Positions 1 to 64,000 of a DNA stretch of 64,000 nt are shown here, one piece after another. The stretch spans positions 3,475 to 67,474 of the forward strand of contig LZRT01000060.1 of assembly GCA_002159075.1 (NCBI GenBank). Reading direction: 5' to 3'. Source of the stretch: Bacillus thermozeamaize. Lineage in GTDB: Bacteria > Bacillota > Bacilli > ZCTH02-B2. Within the stretch, counting starts at the first letter, position 1. Every line of letters begins with the position of its first letter. The notes under the pieces were generated by a model. The model saw only the letters and a program-made list of their open reading frames with translations. It was not told the origin of the DNA and did not search any database. A program made the position numbers and the translations under genes.

Positions 1-902
1 CCTGGCTCGGCATCCTCCTGTTTGCCGTCAATATGACGCTGACACTGCTCAAGGCTGCCCAGTGGAATCCGGTCACGCTCAGTGCCGCGGGCGCGATGTT
101 CTATCTCGTGCTGACGGGGCTCGCCGGGGTTGCCATGGGTTTCAATTTCGCCTTCCATTTGTGGCCGGCTTGGCATGAAAGACTGTTTTACACCCATATT
201 TGGCTGGGAACGGTTGGCTGGTTCGGCTTGCTGATCACCGGTTTCAGCTACAAATTGCTGCCGATGTTCTATTTGGCCCACGGGGTGCCGGATCGAATGG
301 CGTACGCCGTCTTCTGTTTGTGGAACGCGGCGGTCCTGACGGGAGCCGTCGCCTTTCTGACGGCCGCGCCCTTTCCTGTTGTTCTTGTTGCCGCCAGTGT
401 GTTGACCTTGGCGGTGTACGCGTACAACCTCTACATCGAACAGGTCCGCAAAGCGCGTCACAAAAAAAGCCCTGGTGCCGGCGTGCTGGCGGCCGTCTAC
501 AGCGCCCGGGCGTTGGCCGTGTTCGGGACAGTGGCGATGGTCTATGCCCTGTTCGCTCCCGATCAGGCGATGGATGCAAGGGCGATGGTGATCCTCGGTT
601 GGGCATACCTGTGGGGCTGGGTGGTTCTGACGATTTTCGGATATTTGTCGAAGATTGTTCCTTTTCTTTGGTGGACGTACAAGTACGGACCCCGCGTCGG
701 CAAAGAGACGACCCCGACGATGGCCGACTTGCTGGAAGACCGTCACGTCGCTTACATGCTGACGGCTGTTGCGGCAAGCCTGATCGTGCTGATGGTCAGC
801 CTGCGAATGGGCAACATGGCATGGACGCAATGGAGCGGCGCGGCGCTTTCGCTATTCTCGCTGTCTTATGTGGGCTTGATGAGGTGGGTGTTTACCCGTT
901 GA
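1..902 (+). CDS. Integral membrane protein, 5'-partial (reading frame open to the window edge)
   Basis: The frame of ORF 33..902 stays open and hydrophobic back to nt 3 (WLGILLFAVN precedes the first Met). Several TM-like segments are present. No family motif was recognisable by eye. Confidence 0.5.
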   Translation, partial: WLGILLFAVNMTLTLLKAAQWNPVTLSAAGAMFYLVLTGLAGVAMGFNFAFHLWPAWHERLFYTHIWLGTVGWFGLLITGFSYKLLPMFYLAHGVPDRMAYAVFCLWNAAVLTGAVAFLTAAPFPVVLVAASVLTLAVYAYNLYIEQVRKARHKKSPGAGVLAAVYSARALAVFGTVAMVYALFAPDQAMDARAMVILGWAYLWGWVVLTIFGYLSKIVPFLWWTYKYGPRVGKETTPTMADLLEDRHVAYMLTAVAASLIVLMVSLRMGNMAWTQWSGAALSLFSLSYVGLMRWVFTR

Positions 903-934
903 TCACCTGGGAAGAAACACGGGAGGTGCTAGGA

Positions 935-1246
935 ATGGAAGCGGCAGACATCCGCGAGACGGAGATTCGGGAGTTGCTGAGACAGGTATACGACCCTGAA
1001 CTGGGCGTCAACATTGTCGATCTTGGGCTGGTGTACGAGATTCGCCTTGAGGACGGGGATGTCTATGTGCGCATGACGCTGACGACGCCGGGTTGTCCGA
1101 TGCACGACACCATTGCCGGCGGGGTTGAACGGTTGCTGCGGCTTCATCCGGGGATACGCTCCGTCAAGGTTGACGTCGTCTGGGATCCGCCATGGTCGCC
1201 CGGGATGATGTCGGAGGCAGCGAAAAAACATCTCGGCTTCGTTTAG
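935..1246 (+). CDS. DUF59-family Fe-S cluster assembly protein (SufT/PaaD-like)
   Basis: ATG at 935 is preceded by GGGAGG at 921-926. The sequence VYDPELGVNIVDLGLVY...MTLTTPGCP is the hallmark of the DUF59 family. The longer ORF 200..1246 is a composite frame. Confidence 0.8.
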   Translation: MEAADIRETEIRELLRQVYDPELGVNIVDLGLVYEIRLEDGDVYVRMTLTTPGCPMHDTIAGGVERLLRLHPGIRSVKVDVVWDPPWSPGMMSEAAKKHLGFV

Positions 1247-1446
1247 GCTGATCGTCGGCTTCGTTTCAGCTGATCGCCGTTCCGGCCCTGCTGTGCCCGG
1301 CCCTTTTTGTTTTTGGACTTGAAGGCATGTTGACGACGCTCCCCTCCAGGCAGTATAGTTCAGACAGCGTTGTTTAAGAATGGAATATTTGTTAGGGCAG
1401 GAAAATTTATGCTGCACAACCGAGGTATGGGAGGGATCAGGTCGTC

Positions 1447-1773
1447 ATGAAACCGTTCTTGTATTTGCTGTTGGCTATCATCAGTGAAGTGATCGCGACC
1501 TCTTCGCTGAAAGCATCCCAGGGGTTTACCCGCTGGTGGCCCAGTTTATGGGTTGTGATTGGTTACGGAGCCGCGTTTTATTTGTTGTCACTGAGCCTAA
1601 AACACATCCCACTCGGCATCGCATATGCGATCTGGTCGGGCTTGGGGACGGTGGGCGTGGTGGTAATCGGCCTTATCGTTTGGCGCGAGACGCTGAACGT
1701 ATACAGCGTGATCGGGATTGCGCTGATCCTGATTGGCACCGTGATCCTGAATTTGACCAAAGTGGAGGCGTGA
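1447..1773 (+). CDS. SMR-family small multidrug/cation efflux protein (EmrE/SugE-like)
   Basis: 108 aa with four TM segments, a conserved membrane Glu in TM1 (AIISEVIATSSLK) and the typical length and topology of SMR proteins. Confidence 0.85.
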   Translation: MKPFLYLLLAIISEVIATSSLKASQGFTRWWPSLWVVIGYGAAFYLLSLSLKHIPLGIAYAIWSGLGTVGVVVIGLIVWRETLNVYSVIGIALILIGTVILNLTKVEA

Positions 1774-1796
1774 ATCGAGCGAAAGGGGGAAGCGAC

Positions 1797-2522
1797 ATGC
1801 ATGTCCTCTTATCGAGGCACAATATTTCTTCGAGCAGTCAGATCCGATCTTATTTTAGCGAAGAAAACCTGAACCTGTTAATTGAAAACATGTATCTCAA
1901 GAAACTGGGAACAGGCTCGTACCTCTTCATGGAAGGCGACCCCTCCGACCGTCTGTTTTATGTGTATCAAGGCAAAATAAAAATCACCAAGCAGACCCCG
2001 GGAGGAAAAGAGTTTATTCTCTATTTTCTTCAAGATGGAGACATTTACGGAGAGATTGGTGATAAGAACGAAGTCCAGCACAACTGTTCTGCCTATGTCA
2101 TGGAAGACAGCGTCGTCGGCATTCTTCAGCAAAGTGATCTCGAGATCCTGCTTTACCGGCATGGGGATCTTGCCACTCAATTCGTCAAATGGATGGGAAT
2201 GATGAATCGCAAGACACAATCCAAATTCCGCGATTTGCTGTTATACGGCAAGCCCGGAGCCCTTTGTTCCACCCTGATCCGCTTGACCAACACCTGCGGC
2301 GTGGAGATCGAAGAGGGCATTCTGATCAGCCTCAGGCTGACCCATTCGGAACTGGCAAATATGATCGGCACGACACGGGAGAGCGTAAACCGGATTCTCA
2401 ATGATTTGAAAAGCCAGGATGTCATCGGGTATCATGATGGAAGTATCGTTGTCAAGGACTTGGATTATCTAAGGAATATCTGCCACTGTGGAGACTGTCC
2501 GGCAGAGATCTGCCGCATTTAA
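1797..2522 (+). CDS. fnr: Crp/Fnr-family transcriptional regulator, Bacillus-type Fnr (C-terminal Cys cluster)
   Basis: N-terminal cNMP-binding-like beta-barrel (YLFMEGDPSDRLFYVYQGKIKI). HTH segment THSELANMIGTTRESVNRILNDL. The C-terminal CHCGDCPAEIC resembles the C-terminal Fe-S ligands of Bacillus Fnr. ATG at 1797 is in frame with ORF 1536..2522. Confidence 0.75.
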   Translation: MHVLLSRHNISSSSQIRSYFSEENLNLLIENMYLKKLGTGSYLFMEGDPSDRLFYVYQGKIKITKQTPGGKEFILYFLQDGDIYGEIGDKNEVQHNCSAYVMEDSVVGILQQSDLEILLYRHGDLATQFVKWMGMMNRKTQSKFRDLLLYGKPGALCSTLIRLTNTCGVEIEEGILISLRLTHSELANMIGTTRESVNRILNDLKSQDVIGYHDGSIVVKDLDYLRNICHCGDCPAEICRI

Positions 2523-2611
2523 ATGGACGTGGCGGAAATTCTTGTATGCTTCTCTTAAATGTAGAAGGTTTGGAGAACCAACTCTCTCTGAAGCATGCAC
2601 AAGGCTGATCA

Positions 2612-3709
2612 TCACCTTGGCCTCAGCGCTTTGGGAATGTAAATGCAGCAAGGCTCGCTCTCCAGGTAATCTCCTGTAACGGCATAAGCTCTTGATCTGG
2701 AACCCCCGCAGACATGGCGAAATTCGCACACCCCGCATTTCCCCTTATACTGATCGGGATCGCGCAAACTCTTGAAAATGGGCGATTCTCTGTAGATTGT
2801 TGCCAGCTCTTGTTCCCTCACATTTCCCGCCTTCACCGGCAGGAACCCGCTGGGATATACATCGCCGATATGGGAGACAAAGAGAAATCCATTCCCGTCG
2901 TTTACCCCTCTCGGCGCCCGTCCCAGTCCATCAACATTGGAAGTGACCTTCTGCGGAATCCAGGCTGGGTTCATCCGCTTTAGGCCGTTTTCCTCCTTCA
3001 TTTTTTGCAAGAGTACGCGACGGTAGTGTTGCGCGGCCGTCGTCTTGATGTCAAAGGGAACGGTCTTGCCAATCTGATATAACCACTCAAACACTTCCTC
3101 ATGCTGCACGGGAGTGATCATATCTCTTGCCGATCCCCTTCCCGTAGGAACGAGGAAAAAGAGGCTCCAAAGAACAACGTCCAGCTTTTTCACCAATTCC
3201 AGCATGTTTTCCAAATCGTGAAGATTGTACCGGGAAACGGTGGTATTAATCTGCAGCGGGATTTCCAGTTCATGGAGATATGCAATCGCCCGCATGGTCA
3301 AGTCATAAGACCCACTGGTTCCGCGAAACCTGTCGTGAATTTCTGCCGTTGACCCGTCCAGGCTCAATGCCCACCGGGATAAGCCAATCTCTTTCGCCTT
3401 TTGGATTGCTTCCTTGGTTACCCTGGGCGTAGCGCTCGGCGTCATCGACAGGCGAAGCCCTTTTTTGATGGCGTATTCCGCCAGGTCATACAGATCCTCG
3501 CGCATCAGGGGATCTCCGCCCGTAAAGACGAGCAGGGGGTTATCCATCTCATAAATTTGATCGATCAGTTTTTTCCCCTCTTCATAAGTAAGCTCCCTCG
3601 GATCACGGCGGTACTGGGCTTCTGCCCTGCAGTGGAGGCACTTTAACGCACAAGCACGCGTCAGCTCCCAAATGACGATAAAGGGATTCTCATGATAATT
3701 TTTTGTCAA
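2612..3709 (-). CDS. Radical SAM/SPASM-domain protein (NirJ/AhbD-like)
   Basis: CxxxCxxC motif in TRACALKCLHCRAEA. C-terminal SPASM-type Cys cluster GKCGVCEFRHVCGGSRSRA...CCIY. TTG start at 3709 has a GAGGTGA RBS 6 nt upstream. Confidence 0.8.
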   Translation of the reverse strand: MTKNYHENPFIVIWELTRACALKCLHCRAEAQYRRDPRELTYEEGKKLIDQIYEMDNPLLVFTGGDPLMREDLYDLAEYAIKKGLRLSMTPSATPRVTKEAIQKAKEIGLSRWALSLDGSTAEIHDRFRGTSGSYDLTMRAIAYLHELEIPLQINTTVSRYNLHDLENMLELVKKLDVVLWSLFFLVPTGRGSARDMITPVQHEEVFEWLYQIGKTVPFDIKTTAAQHYRRVLLQKMKEENGLKRMNPAWIPQKVTSNVDGLGRAPRGVNDGNGFLFVSHIGDVYPSGFLPVKAGNVREQELATIYRESPIFKSLRDPDQYKGKCGVCEFRHVCGGSRSRAYAVTGDYLESEPCCIYIPKALRPR

Positions 3710-3780
3710 AGCAAATCACCTCTGGTGGTTGATCAATCCGTTTGTCTTTCTTAATGATAACCCTTGCTTTTTCCGGCTTC

Positions 3781-3796
3781 TGTGAATTGGATCACG
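3781..3796 (-). promoter_or_regulatory. Crp/Fnr-type box TGTGA-N6-TCACG upstream of the radical SAM gene
   Basis: The sequence tgtgaattggatcacg has 1 mismatch to the TGTGA-N6-TCACA palindrome. A -10-like TATCAT on the minus strand (3759-3754) lies 32 bp centre-to-centre downstream, which is class-II Fnr promoter geometry. Confidence 0.5.
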
Positions 3797-3821
3797 AGCG
3801 ATTCCACCAAAAAATCCCATC

Positions 3822-4505
3822 TCACCGGGAAAGGGGAACGGGATTAAAATGCGCAGACTCCAGGCGAAATTCTTCCACAGGCCATTTGCTTGCTTTCCCC
3901 TCGTGCAAGAACAACACATGGGTGGCCACTTCTCTCACCTCATGGAGGTGATGGGAAGAAAAGAGAATCGTTTTCCCCAGACTTTTCATCTCCTTCATGC
4001 TCTGGATAATTTCCCTCCTTCCGAACGGATCGATCCCGGAAGTGGGTTCATCCAAAAAAATCAGATCCGCATCGCGCAATAAGGCAAGGCCTAATCCCAG
4101 CCTCTGCAGCATTCCTTTGGAAAGCTGTCGCACTTTTTTCCCTTTGTGATGGATGAGTCCCATCTGTGTCAACACACGTTCCACTTTGTCCTTCCCGACC
4201 TTTTCCAGAGAAGCGAAAAATTCCATGTTTTCTTGGACGGTCAATTGGGAGTAAAGCTGAAAATGCTCCGGCAGGTAAGAGACGTGCTTTTTCCACTTGT
4301 CCGTTTTGGCAATGTCGTATCTGCAAATGGTCACCTTGCCGTGCTTTAATGGCAACAGGCCTAGCAGCGTTTGCAACAGGGTGGATTTCCCGGCGCCATT
4401 TTGGCCGACGATGGCGCATACTTCATTTGGCGCAATGGCAAAGCTGACATCGGTGAAGATCGGTTGACGGCCGTAATACTGGCAAATTCTTTCCACGTGA
4501 ATCAT
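3822..4505 (-). CDS. nosF: ABC transporter ATP-binding protein NosF
   Basis: Walker A GQNGAGKST, signature LSKGMLQR, Walker B LIFLDEPTSG. ATGA overlap with upstream nosY. Its position in the nosDYF cluster supports the call. Confidence 0.75.
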   Translation of the reverse strand: MIHVERICQYYGRQPIFTDVSFAIAPNEVCAIVGQNGAGKSTLLQTLLGLLPLKHGKVTICRYDIAKTDKWKKHVSYLPEHFQLYSQLTVQENMEFFASLEKVGKDKVERVLTQMGLIHHKGKKVRQLSKGMLQRLGLGLALLRDADLIFLDEPTSGIDPFGRREIIQSMKEMKSLGKTILFSSHHLHEVREVATHVLFLHEGKASKWPVEEFRLESAHFNPVPLSR

Positions 4506-5302
4506 TCCCGTATCCCCTTTCGCTTCAGCACAAGATGACTGATGATGATGGAGACGCCTGCCCAGAACAGGAAGTTGGCGGCCAAGACCAGCCTTGGGGA
4601 CCTGAACAAGACCTGGTTGAAGATGGCACTGTTCCGATCAAGGGGATAGAAACCCAGCTGAACGGACAAAAAGTATTCGATCGCGTGGACGGGAGAGAAA
4701 AAATAGAAGAGGGAGAAGAAAAAGAGCTCATCCGTTCCGATGCCGGGAATGACATAAATCAAAACCAGGTCGTAAACATAGAGAAAGCCGGCCCAAATCA
4801 GGAGGCATACGGCAAAAGCCGCCATTTTATGATTCATGGCCACGCCCACGCAAATCCCGATTTGTGCAAAAACGGCCGATAACGCCAAAATGGAAAGCAA
4901 AAATGCGAGAAAAGGGAGAAAATCGGCTTGCAGGAACAAGCGGCTGATCAGCAGAACAAGAAAATAGCTGCTTAAAATCATGCTGAACAGGATCAAATGG
5001 ATGGAGATAGACTTTTCGAGCAAAAAGCGCAACGGTGAAAAATGGCTGGACAATAAAACGAACAGCGTCCTTTGGGATTTTTCCTGCAATACCAGCATGG
5101 AGGAGACGATCAATGCCATGAACGGAACAAAATAGAGATTGATGCGAAACAAAGGCATGAGCGCGGCGGAAAAACGGATATCGCCTTGCAAATGGGTGAC
5201 TTGCCACAGGATGAGCAAAGAGACAAACGCGATCATCCCCGAACCAATCCAATAAAGATGGCTCCGGTATACTTCCTTCCAGTCTTTCAACAAGAGGCTC
5301 AT
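4502..5302 (-). CDS. nosY: ABC-2 type permease NosY
   Basis: 266-aa polytopic membrane protein between nosD and nosF, translationally coupled to nosF. Confidence 0.7.
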   Translation of the reverse strand: MSLLLKDWKEVYRSHLYWIGSGMIAFVSLLILWQVTHLQGDIRFSAALMPLFRINLYFVPFMALIVSSMLVLQEKSQRTLFVLLSSHFSPLRFLLEKSISIHLILFSMILSSYFLVLLISRLFLQADFLPFLAFLLSILALSAVFAQIGICVGVAMNHKMAAFAVCLLIWAGFLYVYDLVLIYVIPGIGTDELFFFSLFYFFSPVHAIEYFLSVQLGFYPLDRNSAIFNQVLFRSPRLVLAANFLFWAGVSIIISHLVLKRKGIRE

Positions 5303-5330
5303 GCGGCTTTCCCTTCTTTCCGGACGTTAT

Positions 5331-6626
5331 TCAAGCTTTCCTGATTCTTCGGAGCAACAACACACCGGCAACGGCTGGAATCAGGAAAACGAACGCGAAA
5401 ATGCCGTTCCACTCCCGTTGCATGACCAGCGGATACGGATCAACCAACGGTTCCCGGTCCTTCATGAAGATTTTTTCGATCTTCTCATACACGTCAATCG
5501 CAGGGCTGTGAATCAACAAATACCCCAAAGGATATCGCGTGATGAATTCCCCGAATGAGGAAGCGTATTCATAGGGTTGATCCACGATCCCGTCCTGATC
5601 CAAATCGAAACCGGCCTGATCGGACCAGGCATTTCTCACCCATTGGTTTCGGCCAGGCTGGCCGTATGTGGTCACTTGGATCGTATTTTCCAGCAATTGA
5701 TTCTGTGCCAGGATATTGTGGACGGAACTGGTCCAGATTTCAACGCCGATATTGTTGTACGAGATCTCGTTGTCAAGGATTTTGTTCCGGTTGGATTGAT
5801 CAAGAAAAATGCCTTTATGGTTTAAGGTCACGATATTGCCTTTCATCACGACCTCATTGCTCGTCTGAAACAACACCCCAAAGGACCGGAGCGTCTGATG
5901 ACCGTAAAACTGATTCTTTTCCAGCACGATATCGTTGGAATACATGATCGCGGCTCCGCCGATGTTGTCATAAAAAAGGTTGTGATAAAACCGGTTATGG
6001 TTGGAGTACATGTAATGAAGCCCGTAGCGGTTGTCGTGCAAGTCGTTTCCTTCCACCAAGGTTCGTTCGGAATAGGAAAAATAGATTCCGTCCCTGGTGT
6101 TCTTGATTTCGTTCTTGATAATCCGATTGTCCTTGGAATGGAAAAGGTGAAAGCCGTTCCCCCGGCTCGATCGGGGAAGACGCCCATTACCTTCAATCGT
6201 ACACCCTTGGATGAGGTTGTTTGAACTTTCCTCAAGATAGATGCCGTGCAGAGATTCGGATATCTTCAGACGGATCAGGCGGTTGCCGTCGGACAACACC
6301 TTGACGGCCGCCTGATCTTGTTCCAACGAGGTCCCGCTGCCCGTGACGGTCAGGTTTTTCAAGGTCACATTGGGCGCGGTAACGGTGATGACGGTATCTT
6401 TGCCGGAACCTTTGATCACCACGTTCCCATTGCCGATCAAGGAAATTGGTTTATCGATCACCAGATCCCCCTCATAAATCCCTTCCTGAACCTCAATCCG
6501 TTCTCCTTCTTTTGCCTGTTGGATGACCTGCTGCAAGGGATTGGGAGTGGAGGCCAAGACCTCTCCTTGGACCATCAGGCTGATGCTGCCGACCAGGACA
6601 ATCGTGAGCAAGATGCGCAGTTTCAT
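5331..6626 (-). CDS. nosD: Nitrous-oxide reductase maturation protein NosD (periplasmic parallel beta-helix)
   Basis: Signal peptide, then repeated beta-helix units (NxIxxNxI-type: NNLIQGCTIEGN, NRIIKNEIKN, NHNRFYHNLFYDN, and others). ATG at 6626 has a GAGGGAAGG RBS and an ATGA overlap with the preceding gene. The ORF track begins at TTG 6644. Confidence 0.8.
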   Translation of the reverse strand: MKLRILLTIVLVGSISLMVQGEVLASTPNPLQQVIQQAKEGERIEVQEGIYEGDLVIDKPISLIGNGNVVIKGSGKDTVITVTAPNVTLKNLTVTGSGTSLEQDQAAVKVLSDGNRLIRLKISESLHGIYLEESSNNLIQGCTIEGNGRLPRSSRGNGFHLFHSKDNRIIKNEIKNTRDGIYFSYSERTLVEGNDLHDNRYGLHYMYSNHNRFYHNLFYDNIGGAAIMYSNDIVLEKNQFYGHQTLRSFGVLFQTSNEVVMKGNIVTLNHKGIFLDQSNRNKILDNEISYNNIGVEIWTSSVHNILAQNQLLENTIQVTTYGQPGRNQWVRNAWSDQAGFDLDQDGIVDQPYEYASSFGEFITRYPLGYLLIHSPAIDVYEKIEKIFMKDREPLVDPYPLVMQREWNGIFAFVFLIPAVAGVLLLRRIRKA

Positions 6627-7243
6627 CTTTCCTTCCCTCTCCAATACACCAGAATCAAGATGAGAAAGGCGAGGGCAGCAAGAAAAGCTCCATAGCTGAA
6701 AAAGGACAAGGTTGTAAAGTTGGCCAGTTTGTTTGTGCCAAGTACCGGCGGCACAAACGGATCGATCTGAATCGGCGCATGAGGATCCAACTCGGTTCCG
6801 TATTTCTTCAGCCAGCGATAAATGTCATAAAGACCGAGCGCGCCTCCGAAGGCGAACACGAACAGCCAAACCAGCAAGAACTTCCGGCGGCGAAACAGGC
6901 CAATCCATGCCGTCATTACGGCCATTGACCCAACCACATAAGGAAGATAGGAAAGTTCGGAGAAGGATTCCTCGCTGAATTCCGCCATGCCGATGTAGTG
7001 GTTCAAGCCGTTGATAATATCCAGCTGGCCTTCCAATTTATACGGATAGACGTAGATGTACAGTCCCTCCTGATATTGGGGTGCGGTCAGTTTCATCCCC
7101 CACCAGGGAAGAAAGATGGAGACGAAAAGCAGCAAGGCGGCGACAAGAACACCGATGCTTCCTTTTTTTGATATTTTATCCACGTCAATCACTCCCAGAT
7201 TGTGGGAACAGGCATTCCTGAGAGGTCTCAAGAATGCCATCAT
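6623..7243 (-). CDS. Membrane protein directly downstream of nosZ (NosB-like, clade-II nos clusters)
   Basis: Polytopic membrane protein at the position occupied by nosB in clade-II clusters. The probable true start is GTG 7183 (GGGAG RBS 8 nt upstream). Function is assigned by context only. Confidence 0.5.
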   Translation of the reverse strand: MMAFLRPLRNACSHNLGVIDVDKISKKGSIGVLVAALLLFVSIFLPWWGMKLTAPQYQEGLYIYVYPYKLEGQLDIINGLNHYIGMAEFSEESFSELSYLPYVVGSMAVMTAWIGLFRRRKFLLVWLFVFAFGGALGLYDIYRWLKKYGTELDPHAPIQIDPFVPPVLGTNKLANFTTLSFFSYGAFLAALAFLILILVYWRGKER

Positions 7244-7249
7244 CCTTTT

Positions 7250-9118
7250 CTATTTGGGTTCAACCAGGAGGTAACCCGTCATTTCCTGGTGCATGGCGGA
7301 ACAGAAGTTGGTGCAGTAAATGGGATATACGCCGGCTTTATCGGCCGTGATCTCCATCGTCTTGGTTTCGCCGGGCTGAATCTCCATGTTCTCATTCAAA
7401 CCGTTCAGGGCAAAACCATGGGTAATATCCTCATCAAGGTCCAGGTTGGTGATGTGGAAAATAACCTTGTCCCCTTCCTTTACCTTGACGACGTCGGGGA
7501 GGTTCGATTTCGCGTCAAAGACAAAGCGTGAACGGATGGCCACGCCGTAGACATGGACCGTATTCCCGTCCCGGACGATGCGAGCCTCTTCCTTGCTCCA
7601 AACGGCATTCTCACGATTGGGATCCTTGTCCAGAACTTCCTTGGTCTTGATCTTGTCCGCCTTGATAATCTGTCCGTAATGGGGCTCCGGCTGGGACGGA
7701 GCGATGCCCAAAACCTCCATCTTGTTGCCGGTGATGTCGATCAGTTCGAAGCTTTCCGGATGGGACGGCCCGACGGACAAGAAGCTGTCCTTCGAAATCT
7801 TGTTCAGAGATACCAGGTATTTTCCGTCCGGTGAAACCGTGTCCCCTTCGGCGCCAACCAGGTGTCCCGGCGCATAATGCACATCCGCTTTATCGATGAT
7901 TTCGCCGGTTTGCAGGTTCCACTTCACGACTTGAGAGTCGATGAAGAGCGTGGTGTATGCATTTCCTTTGTCGTCAAACTGGGTATGAAGCGGCCCCAAG
8001 CCAACTTCCACTTCCCGTTCGACAACGCTTTCATATTTTAAGATGGGCAGGCCTTGCGCTTCGCCCTGAATATCATTGTTTTCGATCGCCTTCATCATTT
8101 TTTCAAAGCTGTAAACCGTCACGGTCGGCGACAGCTTGCCGCTCGCAATGAAGTATTTTCCGTCTGGAGTGACGTCCACGCCGTGCGGCGATTTGGCAAC
8201 CGGAATCAGATAGACGGTGCCCGGAGCTTTGAGCGGATCAAACATCTTGACGCCGTTGACTTCGGTGTAATTTCCCTTGTTGACTTCTTCCTCGATTTTT
8301 TTCCAGTTGAAGACGACGATGTAATCCCGGTCATTCTGGGAGGCGTTCATTTCAAGCGTGGTGACCGCCTCTTCAGTATTGTACGTGCTCAAGAATCCCC
8401 AGCCGTCTGACGGGCCTTTTCCTGCGTCGGACAAATCGTATGACCATGGCGGCAGGAGCACCTGGAAGGCGATATTCAGCTTTTTGTTTTTAAAATCAGG
8501 TTTTACCGCCGTCATGACGCCTTTGTATTTCTGACTGAACTGATTTAGATCCGCATACCCGTCAATCGGTACGCTGAAGCGCGTGGGCATGAAAAAGTAT
8601 TCGGAATTGGGTGTGACAAAGGCCGCACAGTGGGGGCCGGAGATATTGGGAATCTTGATGATGTCTTTTGTTGTGAAGGTTTCCAGATCCACATAGGCCG
8701 CCCGGTTGTTGCCCACGTCGGTGGCAAACAGGGCTCTGCCGTCATATTCGCCGTTGGTTTCCGAAAGGGCCGGATGGTGCAAATCGCCCCAGGTGTATCC
8801 GCCCAGCATCTCCTTCGATTCTTTGTCAAAACCGTAACCGGTTGCCGGATCCGGGCTGAAAACCGGCACAATGCGAATCAGCCTCATCGATGGCAAGCCG
8901 TATACGAAGAGCTGGCCTGAATGCCCACCGGAAGCCATCAGATAATATTCATCGAGCTTCCCTTGCGGAACGTAAACTTTTTCGGCTTTCGTTTGGGCAT
9001 AAGAGGTGGTCTGGGAGATGTTGCCCGTACCATCCGTATTGAGAAAAAAGATTGCGGCTGCGAGAAACCCTGCCGTCAACCCTAAGGCGATCGAACCGAT
9101 CTCTTTTTTCCTGAGCAT
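7250..9118 (-). CDS. nosZ: Nitrous-oxide reductase NosZ, clade II (Sec-type N-terminus)
   Basis: C-terminal CuA site CTNFCSAMHQEM. GDLHHP His pair of the CuZ propeller. The N-terminus MLRKKEIGSIALGLTAGFLAAAIFF lacks a twin-arginine motif. 622 aa. Confidence 0.92.
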   Translation of the reverse strand: MLRKKEIGSIALGLTAGFLAAAIFFLNTDGTGNISQTTSYAQTKAEKVYVPQGKLDEYYLMASGGHSGQLFVYGLPSMRLIRIVPVFSPDPATGYGFDKESKEMLGGYTWGDLHHPALSETNGEYDGRALFATDVGNNRAAYVDLETFTTKDIIKIPNISGPHCAAFVTPNSEYFFMPTRFSVPIDGYADLNQFSQKYKGVMTAVKPDFKNKKLNIAFQVLLPPWSYDLSDAGKGPSDGWGFLSTYNTEEAVTTLEMNASQNDRDYIVVFNWKKIEEEVNKGNYTEVNGVKMFDPLKAPGTVYLIPVAKSPHGVDVTPDGKYFIASGKLSPTVTVYSFEKMMKAIENNDIQGEAQGLPILKYESVVEREVEVGLGPLHTQFDDKGNAYTTLFIDSQVVKWNLQTGEIIDKADVHYAPGHLVGAEGDTVSPDGKYLVSLNKISKDSFLSVGPSHPESFELIDITGNKMEVLGIAPSQPEPHYGQIIKADKIKTKEVLDKDPNRENAVWSKEEARIVRDGNTVHVYGVAIRSRFVFDAKSNLPDVVKVKEGDKVIFHITNLDLDEDITHGFALNGLNENMEIQPGETKTMEITADKAGVYPIYCTNFCSAMHQEMTGYLLVEPK

Positions 9119-9133
9119 GGTCCAACCTCCATT

Positions 9134-9598
9134 TTATTTTTCGCTTATGGTTTTCAACGCTTCGACAATCTTGTTCAACTCTTCGTCGGATAACGGTTTT
9201 CCCTTGATGACCGAACTCATGACGGCCGTCGTCGGTTCTTTCAAGAATTCATCCAAAGATTTTCCGTGCTTTGCGAGAACTTCCGCATAAGCATTGGATA
9301 AATCCGGACCTGTCTGGCCTCCCTTCACGTCATATGCGCTGACTGAGTGGCATTGGACACAACCGGCCTGCACAAAAATTTCCCCTCCCGTTTTTACATT
9401 GGAAACAGCCGGCTGATCATGCTGTTCGGTCATATGCTCGGTTGTGTGCTCCGCATCGTCGGTTTGCGTTTGGTCTTGCTGCTCTTCTACGACAGCCGTG
9501 TTTGTTGAATCTGCTTGCTTTTCATTCCCTGTAAAGAGATACACGCCGCTGAAGCCAACCAGAAAACTCAAGACAAACAACCCGATGATCCGGTACAA
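9134..9598 (-). CDS. Membrane-anchored c-type cytochrome (NosC-like)
   Basis: Heme-binding CVQCH motif. TTG at 9598 has an AAAGGAGG RBS 8 nt upstream and gives an N-terminal TM anchor (YRIIGLFVLSFLVGF). The ORF track extends to GTG 9655. A GGAGG RBS for nosZ follows 15 nt after the stop. Confidence 0.7.
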   Translation of the reverse strand: MYRIIGLFVLSFLVGFSGVYLFTGNEKQADSTNTAVVEEQQDQTQTDDAEHTTEHMTEQHDQPAVSNVKTGGEIFVQAGCVQCHSVSAYDVKGGQTGPDLSNAYAEVLAKHGKSLDEFLKEPTTAVMSSVIKGKPLSDEELNKIVEALKTISEK

Positions 9599-9707
9599 CG
9601 ATTTTTCCTCCTTTCTTTTGCTTGATGGGAAACATGTCGGGCCCTTCGCGTCCACCTCCTTTTTTCACCTTGCAAGCCCAGTATAAGGAAGGCAAACCAC
9701 TTCTCTC

Positions 9708-9723
9708 TGCGAATTTCATCACA
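9708..9723 (-). promoter_or_regulatory. Crp/Fnr-type box TGCGA-N6-TCACA upstream of the nos operon
   Basis: The sequence tgcgaatttcatcaca has 1 mismatch to TGTGA-N6-TCACA. A minus-strand -10 TATACT (9685-9680) lies 33 bp centre-to-centre downstream. The box is about 117 nt upstream of the nosC TTG. Confidence 0.5.
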
Positions 9724-9763
9724 ATTTTCTTTACATTTTTTTGAACTTATTCCGTTGATTTAT

Positions 9764-9820
9764 AAAAAACAAAAAAGCCGCATTGCTTCTTTAGAACGAA
9801 TAGAACGAAGCAATGTGGCT
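9764..9820 (-). terminator. Rho-independent terminator of glxK
   Basis: On the minus strand GCCACATTGCTTC...GAAGCAATGCGGC forms a 13-bp stem followed by TTTTTTGTTTTTT. Confidence 0.8.
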
Positions 9821-9858
9821 TTGATCTTCATTTCGTAAACGTAATGTTGAGGTGATAT

Positions 9859-11013
9859 TTAACGGATGAGGCGGGCGATGTTGCGCGCCGTGTGGGCAAG
9901 CAGGGTCCGGGATTCGCGTATGGACTCTTCCAGCGTCATCGGCCGGTTCGGGATGGCGAAGAGGGCATCGAAGTGACGGTTTAAAGCGTTCAGTGTCTCC
10001 GCATCGCTGTCGAGGCTGCCGGAGATCAGGATGGTTCTCACGCTGTGTGCTCGGGCCAGGCGGGCAAGGGCAATGGGCAATTTTCCCAGCAAGGTCTGAT
10101 GGTCCGTTTTTCCCTCGCCTGTGATCAGCCAATCGGCCTGGCGCAGCTTTTCCGGAAGACCGGCGGCTTGCGCGACCAGTTCGGCGCCCGCATGCACCTT
10201 TCCCCCGATGCTCATGAGGGCGAACCCCAGCCCTCCAGCCGCTCCGGCACCGGGAAGGTGCTGATAGGAACGGCCGAGATGCCGCTCCACCTTTTCCGCA
10301 AAGGAAGCCAGCGCCCGATCCAATCGCTGCACCTGTTCCGGTGTGGCCCCTTTTTGCGGCCCGAAGACAAAAGAGGCTCCTTGCGGTCCGCAGAGCGGAC
10401 TTTTGACATCGCTGGCGATGAGGATGTCCGTTTCCTTGAGGCGCGGATCCAGCGTGCTGTAGTCGGCGCGGACGATGCGGGTGAGCGCGTCGATCACGGA
10501 GCATGCCGGGGCCGGCACCTGTTTGCCATCCGCGTCGACAAAGGTGGCGCCCAAAGCCTGCAGCGTGCCCAGGCCGCCATCGTTCGTCGCGCTGCCGCCG
10601 AGGCCGATGATGAGACGGCGGATGCCCTGATCCAGCGCGTGGCGGATGCATTCTCCCAGTCCGTAGGTGGTCAGGTGAACGGGATTGCGCTTTTCCGGAG
10701 GCACCAGCGTCAGTCCGGCGACCGCTGCCGTTTCGATGACCGCCGTTTTTGCGTCAGTGCCAGGGGCGCCGGCCAAGATGCCGTAAAAAGTGGGGATGGC
10801 TGTGCCCATGGGCCCGGTAGCCGTCAGGCGGATGCGTTCTCCTCCCGTGCCGGCCAGCAGGGCGTCCACGGTGCCTTCGCCGCCGTCCGCCATCGGGACT
10901 ACGTCCACCTGGGCATCCGGGATTTCGGCGAGAAGGGCGGAACGGATGATGTTGCCGACTTCGATGGCGCTGAGCGATCCTTTGTAAGAGTCTGGGGCGA
11001 CGACAATGCGCAT
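9859..11013 (-). CDS. glxK: Glycerate kinase
   Basis: MRIVVAPDSYKGSLSA N-terminus and full-length similarity pattern of the GarK/GlxK family (DGGEGT, GLGGSATNDGG). Confidence 0.9.
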   Translation of the reverse strand: MRIVVAPDSYKGSLSAIEVGNIIRSALLAEIPDAQVDVVPMADGGEGTVDALLAGTGGERIRLTATGPMGTAIPTFYGILAGAPGTDAKTAVIETAAVAGLTLVPPEKRNPVHLTTYGLGECIRHALDQGIRRLIIGLGGSATNDGGLGTLQALGATFVDADGKQVPAPACSVIDALTRIVRADYSTLDPRLKETDILIASDVKSPLCGPQGASFVFGPQKGATPEQVQRLDRALASFAEKVERHLGRSYQHLPGAGAAGGLGFALMSIGGKVHAGAELVAQAAGLPEKLRQADWLITGEGKTDHQTLLGKLPIALARLARAHSVRTILISGSLDSDAETLNALNRHFDALFAIPNRPMTLEESIRESRTLLAHTARNIARLIR

Positions 11014-11169
11014 GCTTTTTTGATCACCTCGATGCAGCGCGTTCTGACTCGATAAGAGTATTCGGCAAAGTCGTTTTGATCCCTTTTATTTCTTTGTTAA
11101 GGAATAAATTTGGTAGCCTGATGTTTTTGTGGCCTGAACCGCGCAAGAGGCAAATATCGCAAACAGTAC

Positions 11170-11220
11170 CAAAAAACAAATGTCGGGGCACCTGTTTCCC
11201 ATAGGCTCCAGGTGTGCCCT
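11170..11220 (-). terminator. Probable terminator of the acyl-CoA ligase gene
   Basis: On the minus strand GGGCACACCTG...CAGGTGCCCC forms a hairpin followed by a T-rich run (CGACATTTGTTTTTTGG). Confidence 0.5.
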
Positions 11221-11253
11221 GTTTGCGAAAGGTTTCGATGGATGATGCCTGGA

Positions 11254-12816
11254 TTATGCTTGGCCTGATTTGGCCTGTTCGCGCAAGACGTACTTCAGGA
11301 TTTTGCCGCTGGCGTTGCGGGGCAACGCATCGACGAAGTGATACTGGCGCGGCCGCTTATAGTCCGCCAGCTTGTCGCTGTTCTTGCAGAAGGTTTCCAG
11401 ATCTTCAGCGGTCAAATTCGGGTCCTTTTTGACGACATAGGCCACGACACGTTCTCCCCACATTTCATCGGGTACGCCGATGACGGCCACATCCAGGACG
11501 CCCGGGTGTTCGTAGAGGACATCCTCCACCTCCCGGGGATAGATGTTTTCACCGCCGCTGATCACCATGTCTTTCAGCCGGTCGGCCACATAGAGGTAGC
11601 CATCTTCATCGAGGTATCCCAGATCCCCGGAGTGGTACCAGCCCTTGTACAGCGCTTCCGCGGTGGCCTCTTCCCGCTTGTAGTAGCCGACCATCATGCA
11701 GGAGCCGCGAACGATGATCTCGCCGACTTCTCCCGGCCGGCAGATATCATCCGGTTCGGAGGGCTGGCCTTCGCGTGGGCGGACGACCCGCAGTTCATGG
11801 TTGATGCAGACTTTTCCAGCCGAGCCGGCTTTTGTCAGCTGCTCATCCTCCAGCAGGAAGGTGACGGCAGGTCCCATTTCGGTCATCCCGTATGCCTGGA
11901 TCAGATCGATGCCCAGCTTCTCCTTGCAGGCCCGGACCAGGGCGGGAGCCATCGGCGCCGCGCCGTACAGCCCTTTGCGCAATGCGCTCAGATCGTATTG
12001 CGACAGGTCTTCCTGCAACAGCATATTCCACATGGTCGGCGCGGCGAAGAAATGGTCGATTCGCTCATCTTGTACCAGCTGCAAAATCTTTTTGGGTTCA
12101 AAGTGGTGCAGGATCACGCTGCTGGCGCCGATATGGACCCGGGGCAGAAAAACGCAGTGCAGCTCGGCGGCGTGAAACATGGGTCCCACCGCCAGCCCCC
12201 GGCTGTTCGGGGTCAGTTTCAGGGCGTTGAGGCAGATCATGTTCTGCTCGATCATATCGCGATGGCGGTGCATGACACCCTTGGGCCGCCCGGTTGTCCC
12301 GGAGGTGTACATGATACTGTACAGATCGTTTTCCGATACCTCCACGTCGGGGCGGGCGTCGCTTGCCCCGGCCACTTTTTGCGCATAGCTGTGCGCATAC
12401 GCCGGCGGCTCCTCGTCCACATACCAGAACTGGATAGACGGGAAACGGTCGTGAATTTTTTCCACCTGCTCCGCCAGCGCCTGTTCAAAAAGGACGACCT
12501 TCGGTTCGGCGTCCGAGAGGATGAAGGCCACCTCTTCCGACATGAGGCGGAAGTTGATCGGGTTGATAATGGCCCCGATTTTGGCGCATGCAAAGAGGCA
12601 GGTGATCAGTTCGTGCGTATTGTACAGGTAGGTGGAGACGCGGTCGCCCTTTTGCACGCCGGCTTCGATGAGAGCGTTGGCCAGCTTGTTCACCTGCTGG
12701 TTCCATTCCGCATAGGTCCAGCGGATGTTTTTCCGCACATCGTAAAGGGCTTCCTTGTCAGGATACCTGATGACGGTTTGATCGAACATGGTGCCCAGGG
12801 TATTGTAGAGTGCCAC
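11254..12816 (-). CDS. AMP-dependent acyl-CoA synthetase/ligase (fatty-acid-CoA ligase family)
   Basis: AMP-binding motif YTSGTTGRPKGV plus GEIIVRG...GWYHSGDLG...DRLKDMVISGGENIYP. GTG start at 12816 has an AAGGAGGAG RBS 7 nt upstream. The ORF track extends to 12903. Confidence 0.88.
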   Translation of the reverse strand: MALYNTLGTMFDQTVIRYPDKEALYDVRKNIRWTYAEWNQQVNKLANALIEAGVQKGDRVSTYLYNTHELITCLFACAKIGAIINPINFRLMSEEVAFILSDAEPKVVLFEQALAEQVEKIHDRFPSIQFWYVDEEPPAYAHSYAQKVAGASDARPDVEVSENDLYSIMYTSGTTGRPKGVMHRHRDMIEQNMICLNALKLTPNSRGLAVGPMFHAAELHCVFLPRVHIGASSVILHHFEPKKILQLVQDERIDHFFAAPTMWNMLLQEDLSQYDLSALRKGLYGAAPMAPALVRACKEKLGIDLIQAYGMTEMGPAVTFLLEDEQLTKAGSAGKVCINHELRVVRPREGQPSEPDDICRPGEVGEIIVRGSCMMVGYYKREEATAEALYKGWYHSGDLGYLDEDGYLYVADRLKDMVISGGENIYPREVEDVLYEHPGVLDVAVIGVPDEMWGERVVAYVVKKDPNLTAEDLETFCKNSDKLADYKRPRQYHFVDALPRNASGKILKYVLREQAKSGQA

Positions 12817-13016
12817 GCGCTTTCTCCTCCTTGTCACACTCGCATTGTATGCGCTTTCAAGAATAGCAAGTTTATCATAGCACATTTCGCATTGGCTGAA
12901 CAATAGAGAATTTTGTCAGATGGATAATACTGAGACAACCGTATTGGAAAAAAATGTTTTTTAAAAATTACCTGTTAATCGATTATTTGTTATAATAGAA
13001 AAAAGCAGATTACATC

Positions 13017-14516
13017 ATGGGGAGTGGTATGATGGACAAGCAGCTAATCATCCTTCATCAACGCAATCAATTGCTGGTCAAACTGCTGTGGTTTTCACTG
13101 GCATTAGGGCTTATTGTCAATCTTGCGTCCAGATCGCAACCCATCACGATCATCATACTGGCCACGGTTGGAAGCGCGTTTTGCCTGATCGCGACGTATT
13201 TGATCCGGAAAAAGATATTGGTTTCTCATCTCATGTACCTGGTGGTCGTTGCCCTGGCTGTCCTGACCTGGTTGCTGGTAGCCAATGCACCAAAGATCAC
13301 CATGTACTTTATGATCTACTACAGCCTGGCGGTCATTACGCTGTACCATGATTACAAGCCGCTTGTCTTTTCGGCAGGCATCGGCCTCGTCTTTACCAAT
13401 CTTTTCTATTTTTTCTATCAGGATACGATGTTTGCGCAAATAGACACCAATGGCCTGATCTCTCTCAATTTGTTTGTGGTTTTAATCTCCGGCGCCTTGA
13501 TCACGCAGAGTCTGATCGGGAAGAGGATGAGGGAGGAGGCGGATGAAAATCACCGCCAGGTGCTGGCCGCGAAAACCCGGATCGAGGAGGTGTACCAAAA
13601 GATCCAGGAAGCGGTGGAGGAATTGGGCCAAATCAGCACCCGGCTGCAGGAGAATGTGAATGTGGCTGGAAGAATTTCCAAGGAGGTGACCGACGCGTTT
13701 TCCGAGATTGCCAGCGGTGTGGAATCCCAGGCTGAGAGCGTCAATCAGATTGGCGAGGCGATGGGGCAGATTGATCGGGGCATTGGAAGCGTGACCCATT
13801 CTTCCGCCATGATGAAGGAAATTTCTCATCTTACCGGGAAGATGACCCGGGACGGAAACCGGGAGGTGGCCGCACTGTCCGTGGAGATGGACAAGCTGAA
13901 CGCGATCCTGGCGACCACGGTGCAGTTGATGGATGATCTGAACCGGCACAATCAACACATCGGCGATATCGTCAAGACGATCAACGAGATCGCGGAGCAG
14001 ACCAATCTGCTGGCGTTAAACGCGGCCATTGAAGCTGCCCGGGCGGGAGAGCATGGACGCGGCTTTGCGGTGGTGTCGGAAGAGGTTCGGAAACTGGCCG
14101 AGAATGCACGGCAATCGACGAAAGAAATTGCGGCCATTCTGGAACAGATTCAACAAAAGGCAACAGAGGTGTTCCAACAAATGCATTCCGGAACAGACGC
14201 GTTTCGGGCCAGCAGACAGGTGGCTGAAAAGGTGGAGCATGTTTTTGCGGAGATCACCCGGAATACTGAAAAGGTGATCCAACAGGCGGCCGACGTGGAA
14301 TCACAGCTTCAACAACTGCAAAGCTCGTCGCAACGGGTTGTTCATGAAGCCGCTGCGGTCGCAGGGATCACCCAGCAAGCCGCCTCATCGGTACAGGAGG
14401 TGCTTGCTGGGGTGGAAGAACAACAGCGCAGGGTGGAGAATATCGTCGCGAACTTCCGGCAACTGGAACAAATGGCCCGGCAGTTGAAAAACCTGACCGC
14501 CGTAGATGCGGGGTAA
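13017..14516 (+). CDS. Methyl-accepting chemotaxis protein
   Basis: N-terminal multi-TM sensor region followed by the highly conserved MCP signalling hairpin ([39 protein letters not shown]). Confidence 0.9.
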
Positions 14517-14534
14517 GTCGGGTGCTTACCCCGC
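14508..14534 (+). terminator. Perfect 10-bp hairpin overlapping the MCP stop codon (possible bidirectional terminator)
   Basis: GCGGGGTAAG (14508-14517) pairs with CTTACCCCGC (14525-14534) across a 7-nt loop. It lies between convergent genes. No clear T-tract follows. Confidence 0.4.
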
Positions 14535-14557
14535 CTTGCGGCACAGTCCATTCCATG

Positions 14558-15982
14558 TCATTGGATATCGAACTTTACGGTTGGAAGCGAACGTTCCTGT
14601 TCAAACGCATAAGCGAAACGGTATAGATTGGCTTCGTCAAACGGCTTTCCGATCAGCTGCATGCCGATGGGCAATCCCGAAGACGAGAAACCGCAAGGCA
14701 CGGAGAGGCTGGGCAAACCAGCAAAGTTGGTGGGACTTGTCAAACGAACCAGCGCCGCCCGGACGTGTTCTTCCTGTCCACGGATCGATACCTGACGTTG
14801 TCCGATGTCCGGCGGCAGGATGGAAATCGTCGGCGTGACAATCACATCCGCTTCTTTCAGCGCATGCATATATTCCTGAACGGCCGCATGTTTCAGCTGC
14901 CGGGCATGGATATAAACATGCGCTTTTTCGTCTTGGCCGGTAAGCAACCGTTCTCTTACCTCCGGGTCGTATTGCGCTGATTTCTCCCGGAGCATGGCTT
15001 CATGGACCGCATAGGCCTCGCTGCGGATGGTGATTTGCTGTGCCGACAGGATGTTTTGTATGTTGGGCAGATCGATGACGCGGATTTCCGCCCCCAGGTT
15101 TTCGAACACGTTCAACGCGTTCCGAACCTGCTGCTCCACTTCTTCCTGCACATGTTCAAAGTAGAAGGAGGAAGGGACGCCGATGACGCTGCCCTTGATG
15201 CTTTGCCCGATGAGACGGGTATAGTCTTCCGCGCCGGTCTTTACGGCGTACGGATCCCGTTCGTCGTAACCGGCCAATGCGTTTAATAACAATGCATTGT
15301 CCAATACGGTGCGGGTCATCGGTCCCACGTGGTCCAGCGTCCAGCTTAACGGATACACGCCGTATTTGCTGACAAGGCCAAATGTCGGCTTCATGCCGAC
15401 AATGCCGCAACAACTGGACGGAATGCGTATGGAGCCGCCGGTGTCCGTCCCCAATGCGGCAAAGCACAAAGCCGCCGCGACGGCCGCCCCGGATCCGCTG
15501 CTGGATCCTCCCGTGATTTTGGACAAATTGTAAGGGTTTTTCACCGGGCCAAAAGCGGATCGGTCTCCCGTTGGGCCGTAGGCAAACTCGTGGGTGTTTA
15601 GCTTTCCGACAATCACCGCCCCGGCCTGCTTCAATTTTTCCACAACGGCCGCGTCGTGATCAGGAATATAATCCTTGAAAATTTCTGAACCCATGGTGGT
15701 ACGGACGTTTTTCGTATAGATCAAATCTTTTAATCCGATTGGCACGCCATGCAGCGGCCCTCTCCAGTTGCCGGCGGAAATTTCCTTCTCCGCTTGCAAC
15801 GCGCTTTCCATTGCTTGTTCATGCATGACGGTGATGTATGCGTTTAGTACGGGATTGACTTGTTCGATCCGTTCCAAGAGCGCCCTTGTCACTTCGGCCG
15901 GTGATAGCTGTCTCGCTTTGAAGGCGTTCGACAATCTGGCGATATCCCATTGCAAGATGTCTGTTTGAGGTGTATTTGCCAT
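14558..15982 (-). CDS. Amidase (amidase-signature family, GatA-like)
   Basis: Amidase signature GGSSSGSGAAVAA...GTDTGGSIRIPS. 474 aa. Confidence 0.88.
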   Translation of the reverse strand: MANTPQTDILQWDIARLSNAFKARQLSPAEVTRALLERIEQVNPVLNAYITVMHEQAMESALQAEKEISAGNWRGPLHGVPIGLKDLIYTKNVRTTMGSEIFKDYIPDHDAAVVEKLKQAGAVIVGKLNTHEFAYGPTGDRSAFGPVKNPYNLSKITGGSSSGSGAAVAAALCFAALGTDTGGSIRIPSSCCGIVGMKPTFGLVSKYGVYPLSWTLDHVGPMTRTVLDNALLLNALAGYDERDPYAVKTGAEDYTRLIGQSIKGSVIGVPSSFYFEHVQEEVEQQVRNALNVFENLGAEIRVIDLPNIQNILSAQQITIRSEAYAVHEAMLREKSAQYDPEVRERLLTGQDEKAHVYIHARQLKHAAVQEYMHALKEADVIVTPTISILPPDIGQRQVSIRGQEEHVRAALVRLTSPTNFAGLPSLSVPCGFSSSGLPIGMQLIGKPFDEANLYRFAYAFEQERSLPTVKFDIQ

Positions 15983-16009
15983 ATTGACCTTTCCTTTCGT
16001 TAACTTGGG

Positions 16010-17350
16010 TCAGTTTGCCGTTTTTGTATTGGATGGGTTATGACCCGGTTTGACAAAGAGCATGGCCAACATGCCGACGACAACCGCCACTACGGCAGCT
16101 GTGAACATCGAAGTGTAACCGTAATTGGCGACCAAAAATCCGGTCAGCGTAGGCGCGACGATGGTGGCAATATTGGTGAAGAAGTGTGTAACGCCGCCAA
16201 ACGTGCCTGCCCGATCGGGTTCCGTGTCAATAATCACGGACCAATACACGGAGTTCGGCAGGAAATTGAAGGCGTTTCCGATGGCCATCAAGGCCATCAC
16301 GGCCACAATGCTGTCGACGACGGGAATCAACAGAAAACAGATGGCTGTCAGGAAAAGGGAAACGACGGCAAGACCGGAACGGGCGATGCGCAGATTCCCC
16401 GTTTTGCGCCGCAGCGCGTCAGAAATTTTACCCCCCAACAGCACAGTGAAGCAGGCGCCCACCCAAGGAATCATGCCCAAATACCAGAGCGCGCTGAGCT
16501 GAAAGTTGAACACGTCCTGGAGATATTTTGGCGTCCAGGTGAGCAGAAGGAAGTTGACGTACTGAAACGAAAAATAACCGATGGTGTTGAAAACCAAGGT
16601 CGGATTTCGGAAGAAGTGGTACCATTTTACGTTGGGATCTGCGGCGCCCACCGTTTTTTCGTTTTCCAGCAAATCAGCTTTGGACCGGATTTCCGCCAAC
16701 TCTTCTTTCGATACTTTCGGATGATCCTCCGGCAAGTTGGTGAATACCTTGGCCCAGATGATCACCCAAATGATGCCGATCACACCGAGGATGACGAACA
16801 TCATTTTCCAGTTGGTAATGGATAAGAGCGCCACTGCGACGGGAGCGGTCAACAGTGCTCCCAGGGGCGTGCCCAAAAGTCCCAGTGCGACGGCAAAGCC
16901 TCTTTCTTTGGGCGCGGCCCAGTTGGCCATCGTGCGGTTGATGGTTGAAAAAGTAGGACCTTCCGCCAGGCCAAACAAGATCCGAAACACGGCAAATCCG
17001 GCCAGCGCAGAGCCGCCGAACAGAGCGAGGCCGATTTCACCCGCATAGGCAGTGGCGATTTCAAATACCGACCATGCAAGCCCTGCGAGGATCCAAACAA
17101 ATTTTGGCCCTTTGCGGTCTGCCAAAGCCCCGCCGAACAAAGCGCCGACCATGTAGCCGTAACCAAAATAGCCCAGCACCGCTCCCCATGACGCGGCATC
17201 AAAACCAAAAGCGGCGATGATGTCTTTTTGCGCATAGGCAATCGCGCCGCGGTCCACATAGTTGACCACGACCATAAAGACAATCATCCCCATGATAAAG
17301 TAACGATAATTTCTCATCGCTTTCAACCTTTCTTGTAGTGATTTTTCCAA
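16010..17350 (-). CDS. MFS transporter (anion/cation symporter-like)
   Basis: 12-TM pattern with the MFS loop motif GGALADRKGPK. 446 aa. Confidence 0.85.
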   Translation of the reverse strand: MEKSLQERLKAMRNYRYFIMGMIVFMVVVNYVDRGAIAYAQKDIIAAFGFDAASWGAVLGYFGYGYMVGALFGGALADRKGPKFVWILAGLAWSVFEIATAYAGEIGLALFGGSALAGFAVFRILFGLAEGPTFSTINRTMANWAAPKERGFAVALGLLGTPLGALLTAPVAVALLSITNWKMMFVILGVIGIIWVIIWAKVFTNLPEDHPKVSKEELAEIRSKADLLENEKTVGAADPNVKWYHFFRNPTLVFNTIGYFSFQYVNFLLLTWTPKYLQDVFNFQLSALWYLGMIPWVGACFTVLLGGKISDALRRKTGNLRIARSGLAVVSLFLTAICFLLIPVVDSIVAVMALMAIGNAFNFLPNSVYWSVIIDTEPDRAGTFGGVTHFFTNIATIVAPTLTGFLVANYGYTSMFTAAVVAVVVGMLAMLFVKPGHNPSNTKTAN

Positions 17351-17522
17351 TCGTCACGATGTGGAAGCAGGACCCGGTTTTGGGCGCCTGATATTATCAT
17401 TACCGGATCTTATCATTTCATCATTGCGCCTGAGCATATATGATTTTTTTATGTATTTTTAGCATAATAGAATGAAGTCAAAAAGTGAATAGCAGGCAAG
17501 TCGCATGCCCCTCGGTTGACGG

Positions 17523-19106
17523 TTGAAAAAAGAAGCGGATATGATGATAGGCGTCATCGATCATATCTGGAGCAATGTCTGGAGCGTGAGCGCGTTGTAT
17601 CTGACATCGCGAAACGATTACAACACATGGAAAGCGGAAGGGTTCGCGCTGATCCCGGTCGTCAAAAAGATATGCGGGATCGAAGCGGAACAGTGGTTTG
17701 CCCTTGCGGAAAAACGGCAGAAAAACGAGTTTTTCGCCCTGTTGCAAAGCGGCCGCGGCGGACGGTACAGCTACCTGGGCCATGGCCTGTTCGGTGTGGT
17801 GAAGGCGAAAAACGGCCGGATGTGGTTCCGCGCTGGCGGCAGTGAGCGGAAGATCACCACCGCCGATCCACTGGCAACATTCAAACGGGAAATGGAGCGG
17901 TGGAGGGCGCCGCGGTTGCCGGAGGGGCCGGACTGGCTGGGCGGGGCGGCGGGTTATCTCGCTTATGATCTGGTTCGTTATTTCGAAAGGTTGCCGCAAC
18001 TTTCGGCAGACGATCTGCGCTTGCCTGATTTTTATTTTTTGCTTTACCGGGATGTGATCGCCTATGACCATGCGGAGGCAGCGGCATACATCATCAGCAA
18101 CGGGTTTGCGCAAGAAGGGGAAGGTTTCGACGCCGTAGCGGCCCGGGTGGAAGAGCTGCAACGGGAGCTCGCAGCATCTGGCCATGCAGGATTTGGCCAT
18201 GAAGCCGGGGACGGCGCGGTCTCGCCGGCCTCCCGCCTTTTCAATGGCGAGGATGGGCCGGGAGGTCCGATCCACTTGTCTTTGGACAAAGAGGCGTTCG
18301 TCCGGGCGGTGGAAAAGGTCCAGGAATACATCGCCGGCGGCGATGTTTTTCAGGTGAACCTTTCCCTGCGCCAGTCGCGGCCGCTCGTGGCCGCGCCCTG
18401 GACGATTTACCGCAACCTTTTGCAAATCAATCCCTCGCCGTACATGGCCTATTTGCAGGTGCCCGAATTTCAAGTTGTCTCTGGGTCGCCGGAATTGCTG
18501 ATCAAAGTCAAAGGCTCCGGCATCCGGACGCGCCCGATCGCCGGCACGCGGCCACGCGGCCAGAACCGGGAGGAAGATTCGCGCCTCGCGCAGGAACTGC
18601 TGGCGAACGAGAAGGAACGGGCCGAGCACATCATGCTCGTCGATCTGGAAAGGAACGACTTGGGCAGGGTCTGCCGTTACGGCACAGTAGAGGTGAGCGA
18701 ATTAATGGTCATCGAAGCGTATTCGCACGTGATGCACATTGTCTCTGGCATCACCGGGGAACTGGACGAAGGCAAAGATGCGTATGACGCGATCCGCGCT
18801 TGTTTTCCCGGTGGGACGATCACCGGCGCGCCAAAAGTGCGAACGATGGAGATCATCGAGGAACTGGAACCTGTGCGGCGCGGGATTTACACCGGTTCGA
18901 TCGGTTGGATCGGATTCAATGGGGACCTGGAATTGAACATTGTGATCCGCACCCTGTTGGCCAAGGACGGATGGGCGCATGTCCAGGCGGGGGCCGGGAT
19001 TGTGATCGATTCCGATCCGGAGGCCGAATATCGCGAATCGTTGAAGAAGGCCGAGGCGCTTTGGCGTGCGTTCGAGATGAGCGGAGCAGGCATGCGGAAG
19101 GGCTGA
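17523..19106 (+). CDS. pabB: Aminodeoxychorismate synthase component I (chorismate-binding enzyme)
   Basis: Chorismate-binding domain motifs (SPELLIK, IAGTRPRG, ERAEHIMLVDLERNDLGRV, GGTITGAPKVRTMEII, RGIYTGSIGW). It is followed by a class-IV aminotransferase (pabC). The exact start is uncertain. Confidence 0.8.
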   Translation: MKKEADMMIGVIDHIWSNVWSVSALYLTSRNDYNTWKAEGFALIPVVKKICGIEAEQWFALAEKRQKNEFFALLQSGRGGRYSYLGHGLFGVVKAKNGRMWFRAGGSERKITTADPLATFKREMERWRAPRLPEGPDWLGGAAGYLAYDLVRYFERLPQLSADDLRLPDFYFLLYRDVIAYDHAEAAAYIISNGFAQEGEGFDAVAARVEELQRELAASGHAGFGHEAGDGAVSPASRLFNGEDGPGGPIHLSLDKEAFVRAVEKVQEYIAGGDVFQVNLSLRQSRPLVAAPWTIYRNLLQINPSPYMAYLQVPEFQVVSGSPELLIKVKGSGIRTRPIAGTRPRGQNREEDSRLAQELLANEKERAEHIMLVDLERNDLGRVCRYGTVEVSELMVIEAYSHVMHIVSGITGELDEGKDAYDAIRACFPGGTITGAPKVRTMEIIEELEPVRRGIYTGSIGWIGFNGDLELNIVIRTLLAKDGWAHVQAGAGIVIDSDPEAEYRESLKKAEALWRAFEMSGAGMRKG

Positions 19107-19161
19107 GCCGGGTGTGATGTTGCGAATCGGCAGATGCCTAAATAGAAGAACAGGCGGGTGA

Positions 19162-20034
19162 ATGAACATGGCACAGGCGGGCTACGTCTATTTGAACGGC
19201 GATATCGTGGAAGCGGAGAATGCCGTGGTTTCGGTTTACGATCACGGCTTTCTTTATGGTGCCGGCGTTTTTGAAACGTTCCGCGCGTATCAGCGGCGGC
19301 TGTTTCTCTTCGACGCGCACATGGATCGCTTGTTCTCAGGCCTCAGGGAACTGGGGATTCGCCTTCAGATGAACCGGGAACAACTGCGGGAGGCGGTATT
19401 GCGGACCCTTGCCGCCAACGGCTTGCAAGACGCCTATATTCGCCTTTCCGTCACCGCAGGTGTGGCGGGGCTGGGCTTGTCGGCGGAAGATTACACGCGC
19501 CCCACTGTTTTGGTCATGGCAAAAGAGGTTCCGCGGTTTCCGGATGCGATGTACGAAAAGGGCAAACGGCTGCTCACCGTTTCGATTCACCGCAATACGC
19601 CCGAAGGCCATACGCGTCACAAGTCCCACAATTTTTTGAACCAGGTTTTGGCGAAAAGGGAACTCGGGGAACAGGCAGAGGCGGAAGGGCTGATGCTGAC
19701 GCGGGAAGGCTATGTCGCCGAGGGGATCGTCAGCAATATTTTTCTCATCCGGAGCGGGAGGCTCTTCACCCCGACGCTGGCGACCGGGATTTTGCCCGGC
19801 GTGACGAGGGCGTTTGTGCTGCGTCTGGCGGGCGAGCTGGGGATTCCCGCGGAGGAACGCGATTTTCGCCGCGAGGCGCTGTTTGCGGCGGATGAAGTGT
19901 TCCTGACCAATTCCATCCAAGAGATTGTCCCCGTGTGCGAGATCGACGGGGTGACGATCGGGGAAGGAAAAAGGGGCCCGTTCACGCAGCGGTTGCAGCA
20001 AGCTTACCGACAGCATGTGCAAACGGGCAGCTGA
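19162..20034 (+). CDS. pabC: Aminodeoxychorismate lyase / class IV aminotransferase
   Basis: Class-IV PLP enzyme pattern (HGFLYGAGVFETFR, KSHNFL, EGIVSNIFL, GILPGVTR), immediately downstream of pabB. Confidence 0.75.
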   Translation: MNMAQAGYVYLNGDIVEAENAVVSVYDHGFLYGAGVFETFRAYQRRLFLFDAHMDRLFSGLRELGIRLQMNREQLREAVLRTLAANGLQDAYIRLSVTAGVAGLGLSAEDYTRPTVLVMAKEVPRFPDAMYEKGKRLLTVSIHRNTPEGHTRHKSHNFLNQVLAKRELGEQAEAEGLMLTREGYVAEGIVSNIFLIRSGRLFTPTLATGILPGVTRAFVLRLAGELGIPAEERDFRREALFAADEVFLTNSIQEIVPVCEIDGVTIGEGKRGPFTQRLQQAYRQHVQTGS

Positions 20035-20434
20035 CCGGAAATGCAAAAATTCTTGTTGCTTTTTATGGACAGACATGGTAAATTAGGGGACGAATTACCA
20101 TAAAACATAGTGTTTTGATATGAAAAATCATATATCTTTATTTAACCTCAATTTCTGGGGAAACCGCATCCTGTCATGTAACCGCATCCTGTTATGCGAT
20201 GTTTAATGAATATACAAATATTGTATATCATGAAAACAATTCCGTTTAACAAATAGATAACAGGAGATCCATATGCGGAGACATGTTTTGCAAAAAAGTG
20301 AAGACATGTCTTGCAAAAAACTGCAGAAAGAGATTTTGTAACCCTTTTCTTGGATTGGCATGAAAGTTGCTTAAATTTCCATTTAAAAATTTTGTCAAAG
20401 TTTGACGTAAATTCGAGGGTGGTGACGTGTACTG

Positions 20435-21310
20435 ATGGATTTTAGCATTTGGCTCTCCCATTTTTTCAATGCGCTCACGCTTGGTTTCCTGTTGGCCTTG
20501 ATCACTTCAGGGCTGACGCTCAGCTTCAGCTTTTTAAACGTGATCAATTTTGCCCATGGCGCGATGTACATGTTGGCCGCGTACTTAGGTTACCAGTTTT
20601 ATCAGGCCACAGGGCAGTTTTGGCTCGCCTTGCTCGTCATCCCCATTGTCATGGGGCTGATCAGCATGCCGCTGCAGCACTTTGTCCTGCGGCGTTTGGC
20701 CCCGGTATCGCCCATTTATGTCATTTTGTTTACCTTTGGCCTTGCGCTTGTTGTCGAAAATGTGACGCGGATCATCTGGGGACCCAATATCATCAGCGTT
20801 TCCCCGCCGCCGCTGTTGTCAGGAAGCATCGATTTGTTCGGGGCGCCCTTTCCCGTTTACCGGTTGTTCATTATCGTTTTTAGCGCCCTTGTTCTCTTGA
20901 GCGTGTATTTCATTCTGCACCGGATGCCGGTTGGCATTATCGTCCGCGCGGGGACGGAAGATCAGGAGATGGCCGCCGCCCTGGGTGTAAACATTCACTT
21001 GGTTGGCGTCGGTGTGTTTGGATTCGGCACATTTCTCGCCGGGTTGGCCGGCGTCATCGCGGCTCCGTACACGGCCCTGAGTCCGCATATGGGCGTAAGC
21101 ATTATTGTCATGGCCTTCCTCGTGATGGTGATCGGCGGCATGACCAGCTTTGCAGGCACTGTCCTGTCAGGTTTGCTCGTCGGATTTGTGCAGGTTTTCG
21201 GCGGCATCTATTTTTCGGATTTGGCGACCGCTTTTGCATTAATCCTGATGATCATCGTGATCTTGACGAACCAGAAGGGATTAAGCGCCCTGTTTGAAAA
21301 AGCCCGATGA
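20435..21310 (+). CDS. livH: Branched-chain amino acid ABC transporter permease (LivH-type)
   Basis: 291-aa polytopic permease, first gene of a five-gene liv-type operon. Confidence 0.85.
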   Translation: MDFSIWLSHFFNALTLGFLLALITSGLTLSFSFLNVINFAHGAMYMLAAYLGYQFYQATGQFWLALLVIPIVMGLISMPLQHFVLRRLAPVSPIYVILFTFGLALVVENVTRIIWGPNIISVSPPPLLSGSIDLFGAPFPVYRLFIIVFSALVLLSVYFILHRMPVGIIVRAGTEDQEMAAALGVNIHLVGVGVFGFGTFLAGLAGVIAAPYTALSPHMGVSIIVMAFLVMVIGGMTSFAGTVLSGLLVGFVQVFGGIYFSDLATAFALILMIIVILTNQKGLSALFEKAR

Positions 21311-21363
21311 CGGCAAGCAGGGAGGCGGTTGATGCGGAAGTACACGGCTAAAGGAGGATCACC

Positions 21364-22374
21364 TTGTCCAACGCACCTGTTGACATCGAGCAAAAAAAGA
21401 ATCCGCCCCTCGCCGGCAGACGCACGCAGATCAACGCGGGACAGCGGCGAATCGATTGGGCCGTTTACGCCGGCTGGGCATTGTTGTTCATTTTGGCGCT
21501 GACCACATTTACCCCCTTTTACCAGCGGTTTTTTATCGAAATGATGATCTTTGCCATTTTGGCGATGAGCATGGATTTAACGCTTGGGTTTACAGGCCTT
21601 TTAAATTTGTCGCATGCCCTTTTTTTCGGCTTCAACATTTACGTGTTGGCCATTTTGCTCACGAATTTTGAATGGCCTCTGCTGCTGGCTGTGCTTGCAG
21701 CGCTGCTCTTGACCCTGTTGCTGGCATTGATCATCGGTTATTTGAGCAGCCGCCTGCACGGCATACAGTTTGCCATGGTCACGCTTGCTTTTGTGGAATT
21801 GATTTACATTTTCGTCATGAAATGGCGAAATATGACAGGCGGTTCAGACGGGAAGCGCATCGCGCGGGAAGCTGCCGAGTTTTCGTTGGGCGGGCTCCAA
21901 ATCAATATGAGCGATACGCTGCCGCTCCTTTTCTTCGTCAGCGCGTTGTTTCTGGCAAGTTATTATGCGCTGCGCCGCATCGTCAATTCCGCTTTCGGAA
22001 ATGCCCTGGTGGCGGTCAGGGAAAATGAAGAACGGGCGAAATTTCTCGGTTACAACATCTTTCGCCTCAAATTGCAAGCCTTTGTGGTCAGCTCGCTGTT
22101 TAGCGCGCTCGCCGGGGTCGGTTACGCGTTTTTAAAGATGTACATCTCACCCGAATATGTCTCGTGGACACTCTCGGGTGATGTCTTGATTATGACGCTC
22201 TTGGGCGGGGCAGGAACACTCGTCGGCCCGATCGTCGGAGCGATGGGATTGGTCTGGTTTAAAGATTGGGTGAGTTCCTACACCGAGCACTGGATGCTCA
22301 TCGTCGGTCTGTTGTTCATGCTTGTCGTTACCTTTATGCCGAAGGGGGTGCTCGGATGGCTGTTCAGGAAATAA
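21364..22374 (+). CDS. livM: Branched-chain amino acid ABC transporter permease (LivM-type)
   Basis: Polytopic permease. TTG start has an AAAGGAGGA RBS. Confidence 0.82.
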   Translation: MSNAPVDIEQKKNPPLAGRRTQINAGQRRIDWAVYAGWALLFILALTTFTPFYQRFFIEMMIFAILAMSMDLTLGFTGLLNLSHALFFGFNIYVLAILLTNFEWPLLLAVLAALLLTLLLALIIGYLSSRLHGIQFAMVTLAFVELIYIFVMKWRNMTGGSDGKRIAREAAEFSLGGLQINMSDTLPLLFFVSALFLASYYALRRIVNSAFGNALVAVRENEERAKFLGYNIFRLKLQAFVVSSLFSALAGVGYAFLKMYISPEYVSWTLSGDVLIMTLLGGAGTLVGPIVGAMGLVWFKDWVSSYTEHWMLIVGLLFMLVVTFMPKGVLGWLFRK

Positions 22375-23144
22375 GCGCGTCCCAGCTTTTAAAAGTCACG
22401 GATCTGGCGTTTGCCTATCGAAAAATACGCGTCATTGAGGGGATCGATTTTCACTTAAACCGCGGGGAAATTTGTTCCGTGATCGGGCCGAATGGCGCGG
22501 GGAAAACCACCTTTCTCAACCTGCTGAGCGGCAAACTGGTGCCCAATCGGGGAGAGATCGTCTATCGCAACCGTTCCATCACGCGCCTGTCGCCGGAAGC
22601 GCGCCGCCATTTAGGATTGGCCCGTTCCTTTCAAATCACCAACATTTTTCTGCATAAAACGGTTTATGAAAATGTCCGCTTTGCTGTACAAGGGTTGCAT
22701 AAGAAGCGCTACGCGATGTGGAGACCGATCGATGATTATCGTGATATCGAAAAGGAAACGGAAGAATTGATCCATCTCATGAATTTGCAGGCGTTGAAAA
22801 ACGCCCGCTGCCTCGATCTCGCGTATGCCGAACAGCGTCTTGTGGAACTTGCGCTCACGCTGGCAGGCGGCGCGGAAGTGCTGTTGCTTGATGAGCCAAC
22901 GGCCGGTCTTTCTCTCGAAGAGAGCCGTTATGTTGCCGCGCTGATTCGGCGGCTTGTCGACGAGCGGGGTGTGAGCATCGTGTTCATTGAGCACGATATG
23001 GACATTGTCTTTTCGATTTCGGATCGCATTGCCGTGATGTACTACGGCAAGCTCCTCGTCACGGATACGCCGGAACGCGTCAGACAGAATGAACAGGTGC
23101 AAAAAATATACCTCGGAGAAATGGGCGGTGAATCAGTTCAGTGA
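22356..23144 (+). CDS. livG: ABC transporter ATP-binding protein (LivG-type)
   Basis: ATG at 22356 (MAVQEISASQLLKV). Walker A GPNGAGKTT, Walker B LLLDEPTAGL. Overlaps the end of livM. Confidence 0.85.
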   Translation: MAVQEISASQLLKVTDLAFAYRKIRVIEGIDFHLNRGEICSVIGPNGAGKTTFLNLLSGKLVPNRGEIVYRNRSITRLSPEARRHLGLARSFQITNIFLHKTVYENVRFAVQGLHKKRYAMWRPIDDYRDIEKETEELIHLMNLQALKNARCLDLAYAEQRLVELALTLAGGAEVLLLDEPTAGLSLEESRYVAALIRRLVDERGVSIVFIEHDMDIVFSISDRIAVMYYGKLLVTDTPERVRQNEQVQKIYLGEMGGESVQ

Positions 23145-23857
23145 ATAAGATCCTTGAGCTTGACGACGTGCACGCGTTTTACGGAGAGGCGCACGTCCTG
23201 CACGGGGTTTCTCTCGTTGTTCAACCTGGACAAGTCGTATGTCTCATCGGCAGAAACGGGATGGGCAAGTCAACGACCCTGAAAGCGATCATGGGTTTGG
23301 TTCATGTCAGAAAAGGGGGGATTTATTATCGGGGAGAAGCGATTACCAACTGGGAGCCGTACAAAGTATTCAAGAAAGCGATCGGCTACATCCCGGAAGA
23401 TCGCCGCATTTTTGCAAGCTTGACGGTGAGAGAGAACTTGTTGTTGGGGGCCTATTATGCGCCGAAAAAGAAAAAACGGTGGACGATCGAGGAGGTGTTC
23501 AAACTATTTCCGGTTCTCAAGGAAAAACAGGACCGAAGCGGCGCGATGCTGAGCGGCGGCGAACAACAAATGCTGGCGATTGCCCGGAGCTTGATGAGCG
23601 ATCCGGAATTGTTGCTTATCGACGAACCGTGCGAAGGCCTGGCGCCGATTATCGTGCAGGAATTGGGCGCAGCGATCAAGCGGCTGTATGAAGAAGGGCT
23701 GCCGATCCTCTTGGTCGAACAAAGCCTCAAGCTGTCGAAAGAGCTGGGTGACTACTACTATGTGTTGAGCAAAGGCCAGGTGGTGTTTTCCGGCGATCGC
23801 CAAGCGTTGTTCGGCGACGGTGACGTGATCAGCAAATATTTGGGCGTAAATGTTTGA
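23141..23857 (+). CDS. livF: ABC transporter ATP-binding protein (LivF-type)
   Basis: Walker A GRNGMGKST, signature LSGGEQQM, Walker B LLLIDEPCEGL. 4-nt overlap with livG. Confidence 0.85.
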   Translation: MNKILELDDVHAFYGEAHVLHGVSLVVQPGQVVCLIGRNGMGKSTTLKAIMGLVHVRKGGIYYRGEAITNWEPYKVFKKAIGYIPEDRRIFASLTVRENLLLGAYYAPKKKKRWTIEEVFKLFPVLKEKQDRSGAMLSGGEQQMLAIARSLMSDPELLLIDEPCEGLAPIIVQELGAAIKRLYEEGLPILLVEQSLKLSKELGDYYYVLSKGQVVFSGDRQALFGDGDVISKYLGVNV

Positions 23858-23892
23858 ATAAAATAAAAAATATGTTTTTAGGGGGATGAGGT

Positions 23893-25125
23893 ATGCGGTT
23901 TTTTCATCGGCGGGGTTGGCTCGTTTCATTGGTCGTTGTCATGGCGTTATTGTTGGCTGGATGCGGTGGATCGACTTCCACGGGCGGGCAGGCGAATGAT
24001 GCGGATAAAGGCAGCGGTGACACGCTGAAGGTTGGTTTTCTTGGCGACTTGAGCGGGCCGTATGCGGATATGGGAAAAGAAAGCCTGGATGCGATTCAAA
24101 CCGCGGTCAACGAGATCAATGAACAAGGCGGACTGCTGGGCAAAAAGGTGGAACTCGTCTACGAAGACGACGAGTTAAAACCGGACATTGCGCTTCGCAA
24201 AGCGGAAAAAATGGTCTTGGATCAAGGGGTGAAGTTTCTCTTTGGCAATACCAGCAGCGCGGCTGCGTTGGCATTGGAAGAGAAGTTGCCGCAATGGGGC
24301 GTGCTGATGTTCGGCTATGTGACCAAATCGGTCAAGGTGACGGCGCCGGAGGTGAATGAAAACTTTTTCCGTGCTTGCCACAACGACGATCAAGACAAGG
24401 CGGCGATTGAAGACTACCTTAAAAGAGGCGGGGTCAAGTATCAGAACTATTACTTGGTCGGAGCCGACTATGAATGGGGTCACGACATGGTCGAACAGTT
24501 GGAAAACATCGTGAAGAACCTCAACGGCAACATCGTCGGCAAAGAATTTACACCGCTTGGTTCGACGGAGTTCGGTACGGTCATTACCAACATCCGCAGC
24601 AAAAAGCCTGATGTTGTCCTGGCGGCGCTGGGCGGCACCGATCAAGTGAATTTTCTCAAACAAGTGGAGAGTTTCGGTCTGATGAAAGACGGTATCGACG
24701 TCATTGTCACACCGCTGATGAACATTTCTTTGAAAGCCGAGGTCGCCGGTGTGCGGGGACCGCTCAATTACCACTATTCGATTGACACTCCCTTGAACAA
24801 AAATTTTGTCGAACGGTTTGAGAAGGAACACGGATATAAGCCGCCTAATTTCGGAGGCGAGGCATATAACGCGGCCCTCATGTTGTTCGAAGCGATCAAA
24901 AAGAGCCAGTCCACCGACGTGGAGACGCTGAAGAAAACGTTGGAAGACAATTTTGAATTCGAAACCAACTTGGGCCGCCTAAAAATCGATCCGGAAACGC
25001 ATCAGCTCATGCACCCGAATTATATCTTCGAAACCGTGAAAGATCCGGCAACAGGGAAGATGGACTTGAAACTGGTCCATACCACTCCGATTGAGGTGGC
25101 AAACGCCGTTTATTTAAATAAATAA
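23893..25125 (+). CDS. ABC transporter substrate-binding lipoprotein (branched-chain amino acid type, periplasmic binding protein type I)
   Basis: Lipobox LLAGCGG followed by a Leu/Ile/Val-binding-protein-like sequence. Last gene of the liv operon. Confidence 0.85.
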   Translation: MRFFHRRGWLVSLVVVMALLLAGCGGSTSTGGQANDADKGSGDTLKVGFLGDLSGPYADMGKESLDAIQTAVNEINEQGGLLGKKVELVYEDDELKPDIALRKAEKMVLDQGVKFLFGNTSSAAALALEEKLPQWGVLMFGYVTKSVKVTAPEVNENFFRACHNDDQDKAAIEDYLKRGGVKYQNYYLVGADYEWGHDMVEQLENIVKNLNGNIVGKEFTPLGSTEFGTVITNIRSKKPDVVLAALGGTDQVNFLKQVESFGLMKDGIDVIVTPLMNISLKAEVAGVRGPLNYHYSIDTPLNKNFVERFEKEHGYKPPNFGGEAYNAALMLFEAIKKSQSTDVETLKKTLEDNFEFETNLGRLKIDPETHQLMHPNYIFETVKDPATGKMDLKLVHTTPIEVANAVYLNK

Positions 25126-25161
25126 TGCATGCATGCATGTACACATGCATGCACATCTGGA

Positions 25162-25197
25162 CTGCCCCGGTTGCGGGGCAGTTTTTTTCTTTTTTTG
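25162..25197 (+). terminator. Rho-independent terminator of the liv operon
   Basis: CTGCCCCG-gttg-CGGGGCAG followed by TTTTTTTCTTTTTTT. Confidence 0.9.
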
Positions 25198-25271
25198 CCA
25201 GGAAAGTCAGGAAACTGATACAATAGAGGAAGCCGTCCGTATGACGATCTGATGGGAAAGGGGGCGTTGCG

Positions 25272-26162
25272 GTGAAAGTACGAAAAGCGATCATTCCCGC
25301 GGCGGGTCTGGGGACGCGCTTTCTGCCGGCGACCAAGGCGATGCCGAAAGAGATGCTGCCCATTGTGGACAAGCCGACGATTCAATATATCGTGGAGGAG
25401 GCGGTGGCCTCCGGAATCGAGGATATCATCATCGTGACGGGAAAGGGAAAAAGAGCGATCGAGGATCACTTCGATACCTCTTTTGAGCTGGAGTATCACT
25501 TGCGGCAGAAGGGGAAGCTGGACCTGCTGGAGGAAGTGAGGCGGCCTTCACAGGTGGAGATTCACTATATCCGCCAGAAGGAGCCGTTGGGGCTGGGCCA
25601 TGCGGTGTGGTGCGCGCGGAAGTTTATCGGCGATGAGCCGTTCGCGGTGCTTTTGGGAGATGACATCGTTCAGGCGGAGGTGCCCGCCCTGAAGCAGATG
25701 ATCGAGCAGTTCAACCGTTACCGGGCTTCGGTGATCGGCGTGCAACCGGTGCGCGAGGATGAGGTGGAACGCTACGGCATCGTGGAGGCGCAGAAGATCG
25801 ATGAAGCTTTTTACCGGGTTCTTCACCTGGTGGAGAAACCGAAGCGGGACGAGGCGCCGTCTAACCTGGCCATTATGGGCAGGTATATCCTGACGCCGCG
25901 GATTTTTGACTTGCTGGAGAAGCAGCAGGCGGGCAGCGGTGGAGAAATCCAGCTCACGGACGCCATTTCCGCGTTGAACAAGGTGGAAGCGGTGTATGCG
26001 TACCAGTTCGTCGGAACCCGTTACGATGTCGGGGAGAAGCTGGGGTATATCCAGACGATGATCGAACTGGCCCTGCAACGGGAGGAACTGCGCGCCGAGC
26101 TGTTGGATTATCTCCACAGATTGCTGGAGAAGGAAAAAGCGGCCAACCGTCCGCTGCGGTAG
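25272..26162 (+). CDS. galU: UTP--glucose-1-phosphate uridylyltransferase
   Basis: [39 protein letters not shown] is the canonical GalU/GtaB N-terminus. GTG start. Confidence 0.93.
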
Positions 26163-26237
26163 AGACGCAAGCTCCGGTGCAAGGGAGCCTGTCCGATGGG
26201 TTGGCAGTGAGCCTGTCCCCACGGCCTGGAGGCGAGC

Positions 26238-27164
26238 CTATCGGTGGCTTGTGGAATGAACCGGTTGCTCCGCGAGCATGTAGATGCCTTCCTCTTCCCG
26301 GACCAGTCCCTGCTCCACCAGCCGCTCCAAGTGGTGTTTGATCATGAACATGTCAAAGAGGCGGTTCAGGGCAACGGGCGGGGCGTGCTTGCGGAAGATG
26401 GGCCTGCCTTCCATCACCTCTTCCAGCGTGCAAGGCTTCTCGCGCAGGATGTTCAGGATGCGTTCGTCCCGTTTGGCAATTTTGCCGGTGTAGTTGTCCA
26501 ATAGCTGGTCAAGGTCTTCCCGGTAAATCTGGGGCATGTGGCTTGTGATCAGGACAGCGGGCCGAATGGCACGGATCTTTTCAATATCTTCAACAAAGCG
26601 GACGATGCTGGAGTGGGGATTTCCATACCAAGGTCCGAACGGGGTCATGTCCACGTCCGTGGAAAAGAGAATGCCGTTTTTTTCCTCATAAAGCATGATG
26701 TGATCACAGGCGTGGCCGGGAGCGTGAATGACGCGCAGTTTGGTCTTGCCGAAGTCCAGCACGTCTCCGTCCTGAATGGTGTGATGGACCTGCAGATTGG
26801 CGCTGAACCGCCCGCTTGCGATCAGCTCCTGCTGCGATTCGGGATCAAGAAGATGAATGCCCGTGTATTCCGAAACCTTTTCCGGATTCCGGAAGACTTC
26901 GGCGCTATAAGCAGGCACCCAGAGTTGCGCCTGTTCCGCGAACAAGTGATTCAGAATCGTGTGATCCTTATGAAAATGCGTGTTGATCACGATCTCCGTT
27001 TTTCCTTGATATTCCGCCACTTCACTGGCGCCCGTGTCAATGATGACGGCCACTTCACCGTCAATCCGGAGGCTGTTGCAGGCCGGCAAATTCCCAAAAA
27101 GCGGATGATGGCCGAAAATGACGCTCATTTCATCCGTCAAGCGAAGTATGTTCACGCAGGTCAC
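26238..27164 (-). CDS. MBL-fold metallo-hydrolase
   Basis: HxHxDH motif (THFHKDHT) and a downstream His (HAPGHACDH). Confidence 0.8.
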   Translation of the reverse strand: MTCVNILRLTDEMSVIFGHHPLFGNLPACNSLRIDGEVAVIIDTGASEVAEYQGKTEIVINTHFHKDHTILNHLFAEQAQLWVPAYSAEVFRNPEKVSEYTGIHLLDPESQQELIASGRFSANLQVHHTIQDGDVLDFGKTKLRVIHAPGHACDHIMLYEEKNGILFSTDVDMTPFGPWYGNPHSSIVRFVEDIEKIRAIRPAVLITSHMPQIYREDLDQLLDNYTGKIAKRDERILNILREKPCTLEEVMEGRPIFRKHAPPVALNRLFDMFMIKHHLERLVEQGLVREEEGIYMLAEQPVHSTSHR

Positions 27165-27385
27165 CTCTTTGGATTTTGTGCTTGAAAAATCTGTACGACA
27201 ACAGATTATACCAAATTTGAAGAGTGGATAGATAGGAATCTGAGTGAAAATATCGTATTCTTTTTAAAACGGCGCCTGTCATGCGGACAGATGAGGCCAT
27301 AGAAGGCTATAGATGAGATGGATGTGGCTGTAGATGAGATGATAGATGAGATTTTTCAACGAGATTTTAATATGAGGTGACAGCC

Positions 27386-28138
27386 ATGCGATTGAAGGAA
27401 AAAGTGTGCTTGATCACCAACGCGGGTGACTACATGGGTCCCGCCACGGTGAAGGAATTTCAGCGGGAAGGAGCCATTCTCTATGTTCATGGAAAGGATG
27501 GCGGGAAGGTCAGGGAGATGCTGGAACGGTTTGAAGTGGATCTCTCCGCGATATCCTTGTTGGAGGCCGATATTGGAAGTCCGGACGGGGCGCAAAAGAT
27601 TGCGGAAAAAGTGAGCGGGGAGAAGGGGAGAATTGACGTTCTGGTGAACGTCAACAGCCATCCCCCCGGCGGGTCACTGGTCCATGAAACAGAGGAGGCG
27701 TTCTGGCGGTCCATGTTTCACCGGCTGGTGGATGAGCTGTTTTTCATGTGCAAGGCGGTCTTGCCGTTTATGATCGAAGCCCGCAGAGGGAAAATCGTCA
27801 ATTTTACCTCGTCGGCCGGTGTCCGGGGGATGCCCAAATACGCGACCTATTCGGCCGCGCGGTTTGCGGCGAACGGCTTCACGCAGGCCTTGGGACGGGA
27901 GGTGGCCCGGTACAACATCCAGGTCAACGCGATTGCCCAGAATTATGTGGAGAATCCGCAATACTATCCGGATGAGCTGATCGCAAATCCCGAGATTTTG
28001 GCCAAGATTCAGCAAAAAATCCCCCTTGGCCGTCTGGCCAAGGGGTGGGAGTCGGCCCGGCTGGCGGTATTTCTGGCCTCGGAGGAAAGCGATTTTCTCT
28101 GTGGGGAAGTGATCCGTTTTACGGGAGGCGGAGACTGA
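27386..28138 (+). CDS. Short-chain dehydrogenase/reductase family protein
   Basis: Rossmann N-terminus KVCLITNAGDYMGPA. The active-site region reads YSAAR where YxxxK is expected. ATG at 27386 is preceded by GAGGTGA. The ORF track starts at GTG 27377. Confidence 0.75.
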   Translation: MRLKEKVCLITNAGDYMGPATVKEFQREGAILYVHGKDGGKVREMLERFEVDLSAISLLEADIGSPDGAQKIAEKVSGEKGRIDVLVNVNSHPPGGSLVHETEEAFWRSMFHRLVDELFFMCKAVLPFMIEARRGKIVNFTSSAGVRGMPKYATYSAARFAANGFTQALGREVARYNIQVNAIAQNYVENPQYYPDELIANPEILAKIQQKIPLGRLAKGWESARLAVFLASEESDFLCGEVIRFTGGGD

Positions 28139-28205
28139 GATCCGCCTGATGTCCGCCGCGCCGGAAAGCCGGATGTCACCTTCCATGCCTTCAATTTATC
28201 ATCCT

Positions 28206-29165
28206 TCAATTTATTATAATGAAGCCTTCCAGTAAAATGCCGGCCATCAGCAAGATGCCGTATTGGGTGTGCAGCTGGGCGGTCGATTTCATGGCCGGCA
28301 TCATTTCCGCCGGCTTGGTCTTGCCGCGAAAGCGGCGAATGGCCTGAACCGCTTTCGGCAGGCTGAGCAGGACCAGCAAAAACCAGTATGAAGCGATGAT
28401 CAGTGCGTACACGATGGTCCACAGATACGCCGCGGCAAACATTCCGGCGAGAAGCTGGATCGCTTTCGGGCGTCCGAGCCGGATGGCCAGCGTTTTGCGC
28501 CCGCGCTCCCGGTCGCTGTCCAAGTCACGGATATTGTTGGACAGAAGGATGGCCCCCACCAGGATGGCTACCGGTATGGAAGTCAGAACGACATCGCGGC
28601 TCAGGGTGCCCGCCTGAATGTAGTAGGAGATGAGCACGATCACTGGGCCCATAAAAAATCCCGAGGCCAGTTCGCCAAACGGGGTATAGGCCAGCGGGTA
28701 AGGCCCGCCGGTATAAAAGTATCCGACCGCCATGCTCACCAGGCCGACGACGGCAATCCACCAGCTGCTGTTGGCGCAGATGTAAAGGCCCAGCAGGATG
28801 GCGATGAAAAAGAAGAGGATGGCCAGACACAGCACGGTCTTGGGGGAGATCCCGTCACGCACGATGGCCCCGCCGATCCCCACCGATTCCGGGGTATCCA
28901 GTCCCCTTTTGTAATCGTAGTACTCATTGAACAGGTTCGTCGCCGCCTGGATCAGAAGGGAAGCCGCCAGCATGGCGAAAAAGAGCGGCAGATGGATCGC
29001 GGTGTGACTCATCGCCATCGCCGTGCCGATGAGCACCGGGATCACCGAGGCGGTCAGGGTATGGGGGCGCATTTGACGCCACCAGACGCGCCAGTCGGGC
29101 AGCGGAGGAAGGGTTGAAGCGGGGATGATTGGTTTTTCCGGGTTCAATGCGCATCCCCCTTTCAT
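28206..29165 (-). CDS. menA: 1,4-dihydroxy-2-naphthoate polyprenyltransferase (UbiA family)
   Basis: UbiA-type motif NLFNEYYDYKRGLD and a second Asp-rich motif NNIRDLDSD. About 9 TM segments. An alternative TTG start lies at 29147. Confidence 0.85.
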   Translation of the reverse strand: MKGGCALNPEKPIIPASTLPPLPDWRVWWRQMRPHTLTASVIPVLIGTAMAMSHTAIHLPLFFAMLAASLLIQAATNLFNEYYDYKRGLDTPESVGIGGAIVRDGISPKTVLCLAILFFFIAILLGLYICANSSWWIAVVGLVSMAVGYFYTGGPYPLAYTPFGELASGFFMGPVIVLISYYIQAGTLSRDVVLTSIPVAILVGAILLSNNIRDLDSDRERGRKTLAIRLGRPKAIQLLAGMFAAAYLWTIVYALIIASYWFLLVLLSLPKAVQAIRRFRGKTKPAEMMPAMKSTAQLHTQYGILLMAGILLEGFIIIN

Positions 29166-29234
29166 GATGTGTTCGGATGTTGTTCCGTACGGTGGGGATC
29201 AAGGACATGCCGTATTGTTTCAGATGATACAAAT

Positions 29235-30995
<1,761 letters not shown>

Positions 30996-31059
30996 GGAGT
31001 CTATGCGATATTTGACGATACTTGCGGCAACCTGATCATGCTCGCCCAGGTGAACGCAT

Positions 31060-31123
31060 GACGGCGCCAAAACAAGACGGCACCAATACCAGACGGTGCC
31101 AAAACAGGATGGTGCGGATACCG
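31060..31123. repeat. Four tandem degenerate 16-nt repeats
   Basis: GACGGCGCCAAAACAA / GACGGCACCAATACCA / GACGGTGCCAAAACAG / GATGGTGCGGATACCG, head-to-tail with exact 16-nt phasing. Confidence 0.8.
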
Positions 31124-31124
31124 A

Positions 31125-31168
31125 AAACCCGGTACCCTGTACGCTAGGGTTCCGGGTTTGATATTTTT
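31125..31168 (+). terminator. Hairpin terminator between convergent genes
   Basis: AAACCCGGTACCCT...AGGGTTCCGGGTTT forms an extended stem followed by GATATTTTT. Confidence 0.6.
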
Positions 31169-31299
31169 GCTCGTGGCAGGGACAACCCGGACGAGCCGCA
31201 ATGGCCGGATTGCCCCATTCCAATATCCGTTGCACGTGCATATCCGTGGCAAGTGCGGATTTCACAGCGTTGCCGGTTCTGGGCCTGCCAGGTTCCGCC

Positions 31300-31746
31300 T
31301 CACTGAAGCGCGAGTGTCGGGGCCAGCACGTCGAGCATCTTGGTCCAGGCAGCCTCTGTGCGGTCCGCGTAGTCCGCCCAGTCCGGGTGCAATTGGTGGG
31401 TCAAGGTCAGCTCACATCCGTTCTCCAGCGGCACAATGTCAATGATCACGCGGGAACTTCCTTCTTCGTCCGCCACTCCCCAGGTGAACGCGAGGCGGCG
31501 CGGCCGGTCGATTTCCAGATATTCTCCGACGTGGTCAATTTCTTGACCTTGCCGACGGACAACGAAAGAGAACGATCCTCCCACGCGTGGGTCGAGGGAA
31601 ATGCGCACCACTTCTTCCTCGCGGAGAGCAGGGCCGAACATCCATTTGCCGATCATGGCAGGGTCCAGCCAAGCGTCAAAAACTTGCTCCGGCGATGCAG
31701 GATAGCGACGGGTGACGCGAACTTTTACAAAGGATTCAGCGTTCAT
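31300..31746 (-). CDS. SRPBCC-domain protein (AHSA1/START-like)
   Basis: VRVTRRYPASPEQVFDAWLDP...GGSFSFV...LAFTW...TLTH pattern of the Aha1/SRPBCC family. ATG at 31746 has an AAAGGA RBS 8 nt upstream. The ORF track extends to 31911. Confidence 0.75.
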   Translation of the reverse strand: MNAESFVKVRVTRRYPASPEQVFDAWLDPAMIGKWMFGPALREEEVVRISLDPRVGGSFSFVVRRQGQEIDHVGEYLEIDRPRRLAFTWGVADEEGSSRVIIDIVPLENGCELTLTHQLHPDWADYADRTEAAWTKMLDVLAPTLALQ

Positions 31747-32240
31747 ACTGAACATCCTTTCTTCAAGATTATCCTTTTTTCTCAGAATTGCTGCGCTGGT
31801 TGTTTGTACAGCCATTTTTGCTTCGCCATTGGGATAAGAATAGATAGAGGCTGGATGGTTGTCAATCGCCAAGTAATTGATATTTTTCCCGTTGCGGCGT
31901 TGCCATATCACAGACGCACAACCGAAAAGAGGCTTTGCATGGAGGAGTGGGGATGTTCACCGGGCTCTTTGGAGTCCGGTTTTTTGTTATGAAAAACGTT
32001 CTGCTCATCCGTTAGTCATTTAAATCTTGGTTTGGGCTTGGTTATTGGTTGTCACTTAGTCGGTTTTAGTCGGTCATAAATATTGTTGAAGGAAATAGAC
32101 ATGGTTTTGTCGTATATATTCATTGGAATAATTTTTTTCTAGGGAATGGGTGTTTTCGTTAACAGGAAAAAATGCGAAATATTTGTTTTTAAAAAACAGT
32201 TTTCTAAGGAAAAACGAATCAATCAAAGGAGTGAAGAGGA

Positions 32241-33248
32241 GTGGAGAAGACATTTCGCGCGCTGGTGGTGGAGAAGACGGAGGATGCATTTACCGTGGAA
32301 GTGCGGGAACGCAGCCTGGATGATTTGCCGGAAGGGGATGTGACGATTCGCGTCTGCTATTCCAGTGTGAATTACAAGGATGGGCTGGCCAGCATCCCGA
32401 ACGGGCGGATCCTCACCCGGTATCCCATGGTCCCGGGCATTGATCTCTCCGGGATCGTGGTGGATTCCAAGGATCCCCGGTTTCGCGAAGGAGATGAGGT
32501 GCTGGTCACAGGGTATGAGCTGGGCGTCTCACACGAAGGGGGATTCAGCGAAATGGCCCGCGTTCCGGGAGACTGGGTGGTTCCTCTGCCGGCCGGATTG
32601 ACGCTGAAAGAGGCGATGGCCATCGGTACGGCGGGGTTTACCGCTGCGATGTCGGTCCACCAGCTGATAGAACACGGGGTTACACCGGAGAAAGGGCCGG
32701 TGCTGGTGACGGGTGCGACGGGCGGCGTGGGTTCCAGTGCGGTGGCGATGCTGGCCCAACTGGGTTATCACGTGGCGGCCAGCACGGGAAAGGATTCGGA
32801 GCATGATTATCTCCGGAAGCTCGGCGCGAAGGAAATCCTGCACCGCGATGAGGTGTCAGCGGAGAGCAAGCGGGCCCTGGAAAAGGAACGCTGGGCGGGC
32901 GCGGTGGATCCGGTGGGCGGGAAGACGACCGCCTATCTGTTGCGGACCACCCGGTACGGTGGCGCGATTGCCTTGAGCGGGCTGACCGGCGGAGCCGAAC
33001 TGGTGACAACCGTGTTTCCGTTCATCCTTCGCGGCGTCAACCTGCTTGGCATTGATTCGGTCTACTGCCCGATGGAACTGCGGAAGCAGCTTTGGGAACG
33101 GCTGGGCAGCGATTGGAAGCCGCAGGGCTTGATGGCGGAGATCGCCCGGGAGGTCACCCTGGATACTTTGAAAGAGACGCTGGCCGCCATTTTGCGGGGT
33201 GAAGTGCGTGGCCGGACGATCGTGAAACTGGGAGGCAGGGACGAATGA
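32241..33248 (+). CDS. YhdH/YhfP-family quinone oxidoreductase (acrylyl-CoA reductase AcuI-like, MDR superfamily)
   Basis: FRALVVEK...VCYSSVNYKDGLA...PMVPGIDLSG...VLVTGATGGVGS. GTG start. Confidence 0.85.
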   Translation: MEKTFRALVVEKTEDAFTVEVRERSLDDLPEGDVTIRVCYSSVNYKDGLASIPNGRILTRYPMVPGIDLSGIVVDSKDPRFREGDEVLVTGYELGVSHEGGFSEMARVPGDWVVPLPAGLTLKEAMAIGTAGFTAAMSVHQLIEHGVTPEKGPVLVTGATGGVGSSAVAMLAQLGYHVAASTGKDSEHDYLRKLGAKEILHRDEVSAESKRALEKERWAGAVDPVGGKTTAYLLRTTRYGGAIALSGLTGGAELVTTVFPFILRGVNLLGIDSVYCPMELRKQLWERLGSDWKPQGLMAEIAREVTLDTLKETLAAILRGEVRGRTIVKLGGRDE

Positions 33249-35062
33249 GCCAGCACCATGGGAAGGACAACGAAAGAGAACTCACGCCAGGGGGCTCCTT
33301 TCTCCTCCGTCCGGTCTCGCCGGAAGAAGTGTTCACACTGGAGGATTGCGACGAGGAGCATCAGATGATTGCCCGGACGGCGCGGGATTTTATGGAAGAA
33401 ACGGTGATGCCGCACGTGGAGGCCATCGAGGAAGAAGCGGATGATCAGCTAGTGGCCCGCTTGATGCGGCAGGCGGGGGAGGTGGGCCTGCTCGGTCATT
33501 ACCTGCCGGAAAAATACGGCGGCAGCGAGCTGGACAAGATCAGCTCGGCGCTGATCAATGAACAGACGGGACGCACCGGTGCTTATGGCATTGCCCATGT
33601 CAATCACACGGGGATCGCCACGTTGCCGATCTACTATTTCGGGACAGAGGAACAGAAGCGGAAATACCTGCCGGGCCTTGCGACCGGAAAGCTGATCGGC
33701 GCCTATTGCCTGACCGAGCCGACCGGTGGTTCGGACTCGCTTGCGGCCAGGACCACCGCTGTGCTGAATGCGGCAGGTACCCATTACGTGCTGAACGGGA
33801 CCAAGCAGTTTATCACCAACGCCGCTTTTTCCGACACGTTTATTGTTTATGCCAAGGTGGACGGGCAGCATTTTACGGCTTTCATTGTCGAGAAGGACTT
33901 TCCCGGCCTGCGCCTTGGGCCCGAGGAGCGGAAAATGGGCATGCACGGCTCATCGACGCGGCAGGTGATCCTGGAAGATTGCCAGGTACCGGTGGAAAAC
34001 CTGCTGGGAGAAGTGGGCAAAGGGCATCAGATTGCCTTTAATGTCTTGAATATCGGCCGGTTCAACGTGGGAATCGGTTGTCTGGGTGCGGCGAAAGAGG
34101 CCTTTGGCGAGGCGGCAAGGTATGCCGTTCAGCGCAGGCAATTCGGCCAGCCGCTGGCGGCCTTTGGTGCGATTCAGGAGAAGCTGGCTGACATGGCGGC
34201 CCGGATCTTTGCGTTGGAGTCGCTGCAATACCGGACGGCTGCTCTGTTGGAAGCGGCGTTTGCGCCGATAGGCCGGACAGGCGGCAACATTTCGGCCGAA
34301 TTTGTCCGGCGCTCGCAGGCCTATGCGCTGGAGTGTTCGATTTGCAAAGTATTTGGTTCGGAGTCGTTGGATCGGGTGGTGGACGAGGCGGTTCAGATTC
34401 ATGGCGGGTACGGCTACATTCGGGAGTATCCGGTGGAACGGATGTACCGGAACTCCCGGATCAACCGCATCTGGGAGGGGACCAACGAAATCAACCGGAT
34501 GATCATCCCGGGGATGCTTTTGCGCATGGCCAAGGCCGGGCAGTTGCCGCTGGAAGAGGCGATTGGCCGGGCGCTGTCGCAGGATCCCCGTCTCGATCTG
34601 GTTCCCAAGGTGTCCCCTGATGTGTCCCACGCGTTGGGTGAAATGCCGGACTGGCTGGATGAGATGAAGCTGTCCTTTCTGCGTTGCATCGGGCTGGCCT
34701 GGCGGCGGATTGGCGAGCGGTTGCAGCAAGAACAGGAGGTGGCGATGCGGCTGGCCGACATGGCCATCTGGATTTACGCTGCGGAAAGCAGCATCCTGCG
34801 CGCGGCCAAGACGGTTGCGAAGCAGGGAGAGGAGACGGGTGCCCTGCAGGTGTCGCTGGCCTCGCTGGTGGCTCACGAGGCGGTGGCGGAAGTGGAACGG
34901 GCGGCCCGCTATATCCTGGACACCCTGATGGAAGAGGGCACGGCGGAAACGGATGTCAAGAAATGGCGCCAGGCGCTTTCCGCGGTCTCATACAAGGGAG
35001 TGCGCGAACAGAAGCGGTTGATCGCCGAAAAGATGGTGGAGGCGGGCCGCTACCAGTGCTGA
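33245..35062 (+). CDS. Acyl-CoA dehydrogenase (long form, about 600 aa)
   Basis: ACAD motifs (CLTEPTGGSDS, QIHGGYGYIREYPVERMYRNSRINRIWEGTNEI). ATGA overlap with the upstream gene. Confidence 0.9.
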   Translation: MSQHHGKDNERELTPGGSFLLRPVSPEEVFTLEDCDEEHQMIARTARDFMEETVMPHVEAIEEEADDQLVARLMRQAGEVGLLGHYLPEKYGGSELDKISSALINEQTGRTGAYGIAHVNHTGIATLPIYYFGTEEQKRKYLPGLATGKLIGAYCLTEPTGGSDSLAARTTAVLNAAGTHYVLNGTKQFITNAAFSDTFIVYAKVDGQHFTAFIVEKDFPGLRLGPEERKMGMHGSSTRQVILEDCQVPVENLLGEVGKGHQIAFNVLNIGRFNVGIGCLGAAKEAFGEAARYAVQRRQFGQPLAAFGAIQEKLADMAARIFALESLQYRTAALLEAAFAPIGRTGGNISAEFVRRSQAYALECSICKVFGSESLDRVVDEAVQIHGGYGYIREYPVERMYRNSRINRIWEGTNEINRMIIPGMLLRMAKAGQLPLEEAIGRALSQDPRLDLVPKVSPDVSHALGEMPDWLDEMKLSFLRCIGLAWRRIGERLQQEQEVAMRLADMAIWIYAAESSILRAAKTVAKQGEETGALQVSLASLVAHEAVAEVERAARYILDTLMEEGTAETDVKKWRQALSAVSYKGVREQKRLIAEKMVEAGRYQC

Positions 35063-35251
35063 TTGGTTGATTGGCTGAGCTGGGTTTGCGTTTGGCGGTT
35101 TTATATGGCTGTTTTCGTTTGGTGGCTGTTCATTAGCGGTTCGTTATTTGATAGTGGATGGTCCATTTTTTGGAATGGTGCAATGGCTGTGGTGCCCAAG
35201 ACAGGGGATGGATGAACAGGGGACCATCTTGCAAAAAGGAGGAGACGCCGA

Positions 35252-36229
35252 ATGAAAGCAATCCGTTGCCATCAGTATGGCGAACCGGATGTGCTGCAGT
35301 TGGAAGAGGTGGATACGCCGGTTCCCGGACCGCGTCAGGTGTTGATCCGGGTCAAGGCGGCCGGCGTGAATTACGCCGATGTGATGCGCCGGCGGAATAT
35401 GTATGTCCAGCACACGCCGCTGCCGTTTATTCCGGGATCGGAAGTGGCCGGTGAAATCGTGGCGGTGGGACCGGAGGTTAAGTCGGTGAAGGAGGGGGAC
35501 CGGGTGGTGACCCTCCTGGGACCCAAGTGTTCCGGATATGCGGAGTACGTGATCGGTTATGAGCCGATGCTCATTCCGATTCCGGAAGGATTGGATGAGG
35601 TTCAGGCGGCCGCCCTGCCGCTGCAGGGGTTGACGGCATATCACATTTTGAAGACTTCGGGACAGGTCAAGCCGGGCGAGACCGTGCTGGTCCATGCGGC
35701 TGCCGGCGGAGTAGGCACGCTGTCCGTACAGCTGGCCAAACATTTTGGCGCCACTGTGATCGCCACGGCCAGCACGGAGGAGAAGCTGGCACTGGCACGC
35801 TCTCTGGGCGCGGATCATACGATTAACTACACCGCCGCCGACTGGGACCGGCAGGTGCTGGAGCTTACAGGAGGCAAAGGTGTGGACGTGATTCTGGAAA
35901 TGGTGGGCGGTGAGATCTTCAATAAAAACTTAGGGATTCTGGCCACGTTTGGGCGAATGGTGGTCTTTGGGGCGGCCAGCATGAAACGGAGCGCATTGGA
36001 GCCTTTCCGCCTGATGAACAAGTGCCAGTCCGTGGTCGGCTTTCTCCTCACCCCGGTCGTGGAGCGGCCCGATCTGTACCGGCCCAGCTTGCAAGAGCTG
36101 TTGCAACTGGTGAAGGAAGGCAGGTTGAAGCTGCATATCGGCGGCACTTTTCCGCTGGAACAGGCTGCGGAGGTGCACCGGATGCTGGAAGGCAGGCAGA
36201 CGACGGGCAAGCTGGTGTTGATCCCGTGA
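35252..36229 (+). CDS. qor: NADPH:quinone oxidoreductase (zeta-crystallin-like MDR)
   Basis: MKAIRCHQYGEPDVLQLEEV...VKAAGVNYADV...VHAAAGGVGT...GKLVLIP. Confidence 0.88.
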   Translation: MKAIRCHQYGEPDVLQLEEVDTPVPGPRQVLIRVKAAGVNYADVMRRRNMYVQHTPLPFIPGSEVAGEIVAVGPEVKSVKEGDRVVTLLGPKCSGYAEYVIGYEPMLIPIPEGLDEVQAAALPLQGLTAYHILKTSGQVKPGETVLVHAAAGGVGTLSVQLAKHFGATVIATASTEEKLALARSLGADHTINYTAADWDRQVLELTGGKGVDVILEMVGGEIFNKNLGILATFGRMVVFGAASMKRSALEPFRLMNKCQSVVGFLLTPVVERPDLYRPSLQELLQLVKEGRLKLHIGGTFPLEQAAEVHRMLEGRQTTGKLVLIP

Positions 36230-36304
36230 GCGGGTGAACATGACATGATTAAGTGAAGATTGAGATAATCAATGTTAATCCTGGACTCAGTCATTTGCAG
36301 ATAC

Positions 36305-36343
36305 CGTCCGTTTACTCGAATGAAGTAACGGACGTTTTATTTT
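36305..36343 (+). terminator. Rho-independent terminator of qor (last chromosomal signal before the island)
   Basis: CGTCCGTTTACT...AGTAACGGACG stem (one bulge) followed by TTTTATTTT. Confidence 0.75.
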
Positions 36344-36447
36344 ACGAAAAGAGGGGAGATGATGTTAGAATGATGGTAAACATTGCGAAAAAGGGGGGTT
36401 ACCAGTGTCTGACCAATTATTATTAAAGAAACGCGTACCGAAGCGCC

Positions 36448-36640
36448 CCCGATCTCGTTTCCGAAGTGCTCTCTCCCATTACAGTCAGAACGAAAAATTT
36501 CCAAAAAAGCTCAAAACGAACGGTTTGGAGTACGCGAATACTGGATTGCCGATCCGGTGCATTACATGGAATGTTTCCTTATACCACTTGTGCACCATGA
36601 ACTAGAATATGCAATAAGTTATAATGAAATGATGAGGGAG
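36448..36640 (+). pseudogene. Uma2-family (DUF820) endonuclease remnant, 5'-truncated and frameshifted
   Basis: One frame reads PDLVSEVLSPITV. A second frame continues ERFGVREYWIADPVHYMECF. Together these are the conserved C-terminal motifs of Uma2 nucleases (PDL.VEVLSP ... GV.EYW..DP). No intact ORF covers both. Confidence 0.65.
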
Positions 36641-36650
36641 GTATTGAATC

Positions 36651-36875
36651 ATGAGTGTCTCTATTGAGGAATTGGAACATTTACTGAGACATCTAAATGA
36701 CAAGAATAAACTGGTTGCAAAGAGTTTTTTGTCCTGGCTTGTAGAAAAACAGTTCGATGATGAGGATGACATGTTGACTCCGGATGATATAGAAGCCATT
36801 GAACAAGCCAGAAAGGAACTGAATAACGGGGAGACCAAGTCATTGGAGGACTTAAAGCGTGAACTCCAATTATAA
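36651..36875 (+). CDS. Putative antitoxin of a RelE-type toxin-antitoxin pair
   Basis: 74-aa acidic protein directly upstream of the RelE-like gene and overlapping it by 17 nt. GGGAGG RBS. Confidence 0.6.
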   Translation: MSVSIEELEHLLRHLNDKNKLVAKSFLSWLVEKQFDDEDDMLTPDDIEAIEQARKELNNGETKSLEDLKRELQL

Positions 36876-37128
36876 TATTCGATTTACAAAGCAAGCAAGT
36901 AGAGCGCTAGGTAAATTGGACAAAACAACAGCTAAAAGAATCATTCAAGCGATTGAATCTTTGAGTTATGATCCCTATCATCATTCACAGACCAAGAAGA
37001 TGAAGGGGTATGAAGGGCATTTTTTTCGTTTGAGGGTCGGAAATTTCAGGATAATATATGAGGTGATAGACAATCGACTTTTAATCGTCGTTGTAAAAAT
37101 TGGTTCCCGTGGCGATGTTTACAAATAA
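36859..37128 (+). CDS. relE: RelE/ParE-family type II toxin
   Basis: 89 aa. The sequence YNIRFTKQASRALGKLDKTTAKRIIQAIESL...LRVGNFRIIYEVIDNRLLIVVVKIGSRGDVY is the typical RelE/StbE pattern (RVGdYRiiY...v..i.hRkdvY). Confidence 0.85.
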   Translation: MNSNYNIRFTKQASRALGKLDKTTAKRIIQAIESLSYDPYHHSQTKKMKGYEGHFFRLRVGNFRIIYEVIDNRLLIVVVKIGSRGDVYK

Positions 37129-37256
37129 CAAACTGCCTTCTCTGGCCACAAACTTTTCCCAAATGGGTTAGAATCCTGAGTATGGTTTGATCCAGCCTGT
37201 AAGAGACCTTGTTCAAGTAGCCAATTTCAGCCCTTACAGGCGGAGCAAGGTGATAA

Positions 37257-40200
37257 TTACTGGACAACTAACCGTGTTCTTTGTTCGGCCTCACGGTTTA
37301 AGCGTGCCACAACCCTTTTGATCGTCAGTTCACTTTTATTGCGTTTTAGTGATTCAGCCACACGTCTTCCGGCATCGGCGGCAGCTTTTGCTGCAAATTG
37401 TGGTACCTGTATGTGGCAATATTCACCAATACTTGGTATAGTCACATCATATACCAGATGTCGTTGGAATGAACTCAGGATTCGTATCGGGATGTTGGTT
37501 ATGAGAATGCGTTCACGTTCATTAATTGTCGACTCGACGGCTTTGATCACTGTTCCGAAAACAGCCTGATCCCCATCTTCTCCAGCTTTGGTTTGTAGTA
37601 AGTCGCGAATGATCAAAAAGTTGAGTAACTCTTGTACAAGTGCGATACGAATGTTCTCCCGTTCGATCCGCTCTGCGGCAAGATTGGGTTCCAGTTCTTT
37701 TCTAACCAAACTGCGCAATTGATCGAACAATGGTTTAATTTCCTGTTCGCTAATTTCTTCGTCCTCGTTCAGAGAAATATGTTTCAGGTCATCCCATGAC
37801 TGGATTAAGCGCACCTGGCGTATTCCATCTGTTCCCCGGCAAACGACAGCATAACCCACTCTATCCACACCGTTCATTCCTTCAACGGGGATGGTAATTC
37901 TCCGAACACATGAAGGTAGTTCGTAGTTTTGAATATGTTCAAGAATTTTCTCGAAATATGGATCTCCGTAGGAAGCAAAGTGAACTCTTTGTTTTCCATC
38001 AGTTAAACCTTCATCGTATAACTTTCGCGAGGCCGTCAATACGGTGCCGTCAGGCACACCAGGGATACCGCGTATTTCTAAGATCTCTTCCCCAGCTACT
38101 GTTTTCTTGGTACAACCACGGGATTTTAAATAACGGGATGTGCTGAGCGTTTCCCAGATGGCTTCCATCGTGACAGGAGCAGATGGATGTTGTGTATTAT
38201 CAGTAAAATGTTGATATATCTCAAACAATTCATGGGCCGGTATCTCCATGCGTGCATGATGTTGGAGTTGTTCTTTCAGGCGATTGGTCGATATGATATA
38301 GAGTTCTTCCTCGGTCAACGTTCCTTCTTCAAGTTGACGAAACTCATCTGGTTTAACCGGAAGAAGAGAAATTTGTTGAGTACCGACGATGAGGTTTGCT
38401 TTTTGCAAACGTTCTAATAGACGTCTGTATACAATTTCTTCTGCACTTCCAGCATAGAAGAGGTTCAAGACATAAATATGCTGATGTTTTTGACCGATAC
38501 GGTCAATGCGACCGATTCTTTGTTCAATCTTCATGGGATTCCATCCAAGGTCATAATTGATCAGCAGATCTGCAGTCTGTAAGTTTAAACCCTCTGCTGC
38601 GGCATCCGTGCAGACGAGAACATCGATTTCGCCACGCAAAAACCGTTCTTTCACTTCTTCGCGATCGCATGGGATCATTTGTTTTTGGTCTGGATCAAAA
38701 TACTCAGCTCCCTTCCCAGAATAAGTCCCAATTCGCATGTGTTGGTCAACCCTGCGAAGACGCGAGACAATATCTAAAAGAGTGTCGTAGAAACGGGTAA
38801 AAACCACCGTTTGCCGGATTCGGCCTGTCGACTGGTCTTTGCGACGTTCCAGTTGTTCCAAAAGAACCTTCATTTTCGATGAATCGCCGGTGAGATCGTT
38901 CAATTGCTGAAGCATCTTTTGGATTTGGTTTCTTTCCCATTCTAAATCGGGCATGCTCCGTCCTTGCAGCAGCACTTGAAACACTTCAACATCATCTTCG
39001 TTGTCACCTTCATATACCACTTCGTTCAAGGAGAAGCTGTTTATTTCATCTTCGTTAGTTTTCCAATCAAAATGATGCTTCAGAGTGGCCTCCACTTTGT
39101 CCAAACGCCGCTTTAACGTCTCCCGGAGAGCATACAGGCTGGAGGCAAACCGCAAACGAAGAAAACTGAGATAGAAATTCACCATTTGCCGATGTTGGGA
39201 GTTCCCGTGTTTTTGTATTTGTGCCATTAACCCTTTGCAGTAGGTTTCCAGTTGGGCGTAAATGCGTTTTTCTAAGTCGTTGAATGCAATGGGTTCCATA
39301 GGCAGGATGTGACGTTCGGCAAGATTTTGCTGCAATCGGCCGTATTCCCGATACACTTCAAGCAATTTTCTGGTATGTCGCAACATGACTCGGGATAGCG
39401 GGGCTCCGCTGAAGATAATGCGCAACAAGAATTGCCGTTCTACACCTCTGGGAACATATCCATTTTCCAGCCAGCGGCGAATCGTGTGCCGGTTGCGATT
39501 GTCAATGACGTACTGTTCAAAATAACGCCAAAGCATCGGATCCTGTTCACGGATGCCTAAAATGGCACGGCGGAGAAAAGTCCATTCCCATTCACTCAAT
39601 TCCTGTTCATTGAGAAGTTTTTCCAATGTTTGATAATACTCGAGTATCAGAGTGGGATCGAATTGAAACACCCCCACCCGATTGGTCAGGGCCAGCAAAT
39701 CACATACTTCCACGGGATGGATCTGCATCGGGGTGGCCGTAGCCAACCACAGACAACGTGTTTTTTCTCTCAATGCACTTTGCAGTGTCGTATACAATTG
39801 TCCATATTCGGGATGTGCGCTTGCTCCTCTGGACGGATTGTGCCGCCGGGCTGCATGCGCTTCATCAACCAATGCGACGTCAAATGATTGCGCGTTTTTC
39901 AGTTCTTCCACCCGTTCCCTCCGGGGTAACAGGCCTGTTGAAACGATTACTAGATCTGGTTCGTAAATCGAACTGGCTGGCCGTTGTTCTTCATGAGGAA
40001 ATTCATATTCGTGGGCCAGATCAGGAGTTGTGACGGCCCTACCAAACGACATGAGCATTTTGGTGGCCATTTGGCGTTGCCATTGTTTTGTCAAGCTGGC
40101 AGGTGCCGCGATCAAGATGCGTTTTGCCAGGCCAGACAAATATAACGAACGGAAGGCCAGACCTGCCTCGATTGTTTTTCCCAGACCAACTTCATCGCAC

Positions 40201-41174
40201 AGGAGGTAAGAATAGGGCCACGTTTCGACCAAGCGGCGCACGACAACCTGTTGATGCGGCCACGGTTCTACCGGTGCCGTTTCCATGCCGACAAACCTTC
40301 CGTTCGGCATTTTGGGCCCATCCCGCAAGATCGCAAACTGCAGCCGTTCCAGTACGGAGGGGGTGTCCTCAACTGGCATGTTTGCAACCGGTGTGCCATC
40401 CACCTCTTTGGGAATCGTGATTCCTTCAGCAATTTGCAGCATTCTGCGTCGCACTGCTTCGGGAAGAGTCAGCACCGGCATATGAGGGAGCTTGCCATCC
40501 CATAAGTTTTCAAAATCTTCTACCGCCTGTTCAACCCGTTCTTTCTCTGTTTCGCCTTTCCAGTCGCAATGGATGTCAATGTTTTCTGCATTGAGCACCA
40601 ATGCGTTTTTGGATTCGTTCAAGGAACCTGAACCGTATAACCGGTTTCCGTATTCGTCATACATAATGAACCACTTTTCATGGACATAACCATCTTCAAC
40701 ACTGTCAAAAGGCAAGGGTTCGCCGGTTTCCTTATGCAAGCGGAAAGCGACGCGAACCTCTAAATAACCGTGCGCGACCATCCAGGAAAGAAGAGAAACG
40801 CCATTCTGTACGCTTTCGGGCCACGATTCAAATTGTTTCAGTTCATCGTTCAATCGTGCTTCAAGTTGCTTCGCATCGCCTGCGAGAATCGCCTTGACAT
40901 CTTCAGGAGCCAGATCGGCCCCGACAATGAGGCGCATTTTTCCGTTCCGTTGGACAAAAGAGGAAAAACCTTGGGAAGCGGCAGCCAATGAGGAAGAACG
41001 GAAATACCCGGCGACGCGGTCATAACGTACGGCCAGCTTGAGGGCTGGAATGTAGAAATCGTGCAATATATTGACCGGACGGCCATCGATCATGGTAGAG
41101 GAGGTTTTGTAAGACAGACGCCAAGAGTGTGAACGTAACCCTTTCTGTTCGTTAGGATCATGTGGGTTCGTCAT
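37257..41174 (-). CDS. Fusion protein: N-terminal PLD-family (HKD) nuclease-like domain plus SNF2/SF2 helicase
   Basis: HKD-like VHEKWFIMYDE...GSGSLNES at the N-terminus. Helicase motif I LCDEVGLGKT, II LVDEAHAAR, III LATATPMQ, V CTDAAAEGLNLQ, VI EQRIGRIDRIGQ. Last gene of the four-gene module. Confidence 0.85.
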   Translation of the reverse strand: MTNPHDPNEQKGLRSHSWRLSYKTSSTMIDGRPVNILHDFYIPALKLAVRYDRVAGYFRSSSLAAASQGFSSFVQRNGKMRLIVGADLAPEDVKAILAGDAKQLEARLNDELKQFESWPESVQNGVSLLSWMVAHGYLEVRVAFRLHKETGEPLPFDSVEDGYVHEKWFIMYDEYGNRLYGSGSLNESKNALVLNAENIDIHCDWKGETEKERVEQAVEDFENLWDGKLPHMPVLTLPEAVRRRMLQIAEGITIPKEVDGTPVANMPVEDTPSVLERLQFAILRDGPKMPNGRFVGMETAPVEPWPHQQVVVRRLVETWPYSYLLCDEVGLGKTIEAGLAFRSLYLSGLAKRILIAAPASLTKQWQRQMATKMLMSFGRAVTTPDLAHEYEFPHEEQRPASSIYEPDLVIVSTGLLPRRERVEELKNAQSFDVALVDEAHAARRHNPSRGASAHPEYGQLYTTLQSALREKTRCLWLATATPMQIHPVEVCDLLALTNRVGVFQFDPTLILEYYQTLEKLLNEQELSEWEWTFLRRAILGIREQDPMLWRYFEQYVIDNRNRHTIRRWLENGYVPRGVERQFLLRIIFSGAPLSRVMLRHTRKLLEVYREYGRLQQNLAERHILPMEPIAFNDLEKRIYAQLETYCKGLMAQIQKHGNSQHRQMVNFYLSFLRLRFASSLYALRETLKRRLDKVEATLKHHFDWKTNEDEINSFSLNEVVYEGDNEDDVEVFQVLLQGRSMPDLEWERNQIQKMLQQLNDLTGDSSKMKVLLEQLERRKDQSTGRIRQTVVFTRFYDTLLDIVSRLRRVDQHMRIGTYSGKGAEYFDPDQKQMIPCDREEVKERFLRGEIDVLVCTDAAAEGLNLQTADLLINYDLGWNPMKIEQRIGRIDRIGQKHQHIYVLNLFYAGSAEEIVYRRLLERLQKANLIVGTQQISLLPVKPDEFRQLEEGTLTEEELYIISTNRLKEQLQHHARMEIPAHELFEIYQHFTDNTQHPSAPVTMEAIWETLSTSRYLKSRGCTKKTVAGEEILEIRGIPGVPDGTVLTASRKLYDEGLTDGKQRVHFASYGDPYFEKILEHIQNYELPSCVRRITIPVEGMNGVDRVGYAVVCRGTDGIRQVRLIQSWDDLKHISLNEDEEISEQEIKPLFDQLRSLVRKELEPNLAAERIERENIRIALVQELLNFLIIRDLLQTKAGEDGDQAVFGTVIKAVESTINERERILITNIPIRILSSFQRHLVYDVTIPSIGEYCHIQVPQFAAKAAADAGRRVAESLKRNKSELTIKRVVARLNREAEQRTRLVVQ

Positions 41175-41206
41175 GATTCGTTTCCACCTGCCTCCAACGA
41201 CCCTTT

Positions 41207-44200
41207 TTACGACTTCAAGCCGAATAACATTGCCTCCGCTTCTTTCCTCAGCGTATCCTCAGACATCTCCGCTGCCCAAACGGAAAGCAGGTCCAGAATC
41301 ACTTGTTCCTTTCCTTCCGCATGCTGTGCCAAATACGCACGTGCCACAGGCACATCTCCCTCACGATAACTCATAATCAGCCCGTGGAGGATGTCCCATT
41401 CCGTCTGTGGGTTTTCCAGCCGGCGTTTGTTGCGTTCTTCGGGTCTCGCTAAACGGAGTTTGGAATTTTTCCGCAGCAAGGGGGCGTGATAACCTGTCTC
41501 CTCTGCATGTTGATGCCGTGCTCGCCGGCCTTGATTTTCGTTGTTGATACCAATCATCCGTCCTTTGACGGTATACCCTGCTGGTTTTGCTTCCAAGCTG
41601 ATGTTGAGGGAGCGGGACAGACTCAAAGCTTCATCATAAGGAAATTCGGACAGACCGAAAATGCCGTACAGGGTCAGCGCGATTGCCGTTTCTGGATTGA
41701 GATCCTCTACCTTCAAGCGGTTGTTGGTAATCCGCGCAACCTGATATTCTGCAACTACAGCGCTGGCTTCTCGCATGGCGCGCATTGGAGTTACCAGTTC
41801 GTCGCCGTCCAGTACGGGCCAATTCTCAGAAAGGACTTGCAATGCACGGCCGTAACTTGCGACCATTTCATCGACCGGATTTAACTTGAGTGGTGCAAAC
41901 TCTTTTAGTCCTTCACGAACGGCTTCACGCACTTTCTGAGCGACGCCCGTGCCGCCAAATCCGGACCAGGTTGCGGGAACGTCGTTGGTTTCGAAACGCT
42001 TGCGACAGGAGAGGAAGATGGAACTAGCTGCAGCAGCCATGTTTTTTTGATGTGTTGATTCTGATGATTCCGATTCCACAGGTAGGGAGGTCGTGATCGT
42101 CCATCCGTTTTCTATTAACGAACGAGTCAATGCTTCCCAAGCTTCCTGTGTCTTGTGAGTAAACATGATTGTCATGATGCCATCATCTTTGAGAACACGG
42201 CGACATTCGGAGAAAATTTCACCCATCATTCGTTCATATTCTCGCGCCGCATTGGCTGAAGAACCATCGCGTGCCGGATTGGCCACAGCTTCATCCGTTT
42301 TGTTTGTCAGTCGTCGGCGGTAAACATCAGGATACAAATCCTGTAAAGTGCGCCGCTGCCAGACATAAAAGTAATCGGAGAGTTCTGCATACTGCACGTT
42401 GTTATAGTATGGGGGATCCATACAAATCAGGTCTACCGATTTTTCTGGCAAATCGGTATGAGCTGCTGTTCCGTGTAGGATGGTAACAGGCGGAGCCGAA
42501 CCGTTTAATTTTTCATGCAGCGGCTTTAATAGCTCGGCAATGCCGGAATAAGCGTCAAGCACTTGGGAAAGCGCCCATGCAGCTCCGGAGTTGGGGCCGG
42601 TAAAGATCATTTCGCCAAATGTCCATTTCAGCGAAAAATCATGTCTGCCAAATGTTCCTTTAACGATGCTACGAGTATATTCCCACCTTGTCTGCTTGCT
42701 GTTATAGTCAAGCCCTTTATCAATCATAAATTGCAAATACGTCACGACGGCACGTCCGCGTTCTTCGCCCAGTTCATTTAGGATCTGGGGTTTGATGCGG
42801 TTTAGTTCTTCCACAAGGATCAGGTGGCCCAAAAGTTGACGCGGTGTAAACATGTCACACCAGCGGTTCATTCCAAAACGAAGCGGCTCTGCTGTTTTAT
42901 GCCCTTGTGGAATACTTTCTGTAGGGATCAAGCCCATCTGTTCCCATTCCGGCCATTTCTCCTGCAAGCGCTTCTCAGCTTCAGCCAGTGCTTGCAAATC
43001 CCGTTCATTAGGCGGGCGGAAAAAGCGAACTTTTTCCGTTTTGACTTCGCCGGCTCTTTCCCCGCTTTTATATCGCTGGGGGTTTCCGTTTTTATCCAGC
43101 TTGGGTTGATAGCGAACAGCTACGACACAATACAATCGATCAGTCCAACGGCCATGGGGCGATTCTCCGCGTGCTTGAGCTTTGATCTCATCAGCAGGGA
43201 TTGCCTGGCGGCAATGGACACACATCCCAACGCCATTATTTACCGTTGCAAAGTTTGGGTCTTCACCATTTGGACCCCGATTCCCTTTGACGCGGTAGGT
43301 TTCAAAACGTACCGTGCCACCCTGGGAACGTCCGTCCGTTACAATGCGAACCCCCCATTTGTCACCTTCTTTTGACAGCCAGCAAGTGTTCAATAGCGGC
43401 GCCTCACCACCGCAGTGTGGGCAAGTGACTTGGCGACAATAAAGCAATCCAATTTGGTCATGTTCAGGACCAGAAAATTGAGGAATTAGTTCTGGACATT
43501 TAGTGCAATGTTTGTACAGGTAGTTTAGTTCTTGTTTAGGTAGCGGAGAGAACGGTGTAACATCTGCCATATTTTTCCCAACATGTGATACGAGATGTTC
43601 TCCCCATTTTTTGATATCGGTAATCAGTCCTTCTCCAAACTTCACGGGATAATCGAGTGTTGCATAAAGAATGACATTAGCTACAGGATTTAAATCATTT
43701 GCAATTACGCTATAACCAAGACGTAATGCTTCAAATGGTATTGAACCTCCGCCAGCTGTAGGGTCGTACACTTTAATATTTGGCGAATTAAAGAACGGTT
43801 GATGCATAAAAGCCCTTCCATAACCGTACAAATCCTCGGGATCCCATTTTATTTCAGAATCAAGTATCTTTTTTACTTGATCGGTTTTGGCGAATTCAAT
43901 CCGCTCATTTACATGGGCAGGATCGGCAGTGATGCGTTGAACAGGCAGGATTGACCCGATATCAGGTAAAGGTTCAGGAAATGGTTGAGATTCTTGCTCC
44001 CAACGTATAATTACCGGATGGTTTTTAAAAGACGGGTCAGTCGCACAAAGCTTTTGAATGATTTCCCTGTTTTTTGCCCGTCGTTCCTGCTCTTTTTTGA
44101 TCCATTGGAGAACAGTATGATCAACCCTGATCCATTCTTCATGTGCATCATTTGTCTCGATGCGATTCACAATTTGACCTGTTAGTGTCCAAGGTTGTCC

Positions 44201-44458
44201 ATTGACGATGGCCTGCACTTTTTCGATGCCAAGTTGCCGGAGAAACCACTCCGGATCAGTATATGCAGGCAAAAGAGAACCAAGTATGGCTGCCCGGCTA
44301 GGCGTCAGCGGGCGCCGTGCCCACCAAACATGTAAAAAGTAAAGAGGAGGGAGTGCAGAACTTGCACCCCGTTCCCGTTGCGTTTCGGCGCCGACCTGAT
44401 GGCACGGAAATCCTGCTTCGATCAGACGTCGATCTTTGCGTTGCATGTGGCTGGTCAT
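41207..44458 (-). CDS. DUF1156-family DNA methyltransferase (N6-A/N4-C type, Zn-ribbon insert)
   Basis: N-terminal DUF1156 signature LIEAGFP...LHVWWARRPL. SAM motif I YDPTAGGGSIPFEA. Zn-ribbon CPHC...CVHC. Catalytic motif IV CMDPPYY. Confidence 0.85.
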   Translation of the reverse strand: MTSHMQRKDRRLIEAGFPCHQVGAETQRERGASSALPPLYFLHVWWARRPLTPSRAAILGSLLPAYTDPEWFLRQLGIEKVQAIVNGQPWTLTGQIVNRIETNDAHEEWIRVDHTVLQWIKKEQERRAKNREIIQKLCATDPSFKNHPVIIRWEQESQPFPEPLPDIGSILPVQRITADPAHVNERIEFAKTDQVKKILDSEIKWDPEDLYGYGRAFMHQPFFNSPNIKVYDPTAGGGSIPFEALRLGYSVIANDLNPVANVILYATLDYPVKFGEGLITDIKKWGEHLVSHVGKNMADVTPFSPLPKQELNYLYKHCTKCPELIPQFSGPEHDQIGLLYCRQVTCPHCGGEAPLLNTCWLSKEGDKWGVRIVTDGRSQGGTVRFETYRVKGNRGPNGEDPNFATVNNGVGMCVHCRQAIPADEIKAQARGESPHGRWTDRLYCVVAVRYQPKLDKNGNPQRYKSGERAGEVKTEKVRFFRPPNERDLQALAEAEKRLQEKWPEWEQMGLIPTESIPQGHKTAEPLRFGMNRWCDMFTPRQLLGHLILVEELNRIKPQILNELGEERGRAVVTYLQFMIDKGLDYNSKQTRWEYTRSIVKGTFGRHDFSLKWTFGEMIFTGPNSGAAWALSQVLDAYSGIAELLKPLHEKLNGSAPPVTILHGTAAHTDLPEKSVDLICMDPPYYNNVQYAELSDYFYVWQRRTLQDLYPDVYRRRLTNKTDEAVANPARDGSSANAAREYERMMGEIFSECRRVLKDDGIMTIMFTHKTQEAWEALTRSLIENGWTITTSLPVESESSESTHQKNMAAAASSIFLSCRKRFETNDVPATWSGFGGTGVAQKVREAVREGLKEFAPLKLNPVDEMVASYGRALQVLSENWPVLDGDELVTPMRAMREASAVVAEYQVARITNNRLKVEDLNPETAIALTLYGIFGLSEFPYDEALSLSRSLNISLEAKPAGYTVKGRMIGINNENQGRRARHQHAEETGYHAPLLRKNSKLRLARPEERNKRRLENPQTEWDILHGLIMSYREGDVPVARAYLAQHAEGKEQVILDLLSVWAAEMSEDTLRKEAEAMLFGLKS

Positions 44459-44483
44459 GATCGTTTCCCCTTTGCATTACCCC

Positions 44484-45101
44484 TCAAAATGATTTCCGAA
44501 GTTTTTCAAGCATCGTTTGAATCGATTTGTCTCCGGGTTGTCCTCCCAACATAATGCGCATGCCAGCAAGTGCCCAGCGGCTTCCGGCTGCTCCGTATTG
44601 TGTACTTCTGGTCAACCAATAGTTGGCTTCTTCAGCTGTGAAGCGTGCCACACGCCAAGCGATGAGCTCGACACGATCCATGTCCAATAAGCGTTCAGAT
44701 AGTTTAAATATCAGGGACAGTTTGGGTCCGGTTGCATGGTCAAGCGGCAAGTTTCCTCGAAATGTGATCTGGCCATTGCCAAGAAAACGATGTAATTCTA
44801 ATGGGGTCCCATCTTCGTCGCATACACTGGATAAGATTTGGCGAATGACAGGCAAACAGCGGCGCAGGGGTTGTCCGTATAACAAACCCCTGTCGCGTGT
44901 TTTGCGATTAGTTGCAGATGGATTGGTTTGTCGGTGATTATCTTCCGGATAATACCGTTCCTTCACTATCAGGACTGGGCTTGGTTTATCCTTATGTTCA
45001 GTGATCCGCAGTATCCAGGGCGCTTTTTTTTCAAGCGACTGGATCCGTTCCAGATCCTCCATCTCAAAATGGAAGCCATGTTCTTTCGTATTTTTGGCCA
45101 T
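44484..45101 (-). CDS. Small conserved accessory protein of the DUF499/DUF1156 module (tentatively DUF3780-like)
   Basis: 205-aa ORF packed between the ATPase and the methyltransferase (gaps of 18 and 25 nt). The family assignment comes from memory of typical neighbourhoods, not from a motif. Confidence 0.45.
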   Translation of the reverse strand: MAKNTKEHGFHFEMEDLERIQSLEKKAPWILRITEHKDKPSPVLIVKERYYPEDNHRQTNPSATNRKTRDRGLLYGQPLRRCLPVIRQILSSVCDEDGTPLELHRFLGNGQITFRGNLPLDHATGPKLSLIFKLSERLLDMDRVELIAWRVARFTAEEANYWLTRSTQYGAAGSRWALAGMRIMLGGQPGDKSIQTMLEKLRKSF

Positions 45102-45119
45102 GGTTCTGTATGCTCCGAT

Positions 45120-48100
45120 CTACGTTTTTTTGAGTTCCTGGATAAATGGGCAATTTTCATCCGGTTGCTCCACATCAAGGAAGGCTGCTGTGTAATCTCC
45201 CCGGCTCACGATGCCATCCAGTATTTCGAACAGTTCACCTAATGCCTTCATCGATTCCGGTGTCGCATTTTCCAGTCTGAGGGTGAGTGTTCCTCCGCCT
45301 GGAAGTAGCAGATCGAGGAATTCCATCGTTTTGATTTGAGTCCGGGCTCCTCTATTATAGAGGCTGCCGATGCGGCGAAGAAGAGGGAGGAGCTTGTCCG
45401 CACCTTCTTTTCCGCTTAGATGGAATCCACCTGCTGATGCTTGCTGCCATCCCTTTTGTTTTGCTTGATCAGGAGTGAACAACAGATCGCTTTCGTAAGG
45501 TACGTAAAAAGACGCCTCAAATCCTTGGATGAATTCAGGTTGTTCTGGCGTATAGACATCATATCGGGAAGCCACCAGTTTTCCTTCTTTGACAAGATCG
45601 ATCACGGCCTCTTTTACTTCTTGGTCGGGGAACTGGCCGTATATACTCTGAACTTCGGTGATGACTTGGCCCAAGGTGCTTGTGCCCTTATCACTAATAA
45701 TGTCCAAAACCACTTGTTGAACTTGTTGAGGATCATTCTTTTGCCTTTCTAACCATCCGCGTTGGTTGACGCCCTGTACAGTAATGAGCATATATCCAGG
45801 GGCTGAAAGATCGACATTTAATGGGATTTCTTGGTCCTGATGATATAGCTCGGATGGCGTGCTTTCCCCTTCCGATAAGCGATAAACGCACCATACGCCA
45901 TTTTTGACCCCTGCTCGTATGATTTGTTCAAAAACGGCGGGTGACTCCAGAACAGGCCATTTTCGTACACAGTAGAAGTTGCGCCGCAGATTTTCTAAGG
46001 AAACCGTGTCTTCCAAGCTGAAAAACAGCTGGCGCAGATTGACCAGGTCCTCTTGTGTCGTGTGGCTGTGGGTGATCAGTTCCTTGTCTTGAACCAAAGA
46101 TTCCCGGATGAGCTGTATAAAAGTGGCGCCTCCTTCGCCACCAGCCGTTTTGATGTCTTTGCGCACAATAAATCCAGTGGTAGAGGGATAGTAAAGCCCG
46201 GTGTAAATGGCTGAAACGGCGGTTTGCAACGCCTGTTCACGTTCGCTCCGACGCTCCTTAAAGTCAGATTCCTGCAGGCGGCGCGGGCTGATTCCATAGT
46301 TTTCAGGTTTTTCCGCAAGCGTGCGCATGGCTAACACTTGCCTGGCGACAAGTTCGATTCGTTGACGCGCTTCCTCTGCCTTGGTGCGATGAAGATTGTC
46401 CATGTCCAATTGTTCAGATGTGTCTTTTACGACGACTGTGTCCGGAACCAGAAGAAAAATCAGGTTTTGCTGTTCCCGTGGCCGGTTTGGCCCTTTCGTG
46501 GTGATCATCGCCTCGACATCGATGATCTCTGCTGTGGGTGAGACCACGCCCAAGACTGGTCTGCCTTTTCCATCCGGAAGATGTTCTGGAAGAGTTACAT
46601 CATGTTCTATATGAAACAAATCGGAGTGATTGGAGATGATTTTGCGGGCGGTACCTTTAATCAACTCTTTTACTTGGTCGCGCTCCAGTGTTCTGCGGAT
46701 TCTGGCTAACACACTGTTAATTGTCGGCTCTTCGCTTGCAAAATATCTCCCTTGTTCATGCCGAAGGTAAAAGGCGCTTTCATTGATTTCCTCCAAAGCA
46801 ATGCGCACTTGAGGGGGTGTCAATCCGGGAAAAGAAACACTGAACAAGGCTTCTGATTCAGTAATCCCGAAGATTCTCGAGTTTAATCCTTCTTCCCGTC
46901 CTACCAGGCTGTGCAGGAAAACGGTTTTCCATGTGTATTCGTAGAGTGGATGGCCCTCCGGATGAGGGTTTCGTTGATCAGCCAGTTCTGCATTGCTGTG
47001 CCCGCCTTCTAAAGTACCGGTATCCACACCCCCTACATCTGCATTTAACACGTACAATAAATCTGAAGCGCCTGTCCGGCCGAGGATTTCATTGACCACC
47101 CGATCAGAACGCATGTCCAAGTGGCAAGTATGGATCATGGGTACAGGTTGCTGTTTTTGCCACAAACTACGCACGGCCATCGAAAGTACCCGCAGCACGC
47201 CACGGGTGCCTTGGAAATTTTCGGCGCTAGCCAATTTCTTGTTTAAAAAATCCACCAGTGACGGGTGGAAAGGGTAATTGGCAATCATGCGTTGACGCAG
47301 ATTTTCGCTGACTGCTTCCTCCGGCAACAAGTGCGCGTTGCGCCGATACATTTCCATATATTTTTCAGCGACGGATTGGGCCGCTTCCCGATCCACGGAT
47401 ATAAACAGGCGCTTTGCAAAGACGGATGAAATTTCCGCCGCTTGTACGGGGGTAATCTGAACAGCATCCCGCGCGACCACGCTGGATACACCTTGAACGG
47501 CCTGTTCTCCGATGCTCAATGCATCGTCTTCACTTACTTCTTCTCCGCGCACTTTGCTGATGAGTTGTGCCAATTGCTTGGTCTGTTTGGAAAAAGCATC
47601 TGTCGCACTGGCCAGTGTCAGGACTATGGCGATCCCTGGTTGATTCCGCGCATATCCATGAAGGGCCATCAAGAATGCGGCAAGTTGATCCGCTCCGTTG
47701 GAACGAGCTGCCTCGAGACGTGCCGCATATTGAGCAAGCTCATCCAACATGATAAGAACCTTTTTTCCTTTGAGTACTTTATCAAAATAGTGTTTGCCTG
47801 GCGCAGCGTAAGAGTTGGCATCTTCTTCAACCTCACGGTACAACGATTCTCCACCGATTTGAAAGGCGATTTCTCCCCACAAAGTATACGGCACGAGGTC
47901 TCCTCCCCGGGGTTTGTGAACCGGAATTTCATCTCCGGCTACACCCACGACACAAATCGAATTTGGTTCCGGAAGAAGGGATGGGTCCAGTATATCTTTG
48001 ACCACGTGCCGAAGTTGGGTGCCTTGAAATGCCAGGTGGGTACAAGCGATAAGTGTATGTGTTTTTCCACCACCAAAAGCGGTTTCGAGACGGTGGATTG

Positions 48101-48344
48101 CGGGTACTGTCATGTCGCCGTTTATTCTGCTGAAAATTTCAGTCAAAATTTGGCGGAGGCCTTGCGTTGGATAGGTTGCTTCCTGAAAGAATAGCTCTGC
48201 ATTGGTATAAATGCTGTCCACTGCCGTACGTCCACTTCGATAATACTCGATGATAGGGCTAAGCGAGGCAGTAAAAATTTCCGGATTGAACATTCCAGCT
48301 AAAAGCTCTGGCCGAGGTTGGCATGTTTCGAGTACAGAGCGCAC
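45120..48344 (-). CDS. DUF499-family P-loop ATPase (BrxC/PglY-like)
   Basis: Walker A ETAFGGGKTHT, Walker B VLIMLDELAQY, about 1075 aa. The likely start is GTG 48344 (GGAGGG RBS 9 nt upstream). The ORF track extends to ATG 48419, which lacks an RBS. Confidence 0.8.
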   Translation of the reverse strand: MRSVLETCQPRPELLAGMFNPEIFTASLSPIIEYYRSGRTAVDSIYTNAELFFQEATYPTQGLRQILTEIFSRINGDMTVPAIHRLETAFGGGKTHTLIACTHLAFQGTQLRHVVKDILDPSLLPEPNSICVVGVAGDEIPVHKPRGGDLVPYTLWGEIAFQIGGESLYREVEEDANSYAAPGKHYFDKVLKGKKVLIMLDELAQYAARLEAARSNGADQLAAFLMALHGYARNQPGIAIVLTLASATDAFSKQTKQLAQLISKVRGEEVSEDDALSIGEQAVQGVSSVVARDAVQITPVQAAEISSVFAKRLFISVDREAAQSVAEKYMEMYRRNAHLLPEEAVSENLRQRMIANYPFHPSLVDFLNKKLASAENFQGTRGVLRVLSMAVRSLWQKQQPVPMIHTCHLDMRSDRVVNEILGRTGASDLLYVLNADVGGVDTGTLEGGHSNAELADQRNPHPEGHPLYEYTWKTVFLHSLVGREEGLNSRIFGITESEALFSVSFPGLTPPQVRIALEEINESAFYLRHEQGRYFASEEPTINSVLARIRRTLERDQVKELIKGTARKIISNHSDLFHIEHDVTLPEHLPDGKGRPVLGVVSPTAEIIDVEAMITTKGPNRPREQQNLIFLLVPDTVVVKDTSEQLDMDNLHRTKAEEARQRIELVARQVLAMRTLAEKPENYGISPRRLQESDFKERRSEREQALQTAVSAIYTGLYYPSTTGFIVRKDIKTAGGEGGATFIQLIRESLVQDKELITHSHTTQEDLVNLRQLFFSLEDTVSLENLRRNFYCVRKWPVLESPAVFEQIIRAGVKNGVWCVYRLSEGESTPSELYHQDQEIPLNVDLSAPGYMLITVQGVNQRGWLERQKNDPQQVQQVVLDIISDKGTSTLGQVITEVQSIYGQFPDQEVKEAVIDLVKEGKLVASRYDVYTPEQPEFIQGFEASFYVPYESDLLFTPDQAKQKGWQQASAGGFHLSGKEGADKLLPLLRRIGSLYNRGARTQIKTMEFLDLLLPGGGTLTLRLENATPESMKALGELFEILDGIVSRGDYTAAFLDVEQPDENCPFIQELKKT

Positions 48345-48434
48345 CTTGGATTTCCCTCCGTCGATGATGATCTTCTCATTGTTTTCGACATGAAAAAACA
48401 AAATCCTGCACCTCATCATAGAAGGGATATTTTT

Positions 48435-48471
48435 GTTCTAAGAACATTCATTCGGTGACAAACTTTTGTCA
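48435..48471. promoter_or_regulatory. Two palindromes in the divergent control region between the two defence operons
   Basis: GTTCT-A-AGAAC at 48435-48445 and TGACAAA-CT-TTTGTCA at 48456-48471. Both are perfect inverted repeats and candidate operators. Confidence 0.35.
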
Positions 48472-48524
48472 GAAAGTATTGGTATAACAGCAATAGATTA
48501 ACTTTTACATATTGAGGTGAGTGG

Positions 48525-49646
48525 ATGACGGAAACAAATATGGACTTAGGGCATATGGGTTTAGACCGGCAAATTGACAAGATGTTCTTGCTTCTGGCCA
48601 TTGGCGCGAGGAAATGGCAGGCGGACATAACGCGGGTGCCTGCGGAATTGCATGAAGGGCATTTACGGTTGATTCGGTTCGCCGTCCAGCATCGCGTGCC
48701 TTATCCGGCCGATTTGCACGAGCTGCTTCAATGGCTGCATCGTCCCATAGCAGAATGGCCGCTTCCGCACGTGGCCGAGCGTTTTCCGGCGGATGAGCCG
48801 GTGCTCGTGGATTATGCGGGGTTATCTATCTTTTATGAAGAATGGTTGGAGGAAAACGTTTCTGTGGAAGAGTCGGAACAGAAAGTGATGCGCGAAATAT
48901 TGAGCTATTGCCGGGAGGCCACGCCACCTCTGGAGCAGGCGTATCGAGCGATCCGCACTTTTTTGATTGAACATCCTGTGATTGAATTTATCAAGTTGAG
49001 AGCATTTCTTTTGTCGTTTGACAAGGAATTGCAAGAAAAAGTGCGGGATTGTTACGAAGAGATCAACCTGCCTTATCCCCGAATTTATTTGTGCCCTTAT
49101 TGTGGGTGGACGTTGACAAACCGTGACGGCGAATGGGAATGCACGCGCTGGGTATGCAAGCGCAACAGCGATTTCACACACTTTAATGTGCTGGATACTT
49201 CCGGTCATCAGAAGTACTATCGGCTCACCAAAGGCATTCAAAAATATGTCCAAAACCCGGGGCTTGCCGAGCTGGCACTGGCGCGGAAGCTCGAAGAACG
49301 GGGATGGGATGTGGAACTGTATCCGGACGTGGACCGCGTGGATCTGCGCATCACAAAAGATCAGATGCGAAAAGAGATCGATGTGAAGGATTACAGCCAC
49401 CCGAAGTTGCTGGCCGACTATCTTCTCGCCAAGATGGAGCAGGAAAATTGGGATAAGGATGTCATCTATGTCGTTCCGCAATATCAGGAGCGTTTTCATC
49501 CCGATTATGCGAAACGAGTTTTGCAATATCTCAGGCAGTCCCGGGAGAGATCCCCGCTGAGCGATTCCGCTTTTGAGGCTGCTGTCCAAGAAGTGCAAGT
49601 GATGGCGGAACGAGAATTTTTCATCCGTCTGGGGGAGGAATCATGA
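48525..49646 (+). CDS. Restriction-endonuclease-fold protein with Zn-ribbon (pPIWI-RE-associated REase)
   Basis: CPYCGW...ECTRWVC Zn-ribbon. PD-(D/E)xK-like PDVDRVDLRI...EIDVKDY near the C-terminus. First gene of a coupled three-gene operon (ATGA overlap with gene 2). Confidence 0.7.
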   Translation: MTETNMDLGHMGLDRQIDKMFLLLAIGARKWQADITRVPAELHEGHLRLIRFAVQHRVPYPADLHELLQWLHRPIAEWPLPHVAERFPADEPVLVDYAGLSIFYEEWLEENVSVEESEQKVMREILSYCREATPPLEQAYRAIRTFLIEHPVIEFIKLRAFLLSFDKELQEKVRDCYEEINLPYPRIYLCPYCGWTLTNRDGEWECTRWVCKRNSDFTHFNVLDTSGHQKYYRLTKGIQKYVQNPGLAELALARKLEERGWDVELYPDVDRVDLRITKDQMRKEIDVKDYSHPKLLADYLLAKMEQENWDKDVIYVVPQYQERFHPDYAKRVLQYLRQSRERSPLSDSAFEAAVQEVQVMAEREFFIRLGEES

Positions 49647-52600
49647 GGAAAAACGGGAGGCAAATAACGGAGGATTTGCGGAAACGATTTGTTGATTTGA
49701 CGGGAGACCGGGATGCGGCGGAGATGATTTTTCCGGTCGAGCTTCTCTTATGGGGGTTTTACCAGGTTCATTCGGAGGGGAAGGCTCAAGAGGCGTGGTC
49801 GCTGATTCCGGGCTATGATGAGCCGATTTTGCCGGGGACGCACCGGGAGCTGATTGCCCGTTTGCGGGTGCTGTTTCCCACATTCCGAAACCGCCAGGCT
49901 TGGCACGATCTGATTCAGGAATATCAGGAGATCGATTTGAAGTACCGGCTGTTTGCCATTACACCGGAGGGATATCTTCAGAAAAACACCCCGGACTTCA
50001 TTCCGGATCGGGAAACGGTCTACCGGCAAATTTTGGATAAGCCGATTCCTTTTCATGCCGTCGAGAATACGTTTGCCAAGCCGGGTCTGTTTGTTTATCA
50101 GAGATCGATCGATGGTCAGGTGCAGGAATTTCGCGGGGAGCTTTTTTCTCTCCCGAAAGTGGAAGGGAGAGTTAGGCGTCTGCCGCTTTACCGGTCGAAA
50201 AAACGCGTTGGCGGTTCATTTCCCGCGGACTGGATAGATATGTCCGAGGAGATGGATGAGATCTTGGGTGGGAGCCGTTTTCGGGATTTTGTCCGGCAAA
50301 GCCAATTTATACCTTTAGGGGACAAGCCATTTCAATATGCCGGAAACCTGCACATCGCCGGCGGCTTGGGCGTTGGCAAGTCCACTTTTATCTTGCTTGA
50401 AACCTACCGTCTGGTCAAAAAACATCAGGTGAAAGTGGGCATCATCGAGGGGTCGGTTGAAGGCGTCCTGGAAAAAGTTCGCGAATTGCGCAAGCTCGGG
50501 CTGAAGGCGGTTCCGATCATCGGCAGAAGCAACCGGACAGGGCATTTGGCGGAATTTTTATACTCGGTGAGCAAAAAGGCAGAGGATCTCACCTCGTTGC
50601 GGGAAGAAGCTGCGGACGAGCTCCGGTACCTGTCCGGAAAATGCGTTATTCACGCCTTGGCGGAAGATTTTGCTGGTGACCAGCACTATCCTTGCGCGGC
50701 ACTTCAACAGGAAAAACAGAAGCGATTACTTTGCCCATTGTACGCGCAATGCGGCGTGATTCGTCCGGAATTGGAGCTTGTCGATGCGGATGTGTGGGTG
50801 GCCACCGCCCCCAGCGTCTTAAAGTCCCGTTTTTCGCCGATGGTTGATCCGTATCGAAGGACCTATTATGAAGCGATGTACCAATACCTCGATGTGATTT
50901 TTGTCGATGAGGCCGATCAGGTGCAAATGGCGTTTGATCAGGCCTTTATCGGACAATACGATTTGATCGGCAAGAGCGATGACTTGTTTGGCCGTTTGGT
51001 GCGGTCGACGGCCCCTCGCGTGGCCAGCGATCCGGGGTTATATTCACATACGCTAGTATCAAATTGGCTCAGTCACTTCGATTATCTTCGGAATATCGTC
51101 AATAAAATGTATCATTTGCTGTCCCGTTCCCCTTCTTTGGCATCGTGGTTGAAAAACCGCATCTTTCATGTCTACCGGATTTTACACGATGTGGCGAAAC
51201 ATCTTTGGGGTGAGAACTATCAAGAGCAGGCGGGTTATAAAATGTTGTCAGACTACGCAAAAGAACCCCTCAACCACCTTGTGCTTTCCCCGATTGTCGA
51301 TCAATTGCTGAATCCCATCGATCAGCAGAGGAAAAAAAACCTATTGGCGCAATGTTTAAAAGCGATCGCGAACGAAGAAAAGCGATATGAAGACGAACCC
51401 AAACTGTTTCAGAAACTGGAGTTTTTCCTCTATCTGGCCCGCATTGACGAACATCTGCGGTATCTCACAACCAATCATCTGTATGTCAACCCGTATCTGA
51501 ATTTGGAAGAAGAGATTGGGCAGATGTTTCGCACGACGCCGAGGGATTATCACCCCTTTATCAAGGACAGCATGACCGGCCTGTTGTTGGGATACCGTTA
51601 CCTTGCTACGGACGGAGTCCGGGAAGGGCATTTCAAGCTCCTTGAATATAACGGGGTAGGCAGGGAATTGCTGAAAGACTGGCACCGCATTTATGAAGAT
51701 GCCGACCAGTGGGAAGGGCCAGCGGTCGTGTTTTTGTCAGGGTCCAGTTACGCGCCCGGGTCGCATCATTTTCACCTCGACATTCCGGTTCATTGGCTCT
51801 TGATATCCCAGCGGGAGAAGCCTTGGATTGATCAGCGGTTGAGACTGATTCCCGATTTGGAAGCCAATCGCTACCTGTATGTGTCTGGCACAAGGCATCG
51901 GGAAGAACGGACGTTGGCGATTCAGAAAATGGTGCGAGATTTGAAGGGGACAATTGCCAGTGAATTGGCATACTGGCGGGACGAAAACCGGAAAATCTTG
52001 CTTGTAGTGAATTCGTACGAGGATCTTGAGGGCGTCCGTGAAGTGTTACAATCCGATCCAGACTGGAAAGATTGCTTTCGTCTGTTGTCCAGAGAGAGGG
52101 TGGAAGAGGGGCATTTCATTCCCAAACGGTTTATCCGAGATTTTGCGCAGGAAGAGGCGGACGTTTTGGCGGTGCCCCTGACGGCCGTAAGACGCGGTTA
52201 CAACATTTTGCAACCGGATACCGGCCGTTCTCTGTTCGGCAGCGTCTTCTTCCTGGTGCGTCCATACCACGTCCCAGGGGATATGGCCTACATCATCCCG
52301 TCCTTACACGGTTACTTGCCTTCATATTTAAGGACGATCGGTTCGAAACGCCTTCAATACGAAGATGGGATCAAACACTTGCGGCATAAGAGTATTCAGT
52401 TTTTGGAGGATATGGTCCGCAAGCCGCAATTTTGGGCTCTCTTGGACGAAGATGAACGCCGGCTGTTGTCTTGGTACACCTTTATCCTCGTGTGGCAGAT
52501 GATCGGCCGCCTGTTGCGCGGGGGCACCAATGCCCGCGTCTGGTATGTGGACAGCAAATTTGCCCACCCACATGGCGTACATGGGACAGGGGTAGAAGAC

Positions 52601-52732
52601 AGCATGCTGGCTAGTTGGAAACAGATGTTGCAGGAATTGGCGGGCGACCTGATTGTGCAGGAACTCTACGGCCCATTTATGCAATCGATAGACCATTTGA
52701 TTAACAGTGAAAGGGAGATAGCGGATGTCTAA
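49643..52732 (+). CDS. SF2 helicase, XPD/DinG-like with putative 4-Cys Fe-S insert
   Basis: Walker A GGLGVGKST, Walker B VIFVDEADQ, motif VI QMIGRLLRG. Four Cys (C-x16-C-x12-C-x5-C) lie between Walker A and B, where XPD/DinG helicases carry their 4Fe-4S domain. Confidence 0.75.
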   Translation: MRKNGRQITEDLRKRFVDLTGDRDAAEMIFPVELLLWGFYQVHSEGKAQEAWSLIPGYDEPILPGTHRELIARLRVLFPTFRNRQAWHDLIQEYQEIDLKYRLFAITPEGYLQKNTPDFIPDRETVYRQILDKPIPFHAVENTFAKPGLFVYQRSIDGQVQEFRGELFSLPKVEGRVRRLPLYRSKKRVGGSFPADWIDMSEEMDEILGGSRFRDFVRQSQFIPLGDKPFQYAGNLHIAGGLGVGKSTFILLETYRLVKKHQVKVGIIEGSVEGVLEKVRELRKLGLKAVPIIGRSNRTGHLAEFLYSVSKKAEDLTSLREEAADELRYLSGKCVIHALAEDFAGDQHYPCAALQQEKQKRLLCPLYAQCGVIRPELELVDADVWVATAPSVLKSRFSPMVDPYRRTYYEAMYQYLDVIFVDEADQVQMAFDQAFIGQYDLIGKSDDLFGRLVRSTAPRVASDPGLYSHTLVSNWLSHFDYLRNIVNKMYHLLSRSPSLASWLKNRIFHVYRILHDVAKHLWGENYQEQAGYKMLSDYAKEPLNHLVLSPIVDQLLNPIDQQRKKNLLAQCLKAIANEEKRYEDEPKLFQKLEFFLYLARIDEHLRYLTTNHLYVNPYLNLEEEIGQMFRTTPRDYHPFIKDSMTGLLLGYRYLATDGVREGHFKLLEYNGVGRELLKDWHRIYEDADQWEGPAVVFLSGSSYAPGSHHFHLDIPVHWLLISQREKPWIDQRLRLIPDLEANRYLYVSGTRHREERTLAIQKMVRDLKGTIASELAYWRDENRKILLVVNSYEDLEGVREVLQSDPDWKDCFRLLSRERVEEGHFIPKRFIRDFAQEEADVLAVPLTAVRRGYNILQPDTGRSLFGSVFFLVRPYHVPGDMAYIIPSLHGYLPSYLRTIGSKRLQYEDGIKHLRHKSIQFLEDMVRKPQFWALLDEDERRLLSWYTFILVWQMIGRLLRGGTNARVWYVDSKFAHPHGVHGTGVEDSMLASWKQMLQELAGDLIVQELYGPFMQSIDHLINSEREIADV

Positions 52733-55214
52733 AGTCATGCAATTGTACTCATTTCCCGTGGATTTGAAGTCCGTTCCTGAAATCCCGCTGTATGCTTTGT
52801 CCATGCCAAAACCGTGGCGGGATTATCTTGCTCAATTTAAAGAGGGGGAGTATAAGTACCGCTTTAAGCTGCACGGGTTGGGAGACAAACTGGAAGCTGT
52901 CTTTCCCAGCATTATTTCTAGCCATTTTTCAACACAAGTGGTGAAGGACGGGAAGCCTTGGATCATTGCGACGGAGAAGCTGGATTTGGATGTGATTACT
53001 CAGATGTTTCTAAGCTGGTTGAAAGTGAAGGCCGGCAACGGTGTCACTGATCCCGGTCTGCTTCGTCAGTTGCAGGAACTTCCGGATTGGGATTGGAGCA
53101 CTTTTGATTTGGAACGGGATGTCTACGACGAAAGTATCTTGTACAAGGTGGTGCCGGGGCTGTTTGCCCATTCGTTTTGCCGCGAGCCGGTTTATTTTGA
53201 TATCGGCGGCCAAGAGCTTTCATTCTATCCGATTGCTGCGGCGGAAAATGGGTATGAATGCATGTCCGAGCCCATCCAGCGAAAGGGAGGCGCTTTTTCA
53301 TATGTCCTCCGATTGCGGTTGGTCACCCGCGGCCTTCGGGCGGAACAAAAGTGTCTCAACGTCAGAGTTGGTATTCGCCGCTTTGTGTTGCAACCAGTAA
53401 TTGAAAAGAAGTACTGCTTATTGCGATGGCAAAAGCGGTCTTCGATCTATCTCTCCCTCAACAATCCTTACATAAAACAGGATCGAGTTTCATTTGCGAA
53501 ATTGTTTGCTGTGCGAGACAATCGCCGGGAACAGGAACGCAAAACCAAGTGGGAGGATGAATTTGAAGAATATTGTTCCGACCTGGTCTCACGGCAACAT
53601 TTGTCGACAGATGCCATTTATTGCGATCCAAAGGCGTATTTTCAAGGGGTAAACGGCATTCGAGCCTTCATCACCTATTCACCTGCCGCCTTTACTATCA
53701 ACTATGGGGCGATACGCCCCGGTGCCGGCCTGTATGAGCGAAAAACACTTTTTGAGCGGTTTCAAGAAAGATTTCCGCAACTGAACTTATTGCCGCCTTT
53801 GCCTAGCATCGAGGTTCGGGATCGCCGGGAACGGAAACCAGTCCCACCCAAAAGGGATTCGATCTATACGCTGGAAGTTTGGTCAAAGGACATGGCGTTT
53901 TTTCAGGCCGTTTGTGAGCAGACTGGGGAAATCCTCGATACCTCTCCTTCCGAAACGTTGCCATCCTCTGTTTCCTTTCCCGTGGCGGATCCGGATACAG
54001 GCGAGATCCAGTGGGAACTGCGCGTTGTCCATAAGGATCCCGGTGTTATGGTATCCCCCTTGGACGACAGGCTGGCAACAGCGAAGGAAACGTTTAATCA
54101 AAAAGGAATCCAAAAAAGAATCGGCGAAATTCGCCGGTTTGTGGAACAGGCCAGGGAGAAGCCGATGATGGCGCTGGTGGAAATTGAAGATTATCCCAAT
54201 CATGAGCAGCCAACGATGCGAAAAAATGACCCCAAACATGCTGTGAGGATCGGGATGTTGCGCACGGGACGAATCACGCAATTTATCCATCCTTTTGGGG
54301 ATGATGAGCAGGAAAACACGGCACGGGTTCAAAACGCCCTTTACGATTTGTTTTCTGACCGGGGATTCTTGGATTCGAGGTGGCATTTTCTCCAGCATGA
54401 TGCGATGATCGTGGGCTTTGATTATCTATATCCAAAGATAGAGTGGACGAGCGAAGAAGGGGCCAGGCTGTGGAAACGCGGTATCATTCCGATCATGAGC
54501 TGGGTCCGGAATGGCGAGGTTTATGTGAAAATCGGCCGGAGAAAATGGGAAACGTTTGACCGCGCATTGCTGAGTTTTGATCCCTATGCGATGAAGGAGC
54601 AAACGCTGGATCAAGGTTTGATTGAGGGGTATGTGGCGAAAGAGGTTCAAGAGATTCTGGCGCAAACCGAACAACAGGTGTATTTGTTTGTCAACGCCGC
54701 CCTTCGCCGCCACTTATGGCACAGATTGGCCAATGACCGCATTCAGCTGGATCAACTGCCATTTGAACACGCGTTTGCGGGTCAGGAAAGACTACGGGTG
54801 ATCCGGATCAACACGACCGACGAGGTTCCTTACGCCGATGTGCCCAACGTGAAAGGGGAGCCGACGAGAGGTCAGGGATTGTTCAAGGATAGCCCTGGAA
54901 TCTACTATAGTGTGGGTGCCAGACCCGACACGATGCAGATTTCCAAGGAGAAAAATAAGTGGGAGAATCCACGGACGATGATTGTCAAACAGCGGGTAGT
55001 GGAAATTATTCCATTAGGTTGTTCCACGGAAGAGGAAAGGGATCAACTGGCCATTCTGACCCATCAATTGCGGCAAGTCAGCCTAACATACAAGGAGCAC
55101 ACGATCCTGCCTTATCCGCTTAAACGGTTGCAGGCATTTGAGAAATATATGAAGTCGATGGATGAGGTTGAAACCGTGGATGGATTTGAGGAGTTGGGGG
55201 ATGAGTCGGATTAG
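52725..55214 (+). CDS. pPIWI-RE-type Argonaute-like protein
   Basis: 829 aa. MID-like loop RIGMLRTGRITQFI (compare human Ago2 LGMATQCV). PIWI-like strand MIVGFDY. Second catalytic position reads LFVNAA. C-terminal LPYPLKRLQAFEKY. The operon context REase + DinG-like helicase matches the three-gene pPIWI-RE island described computationally by Burroughs, Iyer and Aravind. Confidence 0.7.
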   Translation: MSKVMQLYSFPVDLKSVPEIPLYALSMPKPWRDYLAQFKEGEYKYRFKLHGLGDKLEAVFPSIISSHFSTQVVKDGKPWIIATEKLDLDVITQMFLSWLKVKAGNGVTDPGLLRQLQELPDWDWSTFDLERDVYDESILYKVVPGLFAHSFCREPVYFDIGGQELSFYPIAAAENGYECMSEPIQRKGGAFSYVLRLRLVTRGLRAEQKCLNVRVGIRRFVLQPVIEKKYCLLRWQKRSSIYLSLNNPYIKQDRVSFAKLFAVRDNRREQERKTKWEDEFEEYCSDLVSRQHLSTDAIYCDPKAYFQGVNGIRAFITYSPAAFTINYGAIRPGAGLYERKTLFERFQERFPQLNLLPPLPSIEVRDRRERKPVPPKRDSIYTLEVWSKDMAFFQAVCEQTGEILDTSPSETLPSSVSFPVADPDTGEIQWELRVVHKDPGVMVSPLDDRLATAKETFNQKGIQKRIGEIRRFVEQAREKPMMALVEIEDYPNHEQPTMRKNDPKHAVRIGMLRTGRITQFIHPFGDDEQENTARVQNALYDLFSDRGFLDSRWHFLQHDAMIVGFDYLYPKIEWTSEEGARLWKRGIIPIMSWVRNGEVYVKIGRRKWETFDRALLSFDPYAMKEQTLDQGLIEGYVAKEVQEILAQTEQQVYLFVNAALRRHLWHRLANDRIQLDQLPFEHAFAGQERLRVIRINTTDEVPYADVPNVKGEPTRGQGLFKDSPGIYYSVGARPDTMQISKEKNKWENPRTMIVKQRVVEIIPLGCSTEEERDQLAILTHQLRQVSLTYKEHTILPYPLKRLQAFEKYMKSMDEVETVDGFEELGDESD

Positions 55215-55574
55215 AATCTCGATAAAAAGCCTTTGTATGTTCTAGGATGAAACAACAAGACATTTGGAATTGAAAGGCGAGTTTCCATAGTTCGGCTTTC
55301 AACTTGCATATTTACATTTGTATTTGAATTGTATTTGGAGATTTGTATTTGGATGATTTAAGATATGAAACAGTATTTTTGATGTCGTCGATCGGCAATC
55401 ATGCAAAAATCCTGGGAGATCGACGACACATTTATTTGGAAGTCTAAACATGTCTTCGATCCATGGAAGACGTGAGTTTCAAGGAATTTTGATTGTCCGT
55501 TATCTTCCAAAACGAATTAAAATCATCTATAATCCCTTTTAAGGAAAAGTATTGATATGATGGGACCGAAATGG
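55215..55574 (+). promoter_or_regulatory. CRISPR leader
   Basis: AT-rich 360-bp region on the leader side of the array. Perfect TATAAT at 55528-55533, about 42 nt before repeat 1. Three TTGTATTTG copies at 55318, 55329 and 55343. A 10-bp perfect hairpin at 55384-55427. Confidence 0.6.
55384..55427 (+). other. Perfect 10-bp inverted repeat (possible terminator of the pPIWI-RE operon or leader element)
   Basis: GTCGTCGATC (55384-55393) pairs with GATCGACGAC (55418-55427) across a 24-nt loop. Only a weak T-run follows (ACATTTATTT). Confidence 0.35.
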
Positions 55575-58500
55575 GTTTGTAGCTTACCTATGAGGGATTG
55601 AAACGAGTATGACACGGATGATAAGATGGTCTCTTATAAGGGTTTGTAGCTTACCTATGAGGGATTGAAACACGGCTTCAGAAGATGACCAATTGGAAAT
55701 CGTGGTGACGGTTTGTAGCTTACCTATGAGGGATTGAAACAAGGCCAAATACTTCACACGACCGCGAAAGTTGGACTTTGTTTGTAGCTTACCTATGAGG
55801 GATTGAAACCTCTACGCATAAAAATAGTTGACATCGTACGCTACAGGTTTGTAGCTTACCTATGAGGGATTGAAACCGGTATAGCGGTAGATTCTAATAA
55901 AAATATATATGGTTTGTAGCTTACCTATGAGGGATTGAAACTGGCATTTTCCTATCCATAAATCCAGCCGTTTACCGTTTGTAGCTTACCTATGAGGGAT
56001 TGAAACTTGGATGCATACACCGTCCGGGTGCGCTGTTCTGTGAGTTTGTAGCTTACCTATGAGGGATTGAAACACCGTTGGCATACAGCAATGCGTCTGA
56101 ACGCCATTTCCGTTTGTAGCTTACCTATGAGGGATTGAAACACCTTTGGCATGTCTCACACCCCTATTCCAGCGGCTCGTTTGTAGCTTACCTATGAGGG
56201 ATTGAAACAGGGAAAGGTGGTGGATATATACGCAAATGCACCGAGTTTGTAGCTTACCTATGAGGGATTGAAACCCAAAGGCGTTTCATCCTTTAATTCC
56301 CACACCCCAAGTTTGTAGCTTACCTATGAGGGATTGAAACGGCGCATTCCTTCCGATAGGATTCCTTCAGAAGATACGTTTGTAGCTTACCTATGAGGGA
56401 TTGAAACTAGTGCTCCAGTGTAAATTTCGCCATTTTAATCCTGTCGTTTGTAGCTTACCTATGAGGGATTGAAACACGAAACCTTGTCTTCATCGGCCTA
56501 TGGATGGCGGCGTTTGTAGCTTACCTATGAGGGATTGAAACGTAATAGCCCTGGAGAGCAGGACAGAAACATTGCGAAGTTTGTAGCTTACCTATGAGGG
56601 ATTGAAACTTCGGAAGGGGAATGTCCCGATCAACTCGGCCACGAGGTTTGTAGCTTACCTATGAGGGATTGAAACCCAGATGTTCCCGAACGCAACGCGG
56701 TTGTCACGGCAAGTTTGTAGCTTACCTATGAGGGATTGAAACTATTCCTCGCGGTGGGCTTCGTTGGCCGAATCGTAGAGTTTGTAGCTTACCTATGAGG
56801 GATTGAAACAGGTATGGTAAAAAGCACAACGGATTGGGCAATCCGCGTTTGTAGCTTACCTATGAGGGATTGAAACTGACGAAAGCTTCCCAATTTATGG
56901 CAAAGCGGATGCGAGTTTGTAGCTTACCTATGAGGGATTGAAACATGGGAACCTCGTTTACCGTTGTAAAACGACGGTCAATGTTTGTAGCTTACCTATG
57001 AGGGATTGAAACTCCTTCCTTCCGTTGACCACCTGCGCATCCGCATCACTGTTTGTAGCTTACCTATGAGGGATTGAAACTCCTTCCTTCCGTTGACCAC
57101 CTGCGCATCCGCATCACGGTTTGTAGCTTACCTATGAGGGATTGAAACCGGGATAGTCGTTACACCTTACGGTTGTTTGGCATGTTTGTAGCTTACCTAT
57201 GAGGGATTGAAACAAGGGGATGAAGCGGACGGCATCTTGCAGATCGATGTGTTTGTAGCTTACCTATGAGGGATTGAAACAATCCTTCCTCGCCCCGCCG
57301 ATTTTCTCCCCGACATCGTTTGTAGCTTACCTATGAGGGATTGAAACGCTTCTCCTTTAATGTGATATGTACCGTAGGATCTCCAAGTTTGTAGCTTACC
57401 TATGAGGGATTGAAACGATGCATAATTCACGTAGTTTACGATCGTAATCAATGGTTTGTAGCTTACCTATGAGGGATTGAAACCTCATCTTTTCTTCGGC
57501 TATGCGGATGTCGGAAATGGGTTTGTAGCTTACCTATGAGGGATTGAAACGGGTATGGCCACTCCGGAAAAAGATCCAACTCTCGCGTTTGTAGCTTACC
57601 TATGAGGGATTGAAACCTTTCTTTCAGTCTTGGCACGTGCAACCGTCCCGGGTTTGTAGCTTACCTATGAGGGATTGAAACTTTTGCGCTGCATCGGCTT
57701 TGCGGCTTTGCGCTCTCAGTTTGTAGCTTACCTATGAGGGATTGAAACTGAAGCCTGCGGCTGGCTTCCGCCTCATCGGACGCCTGTTTGTAGCTTACCT
57801 ATGAGGGATTGAAACGCGATCGCCCTAGCAATCTTACGCGTGACGTAAGCATGTTTGTAGCTTACCTATGAGGGATTGAAACTCCAACTTAACCATTCAC
57901 TTCCCTAACGTCACATACACGTTTGTAGCTTACCTATGAGGGATTGAAACTTAGCCCGTCGAACAAGCCGTTGGCTGCAAGTGGCGTGTTTGTAGCTTAC
58001 CTATGAGGGATTGAAACGCGGCGAAAAGAGGAAGCGCGTGGAAGTGTACCACAAGTTTGTAGCTTACCTATGAGGGATTGAAACGCGCAACCCCATCGCC
58101 AATCGTGCATGATAGTGGCCTGTTTGTAGCTTACCTATGAGGGATTGAAACATGTACCGGATGGGTGCCGTATCGAGCAATCCATCCAGTTTGTAGCTTA
58201 CCTATGAGGGATTGAAACCCGGTTTCATGATGCCGCCTCCTGTCTTTTTCGCAGTTTGTAGCTTACCTATGAGGGATTGAAACTACCCCTCCAACAGGCA
58301 AACCTTGGAATGAAAGCCAGTTTGTAGCTTACCTATGAGGGATTGAAACGTCTACGTCATCACCTCCACACCTAGATTGCCTGTCAGTTTGTAGCTTACC
58401 TATGAGGGATTGAAACGACTCAGCCAACTGCCAAGCCCTTCCACTGCAGTCGCGTTTGTAGCTTACCTATGAGGGATTGAAACAAGCTTCCGGGCCACCG

Positions 58501-61397
58501 GTTACCGTCACCATAAAAGCGTTTGTAGCTTACCTATGAGGGATTGAAACAAGCTTAGCAATCAGTCCATCGTGATCCTAGCTGAAGTTTGTAGCTTACC
58601 TATGAGGGATTGAAACCGTCCGCGCATACATACCTGTCAGCAAGCATCTCTTTCGTTTGTAGCTTACCTATGAGGGATTGAAACATCCGATCAACACCAG
58701 TTATGTCGTCAAGCAATTTTGGTTTGTAGCTTACCTATGAGGGATTGAAACTTAGAGTCGGGGCTCCCGTCGTAGCATGCCCTTGCTGGTTTGTAGCTTA
58801 CCTATGAGGGATTGAAACGCATTGGCTTCAGCTATGGATCTTTGCTGATCCGCATAGTTTGTAGCTTACCTATGAGGGATTGAAACATCCTGATCAACAC
58901 CAGTATAGTCGTCAGCAATGTATTGGTTTGTAGCTTACCTATGAGGGATTGAAACAAGAGCAACCATTTCCTCAATGGTTTGCAACAATGGAGTTTGTAG
59001 CTTACCTATGAGGGATTGAAACGCTTGGTCAATGCCTCTCTAAGAGCCTGAAACGTCTTCGTTTGTAGCTTACCTATGAGGGATTGAAACAAGGAATCAA
59101 TGCCCGTTTGGTTGATTTAAAGAACGGTTTGTAGCTTACCTATGAGGGATTGAAACCTCGGTCAAGGAATTCCCTTTGTCTGCTTGTTCATCCGGTTTGT
59201 AGCTTACCTATGAGGGATTGAAACGTGGATGAATAGTATTCGTGATCAGGTGGTGGTTAACGTTTGTAGCTTACCTATGAGGGATTGAAACTAAGGTTCA
59301 CCACCATATTCAAACCACTCCGTGATCCGGTTTGTAGCTTACCTATGAGGGATTGAAACGCTCAGCTTCCATGTCGATTGAAACGTTGACTGTTTATGTT
59401 TGTAGCTTACCTATGAGGGATTGAAACTGCGCCTATACCTACGACGAAGCTGTGAAAACCCTCGGTTTGTAGCTTACCTATGAGGGATTGAAACGAAATA
59501 TTTGGGGCAGACGCTTGGACAAGCAGGGGGGGGTTTGTAGCTTACCTATGAGGGATTGAAACGGGGTGGCCTTATGGTTGACCCTGAAGGATTCAAAAGT
59601 TTGTAGCTTACCTATGAGGGATTGAAACGATTCGTTCGCGCCGATAGGTAGCAGGTAGTCCCAGTTTGTAGCTTACCTATGAGGGATTGAAACAAGAACC
59701 TCGCAAGCCGTGACCCTTCCAGCTACTGTTAGTTTGTAGCTTACCTATGAGGGATTGAAACAGAATTTCTGAGATTTTCAATGCTGTTAATATACGGGTT
59801 TGTAGCTTACCTATGAGGGATTGAAACCGGCAGAGAAACGAGCTTGCCTACCGTCACGAGTACCGTTTGTAGCTTACCTATGAGGGATTGAAACATAATG
59901 GTATTATAAAATATGTCTAAGTTTCTTGTGGGAGTTTGTAGCTTACCTATGAGGGATTGAAACTAATATCACATTTTACGGGCATATGCCCGTTTTTTGT
60001 TTGTAGCTTACCTATGAGGGATTGAAACGTTTATCAGTTGATAAGGCATATGCATTACGTGGACTGTTTGTAGCTTACCTATGAGGGATTGAAACATCTT
60101 CATAGTCCAACTCAACAAAATTTGGAGCGTGTTTGTAGCTTACCTATGAGGGATTGAAACCCGCCTTGAATATTTCTTTGTAGGTTTTTGCGACAGTTTG
60201 TAGCTTACCTATGAGGGATTGAAACACGTATTTAAGCAACCTTTGTGCAACATGTTTCAATTCATGTTTGTAGCTTACCTATGAGGGATTGAAACACGTA
60301 TTTAAGCAACCTTTGTGCAACATGTTTCAATTCATGTTTGTAGCTTACCTATGAGGGATTGAAACACAAACATATCTAGCAAAAGTGCAACCATATCCAG
60401 TGTTTGTAGCTTACCTATGAGGGATTGAAACCTACATACACCACTTCTTCAAACACATCATCCATGTGTTTGTAGCTTACCTATGAGGGATTGAAACATG
60501 TCGTAGACAACCCTTCGACTAACATCAAGCTGTTGGTTTGTAGCTTACCTATGAGGGATTGAAACAAGTCAGAGCGACATGAGGGATATACCGTTCATTG
60601 GGTTTGTAGCTTACCTATGAGGGATTGAAACGATTATGTCCGTGATCAACCATCTCTTGTGGCTTTTAGTTTGTAGCTTACCTATGAGGGATTGAAACCA
60701 CTGAGTTTTCGGAAGTTGAAGGCGGAATGTACGGTGGTTTGTAGCTTACCTATGAGGGATTGAAACGAACAACATGGGCCTGATTCTGTTAGTTGTTCCT
60801 CTCCGGTTTGTAGCTTACCTATGAGGGATTGAAACTGTTTCCTGTACCTAATCCTAATCCTGTTCCGCAGCGTTTGTAGCTTACCTATGAGGGATTGAAA
60901 CGCCGGAACCGGGCCCGGAACCATATCCGGAACCTGTGCGTTTGTAGCTTACCTATGAGGGATTGAAACTACTTCCTATCCCATACCCTGAATTTCATCT
61001 CCCTCGTTTGTAGCTTACCTATGAGGGATTGAAACGTGACGGCTGGAGATGGTTCTGTAGAGGTACATAAAAGTTTGTAGCTTACCTATGAGGGATTGAA
61101 ACATATAGCTCCTGCATCCCCTTCCAGAGCACTGCGAGTTTGTAGCTTACCTATGAGGGATTGAAACACATGGTGGTGTTGGACGAGCTGTCGTCATTCA
61201 AAAGTTTGTAGCTTACCTATGAGGGATTGAAACCCGCATCCCTGAACAAGTGCGCGTCACCCAACGCAGGTTTGTAGCTTACCTATGAGGGATTGAAACC
61301 GGTCCGAACAGCCTCTTCAAAACCGACGCCAGTCAGTTTGTAGCTTACCTATGAGGGATTGAAACATGGTGTGATTGGTCACCGGAGCGCGGGTGTG

Positions 61398-62962
61398 AGT
61401 TGAGTCCGTATAATTGTGTAAAATTGGATCCTCTCTGTAAAAAAAGAGAGCCATTTTCAATTCCCCTCGGTTAGAATGTAGTTGACCTGACAACATTCCA
61501 AGGAGAGGGGAATTTGAAATGGCTCAATATCAGATTACCGTAGATTCGCAACTGTTGCATCAACTTTTTCTTAGTAACTCGCAGGATGCGGGAGTAACCA
61601 AGCTGCTGGAATCCGTATTGAACCAAGTGTTGCAAGCCCAGGCAACGGAACAGTTGGGGGCAGAGCCCTACGAACGGACGGAAGGACGCCAAGGATATCG
61701 AAACGGGACGTATCCGCACCAATTAACCACTCGTGTTGGCACCATTACGCTTCGTGTTCCCCGAATTCGTAACGGAAAGTTCTCAACGGAGTTGTTTGCC
61801 CGTTACCAACGCAGCGAACAAGCTCTGGTATTGGCTTTGATGGAGATGGTGGTCAACGGAGTGTCGACTCGAAAAGTGGCCCAGATCACGGAAGAGTTAT
61901 GCGGTACGGAGTTTTCGAAATCCACGGTGTCGGAATTGTGCAAGCGTCTCGATCCTGTCGTGACGGCCTGGAACAACCGTCCGCTTCATGACAACCCGTT
62001 TCCCTTTGTCATCGTTGATGCGCTGGTACTCAAAGTGCGGGAAGAAAGTCGAGTGCGGTCCCGAGGCGCTCTTATCGGGATTGGTGTCAACACCGACGGA
62101 TATCGCGAGGTATTGGGCTTGATGCTTGGCGACAGCGAGTCGGAAGCCAGTTGGAGTGAATTTTTTGGCTGGCTGAAAAGCCGCGGGCTTCGAGGCGTCG
62201 ATCTGATTGTGTCGGATGACCACGGAGGATTGGTTCGAGCCATCCGCAGGAACTTTCAAGGCGTCACCTGGCAGCGGTGCCAGACACACTTCCTGCGCAA
62301 TATTCTGGATGCCACGCCGAAAGCGCTGCAGGATGAGGTACATAGCCGGGTACGAGCCATTTTGGATGCACCTGATCACGATACGGCACGGCTGCTCCTG
62401 AATCAGGTACTGGAGGCATACGAAACGAAAGCTCCGAAAGCCATGGCAGTCCTGGAAGCTGGTTTTGAAGACGCGACGGCGGTCTTGCTTTTGCCGGAAA
62501 AGTATCGCAAGCGACTCCGTACCACCAATGCTCTGGAGCGCCTGAATGAGGAAATCCGCCGCCGTGAACGGGTGATTCGGATCTTTCCGAATCGTGAATC
62601 GGCCATACGTCTGATCGGTGCATTGCTCATGGAAATCGATGAGAAATGGGCAAGCGGCAGAAAGTATTTGGATATGGGTGAATATCTGGAGTGGCGCGAA
62701 TCACAGGTCACCAACATGAGTGCCAAAGTCACGCGTATCGGCTAACGGACGTCTATCGCAGCCTGTCAAAGCCGCGAAGCGTTCCATTTGGCCTTGACAG
62801 GCAATTGCTCAACACACTATAACTGCCCAGCAATCCTTTGCTGGGCATGCCACACGGCGAGTGACGGGGAGCAGGGGGCGTGCTTCCTGCGTCTCCCCCT
62901 TCGGGGGAAGGAATGAGGTATTCTAACCGAGGGCGAATTTACACACAAATATGGACTTGATC
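61398..62962 (+). mobile_element. IS256-family insertion sequence inside a CRISPR spacer
   Basis: Imperfect terminal inverted repeats: left AGTTGAGTCCGTATAATTGTGTAAAATT, right reverse-complement GATCAAGTCCATATTTGTGTGTAAATT. An 8-bp direct duplication CGGGTGTG flanks it at 61390-61397 and 62963-62970. Removing the IS and one duplicate restores a 37-nt spacer. Confidence 0.85.
61519..62745 (+). CDS. IS256-family (Mutator-type) transposase
   Basis: 408 aa with typical IS256 transposase sequence (RQGYRNGTYPHQLTTRVGTITLRVPRIRNGKFSTELF...VSDDHGGLVRAI...WQRCQTHFLRNIL). Confidence 0.93.
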   Translation: MAQYQITVDSQLLHQLFLSNSQDAGVTKLLESVLNQVLQAQATEQLGAEPYERTEGRQGYRNGTYPHQLTTRVGTITLRVPRIRNGKFSTELFARYQRSEQALVLALMEMVVNGVSTRKVAQITEELCGTEFSKSTVSELCKRLDPVVTAWNNRPLHDNPFPFVIVDALVLKVREESRVRSRGALIGIGVNTDGYREVLGLMLGDSESEASWSEFFGWLKSRGLRGVDLIVSDDHGGLVRAIRRNFQGVTWQRCQTHFLRNILDATPKALQDEVHSRVRAILDAPDHDTARLLLNQVLEAYETKAPKAMAVLEAGFEDATAVLLLPEKYRKRLRTTNALERLNEEIRRRERVIRIFPNRESAIRLIGALLMEIDEKWASGRKYLDMGEYLEWRESQVTNMSAKVTRIG

Positions 62963-63581
62963 CGGGTGTGTGCGAGTTTGTAGCTTACCTATGAGGGATT
63001 GAAACGTTGAATGTATAAACATTCAATCGTTAACTTTATCAAGTTTGTAGCTTACCTATGAGGGATTGAAACCTTGCGACAATTTGGCGAAACAACCGGT
63101 CAGCTTCGTTTGTAGCTTACCTATGAGGGATTGAAACCGATTTCTTCCGGTCTCATTATTATCACCCCCTTCGTTTGTAGCTTACCTATGAGGGATTGAA
63201 ACTGAGTATGCCATATCCCTTCTGAGGGCGGTGGGATGAGTTTGTAGCTTACCTATGAGGGATTGAAACGAACAGCATCAAAAGGTTAATCGAAGAAAGA
63301 ATGAGGTTTGTAGCTTACCTATGAGGGATTGAAACACGCTGGCGCAGGCCGCCGAAAAATTTGGGATCCACCGTTTGTAGCTTACCTATGAGGGATTGAA
63401 ACTTGGAATTCAAAGTCACCACGGGATTCAGGAATTGAGTTTGTAACCTACCTGTAAGGGATTGAAACTTGATCTTGCTCTTTTAGTTTTCGAACCGATT
63501 TTTTTGTTTCCGATCCTATCTGTGAGTGTTGCCAGCGGTTGCAAATGACAAAAATACTATCCAAAAGAAGGTGTAAACATC

Positions 63582-64000
63582 CGTGTCCATTTCCGGTTTG
63601 TCTTTTTTCTGTTCCTGGAGCGGCGGGAAAGATTCCGCGTTGGCGCTTTACCATGCCTTGCGCGACAATGGAAAGGCGCGCTTTCTTTTCACCATGCTTC
63701 ATGAGGATGGGCTTCGTTCACGTTCCCATGGCTTGCCCGTGTTACTCTTGGAAAAACAGGCACAAAGCTTGAACATTCCTTTGGTGACCAGAGCCGCCTC
63801 ATGGAATGATTACGAAAAGGTTTTTACGGAAGAATTGCACCGCTTTAAAAAGTTGGGTGTACAGGCGGGAGTCTTTGGAGACATCGACCTGGAGGAGCAC
63901 CGATTGTGGGAGGAGAAGGTGTGCCAGGCGGCATCCCTTTCAGCTTGTTTGCCCTTATGGCAGCGCCCGCGGCGGGAACTGGCTGAAGAATTTATCGATC
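63582..64000 (+). CDS. PP-loop ATP pyrophosphatase (MJ0570/Dph6-related), 3'-partial
   Basis: This frame is not in the ORF track because it runs off the window. GTG at 63582 follows AGAAGGTG. It translates as VSISGLSFFCSWSGGKDSALALYHA...GVFGDIDLEEHRLWEEKVC, with the SGGKDS PP-loop and the overall pattern of the diphthine-ammonia-ligase-like family. Confidence 0.6.

Follow-up and report, generated by a model that had tools for sequence, protein, structure and literature searches.

Defence systems centred on a DUF499 ATPase have been classified as "BREX-related" (BR), in which the DUF499 ATPase, N6-methyltransferase and Snf2 helicase correspond to BrxC, PglXI and BrxHII of Type-3 BREX (Rakesh & Krishnan, NAR 2026). 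The Type-2 BR system corresponds to Gao_RL and to MANTIS (MtsABCD; Shaw et al., bioRxiv 2026, doi 10.64898/2026.09.23.753747). In MANTIS, ATPase-loaded hemimethylation of asymmetric 6-bp sites needs A, B, and C, and restriction, which involves a dimeric PLD-helicase, requires all four proteins and both ATPases (doi 10.64898/2026.09.23.753747). The small protein MtsB has a positive surface, is essential although its role is unexplained, and was termed unique to MANTIS; nuclease activity of MtsD has not yet been demonstrated in vitro (doi 10.64898/2026.09.23.753747). A standalone DUF3780 protein occurs in 98% of Type-2 BR taxa, and an FnIII-like pair precedes the C-terminal RRM of the ATPase in 53% of them, so that this pair is not universal (Rakesh & Krishnan, NAR 2026).

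We analyzed a 64,000-nucleotide stretch of Bacillus thermozeamaize DNA (the window). ORF calling gave four co-oriented minus-strand genes, A-B-C-D, separated by 18, 25, and 32 nt, exactly as had been predicted from the DNA alone (Table 1). This quartet is intact and belongs to a known BREX-related family of bacterial immune operons. It differs from the characterized MANTIS system mainly in its small accessory protein, and the new element is the lineage to which it belongs. The gene order is that of MANTIS and of the NCBI "anti-phage-associated" quartet found on an A. baumannii plasmid.

Table 1. Features of the quartet in the window.
Feature	Coordinates	Strand	Description
Gene A (MtsA-like)	45120..48419	-	1099-aa ORF; DUF499 ORC/Cdc6-clade AAA+ ATPase, winged-helix-like regions, C-terminal DUF7744
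Gene B	44484..45101	-	205 aa; basic DUF7680 protein; slot held by MtsB (DUF3780) in MANTIS
Gene C (MtsC-like)	41207..44458	-	1083 aa; N6-adenine DNA methyltransferase, DUF1156 N-terminus
Gene D (MtsD-like)	37257..41174	-	1305 aa; N-terminal single-HKD (PLD) domain, Swi2/Snf2 (RapA-like) helicase, variable C-terminus
Intergenic region	48345..48524	.	180 nt; common to the quartet and the divergent pPIWI-RE operon

HMM searches against Pfam, PADLOC, and NCBIfam detected both DUF499 and DUF1156 and bore out the domain calls of the original prediction, including the HKD/PLD-SNF2 fusion; the sequence motifs that it cited are all present and are invariant in the 40-65 homologs aligned. The gene A product matched DUF499 (3e-31) and, at its C-terminus, DUF7744 (8e-37) in Pfam. 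In PADLOC the Hma (Type-1) model HmaC (4e-71) outscored the DUF499 model (1e-43), and the score against the NCBIfam DUF499_antiphage model (NF042962) was 184 bits, far under the cut-off of 1200. As in MANTIS, the ATPase is of the DUF499 ORC/Cdc6 AAA+ type with intact Walker motifs: GGGKTH116 (Walker A) and MLDE224 (Walker B), with GGGKTH and DE unchanged in 65/65 homologs. Unlike the canonical A. baumannii ATPase, which matches CHB_HEX_C_1 and Fn3_assoc, the protein carries DUF7744 and had no match to an Fn3-type domain, and thus does not have the FnIII pair. A PDB sequence search gave no match. Homologs align from residue 26, and a GGAGG lies 10 nt upstream of a GTG at 48344; this GTG is most likely the true start, giving a protein of ~1074 aa that agrees with the ~1075 aa first estimated.

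The gene C product matched DUF1156 (1e-13) and N6_N4_Mtase (3e-07) in Pfam and HmaB (3e-71), DUF1156_MTase (9e-43), and PglXI (1e-17) in PADLOC, the Hma (Type-1) model again being ahead; its score against the NCBIfam equivalog NF042963 was 226, far under the cut-off of 1000. Its layout is that of the MANTIS methyltransferase, with motif I (AGGGS235) upstream of motif IV (DPPY681) and a large central insert (TRD), which contains a conserved four-cysteine zinc knuckle. Across 50 homologs there is little or no variation in the N-terminal motif LHVWWARRPL42, the GGG of motif I, DPPY, C346xxC, or C413xxC. The protein contains three CxxC motifs rather than the two knuckles first proposed, and of these only the pair at 346 and 413 is conserved. 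No PDB match was found by sequence search.

The gene D product has SNF2 and Helicase_C domains. Its PLD domain is weak in Pfam (PLDc_2, 0.005) and strong in PADLOC (PbeA, 3e-67, residues 34-446; PLD_Helicase, 6e-64). The match to NCBIfam phospholipD_antiphage (NF042964) had an E-value of 1.6e-100, but scored 338 against a cut-off of 1100; A, C, and D therefore all fall far under the NCBIfam equivalog thresholds. PADLOC also returned BrxHI|BrxHII (2.5e-53) and the helicase-core models of DrmD and DrmA. Matches in the PDB were limited to generic Snf2/RapA cores, the nearest being RapA (3e-22). The motifs H165-x-K167...D173...GSLN186, GLGKT330, DEAH437, and QRIGRIDRIGQ885 were located, and H165, K167, D173, G183-x-L-N-E-S, and helicase motifs I, II, and VI are invariant in 40/40 homologs. 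With only one HKD motif per chain, gene D's product would have to dimerize to form an active site. An N-terminal HKD/PLD domain joined to an SF2/Snf2 motor and lacking TUDOR is the MANTIS arrangement; the domain matches support the earlier suggestion that the PLD nuclease is the predicted effector. The C-terminal region of ~375-400 aa is variable and is extra relative to the canonical helicase of 905 aa; Pfam searches of it found neither NOV_C nor PD-(D/E)XK even at E<=10, and TUDOR was likewise absent. The residues mutated in MANTIS (ATPase Walker A Lys, Walker B Glu, DPPY, PLD His, and helicase Walker A Lys) all have invariant counterparts here.

Gene B encodes the component that sets the quartet apart. 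Its sole Pfam match, even at E<=10, was DUF7680 (1e-31), and PADLOC and NCBIfam gave none; we found no mention of DUF7680 in the literature searched. The DUF7680 relatives form 552 clusters with a mean column identity of 65%. An AF2 model (pLDDT 82) has the element order beta3-alpha-beta-alpha5, and a PDB fold search with it found no match (best E 0.098). Like MtsB, the protein is small and basic (pI 9.6; range given for B, 9.6-10.1), is similar in size, and is encoded between the ATPase and the methyltransferase. It differs from MtsB in belonging to DUF7680 rather than DUF3780: comparison of the two profiles with hhalign in three settings gave nothing significant (probability 0.2-0.4%, E 0.17-0.29). 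The non-significant alignment was nevertheless colinear, pairing GNLPLD with GKVKLD on one strand and REEAxYWL with PEERWWL on one helix, and the predicted element order is common to both families, the DUF3780 AF2 model being poor (pLDDT 55). An ASCH fusion was found for DUF7680; one has likewise been reported for DUF3780, for which a reader role was proposed (Rakesh & Krishnan, NAR 2026). Given the shared operon slot, predicted element order, and ASCH fusions, DUF7680 and DUF3780 may still be remote homologs.

Comparative genomic evidence shows the quartet to be a recurrent unit. At least 166 species of several phyla carry a DUF7680 relative, among them cultured thermophilic and anaerobic Bacillota (Moorella, Desulfofundulus, Kyrpidia), and the A-B-C-D order on one strand was kept in essentially all of the 80 related loci fetched, where the contig allowed. 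It is found on its own in many phyla, also on plasmids, and some related operons have defence genes inserted in them, a feature known from BR systems. The closest counterparts of A, C, and D are those of other DUF7680-bearing systems, and identity with the canonical A. baumannii plasmid quartet is ~22-27%; by BLAST, A and C are nearer to Thermus Type-1 proteins than to canonical Type-2 proteins.

Around the quartet the window carries genes for a ParE toxin and a pPIWI-RE system, a large CRISPR array, and housekeeping genes, the latter accounting for all Pfam matches of ORFs at 25-36 kb; no tRNA or integrase was found at the edge of the defence island. The quartet's promoter presumably lies in the intergenic region upstream of gene A. 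A sigma-70 scan there remained at background level with no convincing match, as did a terminator scan for the quartet, and a palindrome upstream of gene A, GACAAAAGTTTGTC, is not kept in 63 related loci. The description of the operon as restriction-modification-like and "BREX-related but lacking PglZ" fits the BR classification, and PADLOC found no PglZ, BrxA/B/L, or DrmA/B/C among the ORFs at 25-55 kb besides the quartet.

Several named systems could be set aside. The likeness to Type-3 BREX and Type-3 BR lies in the homology of A, C, and D to BrxC, PglXI, and BrxHII, but in the quartet nuclease and helicase form one fused protein and the window has no PglZ, BrxA, BrxF, or iSTAND; BREX (types 1-6) and Type-3 BR do not fit, since PglZ and BrxA/BrxB/iSTAND were not found in the locus. 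Class 1 DISARM shares with the quartet a DrmD-like Snf2 helicase and, through DrmC, the theme of a PLD nuclease effector. It does not fit, because only gene D matches Drm models and there is no second helicase or DUF1998 (DrmB) gene. PbeABCD, whose PbeA resembles the HKD and helicase N-terminus of gene D, is excluded likewise: only that module is common, and the CxC ABC ATPase and DndE (PbeC/D) are missing, as are dnd genes. MADS is ruled out, the sole match being a weak one to the mad2 methyltransferase (3e-9).

The original prediction knew of no established mechanism, a statement outdated by the MANTIS preprint of 24 September 2026. The quartet is built like MANTIS and most likely works alike, labeling the host's DNA with methyl groups and cleaving invading DNA that lacks the mark. 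By homology we infer the biochemical steps as follows. The AAA+ ATPase A would load C, a monomeric methyltransferase, onto short asymmetric sites, methylation being stimulated by the small basic protein B. ATP hydrolysis by A would then allow turnover, leaving host DNA hemimethylated with m6A. On incoming DNA, unmodified sites sensed through A, B, and C would license the HKD-Snf2 protein D, which would dimerize to form one PLD active site, translocate on DNA, and cleave it.

A different division of labor is seen in Hma, the Type-1 BR system (HmaABC; Payne 2021; PMC11232893), which has the same core of DUF499 ATPase, DUF1156 methyltransferase, and Snf2 helicase-nuclease, and which resembles relatives of the quartet in having auxiliary defence genes within the operon. 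The equivalence to Hma raised at the outset holds in that Hma is a sister subtype; the closer equivalent is Type-2 BR/Gao_RL/MANTIS. Were the quartet to act like the Halomonas system, its helicase-nuclease alone would give abortive-infection-type protection, with the methyltransferase and ATPase dispensable or regulatory and no self/non-self marking. HmaA alone shielded E. coli from T4, and pre-methylation by HmaB had no effect (PMC11232893); the HmaC and HmaB matches and BLAST proximity to Thermus Type-1 proteins also favor such behavior. We nonetheless consider it unlikely, because gene D has an N-terminal HKD and neither the TUDOR N-terminus nor the C-terminal PD-(D/E)XK (NOV_C) nickase of the Hma helicase, because co-conservation of the four genes is strict and their methyltransferase and ATPase motifs are invariant, and because MANTIS, identical in architecture, needs all four proteins. 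Hma further differs in lacking a conserved small fourth gene, in the arrangement of its genes (Thermus pVV8), and in an ATPase that often carries a HEPN fusion. Less probable still is that the quartet is a fragment or sub-module of something larger, whether a degraded BREX or DISARM or a unit with the pPIWI-RE operon or CRISPR array. The divergent pPIWI-RE operon does lie only 105-180 nt away in a dense defence island, and gene D does match DrmD and BrxHII models. On the other hand, BREX and DISARM partners are missing from the window, and homologs of pPIWI-RE and ParE were absent in 80/80 related loci, the window neighbors never recurring; the operon is thus autonomous, as its recurrence alone across phyla and on plasmids also argues.

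The MANTIS-like reading extends to the small protein, so that DUF7680 would perform MtsB's job. A less likely, though appreciable, alternative is that B is an unrelated component, no MtsB equivalent, and does something else, for example reading modified bases or DNA, regulating the operon's transcription, or restraining the nuclease as an inhibitor or antitoxin, in which case the logic of the system would differ from that of MANTIS. The two proteins fall in different Pfam families with no significant profile similarity, B is unusually conserved, unlike a fast-evolving sensor, and ASCH fusions would suit a reader role too. Against this are the common operon position and size range, the same predicted secondary-structure order, the colinear alignment, the basic character of both proteins, and the fact that B gave no HTH match in Pfam. 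We also tentatively entertain, at somewhat less than even chances, that DUF7680 quartets are a fourth DUF499-centred BREX-related lineage in their own right, with an ATPase and methyltransferase nearer to Type-1/Hma and a Type-2-like effector, in which a different, highly conserved small protein has either replaced the essential MtsB co-activator or arisen from it by divergence beyond recognition. If so, comparing DUF7680 with MtsB would show what the MtsB step in ATPase-activated methylation requires.

The quartet is otherwise an ordinary defence operon that was already correctly recognized. The DUF499-centred family is widespread, and the window represents a sister lineage to MANTIS. Equivalog-level annotation will miss or mislabel DUF7680 systems, and defence-finder rules keyed on DUF3780 probably will too. 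Because this lineage keeps the MANTIS architecture with DUF7680, whose structure prediction is confident, in the MtsB slot, it offers a natural comparison for the role of the small co-activator.

Four consecutive ORFs on the minus strand, separated by gaps of 18, 25 and 32 nt as originally predicted, encode the quartet A to D (table). Every motif quoted for A, C and D was located: GGGKTH116 and MLDE224 in A; LHVWWARRPL42, AGGGS235 and DPPY681 in C; and H165-E-K167...D173...G-S-L-N186, GLGKT330, DEAH437 and QRIGRIDRIGQ885 in D. Two CxxC knuckles had been described in C; three CxxC pairs are present, of which only two, at 346 and 413, are conserved. Homologs of A start to align at residue 26, and the codon there is a GTG (48344) with GGAGG ahead of it, so that the real length of A is probably ~1074 aa.

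Features of the quartet and its surroundings, with positions in the window
Feature	Position	Strand	Details
A	45120-48419	minus	ORF, 1099 aa
B	44484-45101	minus	ORF, 205 aa
C	41207-44458	minus	ORF, 1083 aa
D	37257-41174	minus	ORF, 1305 aa
ParE-family toxin and overlapping upstream ORF	36651-37128	plus	89 aa, 2.5e-13; upstream ORF 74 aa
Complete pPIWI-RE operon	48525-55214	plus	REase, DinG, PIWI genes; PADLOC
CRISPR array	55575-61365 and 62976-63468	minus	95 repeats of GTTTGTAGCTTACCTATGAGGGATTGAAAC; Rfam CRISPR-DR2
IS256/Mutator-family transposase gene splitting the array	61519-62745		Transposase_mut, 7e-132

Pfam, PADLOC and NCBIfam profiles confirmed the domain calls, DUF499 and DUF1156 included: A carries DUF499 and a C-terminal DUF7744, C carries DUF1156 and N6_N4_Mtase, and D carries SNF2 and Helicase_C, with DUF7680 (Pfam) in the small protein B. 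The N-terminal PLD domain of D matched Pfam weakly (0.005) and PADLOC PLD_Helicase, PADLOC PbeA and NCBIfam phospholipD_antiphage strongly. PbeA was its top PADLOC match, but identity with Pbe was rejected, as the overlap with D is limited to the HKD-helicase module and Pbe is an unrelated ABC-ATPase/DndE system.

The reading of the module as R-M-like, BREX-related and lacking PglZ held, with updates on its nearest relative and mechanism. [quoted passage not shown] Type 1 is Hma, in which the helicase combines TUDOR with a Snf2 core and ends in a PD-(D/E)XK nuclease; in Type 2 the helicase begins with an HKD nuclease, and DUF3780 is encoded by a gene of its own; Type 3 has PglZ and iSTAND without a nuclease fusion (Rakesh & Krishnan, NAR 2026). 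The canonical Type-2 quartet, labelled "anti-phage-associated" by NCBI, runs DUF499, DUF3780, DUF1156, PLD-helicase, a gene order identical to that in the window. The precise relative is not Hma, as had been tentatively proposed, but Type 2, formerly Gao_RL and now MANTIS (MtsA-D). On an Acinetobacter baumannii plasmid (pB20AB01c, 289-18220 of locus L081), the canonical quartet lies directly downstream of Tn7-like transposition genes (Mu-type transposase, AAA ATPase, TnsD, TnsE), with an XRE regulator also there, which suggests that it travels as Tn7-like cargo.

The large proteins fell far below the NCBIfam equivalog cut-offs (A, 184 vs 1200; C, 226 vs 1000; D, 338 vs 1100). In all-against-all BLAST, the closest relatives of A, C and D were plasmid-borne quartets with DUF7680 from Aminobacter and Nostoc (225, 410 and ~370 bits); for A and C a Thermus Type-1 system came second (161 and 225 bits) and the canonical Type-2 quartet was most distant (121 and 117 bits). 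Moreover, the canonical ATPase has an FnIII pair that A lacks, and the canonical PLD-helicase is 905 aa, whereas D has an extra variable C-terminal region of ~375 aa. From these sequence comparisons, the DUF7680 systems look like a separate lineage with Type-2 architecture.

DUF7680 relatives occurred in at least 166 species (one genome scanned per species). Among 80 related loci, from Bacillota, Desulfobacterota, Chromatiaceae, Synergistota, Brocadiaceae and Armatimonadota, A-B-C-D kept the same strand and order in essentially every locus with a long enough contig. Walker A and B were invariant in the ATPase (65/65 aligned homologs), as were GGG and DPPY in the methyltransferase (50/50), and the HKD H, K and D, the G-x-L-N-E-S segment and helicase motifs I, II and VI in D (40/40 each). 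Variability was concentrated at 661-705 and 886-975 of A, at 91-225 and 271-345 of C (the latter just before the zinc knuckle), and at the C-terminus of D, a pattern that fits specificity or sensor regions. Auxiliary defence genes lay between B and C or C and D in L037, L044, L055, L059, L065, L070 and L087 (Nostoc plasmid): GmrSD_N (with or without Schlafen/AlbA_2), Abi_2, AlbA_2 plus HATPase_c_4, OLD-like AAA_15/AAA_21 ATPases, DUF3800 and VapBC. Embedded auxiliary effectors are tolerated or recruited by the operon, and published accounts of BR and Hma systems describe such insertions too.

In this metagenome-derived DNA, G+C falls from ~0.60 to ~0.45-0.50 near 36 kb. At the edge of the low-GC island, downstream of D and convergent with it, lies the ParE pair; its 74-aa ORF, presumably the antitoxin, had no Pfam match. 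Housekeeping genes follow (quinone oxidoreductase-like, acyl-CoA dehydrogenase, MnmA, UbiA), and none of these genes matched PADLOC. Upstream of A, the divergently transcribed pPIWI-RE operon encodes PprRE (373 aa, 2e-34), PprDinG (1029 aa, 2e-108) and PprPIWI (829 aa, 2e-120), none of which received an NCBIfam name. The shared intergenic region contains a perfect 6+6 palindrome (48459-48472, minus-strand sequence GACAAAAGTTTGTC). In 63 loci the sequence upstream of the A homologs did not conserve it; it may serve in regulating pPIWI-RE or have arisen by chance. The very large CRISPR array follows the pPIWI-RE operon and may continue beyond the window end; the window ORFs examined included no cas genes. 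Elsewhere, a minus-strand nos (nitrous-oxide reductase) cluster (2612-9655; NosZ-like propeller/cupredoxin protein, NosD, ABC ATPase and permease, cytochrome c, radical-SAM/SPASM protein) hints that the host is capable of N2O reduction.

The original prediction knew of no established mechanism; one has since been published for MANTIS (Shaw et al., bioRxiv, 24 Sept 2026). MtsC hemimethylates asymmetric 6-bp sites only if loaded by the AAA+ protein MtsA, stimulated by the dimeric MtsB, with turnover driven by ATP hydrolysis; restriction, which depends on each of the four proteins and on both ATPases, is strongest on unmodified sites in inverted pairs; and MtsD forms a SauUSI-like dimer that has one PLD active site (Shaw et al., bioRxiv 2026). 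The best-supported reading, and quite a likely one, is that the window quartet is RM-like and functions along the general lines of MANTIS. A would load C onto asymmetric sites with B as co-activator of methylation, leaving the host genome m6A-hemimethylated, and unmodified sites on foreign DNA would allow D, as a dimer, to translocate and to cleave via one composite PLD site. With one HKD motif in each protomer, D is consistent with the MtsD arrangement, and the invariant DUF1156 loop of C (residues 42-51) would sit where MtsC has its minor-groove loop (aa 37-58; Shaw et al., bioRxiv 2026). Hma-like abortive defence by the nuclease alone seems improbable beside the invariant methyltransferase motifs. 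It is highly improbable that the quartet is one piece of some larger composite system: homologs of pPIWI-RE and ParE were found in 0/80 related loci, and, because the window holds no PglZ, BrxA/B/L, DrmA, DrmB or separate DrmC, it offers no missing BREX or DISARM genes nearby.

MANTIS has DUF3780 as its small protein, whereas B is DUF7680, and a role for B different from that of MtsB, which would overlap the MANTIS-like model, is unlikely without being far-fetched. B had no other Pfam match even at E<=10, profile-profile comparison with DUF3780 was not significant (probability 0.2-0.4%), and neither DUF7680 nor DUF7744 was mentioned in the literature searched. On the other hand, the low-scoring alignment is colinear (GNLPLD~GKVKLD, REEAxYWLTRAT~PEERWWLYSKTA), and AF2 models of both families (pLDDT 82 for DUF7680, only 55 for DUF3780) share an order of three strands, helix, fourth strand and helical bundle. 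Relatedly, a 340-aa ASCH-DUF7680 fusion from the profile search (P0270) recalls the reported fusions of DUF3780 to ASCH and RAMA (Rakesh & Krishnan, NAR 2026). The family is compact (among 1.84 billion representatives it forms 552 clusters at 90% identity, falling to 175 at 50%) and strongly conserved (mean column identity 65%), and B is basic (pI 9.6-10.1). We read B as the functional equivalent of MtsB; remote homology between the two families is possible. The kind of system is itself known; what is new here is an MtsB slot filled by DUF7680 in what looks like a divergent lineage.

Follow-up and report, generated by a model that had tools for sequence, protein, structure and literature searches.

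The pPIWI-RE family was predicted in 2013 by Burroughs, Iyer and Aravind (PMC3702460), and that paper confirms the former names DUF3893 and DUF3962 that an earlier note on this DNA had given. The only characterised member that we found is PsPIWI-RE of Pseudomonas stutzeri (Huang et al. 2022, PMC10991935). This protein acts only on RNA/DNA hybrids and its cleavage was abolished by the mutation D610A, and the sole in vivo phenotype reported is the ciprofloxacin sensitivity and cell-division defect of the piwi-re deletion strain (PMC10991935). The view of the earlier note that the family lacks a worked-out mechanism holds for the three-gene system, for which we found neither a mechanism in papers up to 2026 nor a defence experiment in the literature searched, but needs amending for PIWI-RE itself, on which this one biochemical paper exists. 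In the DdmDE system, which eliminates plasmids in Vibrio cholerae, an inactive pAgo places a helicase-nuclease of DinG-like type on the non-target strand (10.1101/2024.05.10.593530).

The window analysed here, a stretch of 64,000 nucleotides from Bacillus thermozeamaize, contains a three-gene island that shares several traits with the pPIWI-RE islands described (PMC3702460; PADLOC PprRE/PprDinG/PprPIWI). These are the gene order REase-DinG-PIWI with overlapping termini, the domain sets (Y-ZnR-REase; Z-DinG with a cysteine cluster and a helical insert; X-MID-PIWI), the signature Arg and Glu, a defence-island setting and a patchy distribution. The architecture is identical, and the present island differs by its divergent sequence and by the D/N state of its PIWI at the two catalytic Asp positions. 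With the pAgos of the long-A and long-B types (TtAgo, RsAgo, KmAgo, CbAgo), gene 3 has the overall fold and the MID-PIWI organisation in common. However, it carries an N-terminal X domain where these have N/PAZ, its DEDX tetrad is incomplete, and it is tied obligately to a helicase and an REase.

Layout and family identity of the island

The features of the island, all on the + strand, are as follows.

48420..48524, +, intergenic region of 105 bp shared with a divergent Hma-like operon (read directly)
48525-55214, +, three-gene pPIWI-RE island with genes 1 (373 aa), 2 (1029 aa) and 3 (829 aa) (ORF listing)
48525..49646, +, gene 1, PprRE-type nuclease with Y domain, Zn ribbon and PD-(D/E)xK REase (Pfam; PADLOC PprRE, E 2.3e-34)
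48639..48983, +, gene 1 Y domain, aa 39-153, helical (Pfam pPIWI_RE_Y)
49092..49157, +, gene 1 Zn ribbon, C190/C193/C206/C211 (all four Cys invariant in alignment A5)
49260..49592, +, gene 1 REase domain, PD-(D/E)xK, aa 246-356 (Pfam PF18154)
49643..49646, +, ATGA shared by the stop codon of gene 1 and the start codon of gene 2 (sequence)
49643..52732, +, gene 2, PprDinG-type XPD/DinG-family SF2 helicase with N-terminal Z domain (PADLOC PprDinG, E 1.6e-108)
49718..50101, +, gene 2 Z domain, aa 26-153 (Pfam pPIWI_RE_Z, E 1e-17)
50360..50383, +, gene 2 Walker A, G240-GLGVGKS-T248 with K246 (G240, G245 and K246 invariant in 44 homologues)
50642..50752, +, gene 2 four-cysteine cluster C334/C351/C364/C370, putative 4Fe-4S domain (invariant in 44 homologues)
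50906..50917, +, gene 2 motif II DEAD, D422-E-A-D425 (D422, E423 and D425 invariant; A424 at least 90% conserved)
52496..52519, +, gene 2 motif VI, Q952-MIGRLLR959 (Q952, G955, R956 and R959 invariant)
52725..52732, +, 8-nt overlap between genes 2 and 3, ATGTCTAA (sequence)
52725..55214, +, gene 3, Argonaute-like pPIWI-RE protein comprising X, MID and PIWI (RNase H) domains (Pfam; PADLOC PprPIWI, E 2e-120)
52749..53846, +, gene 3 X domain, aa 9-374, family-specific N-terminal lobe in place of N/PAZ (Pfam)
54105..54377, +, gene 3 MID domain, aa 461-551 (Pfam)
54480..55151, +, gene 3 PIWI/RNase H domain, Pfam limits aa 586-809 (beta1 of the model from about aa 560)

The ORF listing reproduced exactly the coordinates that the earlier note had given for three coupled genes with an ATGA and an 8-nt overlap, and all the motifs quoted there are in place. 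In gene 1 these are CPYCGW (aa 190), ECTRWVC (205), PDVDRVDL (267) and EIDVKDY (284); gene 2 has GGLGVGKST (240), FVDEADQ (420) and QMIGRLLRG (952), and the GRITQFI loop of gene 3 (aa 515) belongs to its MID domain. Genes 1 and 2 are translationally coupled through the ATGA overlap, and the three genes form one operon. Each start is preceded by a Shine-Dalgarno-like sequence, namely GAGGTGA (48514-48520), GGGAGG (49633-49638) and AGGGAG (52712-52717) for genes 1, 2 and 3, respectively. The 105-bp intergenic region presumably holds the operon's promoter, and TGGTATAAC at 48480-48488 may be an extended -10 element; since a consensus promoter scan of 48420-48524 gave no canonical sigma-70 site, this promoter is a predicted one.

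The family assignment made from the sequence was borne out by profile searches of the three proteins, in which six of six pPIWI-RE Pfam domains scored above the cut-off and the three PADLOC Ppr models were matched, at E-values (about 1e-13 to 1e-120) that rule out chance. Apart from the Z domain of gene 2, the Pfam matches were pPIWI_RE_Y (E 9.7e-13) and pPIWI_RE_REase (E 6.5e-22) in gene 1, and pPIWI_RE_X (PF13111, E 3e-49), MID_pPIWI_RE (PF18157, E 5.5e-17) and RNaseH_pPIWI_RE (PF13032, E 2.4e-30) in gene 3. Because of these domains and models, and of a gene order and overlaps typical of the family, the data support a complete, intact pPIWI-RE three-gene operon, also called 'pAgo type III' in PADLOC. 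The island is thus a genuine but sequence-divergent member of a family already predicted in 2013. Against L004, a 95%-identical relative, dN/dS was 0.19 for gene 1, 0.14 for gene 2 and 0.30 for gene 3. Purifying selection acts on all three genes, and the function of the island is therefore maintained. Antisense ORFs inside the island matched no Pfam family.

The nuclease, the helicase and the PIWI-RE protein

For gene 1, the Zn ribbon and PD-(D/E)xK core noticed earlier agree with the two Pfam matches and with the conservation of key residues. The conserved arginine of the family, R144 (codon 48954-48956), lies in the Y domain and is invariant, as are Y140 and F146, in 16 homologues (alignment A5). 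The catalytic candidates of the REase are E249, D270/D273 and D286-V-K288 (codons checked); E249, D270, D273, D286 and K288 are all invariant in the same alignment, and the predicted nuclease core E..D..DxK is intact. As a profile search of the PDB gave no match for the REase, its fold is assigned from the Pfam model and the motif.

Gene 2 had no Pfam helicase match and no significant PDB match by sequence or profile. Its AF2 model (pLDDT 84.5) retrieved exclusively XPD, DinG, CasDinG and DdmD structures at Foldseek ranks 1-34 (E 2e-11 to 3e-7), with DdmD at ranks 16, 27, 29 and 32 (E 4e-10 to 5e-8). Together with the invariant motifs in 44 homologues of 24-95% identity, the model supports an XPD/DinG-fold helicase with intact ATPase motifs, in line with the helicase core proposed earlier. 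The four cysteines, spaced C-x16-C-x12-C-x5-C as the earlier note had it, follow Walker A and precede the DEAD box, which is the arrangement of XPD and DinG, and would bind a 4Fe-4S cluster.

No sequence or profile similarity to PDB chains was detectable for gene 3. Its AF2 model (pLDDT 92.5, pTM 0.92), as compared by Foldseek, matched RsAgo, TtAgo, PIWI-clade Argonautes and hAgo2 at E about 1e-14 with a probability of 1.0; for the long Argonautes, TM-scores normalised to the target were 0.45-0.55. Along with the RNaseH_pPIWI_RE match, this supports the PIWI/RNase H fold and the resemblance to long pAgos that had been suggested. The protein has an Argonaute fold and an intact MID pocket, whose residues D502, K504, R508, Q519 and F520 vary little or not at all among 84 homologues.

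PsPIWI-RE belongs to the same family and operon layout, its piwi-re overlapping dinG by 4 nt (PMC10991935), but is so distant from gene 3 that BLASTP picks up nothing beyond the shared MID motif, DPKH..R..TQFI. PsPIWI-RE residues D610, R639 and E718 align with N657, R694 and E760 of gene 3. The family signature, R694 and E760, is present in the PIWI domain and conserved; the domain also holds H780. The first catalytic Asp, D566 (codon 54420-54422), just upstream of the Pfam PIWI boundary, is retained and lies two residues off D525 of PsPIWI-RE in the MAFFT alignment. Whereas PsPIWI-RE has D525 and D610 and cleaves its targets, the second catalytic Asp position of gene 3 is occupied by N657 (codon AAC, 54693-54695), which ends the model strand E651-657 on its C-terminal side, where RNase H beta4 would have it. 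The relatives of 95% and 62% identity have the same Asn. Because it aligns in place of the essential Asp610 of PsPIWI-RE, gene 3 probably cuts no target and is a guide-directed sensor rather than a nuclease, which refines the earlier reading; the separate REase would therefore be the effector.

Genomic setting and relation to DdmDE

The distribution of pPIWI-RE is patchy. Beyond 95%-identical strain variants, the nearest homologues of gene 3 share 62%, then 42% and 35% identity, and a search of 1.84 billion representative proteins gave only 355 clusters at E<=1e-3. The island lies in a defence island, with the Hma-like system on one side and a CRISPR array of 95 repeats on the other. The order REase-DinG-PIWI is kept in all 11 distinct homologous loci, each of which adjoins other defence genes (BREX, Hma, AIPR, GmrSD or McrBC), with BREX parts within 10 kb in 7 of the 11.

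The parallel to DdmDE drawn earlier as a concept holds module for module (10.1101/2024.05.10.593530; PMC11795196). Both comprise an inactive Argonaute-fold sensor (in gene 3, probably so), a DinG/XPD-like helicase of SF2 that carries INS and Arch-type inserts, and a nuclease of the PD-(D/E)xK kind. However, DdmDE is encoded by two genes, with the nuclease fused to the helicase, and the island by three; the INS domain of DdmD is without an Fe-S cluster, but the four invariant cysteines are present in gene 2. DdmE, a 'long-C' pAgo, uses 5'-P DNA guides; gene 3 is from another family, pPIWI-RE, which has an X domain, and DdmE was absent from its top 50 Foldseek matches. No DdmDE counterpart of the Y and Z domains was identified. 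By analogy, the island likely works like DdmDE, except that its nuclease is a separate polypeptide and that the Fe-S cluster is retained; a PIWI sensor with a separate REase effector would make it a split, Fe-S-containing counterpart.

Proposed mode of action and alternatives

As a whole, this complete, apparently functional coupled operon is best explained as a nucleic-acid-guided defence against invading DNA, an explanation that we consider somewhat better than evenly probable; destruction of invading DNA is its most likely outcome. The gene 3 PIWI-RE protein would load short guides, probably RNA, and anchor their 5' end, although the guide type is not confidently transferable from PsPIWI-RE because the two proteins are very distant. 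Pairing of the guide with complementary plasmid or phage DNA would create an R-loop or a D-loop-like hybrid. Given N657, the PIWI probably acts only as sensor and loader, and target binding would recruit the DinG/XPD-type helicase of gene 2. By analogy with DinG, XPD and DdmD, the latter may load on the displaced strand and move 5'-3', and the Zn-ribbon PD-(D/E)xK nuclease of gene 1 would cut the DNA, leading to degradation of the invader.

The family model put forward by Burroughs et al. (PMC3702460), R-loop-directed restriction without programmed guides, is the less probable but credible idea that PIWI-RE senses RNA-DNA hybrids of a heavily transcribed invader, after which DinG unwinds the R-loop and the REase cuts the duplex DNA. 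It accords with the action of DinG-family helicases on R-loops (cited in PMC3702460), with the exclusive use of RNA/DNA hybrid combinations by PsPIWI-RE and with a probably non-catalytic gene 3 PIWI, which would suit a pure hybrid sensor. However, the near-invariant MID 5'-end pocket of the 84 homologues favours a discrete guide end over long nascent transcripts, the solved DdmDE precedent works with loaded guides, and the model leaves the sparing of host R-loops unexplained. We consider it rather improbable that the dead PIWI is an abortive-infection trigger that senses the invader and frees the REase, with or without the helicase, for indiscriminate DNA degradation, so that the cell dies or arrests. 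The N657 substitution is compatible with this idea, and long-B pAgo-nuclease and short pAgo systems, which have been described as acting by abortive infection (PMC11333966; PMC13535254), also have an inactive PIWI encoded next to a separate nuclease, but a translocating XPD/DinG-type helicase typifies directed degradation, as in DdmD, and is not known among such pAgo effectors.

Since the island shares an XPD/DinG-family helicase and an adjacent array with type IV-A CRISPR-Cas systems carrying CasDinG, it might be a type IV-like system, or array transcripts might supply the PIWI-RE guides; both ideas appear extremely unlikely. The array starts 360 nt past the gene 3 stop codon, apparently in the direction of the operon, in L001, the nearest distinct homologue of the locus, an array belonging to the same repeat family points its leader end at the operon, CasDinG structures are among the best matches of gene 2, and PsPIWI-RE accepts 5'-OH RNA guides. 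Nevertheless, array position and orientation differ between the window and L001, and arrays are absent within 10 kb of nine other distinct pPIWI-RE loci. Neither Csf nor any other Cas genes occur in the window around the island or past the array in L004, and gene 2 is a PprDinG without a match to a CRISPR-associated DinG model in PADLOC at E<=0.01. The repeat ends in ATTGAAAC, which we take to be typical of type I-B/III arrays and not of type IV. That the operon does housekeeping work, be it in replication, in chromosome decatenation or in cell division, is very unlikely: such a role is suggested by the higher ciprofloxacin sensitivity and altered cell division upon piwi-re deletion in P. stutzeri (PMC10991935; reviewed in PMC11555693), but is at odds with the patchy distribution, with a GC content of the island that differs from that of neighbouring core genes and with the location of all 11 distinct loci among defence genes, and bona fide defence pAgos protect against ciprofloxacin too (PMC11555693).

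Organization of the operon and its helicase and nuclease genes

The operon consists of three ORFs on one strand, taken from the ORF list together with their Pfam domains.

Genes of the pPIWI-RE operon
48525-49646, + strand, gene 1, 373 aa; pPIWI_RE_Y (PF18156) and pPIWI_RE_REase (PF18154)
49643-52732, + strand, gene 2, 1029 aa; pPIWI_RE_Z (PF18155) and no other Pfam match
52725-55214, + strand, gene 3, 829 aa; pPIWI_RE_X (PF13111, 168.6 bits), MID_pPIWI_RE (PF18157, 62.8 bits) and RNaseH_pPIWI_RE (PF13032, 106.8 bits)

Direct reading of the sequence revealed a 4-nt ATGA overlap between genes 1 and 2 (49643-49646) and an 8-nt overlap between genes 2 and 3, ATGTCTAA (52725-52732), and a Shine-Dalgarno-like sequence precedes each of the three starts. 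The overlapping termini imply a polycistronic unit. An earlier note, made from the sequence, had delimited the same island and the same two overlaps, in exact agreement with the ORF list and this reading, and all the peptide motifs that it quoted were found, at one position each. Antisense ORFs within the operon region were rejected as genes, since none of them matched a Pfam family.

As that note had anticipated, the comparison of the three proteins with Pfam recovered the pPIWI_RE_* and RNaseH_pPIWI_RE families: all six family-specific domains exceeded their curated cut-offs, which are 25 to 30.5 bits for the three domains of gene 3. The full-length PADLOC models also matched (PprRE, E = 2.3e-34; PprDinG, E = 1.6e-108; PprPIWI, E = 2e-120), and no NCBIfam model matched any of the three genes. 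For comparison, 11 distinct homologous loci were taken from contigs encoding homologues. The order REase, DinG helicase and pPIWI-RE on one strand was found in the window and in all 11 of these loci, and the window island shares with other pPIWI-RE islands the gene order, the overlapping termini and the X-MID-PIWI, Y-ZnR-REase and Z-DinG features. Taken together, the six Pfam domains, the PADLOC models and the Argonaute-fold and XPD/DinG-fold models described below support the earlier pPIWI-RE reading, and membership in this family is practically certain. The operon is a genuine and divergent member of this family, which was predicted in 2013 and has entries in Pfam and PADLOC. It is intact and under purifying selection, with dN/dS values of 0.19, 0.14 and 0.30 for genes 1, 2 and 3, respectively, relative to a 95%-identical metagenomic locus (L004).

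Gene 1 has the three parts described in 2013 for the first gene of the family: a helical Y domain that includes a conserved Arg, then a Zn ribbon, and finally a predicted REase domain. Among 16 homologues, the Zn-ribbon residues C190, C193, C206 and C211, the Y-domain R144 and the nuclease residues E249, D270, D273, D286 and K288 are invariant; because the latter are conserved, the predicted PD-(D/E)xK core looks intact. The comparison of the gene 1 profile with the PDB returned only non-significant Zn-ribbon-like matches, and the predicted REase fold is assigned from the Pfam model.

For gene 2, the helicase models of Pfam and NCBIfam gave no match, and sequence and profile searches of the PDB yielded nothing beyond a match to reverse gyrase over Walker A, which was marginal (E = 0.0045), and a DinG match short of significance (E = 2.4). 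The DinG assignment therefore had to rest on a structure model (pLDDT 84.5, pTM 0.85), which includes a helical region at aa 448-629. Foldseek ranks 1-34 for this model were occupied exclusively by XPD/DinG-family helicases (E = 2e-11 to 3e-7), comprising Rad3/XPD, E. coli and S. aureus DinG, CRISPR-associated DinG and DdmD, and other SF2 helicases appeared only from E = 3e-5. In an alignment of 44 homologues (24-95% identity, mostly Paenibacillus and Bacillaceae), the Walker A residues G240, G245 and K246, the DEAD-box residues D422, E423 and D425 and the motif VI residues Q952, G955, R956 and R959 are invariant. These exclusive ranks and invariant ATPase motifs bear out the helicase core proposed in the earlier note and make the model-based assignment of gene 2 to the DinG clade of SF2 helicases well supported. 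Its C-x16-C-x12-C-x5-C cluster, also recognized previously, is made up of C334, C351, C364 and C370 and falls after Walker A (aa 240-248) and before the DEAD box (aa 422-425). No homologue in the same alignment deviates at any of these four cysteines, and their position and conservation suggest that gene 2 may bind a 4Fe-4S cluster.

Catalytic positions of the PIWI-RE protein

At E ≤ 1e-3, an exhaustive HMMER search with gene 3 retrieved 355 cluster representatives, and the three closest were 62%, 42% and 35% identical. In an 84-sequence alignment, the MID residues D502, R508 and F520 are invariant, and K504 and Q519 are each present in 83 sequences. The signature residues R694 and E760 are found in 80 and 83 sequences, respectively. 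We then added to this alignment the Pseudomonas stutzeri protein PsPIWI-RE, the one family member found to have been characterized, whose sequence was obtained from the supplement of PMC10991935, and its R639 and E718 align to R694 and E760. The mutations D525A and D610A abolish cleavage by PsPIWI-RE, whereas R639A and E718A do not (PMC10991935).

The catalytic D610 aligns to N657 of gene 3, the codon of which (AAC) is one base from GAC. In the MAFFT alignment, D525 lies two residues from D566, which is its candidate equivalent when the motifs are compared by eye (hhhGhD versus VLSILLD); this offset does not affect the reading of N657. Gene 3 thus has Asp/Asn at the two catalytic Asp positions: an active PIWI-RE such as PsPIWI-RE has Asp at both, and gene 3 keeps D566 and has N657 in place of the second. 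Both the 95%-identical and the 62%-identical relative keep the Asn at 657, and the latter lacks the first Asp as well. Of the 84 family members, 46 have acidic residues at neither position and only 6 at both, in line with the 2013 description, according to which catalytic activity is confined to part of the family (PMC3702460).

An AlphaFold2 model of gene 3, generated from the 84-sequence alignment, had a pLDDT of 92.5 and a pTM of 0.92. In a Foldseek search of the PDB, it matched long Argonautes along its full length, including RsAgo, TtAgo, KmAgo, PIWI-clade proteins and hAgo2 (E ~1e-14, probability 1.0), with 127 hits at E ≤ 1e-3, and this comparison with long pAgos, suggested in the earlier note, confirmed the Argonaute fold. 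The pPIWI-RE family profile had no match at E ≤ 10 among PDB sequences, so that no member of the family appears to have been solved. In the model, strand 651-657 ends with N657, which is the place anticipated for the RNase H beta4 Asp. The Foldseek matches include the TtAgo structure 3ho1, annotated as "N546 mutant," which we take to be the classic Asp-to-Asn catalytic-dead TtAgo, and N657 may be the structural equivalent of this N546. Three helices (611-616, 620-626 and 630-647) are placed between the N-terminal strands (560-603) and strand 651-657, versus the single helix expected there in a minimal RNase H fold. R694 and E760 are modeled in strands 690-696 and 758-764, positions compatible with the Arg-Glu salt bridge that the 2013 description predicts across an extension of the PIWI beta-sheet (PMC3702460). 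We propose that the PIWI-RE protein of gene 3 is probably a non-cutting sensor.

Comparison with DdmDE and possible modes of action

The literature searched, up to 2026, contains no description of what the three-gene pPIWI-RE system does, nor of its mechanism, and a 2024 survey lists PIWI-RE systems as PADLOC "pAgo type III" with no strategy assigned (PMC11333966). In the Vibrio cholerae plasmid-elimination system DdmDE, target DNA is recognized by the catalytically dead pAgo DdmE, which uses a short guide and places DdmD on the non-target strand; DdmD, a DinG/XPD-like helicase that carries INS and Arch inserts and ends in a PD-(D/E)xK nuclease, translocates 5'-3' and degrades the plasmid meanwhile (10.1101/2024.05.10.593530). 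The gene 2 model matched the DdmD chains 9khv_A, 8u3k_A, 9ix4_B and 9ixm_A (E = 4e-10 to 5e-8), and no DdmE chain was among the best 50 Foldseek matches of gene 3.

Both systems thus combine the same three modules, an Argonaute-fold protein, a DinG/XPD-like helicase and a PD-(D/E)xK nuclease. However, DdmDE is encoded by two genes, with the nuclease C-terminal on the helicase, whereas the nuclease of the window is a separate 373-aa protein encoded upstream, the modules being split over three proteins with the putative Fe-S cluster retained. The parallel with DdmDE, drawn in the earlier note with a separate nuclease, therefore holds: the modules are the same, DdmD is among the matches of gene 2, and the nuclease has its own gene. 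This module-for-module correspondence and the natural Asp-to-Asn PIWI are the new points of the analysis. DdmE-type "long-C" pAgos use 5'-phosphorylated DNA guides of 12-14 nt. PsPIWI-RE cleaves only RNA-guide/DNA-target or DNA-guide/RNA-target pairs and uses both 5'-P and 5'-OH guides (PMC10991935).

Based on the guide and target data for PsPIWI-RE, the solved DdmDE, the shared modules and the DdmD match, we propose a handover mechanism. The PIWI-RE protein, as a non-cutting sensor, would pair a guide with invader DNA and then bring the Fe-S DinG helicase onto the displaced strand, with cleavage left to the REase. The scheme starts from observed features, namely the assigned folds, the conserved residues, the organization of the operon, its purifying selection and its genomic setting. 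Guide loading, the type of guide, complex formation, the polarity of the helicase, Fe-S binding and a defense phenotype are all presumed in this scheme. A role of the operon in defense is likely; the specific handover from PIWI-RE to helicase to REase could equally well prove right or wrong.

The original 2013 model, in which R-loops are sensed without a guide, is rather unlikely, as the MID pocket is invariant. Abortive infection, with a design like that of the long-B pAgo-nuclease and short pAgo systems, would sit poorly with a processive helicase, and we consider it quite improbable. A ciprofloxacin phenotype (PMC10991935; PMC11555693) would fit a housekeeping role, but the patchy distribution and the defense-island context argue against such a role to the point that we give it very little credence. 

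pPIWI-RE systems were predicted in 2013 and are listed in Pfam and PADLOC, and the window copy adds one more member to a catalogued family; its value lies in being well suited to experiments on this long-standing question. The handover model that it provides is testable: the target would be recognized by a naturally "dead" PIWI in which Asn replaces Asp, translocation would fall to an Fe-S DinG helicase, and cleavage to a PD-(D/E)xK nuclease encoded by a gene of its own. If true, PIWI-RE and DdmDE would be joined as one mechanistic class of Argonaute-helicase-nuclease defenses, and the contribution of the Fe-S cluster and of the Y and Z domains would become visible.

Genomic setting and the neighboring CRISPR array

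From about 36 kb onward, the GC content of the window falls from ~0.58 to 0.44-0.50. Along this low-GC stretch, a ParE toxin gene is followed by a four-gene Hma-like system on the reverse strand, then by the pPIWI-RE operon and finally by a 95-repeat CRISPR array.

Features flanking the operon, and the array of a related locus
37257-41174, - strand, PLD-SNF2 helicase (PADLOC PLD_Helicase, PbeA, HmaA)
41207-44458, - strand, DUF1156 adenine methylase (HmaB)
44484-45101, - strand, DUF7680 protein
45120-48419, - strand, DUF499/DUF7744 ATPase (HmaC)
55215-55574, probable CRISPR leader
55575-63468, probably + strand, CRISPR array, 95 copies of the 30-nt repeat GTTTGTAGCTTACCTATGAGGGATTGAAAC (Rfam CRISPR-DR2, 47.5 bits each)
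L001 1573-4383, CRISPR array of the homologous locus L001 (Bacillaceae bacterium, GCA_054589455.1), 42 copies; reverse complement GTTTGTATCGTACCTTTAAGGAATTGAAAC

The edge of the island is formed by a probable type II toxin-antitoxin pair (36651-37128), in which a 74-aa ORF with no Pfam match overlaps the 89-aa ParE gene (PF05016, E = 2.5e-13) and at which the GC content drops from ~0.58 to ~0.45. The Hma-like system (37257-48419, - strand) is divergent from the operon, and in L004 its methylase is represented by two separate ORFs (716 and 359 aa).

Defense genes surround all 11 distinct homologous loci. In a raw count, parts of BREX (BrxA/B/C, PglX, PglZ or BrxL) were present within 10 kb in seven of them (L001, L002, L006, L008/L009, L090, L094 and L095), where the operon is beside or inside BREX, and L002 and L006 have a UvrD-like helicase gene directly 3' of the PIWI gene. 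Among GTDB species-representative genomes, the search for related loci with gene 3 alone found none, and that with a 6-sequence alignment found one distant Paenibacillus locus. Carriage by a plasmid or phage was rejected, because the plasmid collection held no near match and the protein matches were distant and partial, to only one 5.5-Mb record and two Bacillus phage records.

The array starts 360 nt past the gene 3 stop codon. Its last repeat (63439-63468), at the end far from the operon, is degenerate, so that the leader probably abuts the operon and transcription probably proceeds in the same direction. Spacers occur in duplicate after the repeats at 56983 and 57051 and after those at 60196 and 60266. 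The repeats at 61336 and 62976 are separated by an IS256/Mutator-family transposase gene (61519-62745; Transposase_mut, E = 7e-132), which interrupts the array. The same layout, with the array downstream of the operon, was observed in L004, where the array is much shorter (~2.4 kb), and in L005. L001, the closest distinct lineage (60-70% identity), carries an array of the same repeat family upstream and divergent; the leader end of this array again points toward the operon, from which it is separated by a GGDEF gene.

None of the remaining nine distinct loci, which are more distant, has an array within 10 kb, and no cas genes were found in the scanned parts of the window or after the array in L004. 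Given these two observations, an identity as type IV CRISPR-Cas (CasDinG) is unlikely. In type IV systems, Csf/Cas effector genes lie next to dinG and the array, whereas the genes upstream of the operon are Hma-like and the downstream array is accompanied only by the IS transposase gene. We read the proximity of operon and array as defense-island co-location. The same two observations weigh against a functional coupling, in which a catalytically dead PIWI-RE of this Bacillales subclade would take guides from transcripts of the neighboring array and pass the target to the DinG helicase and REase. The leader end adjoins the operon in both closest lineages (the window with L004, and L001) and PsPIWI-RE accepts 5'-OH RNA guides, which would fit such a coupling, but we regard it as very improbable. 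If true, an Argonaute-like protein would be drawing on CRISPR memory independently of Cas proteins.

The higher-GC core of the window encodes a nitrous-oxide reductase with a NosZ-type propeller and cupredoxin (7250-9118 and surroundings), a methyl-accepting chemotaxis protein (13017-14516), an acyl-CoA dehydrogenase and MnmA, the last being 83% identical to the MnmA of a Bacillota MAG and 72-75% identical to those of Paenibacillus. The NosZ-type reductase and its neighbors point to an uncultured Bacillales host that probably denitrifies or reduces N2O.

Follow-up and report, generated by a model that had tools for sequence, protein, structure and literature searches.

pPIWI-RE systems consist of three genes, with overlapping start and stop codons, that lie in defence islands (Burroughs, Iyer & Aravind 2013; PADLOC pAgo type III), and, as the published model and a single biochemical study have it, the restriction of invading DNA is directed in them by short RNA guides or RNA–DNA hybrids. 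In vitro, the member PsPIWI-RE cleaves DNA with 5'-P or 5'-OH RNA guides, residues D525 and D610 being essential (PMC10991935), while catalytic residues are retained in a subset of the family only, many members being inactive (Burroughs et al. 2013). The systematic neighbourhood survey of the latter study found pPIWI-RE in stand-alone or three-gene contexts only. On the CRISPR side, the closest described systems are the CRISPR-DR2 arrays of thermophiles (type I-B/III-B), in which 30-nt repeats ending in ATTGAAAC alternate with 35–40-nt spacers, the terminal repeat is degenerate, acquisition is polarised and the leader has a palindrome and a junction motif, as well as orphan or mobile-element arrays, which have a complete leader, no flanking cas genes and rely on Cas proteins in trans. 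Finally, PIWI-domain proteins and CRISPR components also meet in the MpAgo clade (Marinitoga piezophila), reportedly encoded within CRISPR-cas loci, MpAgo itself being said to accept 5'-OH RNA guides; to our knowledge, the use of crRNAs as guides has been demonstrated for neither MpAgo nor pPIWI-RE.

The window studied here, i.e., the whole 64,000-nt stretch of DNA, is part of a contig of 108,948 bp from “Bacillus thermozeamaize”, a thermophilic compost MAG that is ~95% complete in 143 contigs (PMC5395642). Its G+C content goes from 54% over positions 1–36229 to 48.5% over 36230–55214, where an Hma-like defence system is followed by a REase/DinG/pPIWI-RE operon on the + strand (48525–55214; Table 1). 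The identity of these three genes, as proposed in the preliminary description, is borne out by Pfam and PADLOC, all Pfam matches of the three proteins, including those of the pPIWI-RE protein to PF13111, PF18157 and PF13032, lying above the Pfam cut-offs, and the fact that the PprDinG ORF overlaps both its neighbours by a few bases on the same strand indicates an operon. Gene order, domains, overlapping codons and island setting are all shared with the described three-gene systems, whereas a CRISPR array directly 3' of the operon, starting 360 bp after its stop codon, is a feature not described for the family. Regarding the catalytic positions, D566 is kept, but the second one is Asn (N657) instead of the Asp of the homologues P0003 and P0005 (alignment A1), owing to which the PIWI domain is probably nuclease-dead; since the family definition admits inactive members, this is no bar to pPIWI-RE membership. 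R694 (VIRxN motif) and E760 are invariant among the five sequences of alignment A1 and, judging from spacing only, may match the published family-specific Arg and Glu of the PIWI beta-sheet extension.

Table 1. Features of the defence island and CRISPR array in the window (positions counted from its first nucleotide).
Feature	Position	Strand	Details
Hma-like defence system, neighbouring island context	37257–48419	−	Pfam + PADLOC HmaA/PLD_Helicase, HmaB, HmaC
Hma-like system: PLD/SNF2 helicase	37257–41174	−	
Hma-like system: DUF1156 methyltransferase	41207–44458	−	
Hma-like system: DUF7680 protein	44484–45101	−	
Hma-like system: DUF499/DUF7744 ATPase	45120–48419	−	
PprRE, gene 1 of pPIWI-RE system: domain Y + restriction-endonuclease fold, 373 aa	48525–49646	+	PF18154 E=6.5e-22, PF18156 E=9.7e-13, PADLOC E=2.3e-34
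PprDinG, gene 2: domain Z + DinG-type helicase, 1029 aa	49643–52732	+	PF18155 E=1e-17, PADLOC E=1.6e-108
pPIWI-RE protein: X, MID, RNase H/PIWI domains, 829 aa	52725–55214	+	PF13111 E=3e-49, PF18157 E=5.5e-17, PF13032 E=2.4e-30, PADLOC PprPIWI E=2e-120
CRISPR leader / intergenic region, 360 nt	55215–55574	+	34% G+C
Leader 14-nt tandem repeats	55316–55359		
Leader palindrome/hairpin TGTCGTCGATC...GATCGACGACA	55383–55428	+	147 nt 5' of repeat 1
Leader −10 box TATAAT	55528–55533		
Leader–repeat junction motif CCGAAATGG	ends at 55574		
Array, leader-proximal part: repeats 1–87, spacers 1–86	55575–61365	+	all repeats perfect
IS256-family insertion in spacer 87, 1565 bp	61398–62962	+	transposase ORF 61519–62745, PF00872 E=7e-132
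Array, trailer part: repeats 88–95	62976–63468	+	last spacer 63403–63438
PP-loop ATPase start, Diphthami_syn_2 family, SGGKDS motif	63583–64000 (runs off window)	+	PF01902 E=9.8e-45

The array comprises 95 copies of the 30-nt repeat GTTTGTAGCTTACCTATGAGGGATTGAAAC on the + strand (55575–63468), of which 94 are perfect, the sole degenerate one being the last (63439–63468, four mismatches); the extent first given for it holds. All 95 repeats reach the gathering score of the Rfam family CRISPR-DR2 (RF01315), 94 of them at 47.5 bits for a threshold of 37 bits, and repeat length, ATTGAAAC 3' end, spacer length (35–40 nt, mode 37) and degenerate terminal repeat are those of this family. Spacers are unique except in two adjacent pairs (70/71 identical; 22/23 agreeing at 37 of 38 nt). 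The array is not continuous, however: an IS256-family element, bordered by an 8-bp target-site duplication (CGGGTGTG at 61390–61397 and 62963–62970), cuts it into 87 + 8 repeats.

Upstream of repeat 1, the AT-rich region with a TATAAT box pointed out in the preliminary description is a CRISPR leader, with a palindrome at about −190 to −148 (fold of −18.7 kcal/mol, z = −1.5) and the box at −47. The motif GTCGTCGA-N28-TCGACGAC, which would be expected 0.01 times by chance in the window, was found 121–154 nt 5' of repeat 1 in eight collected sequences, as well as near a single repeat in another one. The junction motif, AAA(A/C/T)(T/C)GG, is kept in the leaders of the CRISPR-DR2 family and, along with the 44-nt-spanning palindrome, recurs in Ca. 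Caldatribacterium, in Ammonifex thiophilus and a Bacillota MAG (both beside cas1), in Bacillaceae bacterium BSNK01 and in a mini-array of an Aneurinibacillus phage-plasmid. This leader module thus spans several phyla, either adjoining cas1/cas2 or in cas-less settings. The hairpin at 55384–55427, earlier singled out as a landmark for read-through from the operon, belongs to this conserved leader; we therefore rejected it as an operon-specific terminator, and no terminator-like site or intrinsic terminator was called between operon and array.

A sister strain (L079) has the same succession of pPIWI-RE gene (96% amino-acid identity), leader, array (38 repeats) and PP-loop ATPase. Between the two strains, the operon genes are 95.2–97.4% identical, the flanking genes 95–98% and the 360-nt leader 100%. 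The last spacer of the sister array is spacer 94 of the window, and every other spacer differs. Since only this trailer-end spacer is common, new spacers must enter at the leader end; together with the family-conserved leader, this independently confirms the polarity initially assigned to the array. The latter is growing actively, with an ongoing and polarised spacer turnover.

No cas gene was found in the window among ORFs of at least 100 aa in six frames (the longest or plausible ORF per position, shorter overlapping ones left out), and the next gene 3' of the array is a PP-loop ATPase, both as previously stated. The label “cas-less” is therefore right inside the window, but it does not extend to the contig. 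Indeed, the ENA contig NODE_133 matches window positions 60313–64000 at 100% identity and continues beyond the window edge (L075 3271–3927 corresponding to the window from 63583 onward), and a complete type I-B operon, cas6b-cas8b-cas7b-cas5b-cas3b-cas4b-cas1b-cas2b (L074 1599–9844), begins ~15.4 kb past the array end. All eight genes strongly match PADLOC I-B models, and NCBI names their proteins “subtype I-B ... [Bacillus thermozeamaize]” and places them on a contig of 108,948 bp, a length also recorded for the contig of the window pPIWI-RE protein. We also considered the pPIWI-RE protein as an MpAgo-like CRISPR-associated Argonaute, given that in both cases a PIWI-domain protein lies beside CRISPR components and that 5'-OH RNA guides are reportedly accepted by MpAgo and in vitro by PsPIWI-RE. 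Yet, MpAgo genes are said to sit among cas genes, while the window protein, a member of another PIWI family partnered by a REase and a DinG-type helicase, is not embedded in a cas operon: there are zero cas genes in the 55 kb upstream and the nearest one lies ~23.6 kb downstream of its stop codon, with unrelated genes in between. The window protein thus lacks the gene context of an MpAgo-like Argonaute.

The I-B operon has its own array (L074 11691–16425), with 73 spaced copies, degenerate ones included (the repeat search returned 74, one being a solitary copy upstream of cas6), and spacers of 35–39 nt (mode 37), in agreement with the spacer lengths of the window array, which speaks for juxtaposition. 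Its repeat, GTTTTATCTGAACGTAGTGGGATATAAAG, is different from that of the window, and its leader is devoid of the palindrome; hence, the contig did not yield the cas operon with an identical repeat that would have spoken directly against the preliminary hypothesis. Moreover, the Cas6b of the contig is only 22% identical to the Cas6b located beside an array of identical repeat, and the best PADLOC Cas6b model differs between the two. Owing to these differences in repeat, leader and Cas6b, the cognate Cas6 and integrase of the window array could not be identified: the 108-kb contig yielded neither a Cas6 nor an effector cognate to its repeat, and the best 120 matches of a Cas6 homologue search included no B. 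thermozeamaize entry. In a MAG of such completeness and fragmentation, a missing cas locus says little.

Elsewhere, identical or near-identical repeats adjoin Cas6b, a III-B Cmr1/Cas10b/Cmr3/CARF-RelE cluster or cas3-cas4-cas1-cas2. Among the CRISPR-DR2 arrays with enough flanking sequence, 12 out of 17 have no I-B cas homologue in the 3 kb next to the leader. Such arrays thus tend to lie far from cas genes, and the earlier assumption that the leader-side slot normally holds cas genes is not supported. Caldatribacterium and Peptococcaceae MAGs even have multiple remote arrays with the same leader and repeat module, also present in the 6-repeat mini-array of the phage-plasmid pAT1 of Aneurinibacillus thermoaerophilus. 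Across 72 loci of the family, each covered over at most 8 kb, pPIWI-RE genes were absent. Conversely, the nearest and only close relative of the window pPIWI-RE, that of BSNK01 (60% identity), lies less than 1.5 kb from a 40-repeat orphan CRISPR-DR2 array, the leader end of which is toward the operon, and no cas genes occur in the 22 kb seen at this locus. The adjacency to arrays, which was to be checked across pPIWI-RE homologues, thus recurs in BSNK01 and in the sister strain, but not at four distant operons (L077, L080, L083 and L091), for which no array was found in ~10–15 kb of flank on both sides.

We favour the reading, with a probability of roughly 0.8, that the pPIWI-RE operon and the array are independent defence modules, neighbours within one defence island, and that Cas proteins are supplied in trans. 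An ordinary growing array of a widespread family, with a I-B operon 15 kb past the window, looks like defence-island crowding. Furthermore, polarised acquisition at the leader end needs Cas1–Cas2, which goes beyond what pPIWI-RE proteins explain. Defence-island juxtaposition, the null hypothesis of the preliminary description, therefore fits better, also in view of the leader hairpin in unrelated taxa and of the array-less distant operons. In the pPIWI-RE module, the PIWI protein would act as a sensor only, with guides taken from elsewhere than the window array, and the REase would cut. The array is a canonical CRISPR-DR2 array with its own complete leader; it would be transcribed from the + strand and gain spacers at its pPIWI-proximal end via Cas1–Cas2 in trans, and a Cas6 would cut its transcripts into crRNAs with an 8-nt AUUGAAAC 5' tag. 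These Cas proteins may come from the I-B operon, from a cognate cas locus elsewhere in the genome, or from both. Compared to other CRISPR-DR2 arrays of thermophiles, this one has no adjoining cas gene, the nearest cas operon having another repeat and leader; it shares a complete leader without flanking cas genes with orphan and mobile-element arrays, but it is chromosomal and unusually long. Counted against juxtaposition were the different repeat and leader of the I-B array, the divergent Cas6b of the contig and the missing cognate Cas6 and integrase, the orphan array of BSNK01, the lack of an intrinsic terminator and the acceptance of 5'-OH guides in vitro.

At face value, the arrangement might rather suggest that pPIWI-RE is loaded with array transcripts or crRNAs, the REase/DinG/pPIWI-RE proteins forming a Cas-independent effector and Cas1–Cas2 from elsewhere only writing the memory. 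Operon and array are co-oriented across a 360-bp gap in which no terminator-like site was called, a layout kept in the sister strain; in BSNK01, the only other member of the subclade, the operon likewise neighbours an orphan CRISPR-DR2 array, although the island is unlike that of the window; the guides accepted in vitro by PsPIWI-RE, the reported location of the MpAgo clade and the lack of a cognate Cas6 and effector on the contig point the same way. However, the geometry is unlike in the two lineages: in the window, the array is downstream of the operon and co-directional with it, whereas in BSNK01 it is upstream and divergent, a GGDEF gene separating the two. Moreover, there is nothing specialised about either array, since their leader is the generic one of the family, which also occurs next to cas1/cas2 and on a phage-plasmid. 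Association is not reciprocal, distant operons being array-less and family arrays being without pPIWI-RE, and, as thermophile genomes with CRISPR-DR2 repeats hold many arrays, one chance recurrence in a defence island is not rare. Nor is read-through from the operon needed, given that a promoter-like −10 box precedes repeat 1 at the position typical of the family. From what is understood of the Argonaute mechanism, the invariant 8-nt tag of a Cas6-made crRNA would fill the MID/PIWI seed positions, which would require extra 5' trimming. That the array feeds pPIWI-RE, as hypothesized in the preliminary description, is thus not supported, and we deem it very unlikely. Also very unlikely is a version restricted to the “B. 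thermozeamaize” and BSNK01 subclade, in which the three proteins would have been recruited as a Cas-independent effector guided by the adjoining orphan array, through either crRNAs after extra 5' trimming or unprocessed array transcripts, with Cas1–Cas2 encoded elsewhere. Adjacency in both known lineages, the missing cognate Cas6 and effector, and the 5'-OH RNA guides in vitro are compatible with such a recruitment.

The array might also have been orphaned recently by the loss of its cognate cas module from the lineage and serve no interference any more. The lack of an identified cognate Cas6 or Cas1 would agree with this, and the IS256 copies, one inside the array and one between cas2 and the second array, suggest some decay of the CRISPR loci. 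Nevertheless, we consider such stranding unlikely, because 94 of the 95 repeats are perfect, the leader is fully conserved between the two strains and their spacers are almost wholly replaced amid 95–98% identical flanking genes; besides, in this MAG, the absence of a cas locus is weakly informative.

Regarding the IS256-family element itself, its insertion in the array had been overlooked in the preliminary description, and the second copy, 25 kb downstream (L074 9879–11445), is 100% identical to it over 1567 bp.

The adjacency of the pPIWI-RE operon and the CRISPR array reported in the preliminary description is real, and its coordinates are right. The three pPIWI-RE genes are packed tightly upstream of the array and co-oriented with it, and the pPIWI stop codon is separated from repeat 1 by 360 nt (34% G+C) featuring a TATAAT motif (see table). 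All window ORFs of at least 100 aa were considered in six frames, the longest or plausible ORF per position being scanned with Pfam and/or PADLOC and shorter overlapping ORFs being left out; none of the scanned window ORFs is a cas gene. The array had been described as cas-less, which holds inside the window, but a complete type I-B cas operon lies 15.4 kb past the array trailer on the same contig. It was reached by an exact look-up of the transposase inserted in the array, leading to contig NODE_133 (45,089 bp) of ENA ERZ795023, which continues the window, since over its initial 3,688 bases it matches window 60313-64000 at 100% identity. The operon (cas6b-cas8b-cas7b-cas5b-cas3b-cas4b-cas1b-cas2b) begins at about 78,850 in window-equivalent coordinates, and all eight Cas proteins are strong type I-B PADLOC matches (e.g., Cas1b, E=1e-142; Cas3b, E=5e-224). 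The corresponding Cas proteins OUM88537-OUM88543 are annotated “MAG: ... [Bacillus thermozeamaize]” on a 108,948-bp contig, a length that is also given for the contig of the window's pPIWI protein. This MAG is BZ2, recovered from a consortium of thermophilic compost (143 contigs totalling 3.44 Mb, ~95% complete; Lemos et al. 2017, PMC5395642). With respect to cas genes in general, “cas-less” was thus a window-edge effect, and the case illustrates how a window edge can give an array a false cas-less look when the operon begins 15 kb further on.

Coordinates of the features discussed, in the window and in comparison loci (L074, piece of the contig continuing the window; L076, Bacillaceae bacterium BSNK01; L079, sister strain; L092, phage-plasmid pAT1; other L numbers, fetched comparison loci)
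Feature	Locus	Position	Strand	Remarks
Nitrous-oxide reductase cluster	window	2612-9655	-	NosZ-like propeller/cupredoxin protein, NosD, ABC ATPase, cytochrome c
Hma-like system members	window	37257-48419	-	PLD + SNF2 helicase, DUF1156 methyltransferase, DUF7680 protein, DUF499/DUF7744 ATPase
pPIWI_RE_Y + REase (PprRE)	window	48525-49646	+	
pPIWI_RE_Z / DinG-type helicase (PprDinG)	window	49643-52732	+	E=1.6e-108
pPIWI_RE X / MID / RNase H (PprPIWI)	window	52725-55214	+	E=2e-120
Leader	window	55215-55574		
Tandem 14-nt unit	window	55316-55359		~3.3 copies of ATTTGTATTTGGAG
Palindrome (hairpin)	window	55384-55427		element 55383-55428, 46 nt
TATAAT	window	55528-55533		
CRISPR array	window	55575-63468	+	95 copies of GTTTGTAGCTTACCTATGAGGGATTGAAAC
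Spacers 22/23	window	56945-57118		agree over 37 of 38 nt
Spacers 70/71	window	60226-60335		identical
IS256-family element	window	61398-62962		1565 bp
IS256 transposase ORF	window	61519-62745		PF00872, E=7e-132
Degenerate last repeat	window	63439-63468	+	4 mismatches
Trailer flank	window	63469-64000		532 nt
Type I-B cas operon	NODE_133	18.5-26.8 kb		
Solitary repeat copy	L074	1288-1316		TTTTTATTTGAACGATGAGGGATATAAAG, degenerate
Second IS256-family copy	L074	9879-11445		target duplication CCAAGGAG
Palindrome	L010	5457-5500		
Palindrome	L015	844-887		
Palindrome	L047	1164-1207		
Palindrome	L054	4835-4878		
Palindrome	L056	6856-6899		
Palindrome	L073	155-198		
Palindrome	L076	4497-4540		
Palindrome	L079	9282-9325		
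Palindrome	L092	14803-14846		
Tandem 14-nt repeat	L076	12444-12471		GTCCTATAAAAATC x2
Mini-array	L092	15001-15360		6 repeats

The type I-B operon is followed by a second, identical IS copy and then by a second array, in which 73 spaced copies are counted, degenerate ones included (the repeat search totals 74, one being solitary upstream of cas6), and which has its own leader, devoid of the palindrome described below, and a different repeat, GTTTTATCTGAACGTAGTGGGATATAAAG. Moreover, the Cas6b of BZ2 shares only 22% identity with the one adjoining an identical-repeat array in locus L014, and their best PADLOC Cas6b models differ. The cognate array of the BZ2 operon is probably its own. The check for cas genes outside the window thus finds a complete type I-B operon on the same contig, but one whose own array carries a repeat other than GTTTGTAGCTTACCTATGAGGGATTGAAAC. 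Spacer lengths are alike in both arrays (mode of 37 nt), which is compatible with related integrases, though not decisive. A homologue search with the L014 Cas6b returned 783 matches, none from B. thermozeamaize among the best 120, while look-ups of P0017 and P0045 for a B. thermozeamaize Cas6 led to unrelated genomes; hence, these Cas6 homology probes recovered no B. thermozeamaize cas6 or cas1 cognate to GTTTGTAGCTTACCTATGAGGGATTGAAAC. The solitary copy noted above, a degenerate version of the repeat of the second array, lies between metH and the cas operon. The two identical IS256-family copies are directly oriented and ~25 kb apart, the second one sitting between cas2 and the type I-B array leader, and recombination between them would remove the entire cas operon.

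In the window array, all repeats but the last are perfect (94/95), and spacers are 35-40 nt long. The preliminary description gave the right repeat count and coordinates, but overlooked the IS256-family element that interrupts the array in a 1610-bp gap between repeats 87 and 88. An 8-bp target duplication (CGGGTGTG) lies on both sides of the element in spacer 87, and excising the IS with one duplication copy gives back a 37-nt spacer. All 95 repeats reach the gathering score of the Rfam family CRISPR-DR2; the “-” strand assigned by Rfam was set aside, since the degenerate terminal repeat, the oldest spacer (shared with a sister strain) and the leader all agree on + polarity. Duplicated spacers, found both in this array (70/71 and, nearly, 22/23) and in the second one (63 and 67 identical), point to repeat-spacer units duplicated in tandem or to spacers acquired more than once. 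Searching the array against INPHARED phages matched the IS only and no spacer target, and against PLSDB plasmids only other arrays of the CRISPR-DR2 family; four leader-proximal spacers had no exact match in IMG/VR, and comparing every spacer with every fetched locus revealed neither protospacer nor self-target.

The polarity proposed earlier, with the leader on the pPIWI side, is borne out by a sister strain known from a metagenome contig (L079) with the same layout, i.e., pPIWI, 360-nt leader, array and PP-loop gene. The pPIWI proteins are 96% identical, and the operon genes differ by 2.6-4.8% (95.2-97.4% nucleotide identity). The sister array has 38 repeats and 37 spacers, the last of which is window spacer 94, the trailer-most one; all others (36 in L079, 93 in the window) are strain-specific. 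Such a pattern is the textbook mark of polarised acquisition that has gone on at the pPIWI-proximal end after the two strains split, and it confirms the orientation, along with the degenerate last repeat and the family leader. Leader and trailer flank alike show 100% identity in the two strains; such identical flanks beside divergent operon genes and spacers suggest either that the flanks are strongly constrained or that they lie in a tract of recent recombination. The sister array has no IS copy.

A scan of representative genomes, allowing two variable positions, located the repeat family in 72 loci of thermophilic lineages (among them Ca. Caldatribacterium, Thermotogota, Dictyoglomaceae, Armatimonadota, Thermomicrobium, Ammonifex, Synergistaceae and Peptococcaceae), six of the loci having the exact repeat. 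Identical or near-identical repeats adjoin Cas6b in L014 (PADLOC PDLC01782, E=1.4e-79), a III-B cluster (Cmr1/Cas10b/Cmr3/CARF-RelE) in locus L059 and, elsewhere, cas3-cas4-cas1-cas2 operons with a Cas1 at 44-47% identity to that of BZ2. It had been argued that the leader-side slot is normally occupied by cas genes. However, of the 17 family arrays whose leader-side flank reaches at least 1.5 kb, 12 lack any I-B protein homologue within 3 kb (a test that would miss type III genes), so the premise fails for the CRISPR-DR2 family.

The leader itself is a family module. The last bases of CRISPR-DR2 leaders form a conserved junction, AAA(A/C/T)(T/C)GG|GTTTGTAG (CCGAAATGG in the window), and the hairpin past which the preliminary description proposed to look for read-through from the operon is a leader element kept across taxa. 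Its pattern, GTCGTCGA-N28-TCGACGAC, always spans 44 nt with a conserved loop (consensus TGTCGTCGAYC...GTGCAAAAACCCC...GRTCGACGACA), at a nearly constant 121-154 nt 5' of repeat 1; by chance, 0.01 occurrences would be expected in the window. It is carried by the window, L079, BSNK01, two Caldatribacterium contigs (L010 and L015), both Ammonifex thiophilus arrays (adjoining cas1 or cas4), one Bacillota MAG (adjoining cas1) and a 6-repeat mini-array of the Aneurinibacillus thermoaerophilus phage-plasmid pAT1, while on a third Caldatribacterium contig (L073) it lies near the lone repeat of that sequence. It thus spreads over Atribacterota, several Bacillota lineages and one phage-plasmid. An intrinsic terminator was rejected for lack of a U-tract, of a terminator call and of a marked fold (z-score only -1.5). 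Together with the stem, which is identical across taxa without covariation, and the position upstream of the -10 box, this gives the element the look of a DNA-level leader motif; it has no match in Rfam. An invariant, non-covarying stem agrees better with a DNA or protein-binding site than with a simple RNA stem, and we infer that the palindrome may be a docking site for an integrase or host factor, which would be of potential interest to spacer-integration research. The leader of the window array is thus the family's generic one in full, with nothing about it tailored to the pPIWI-RE operon. The window's tandem 14-nt units occupy the distal leader, between the pPIWI stop and the palindrome; BSNK01 has a 14-nt tandem repeat right after its pPIWI stop. 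The pAT1 mini-array, cas-less but with a CRISPR-DR2-type repeat and the full leader module, is carried by a phage-plasmid with tail, baseplate, holin, ParM and LexA-like genes, which has the look of a mobile element making use of the Cas proteins of its host.

Relatives of the window's pPIWI-RE protein are scarce in the collections searched: five proteins by word-indexed search and the same with a profile, seven loci in the metagenome scan, one distant plasmid match and none in viral contigs, which limits any test of adjacency to about seven lineages. The sole close relative is Bacillaceae bacterium BSNK01 (PIWI 60%, DinG 70%, REase 61% identical), where a 40-repeat CRISPR-DR2-family array (GTTTGTATCGTACCTTTAAGGAATTGAAAC) lies 1.5 kb upstream of the operon, divergent from it, with a GGDEF gene in between and no cas gene in the 22 kb of the locus. 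Adjacency thus recurs there, but four distant three-gene operons (26-30% identity; L077, from B. manliponensis and adjoining BREX, L080, L083 and L091) have no array within 10-15 kb, and no REase, DinG or PIWI homologue is encoded in any of the 72 CRISPR-DR2 loci, each covering up to 8 kb. There is no array in the 10 kb upstream in another locus, L082, either, and the systematic survey of gene neighbourhoods that defined the pPIWI-RE family reported its members only as stand-alone genes or in three-gene operons (Burroughs et al. 2013). The BSNK01 flanking genes are unlike those of the window, and its palindrome is nearer the family consensus than the window's; we read BSNK01 as a second, separate juxtaposition rather than an inherited block. 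CRISPR arrays cluster in defence islands, and genomes with CRISPR-DR2 repeats often have many arrays in the representative-genome scan, so this single recurrence is weak evidence.

We therefore favour two independent defence modules in one island, the array being served in trans by Cas proteins (probability about 0.8). The proposed alternative, in which array transcripts or crRNAs guide pPIWI-RE and CRISPR memory is read by this effector, appears very improbable. It can draw on the array beside the closest relative, on the Cas6 cognate to GTTTGTAGCTTACCTATGAGGGATTGAAAC missing from our searches and on guide chemistry: the PIWI-RE of Pseudomonas stutzeri takes RNA guides of at least 10 nt with 5'-P or 5'-OH and cuts DNA in vitro (PMC10991935), so 5'-OH crRNA-like guides may be chemically acceptable. 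However, a Cas6-made crRNA is headed by the invariant 8-nt tag AUUGAAAC, which would fill an Argonaute-type seed, so that, by the established Argonaute mechanism, further 5' trimming would be needed. Moreover, ongoing acquisition implies a Cas1-Cas2 integrase acting on the window leader, which the pPIWI-RE operon lacks and cannot provide. With a leader generic to the family, distant operons devoid of arrays, family loci devoid of pPIWI-RE and a type I-B operon on the contig, functional coupling is unsupported, and the evidence points to an ordinary array, served in trans, whose repeat family is very widespread among thermophiles and which happens to lie in an island crowded with defence genes. 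Both array and operon belong to already known kinds. Coupling, if real, would to our knowledge give the first example of CRISPR memory being read by an effector of the Argonaute family, a question that dates from the discovery of Ago genes within cas loci.

As to the operon's own mode of action, neither the pPIWI-RE protein nor the DinG protein has a sequence match in the PDB. D525 and D610 are essential in the P. stutzeri protein (PMC10991935); the window protein retains D566 and has Asn (N657) at the second catalytic position, and because of this replacement its PIWI would be the sensor and the REase would do the cutting, in line with the model put forward by Burroughs et al.

Divergent from the operon lies a complete Hma-like helicase/methylase/ATPase system, which, together with genes beyond the window (L075, another piece of the continuing contig) for an AAA_5 ATPase, an 804-aa protein and an HD-phosphohydrolase, marks a defence island of ~60 kb. 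The first 36 kb of the window hold housekeeping genes, including a nos cluster, glycerate kinase, a Liv transporter and MnmA, the host of this nitrous-oxide reductase cluster being a thermophilic Bacillales MAG.
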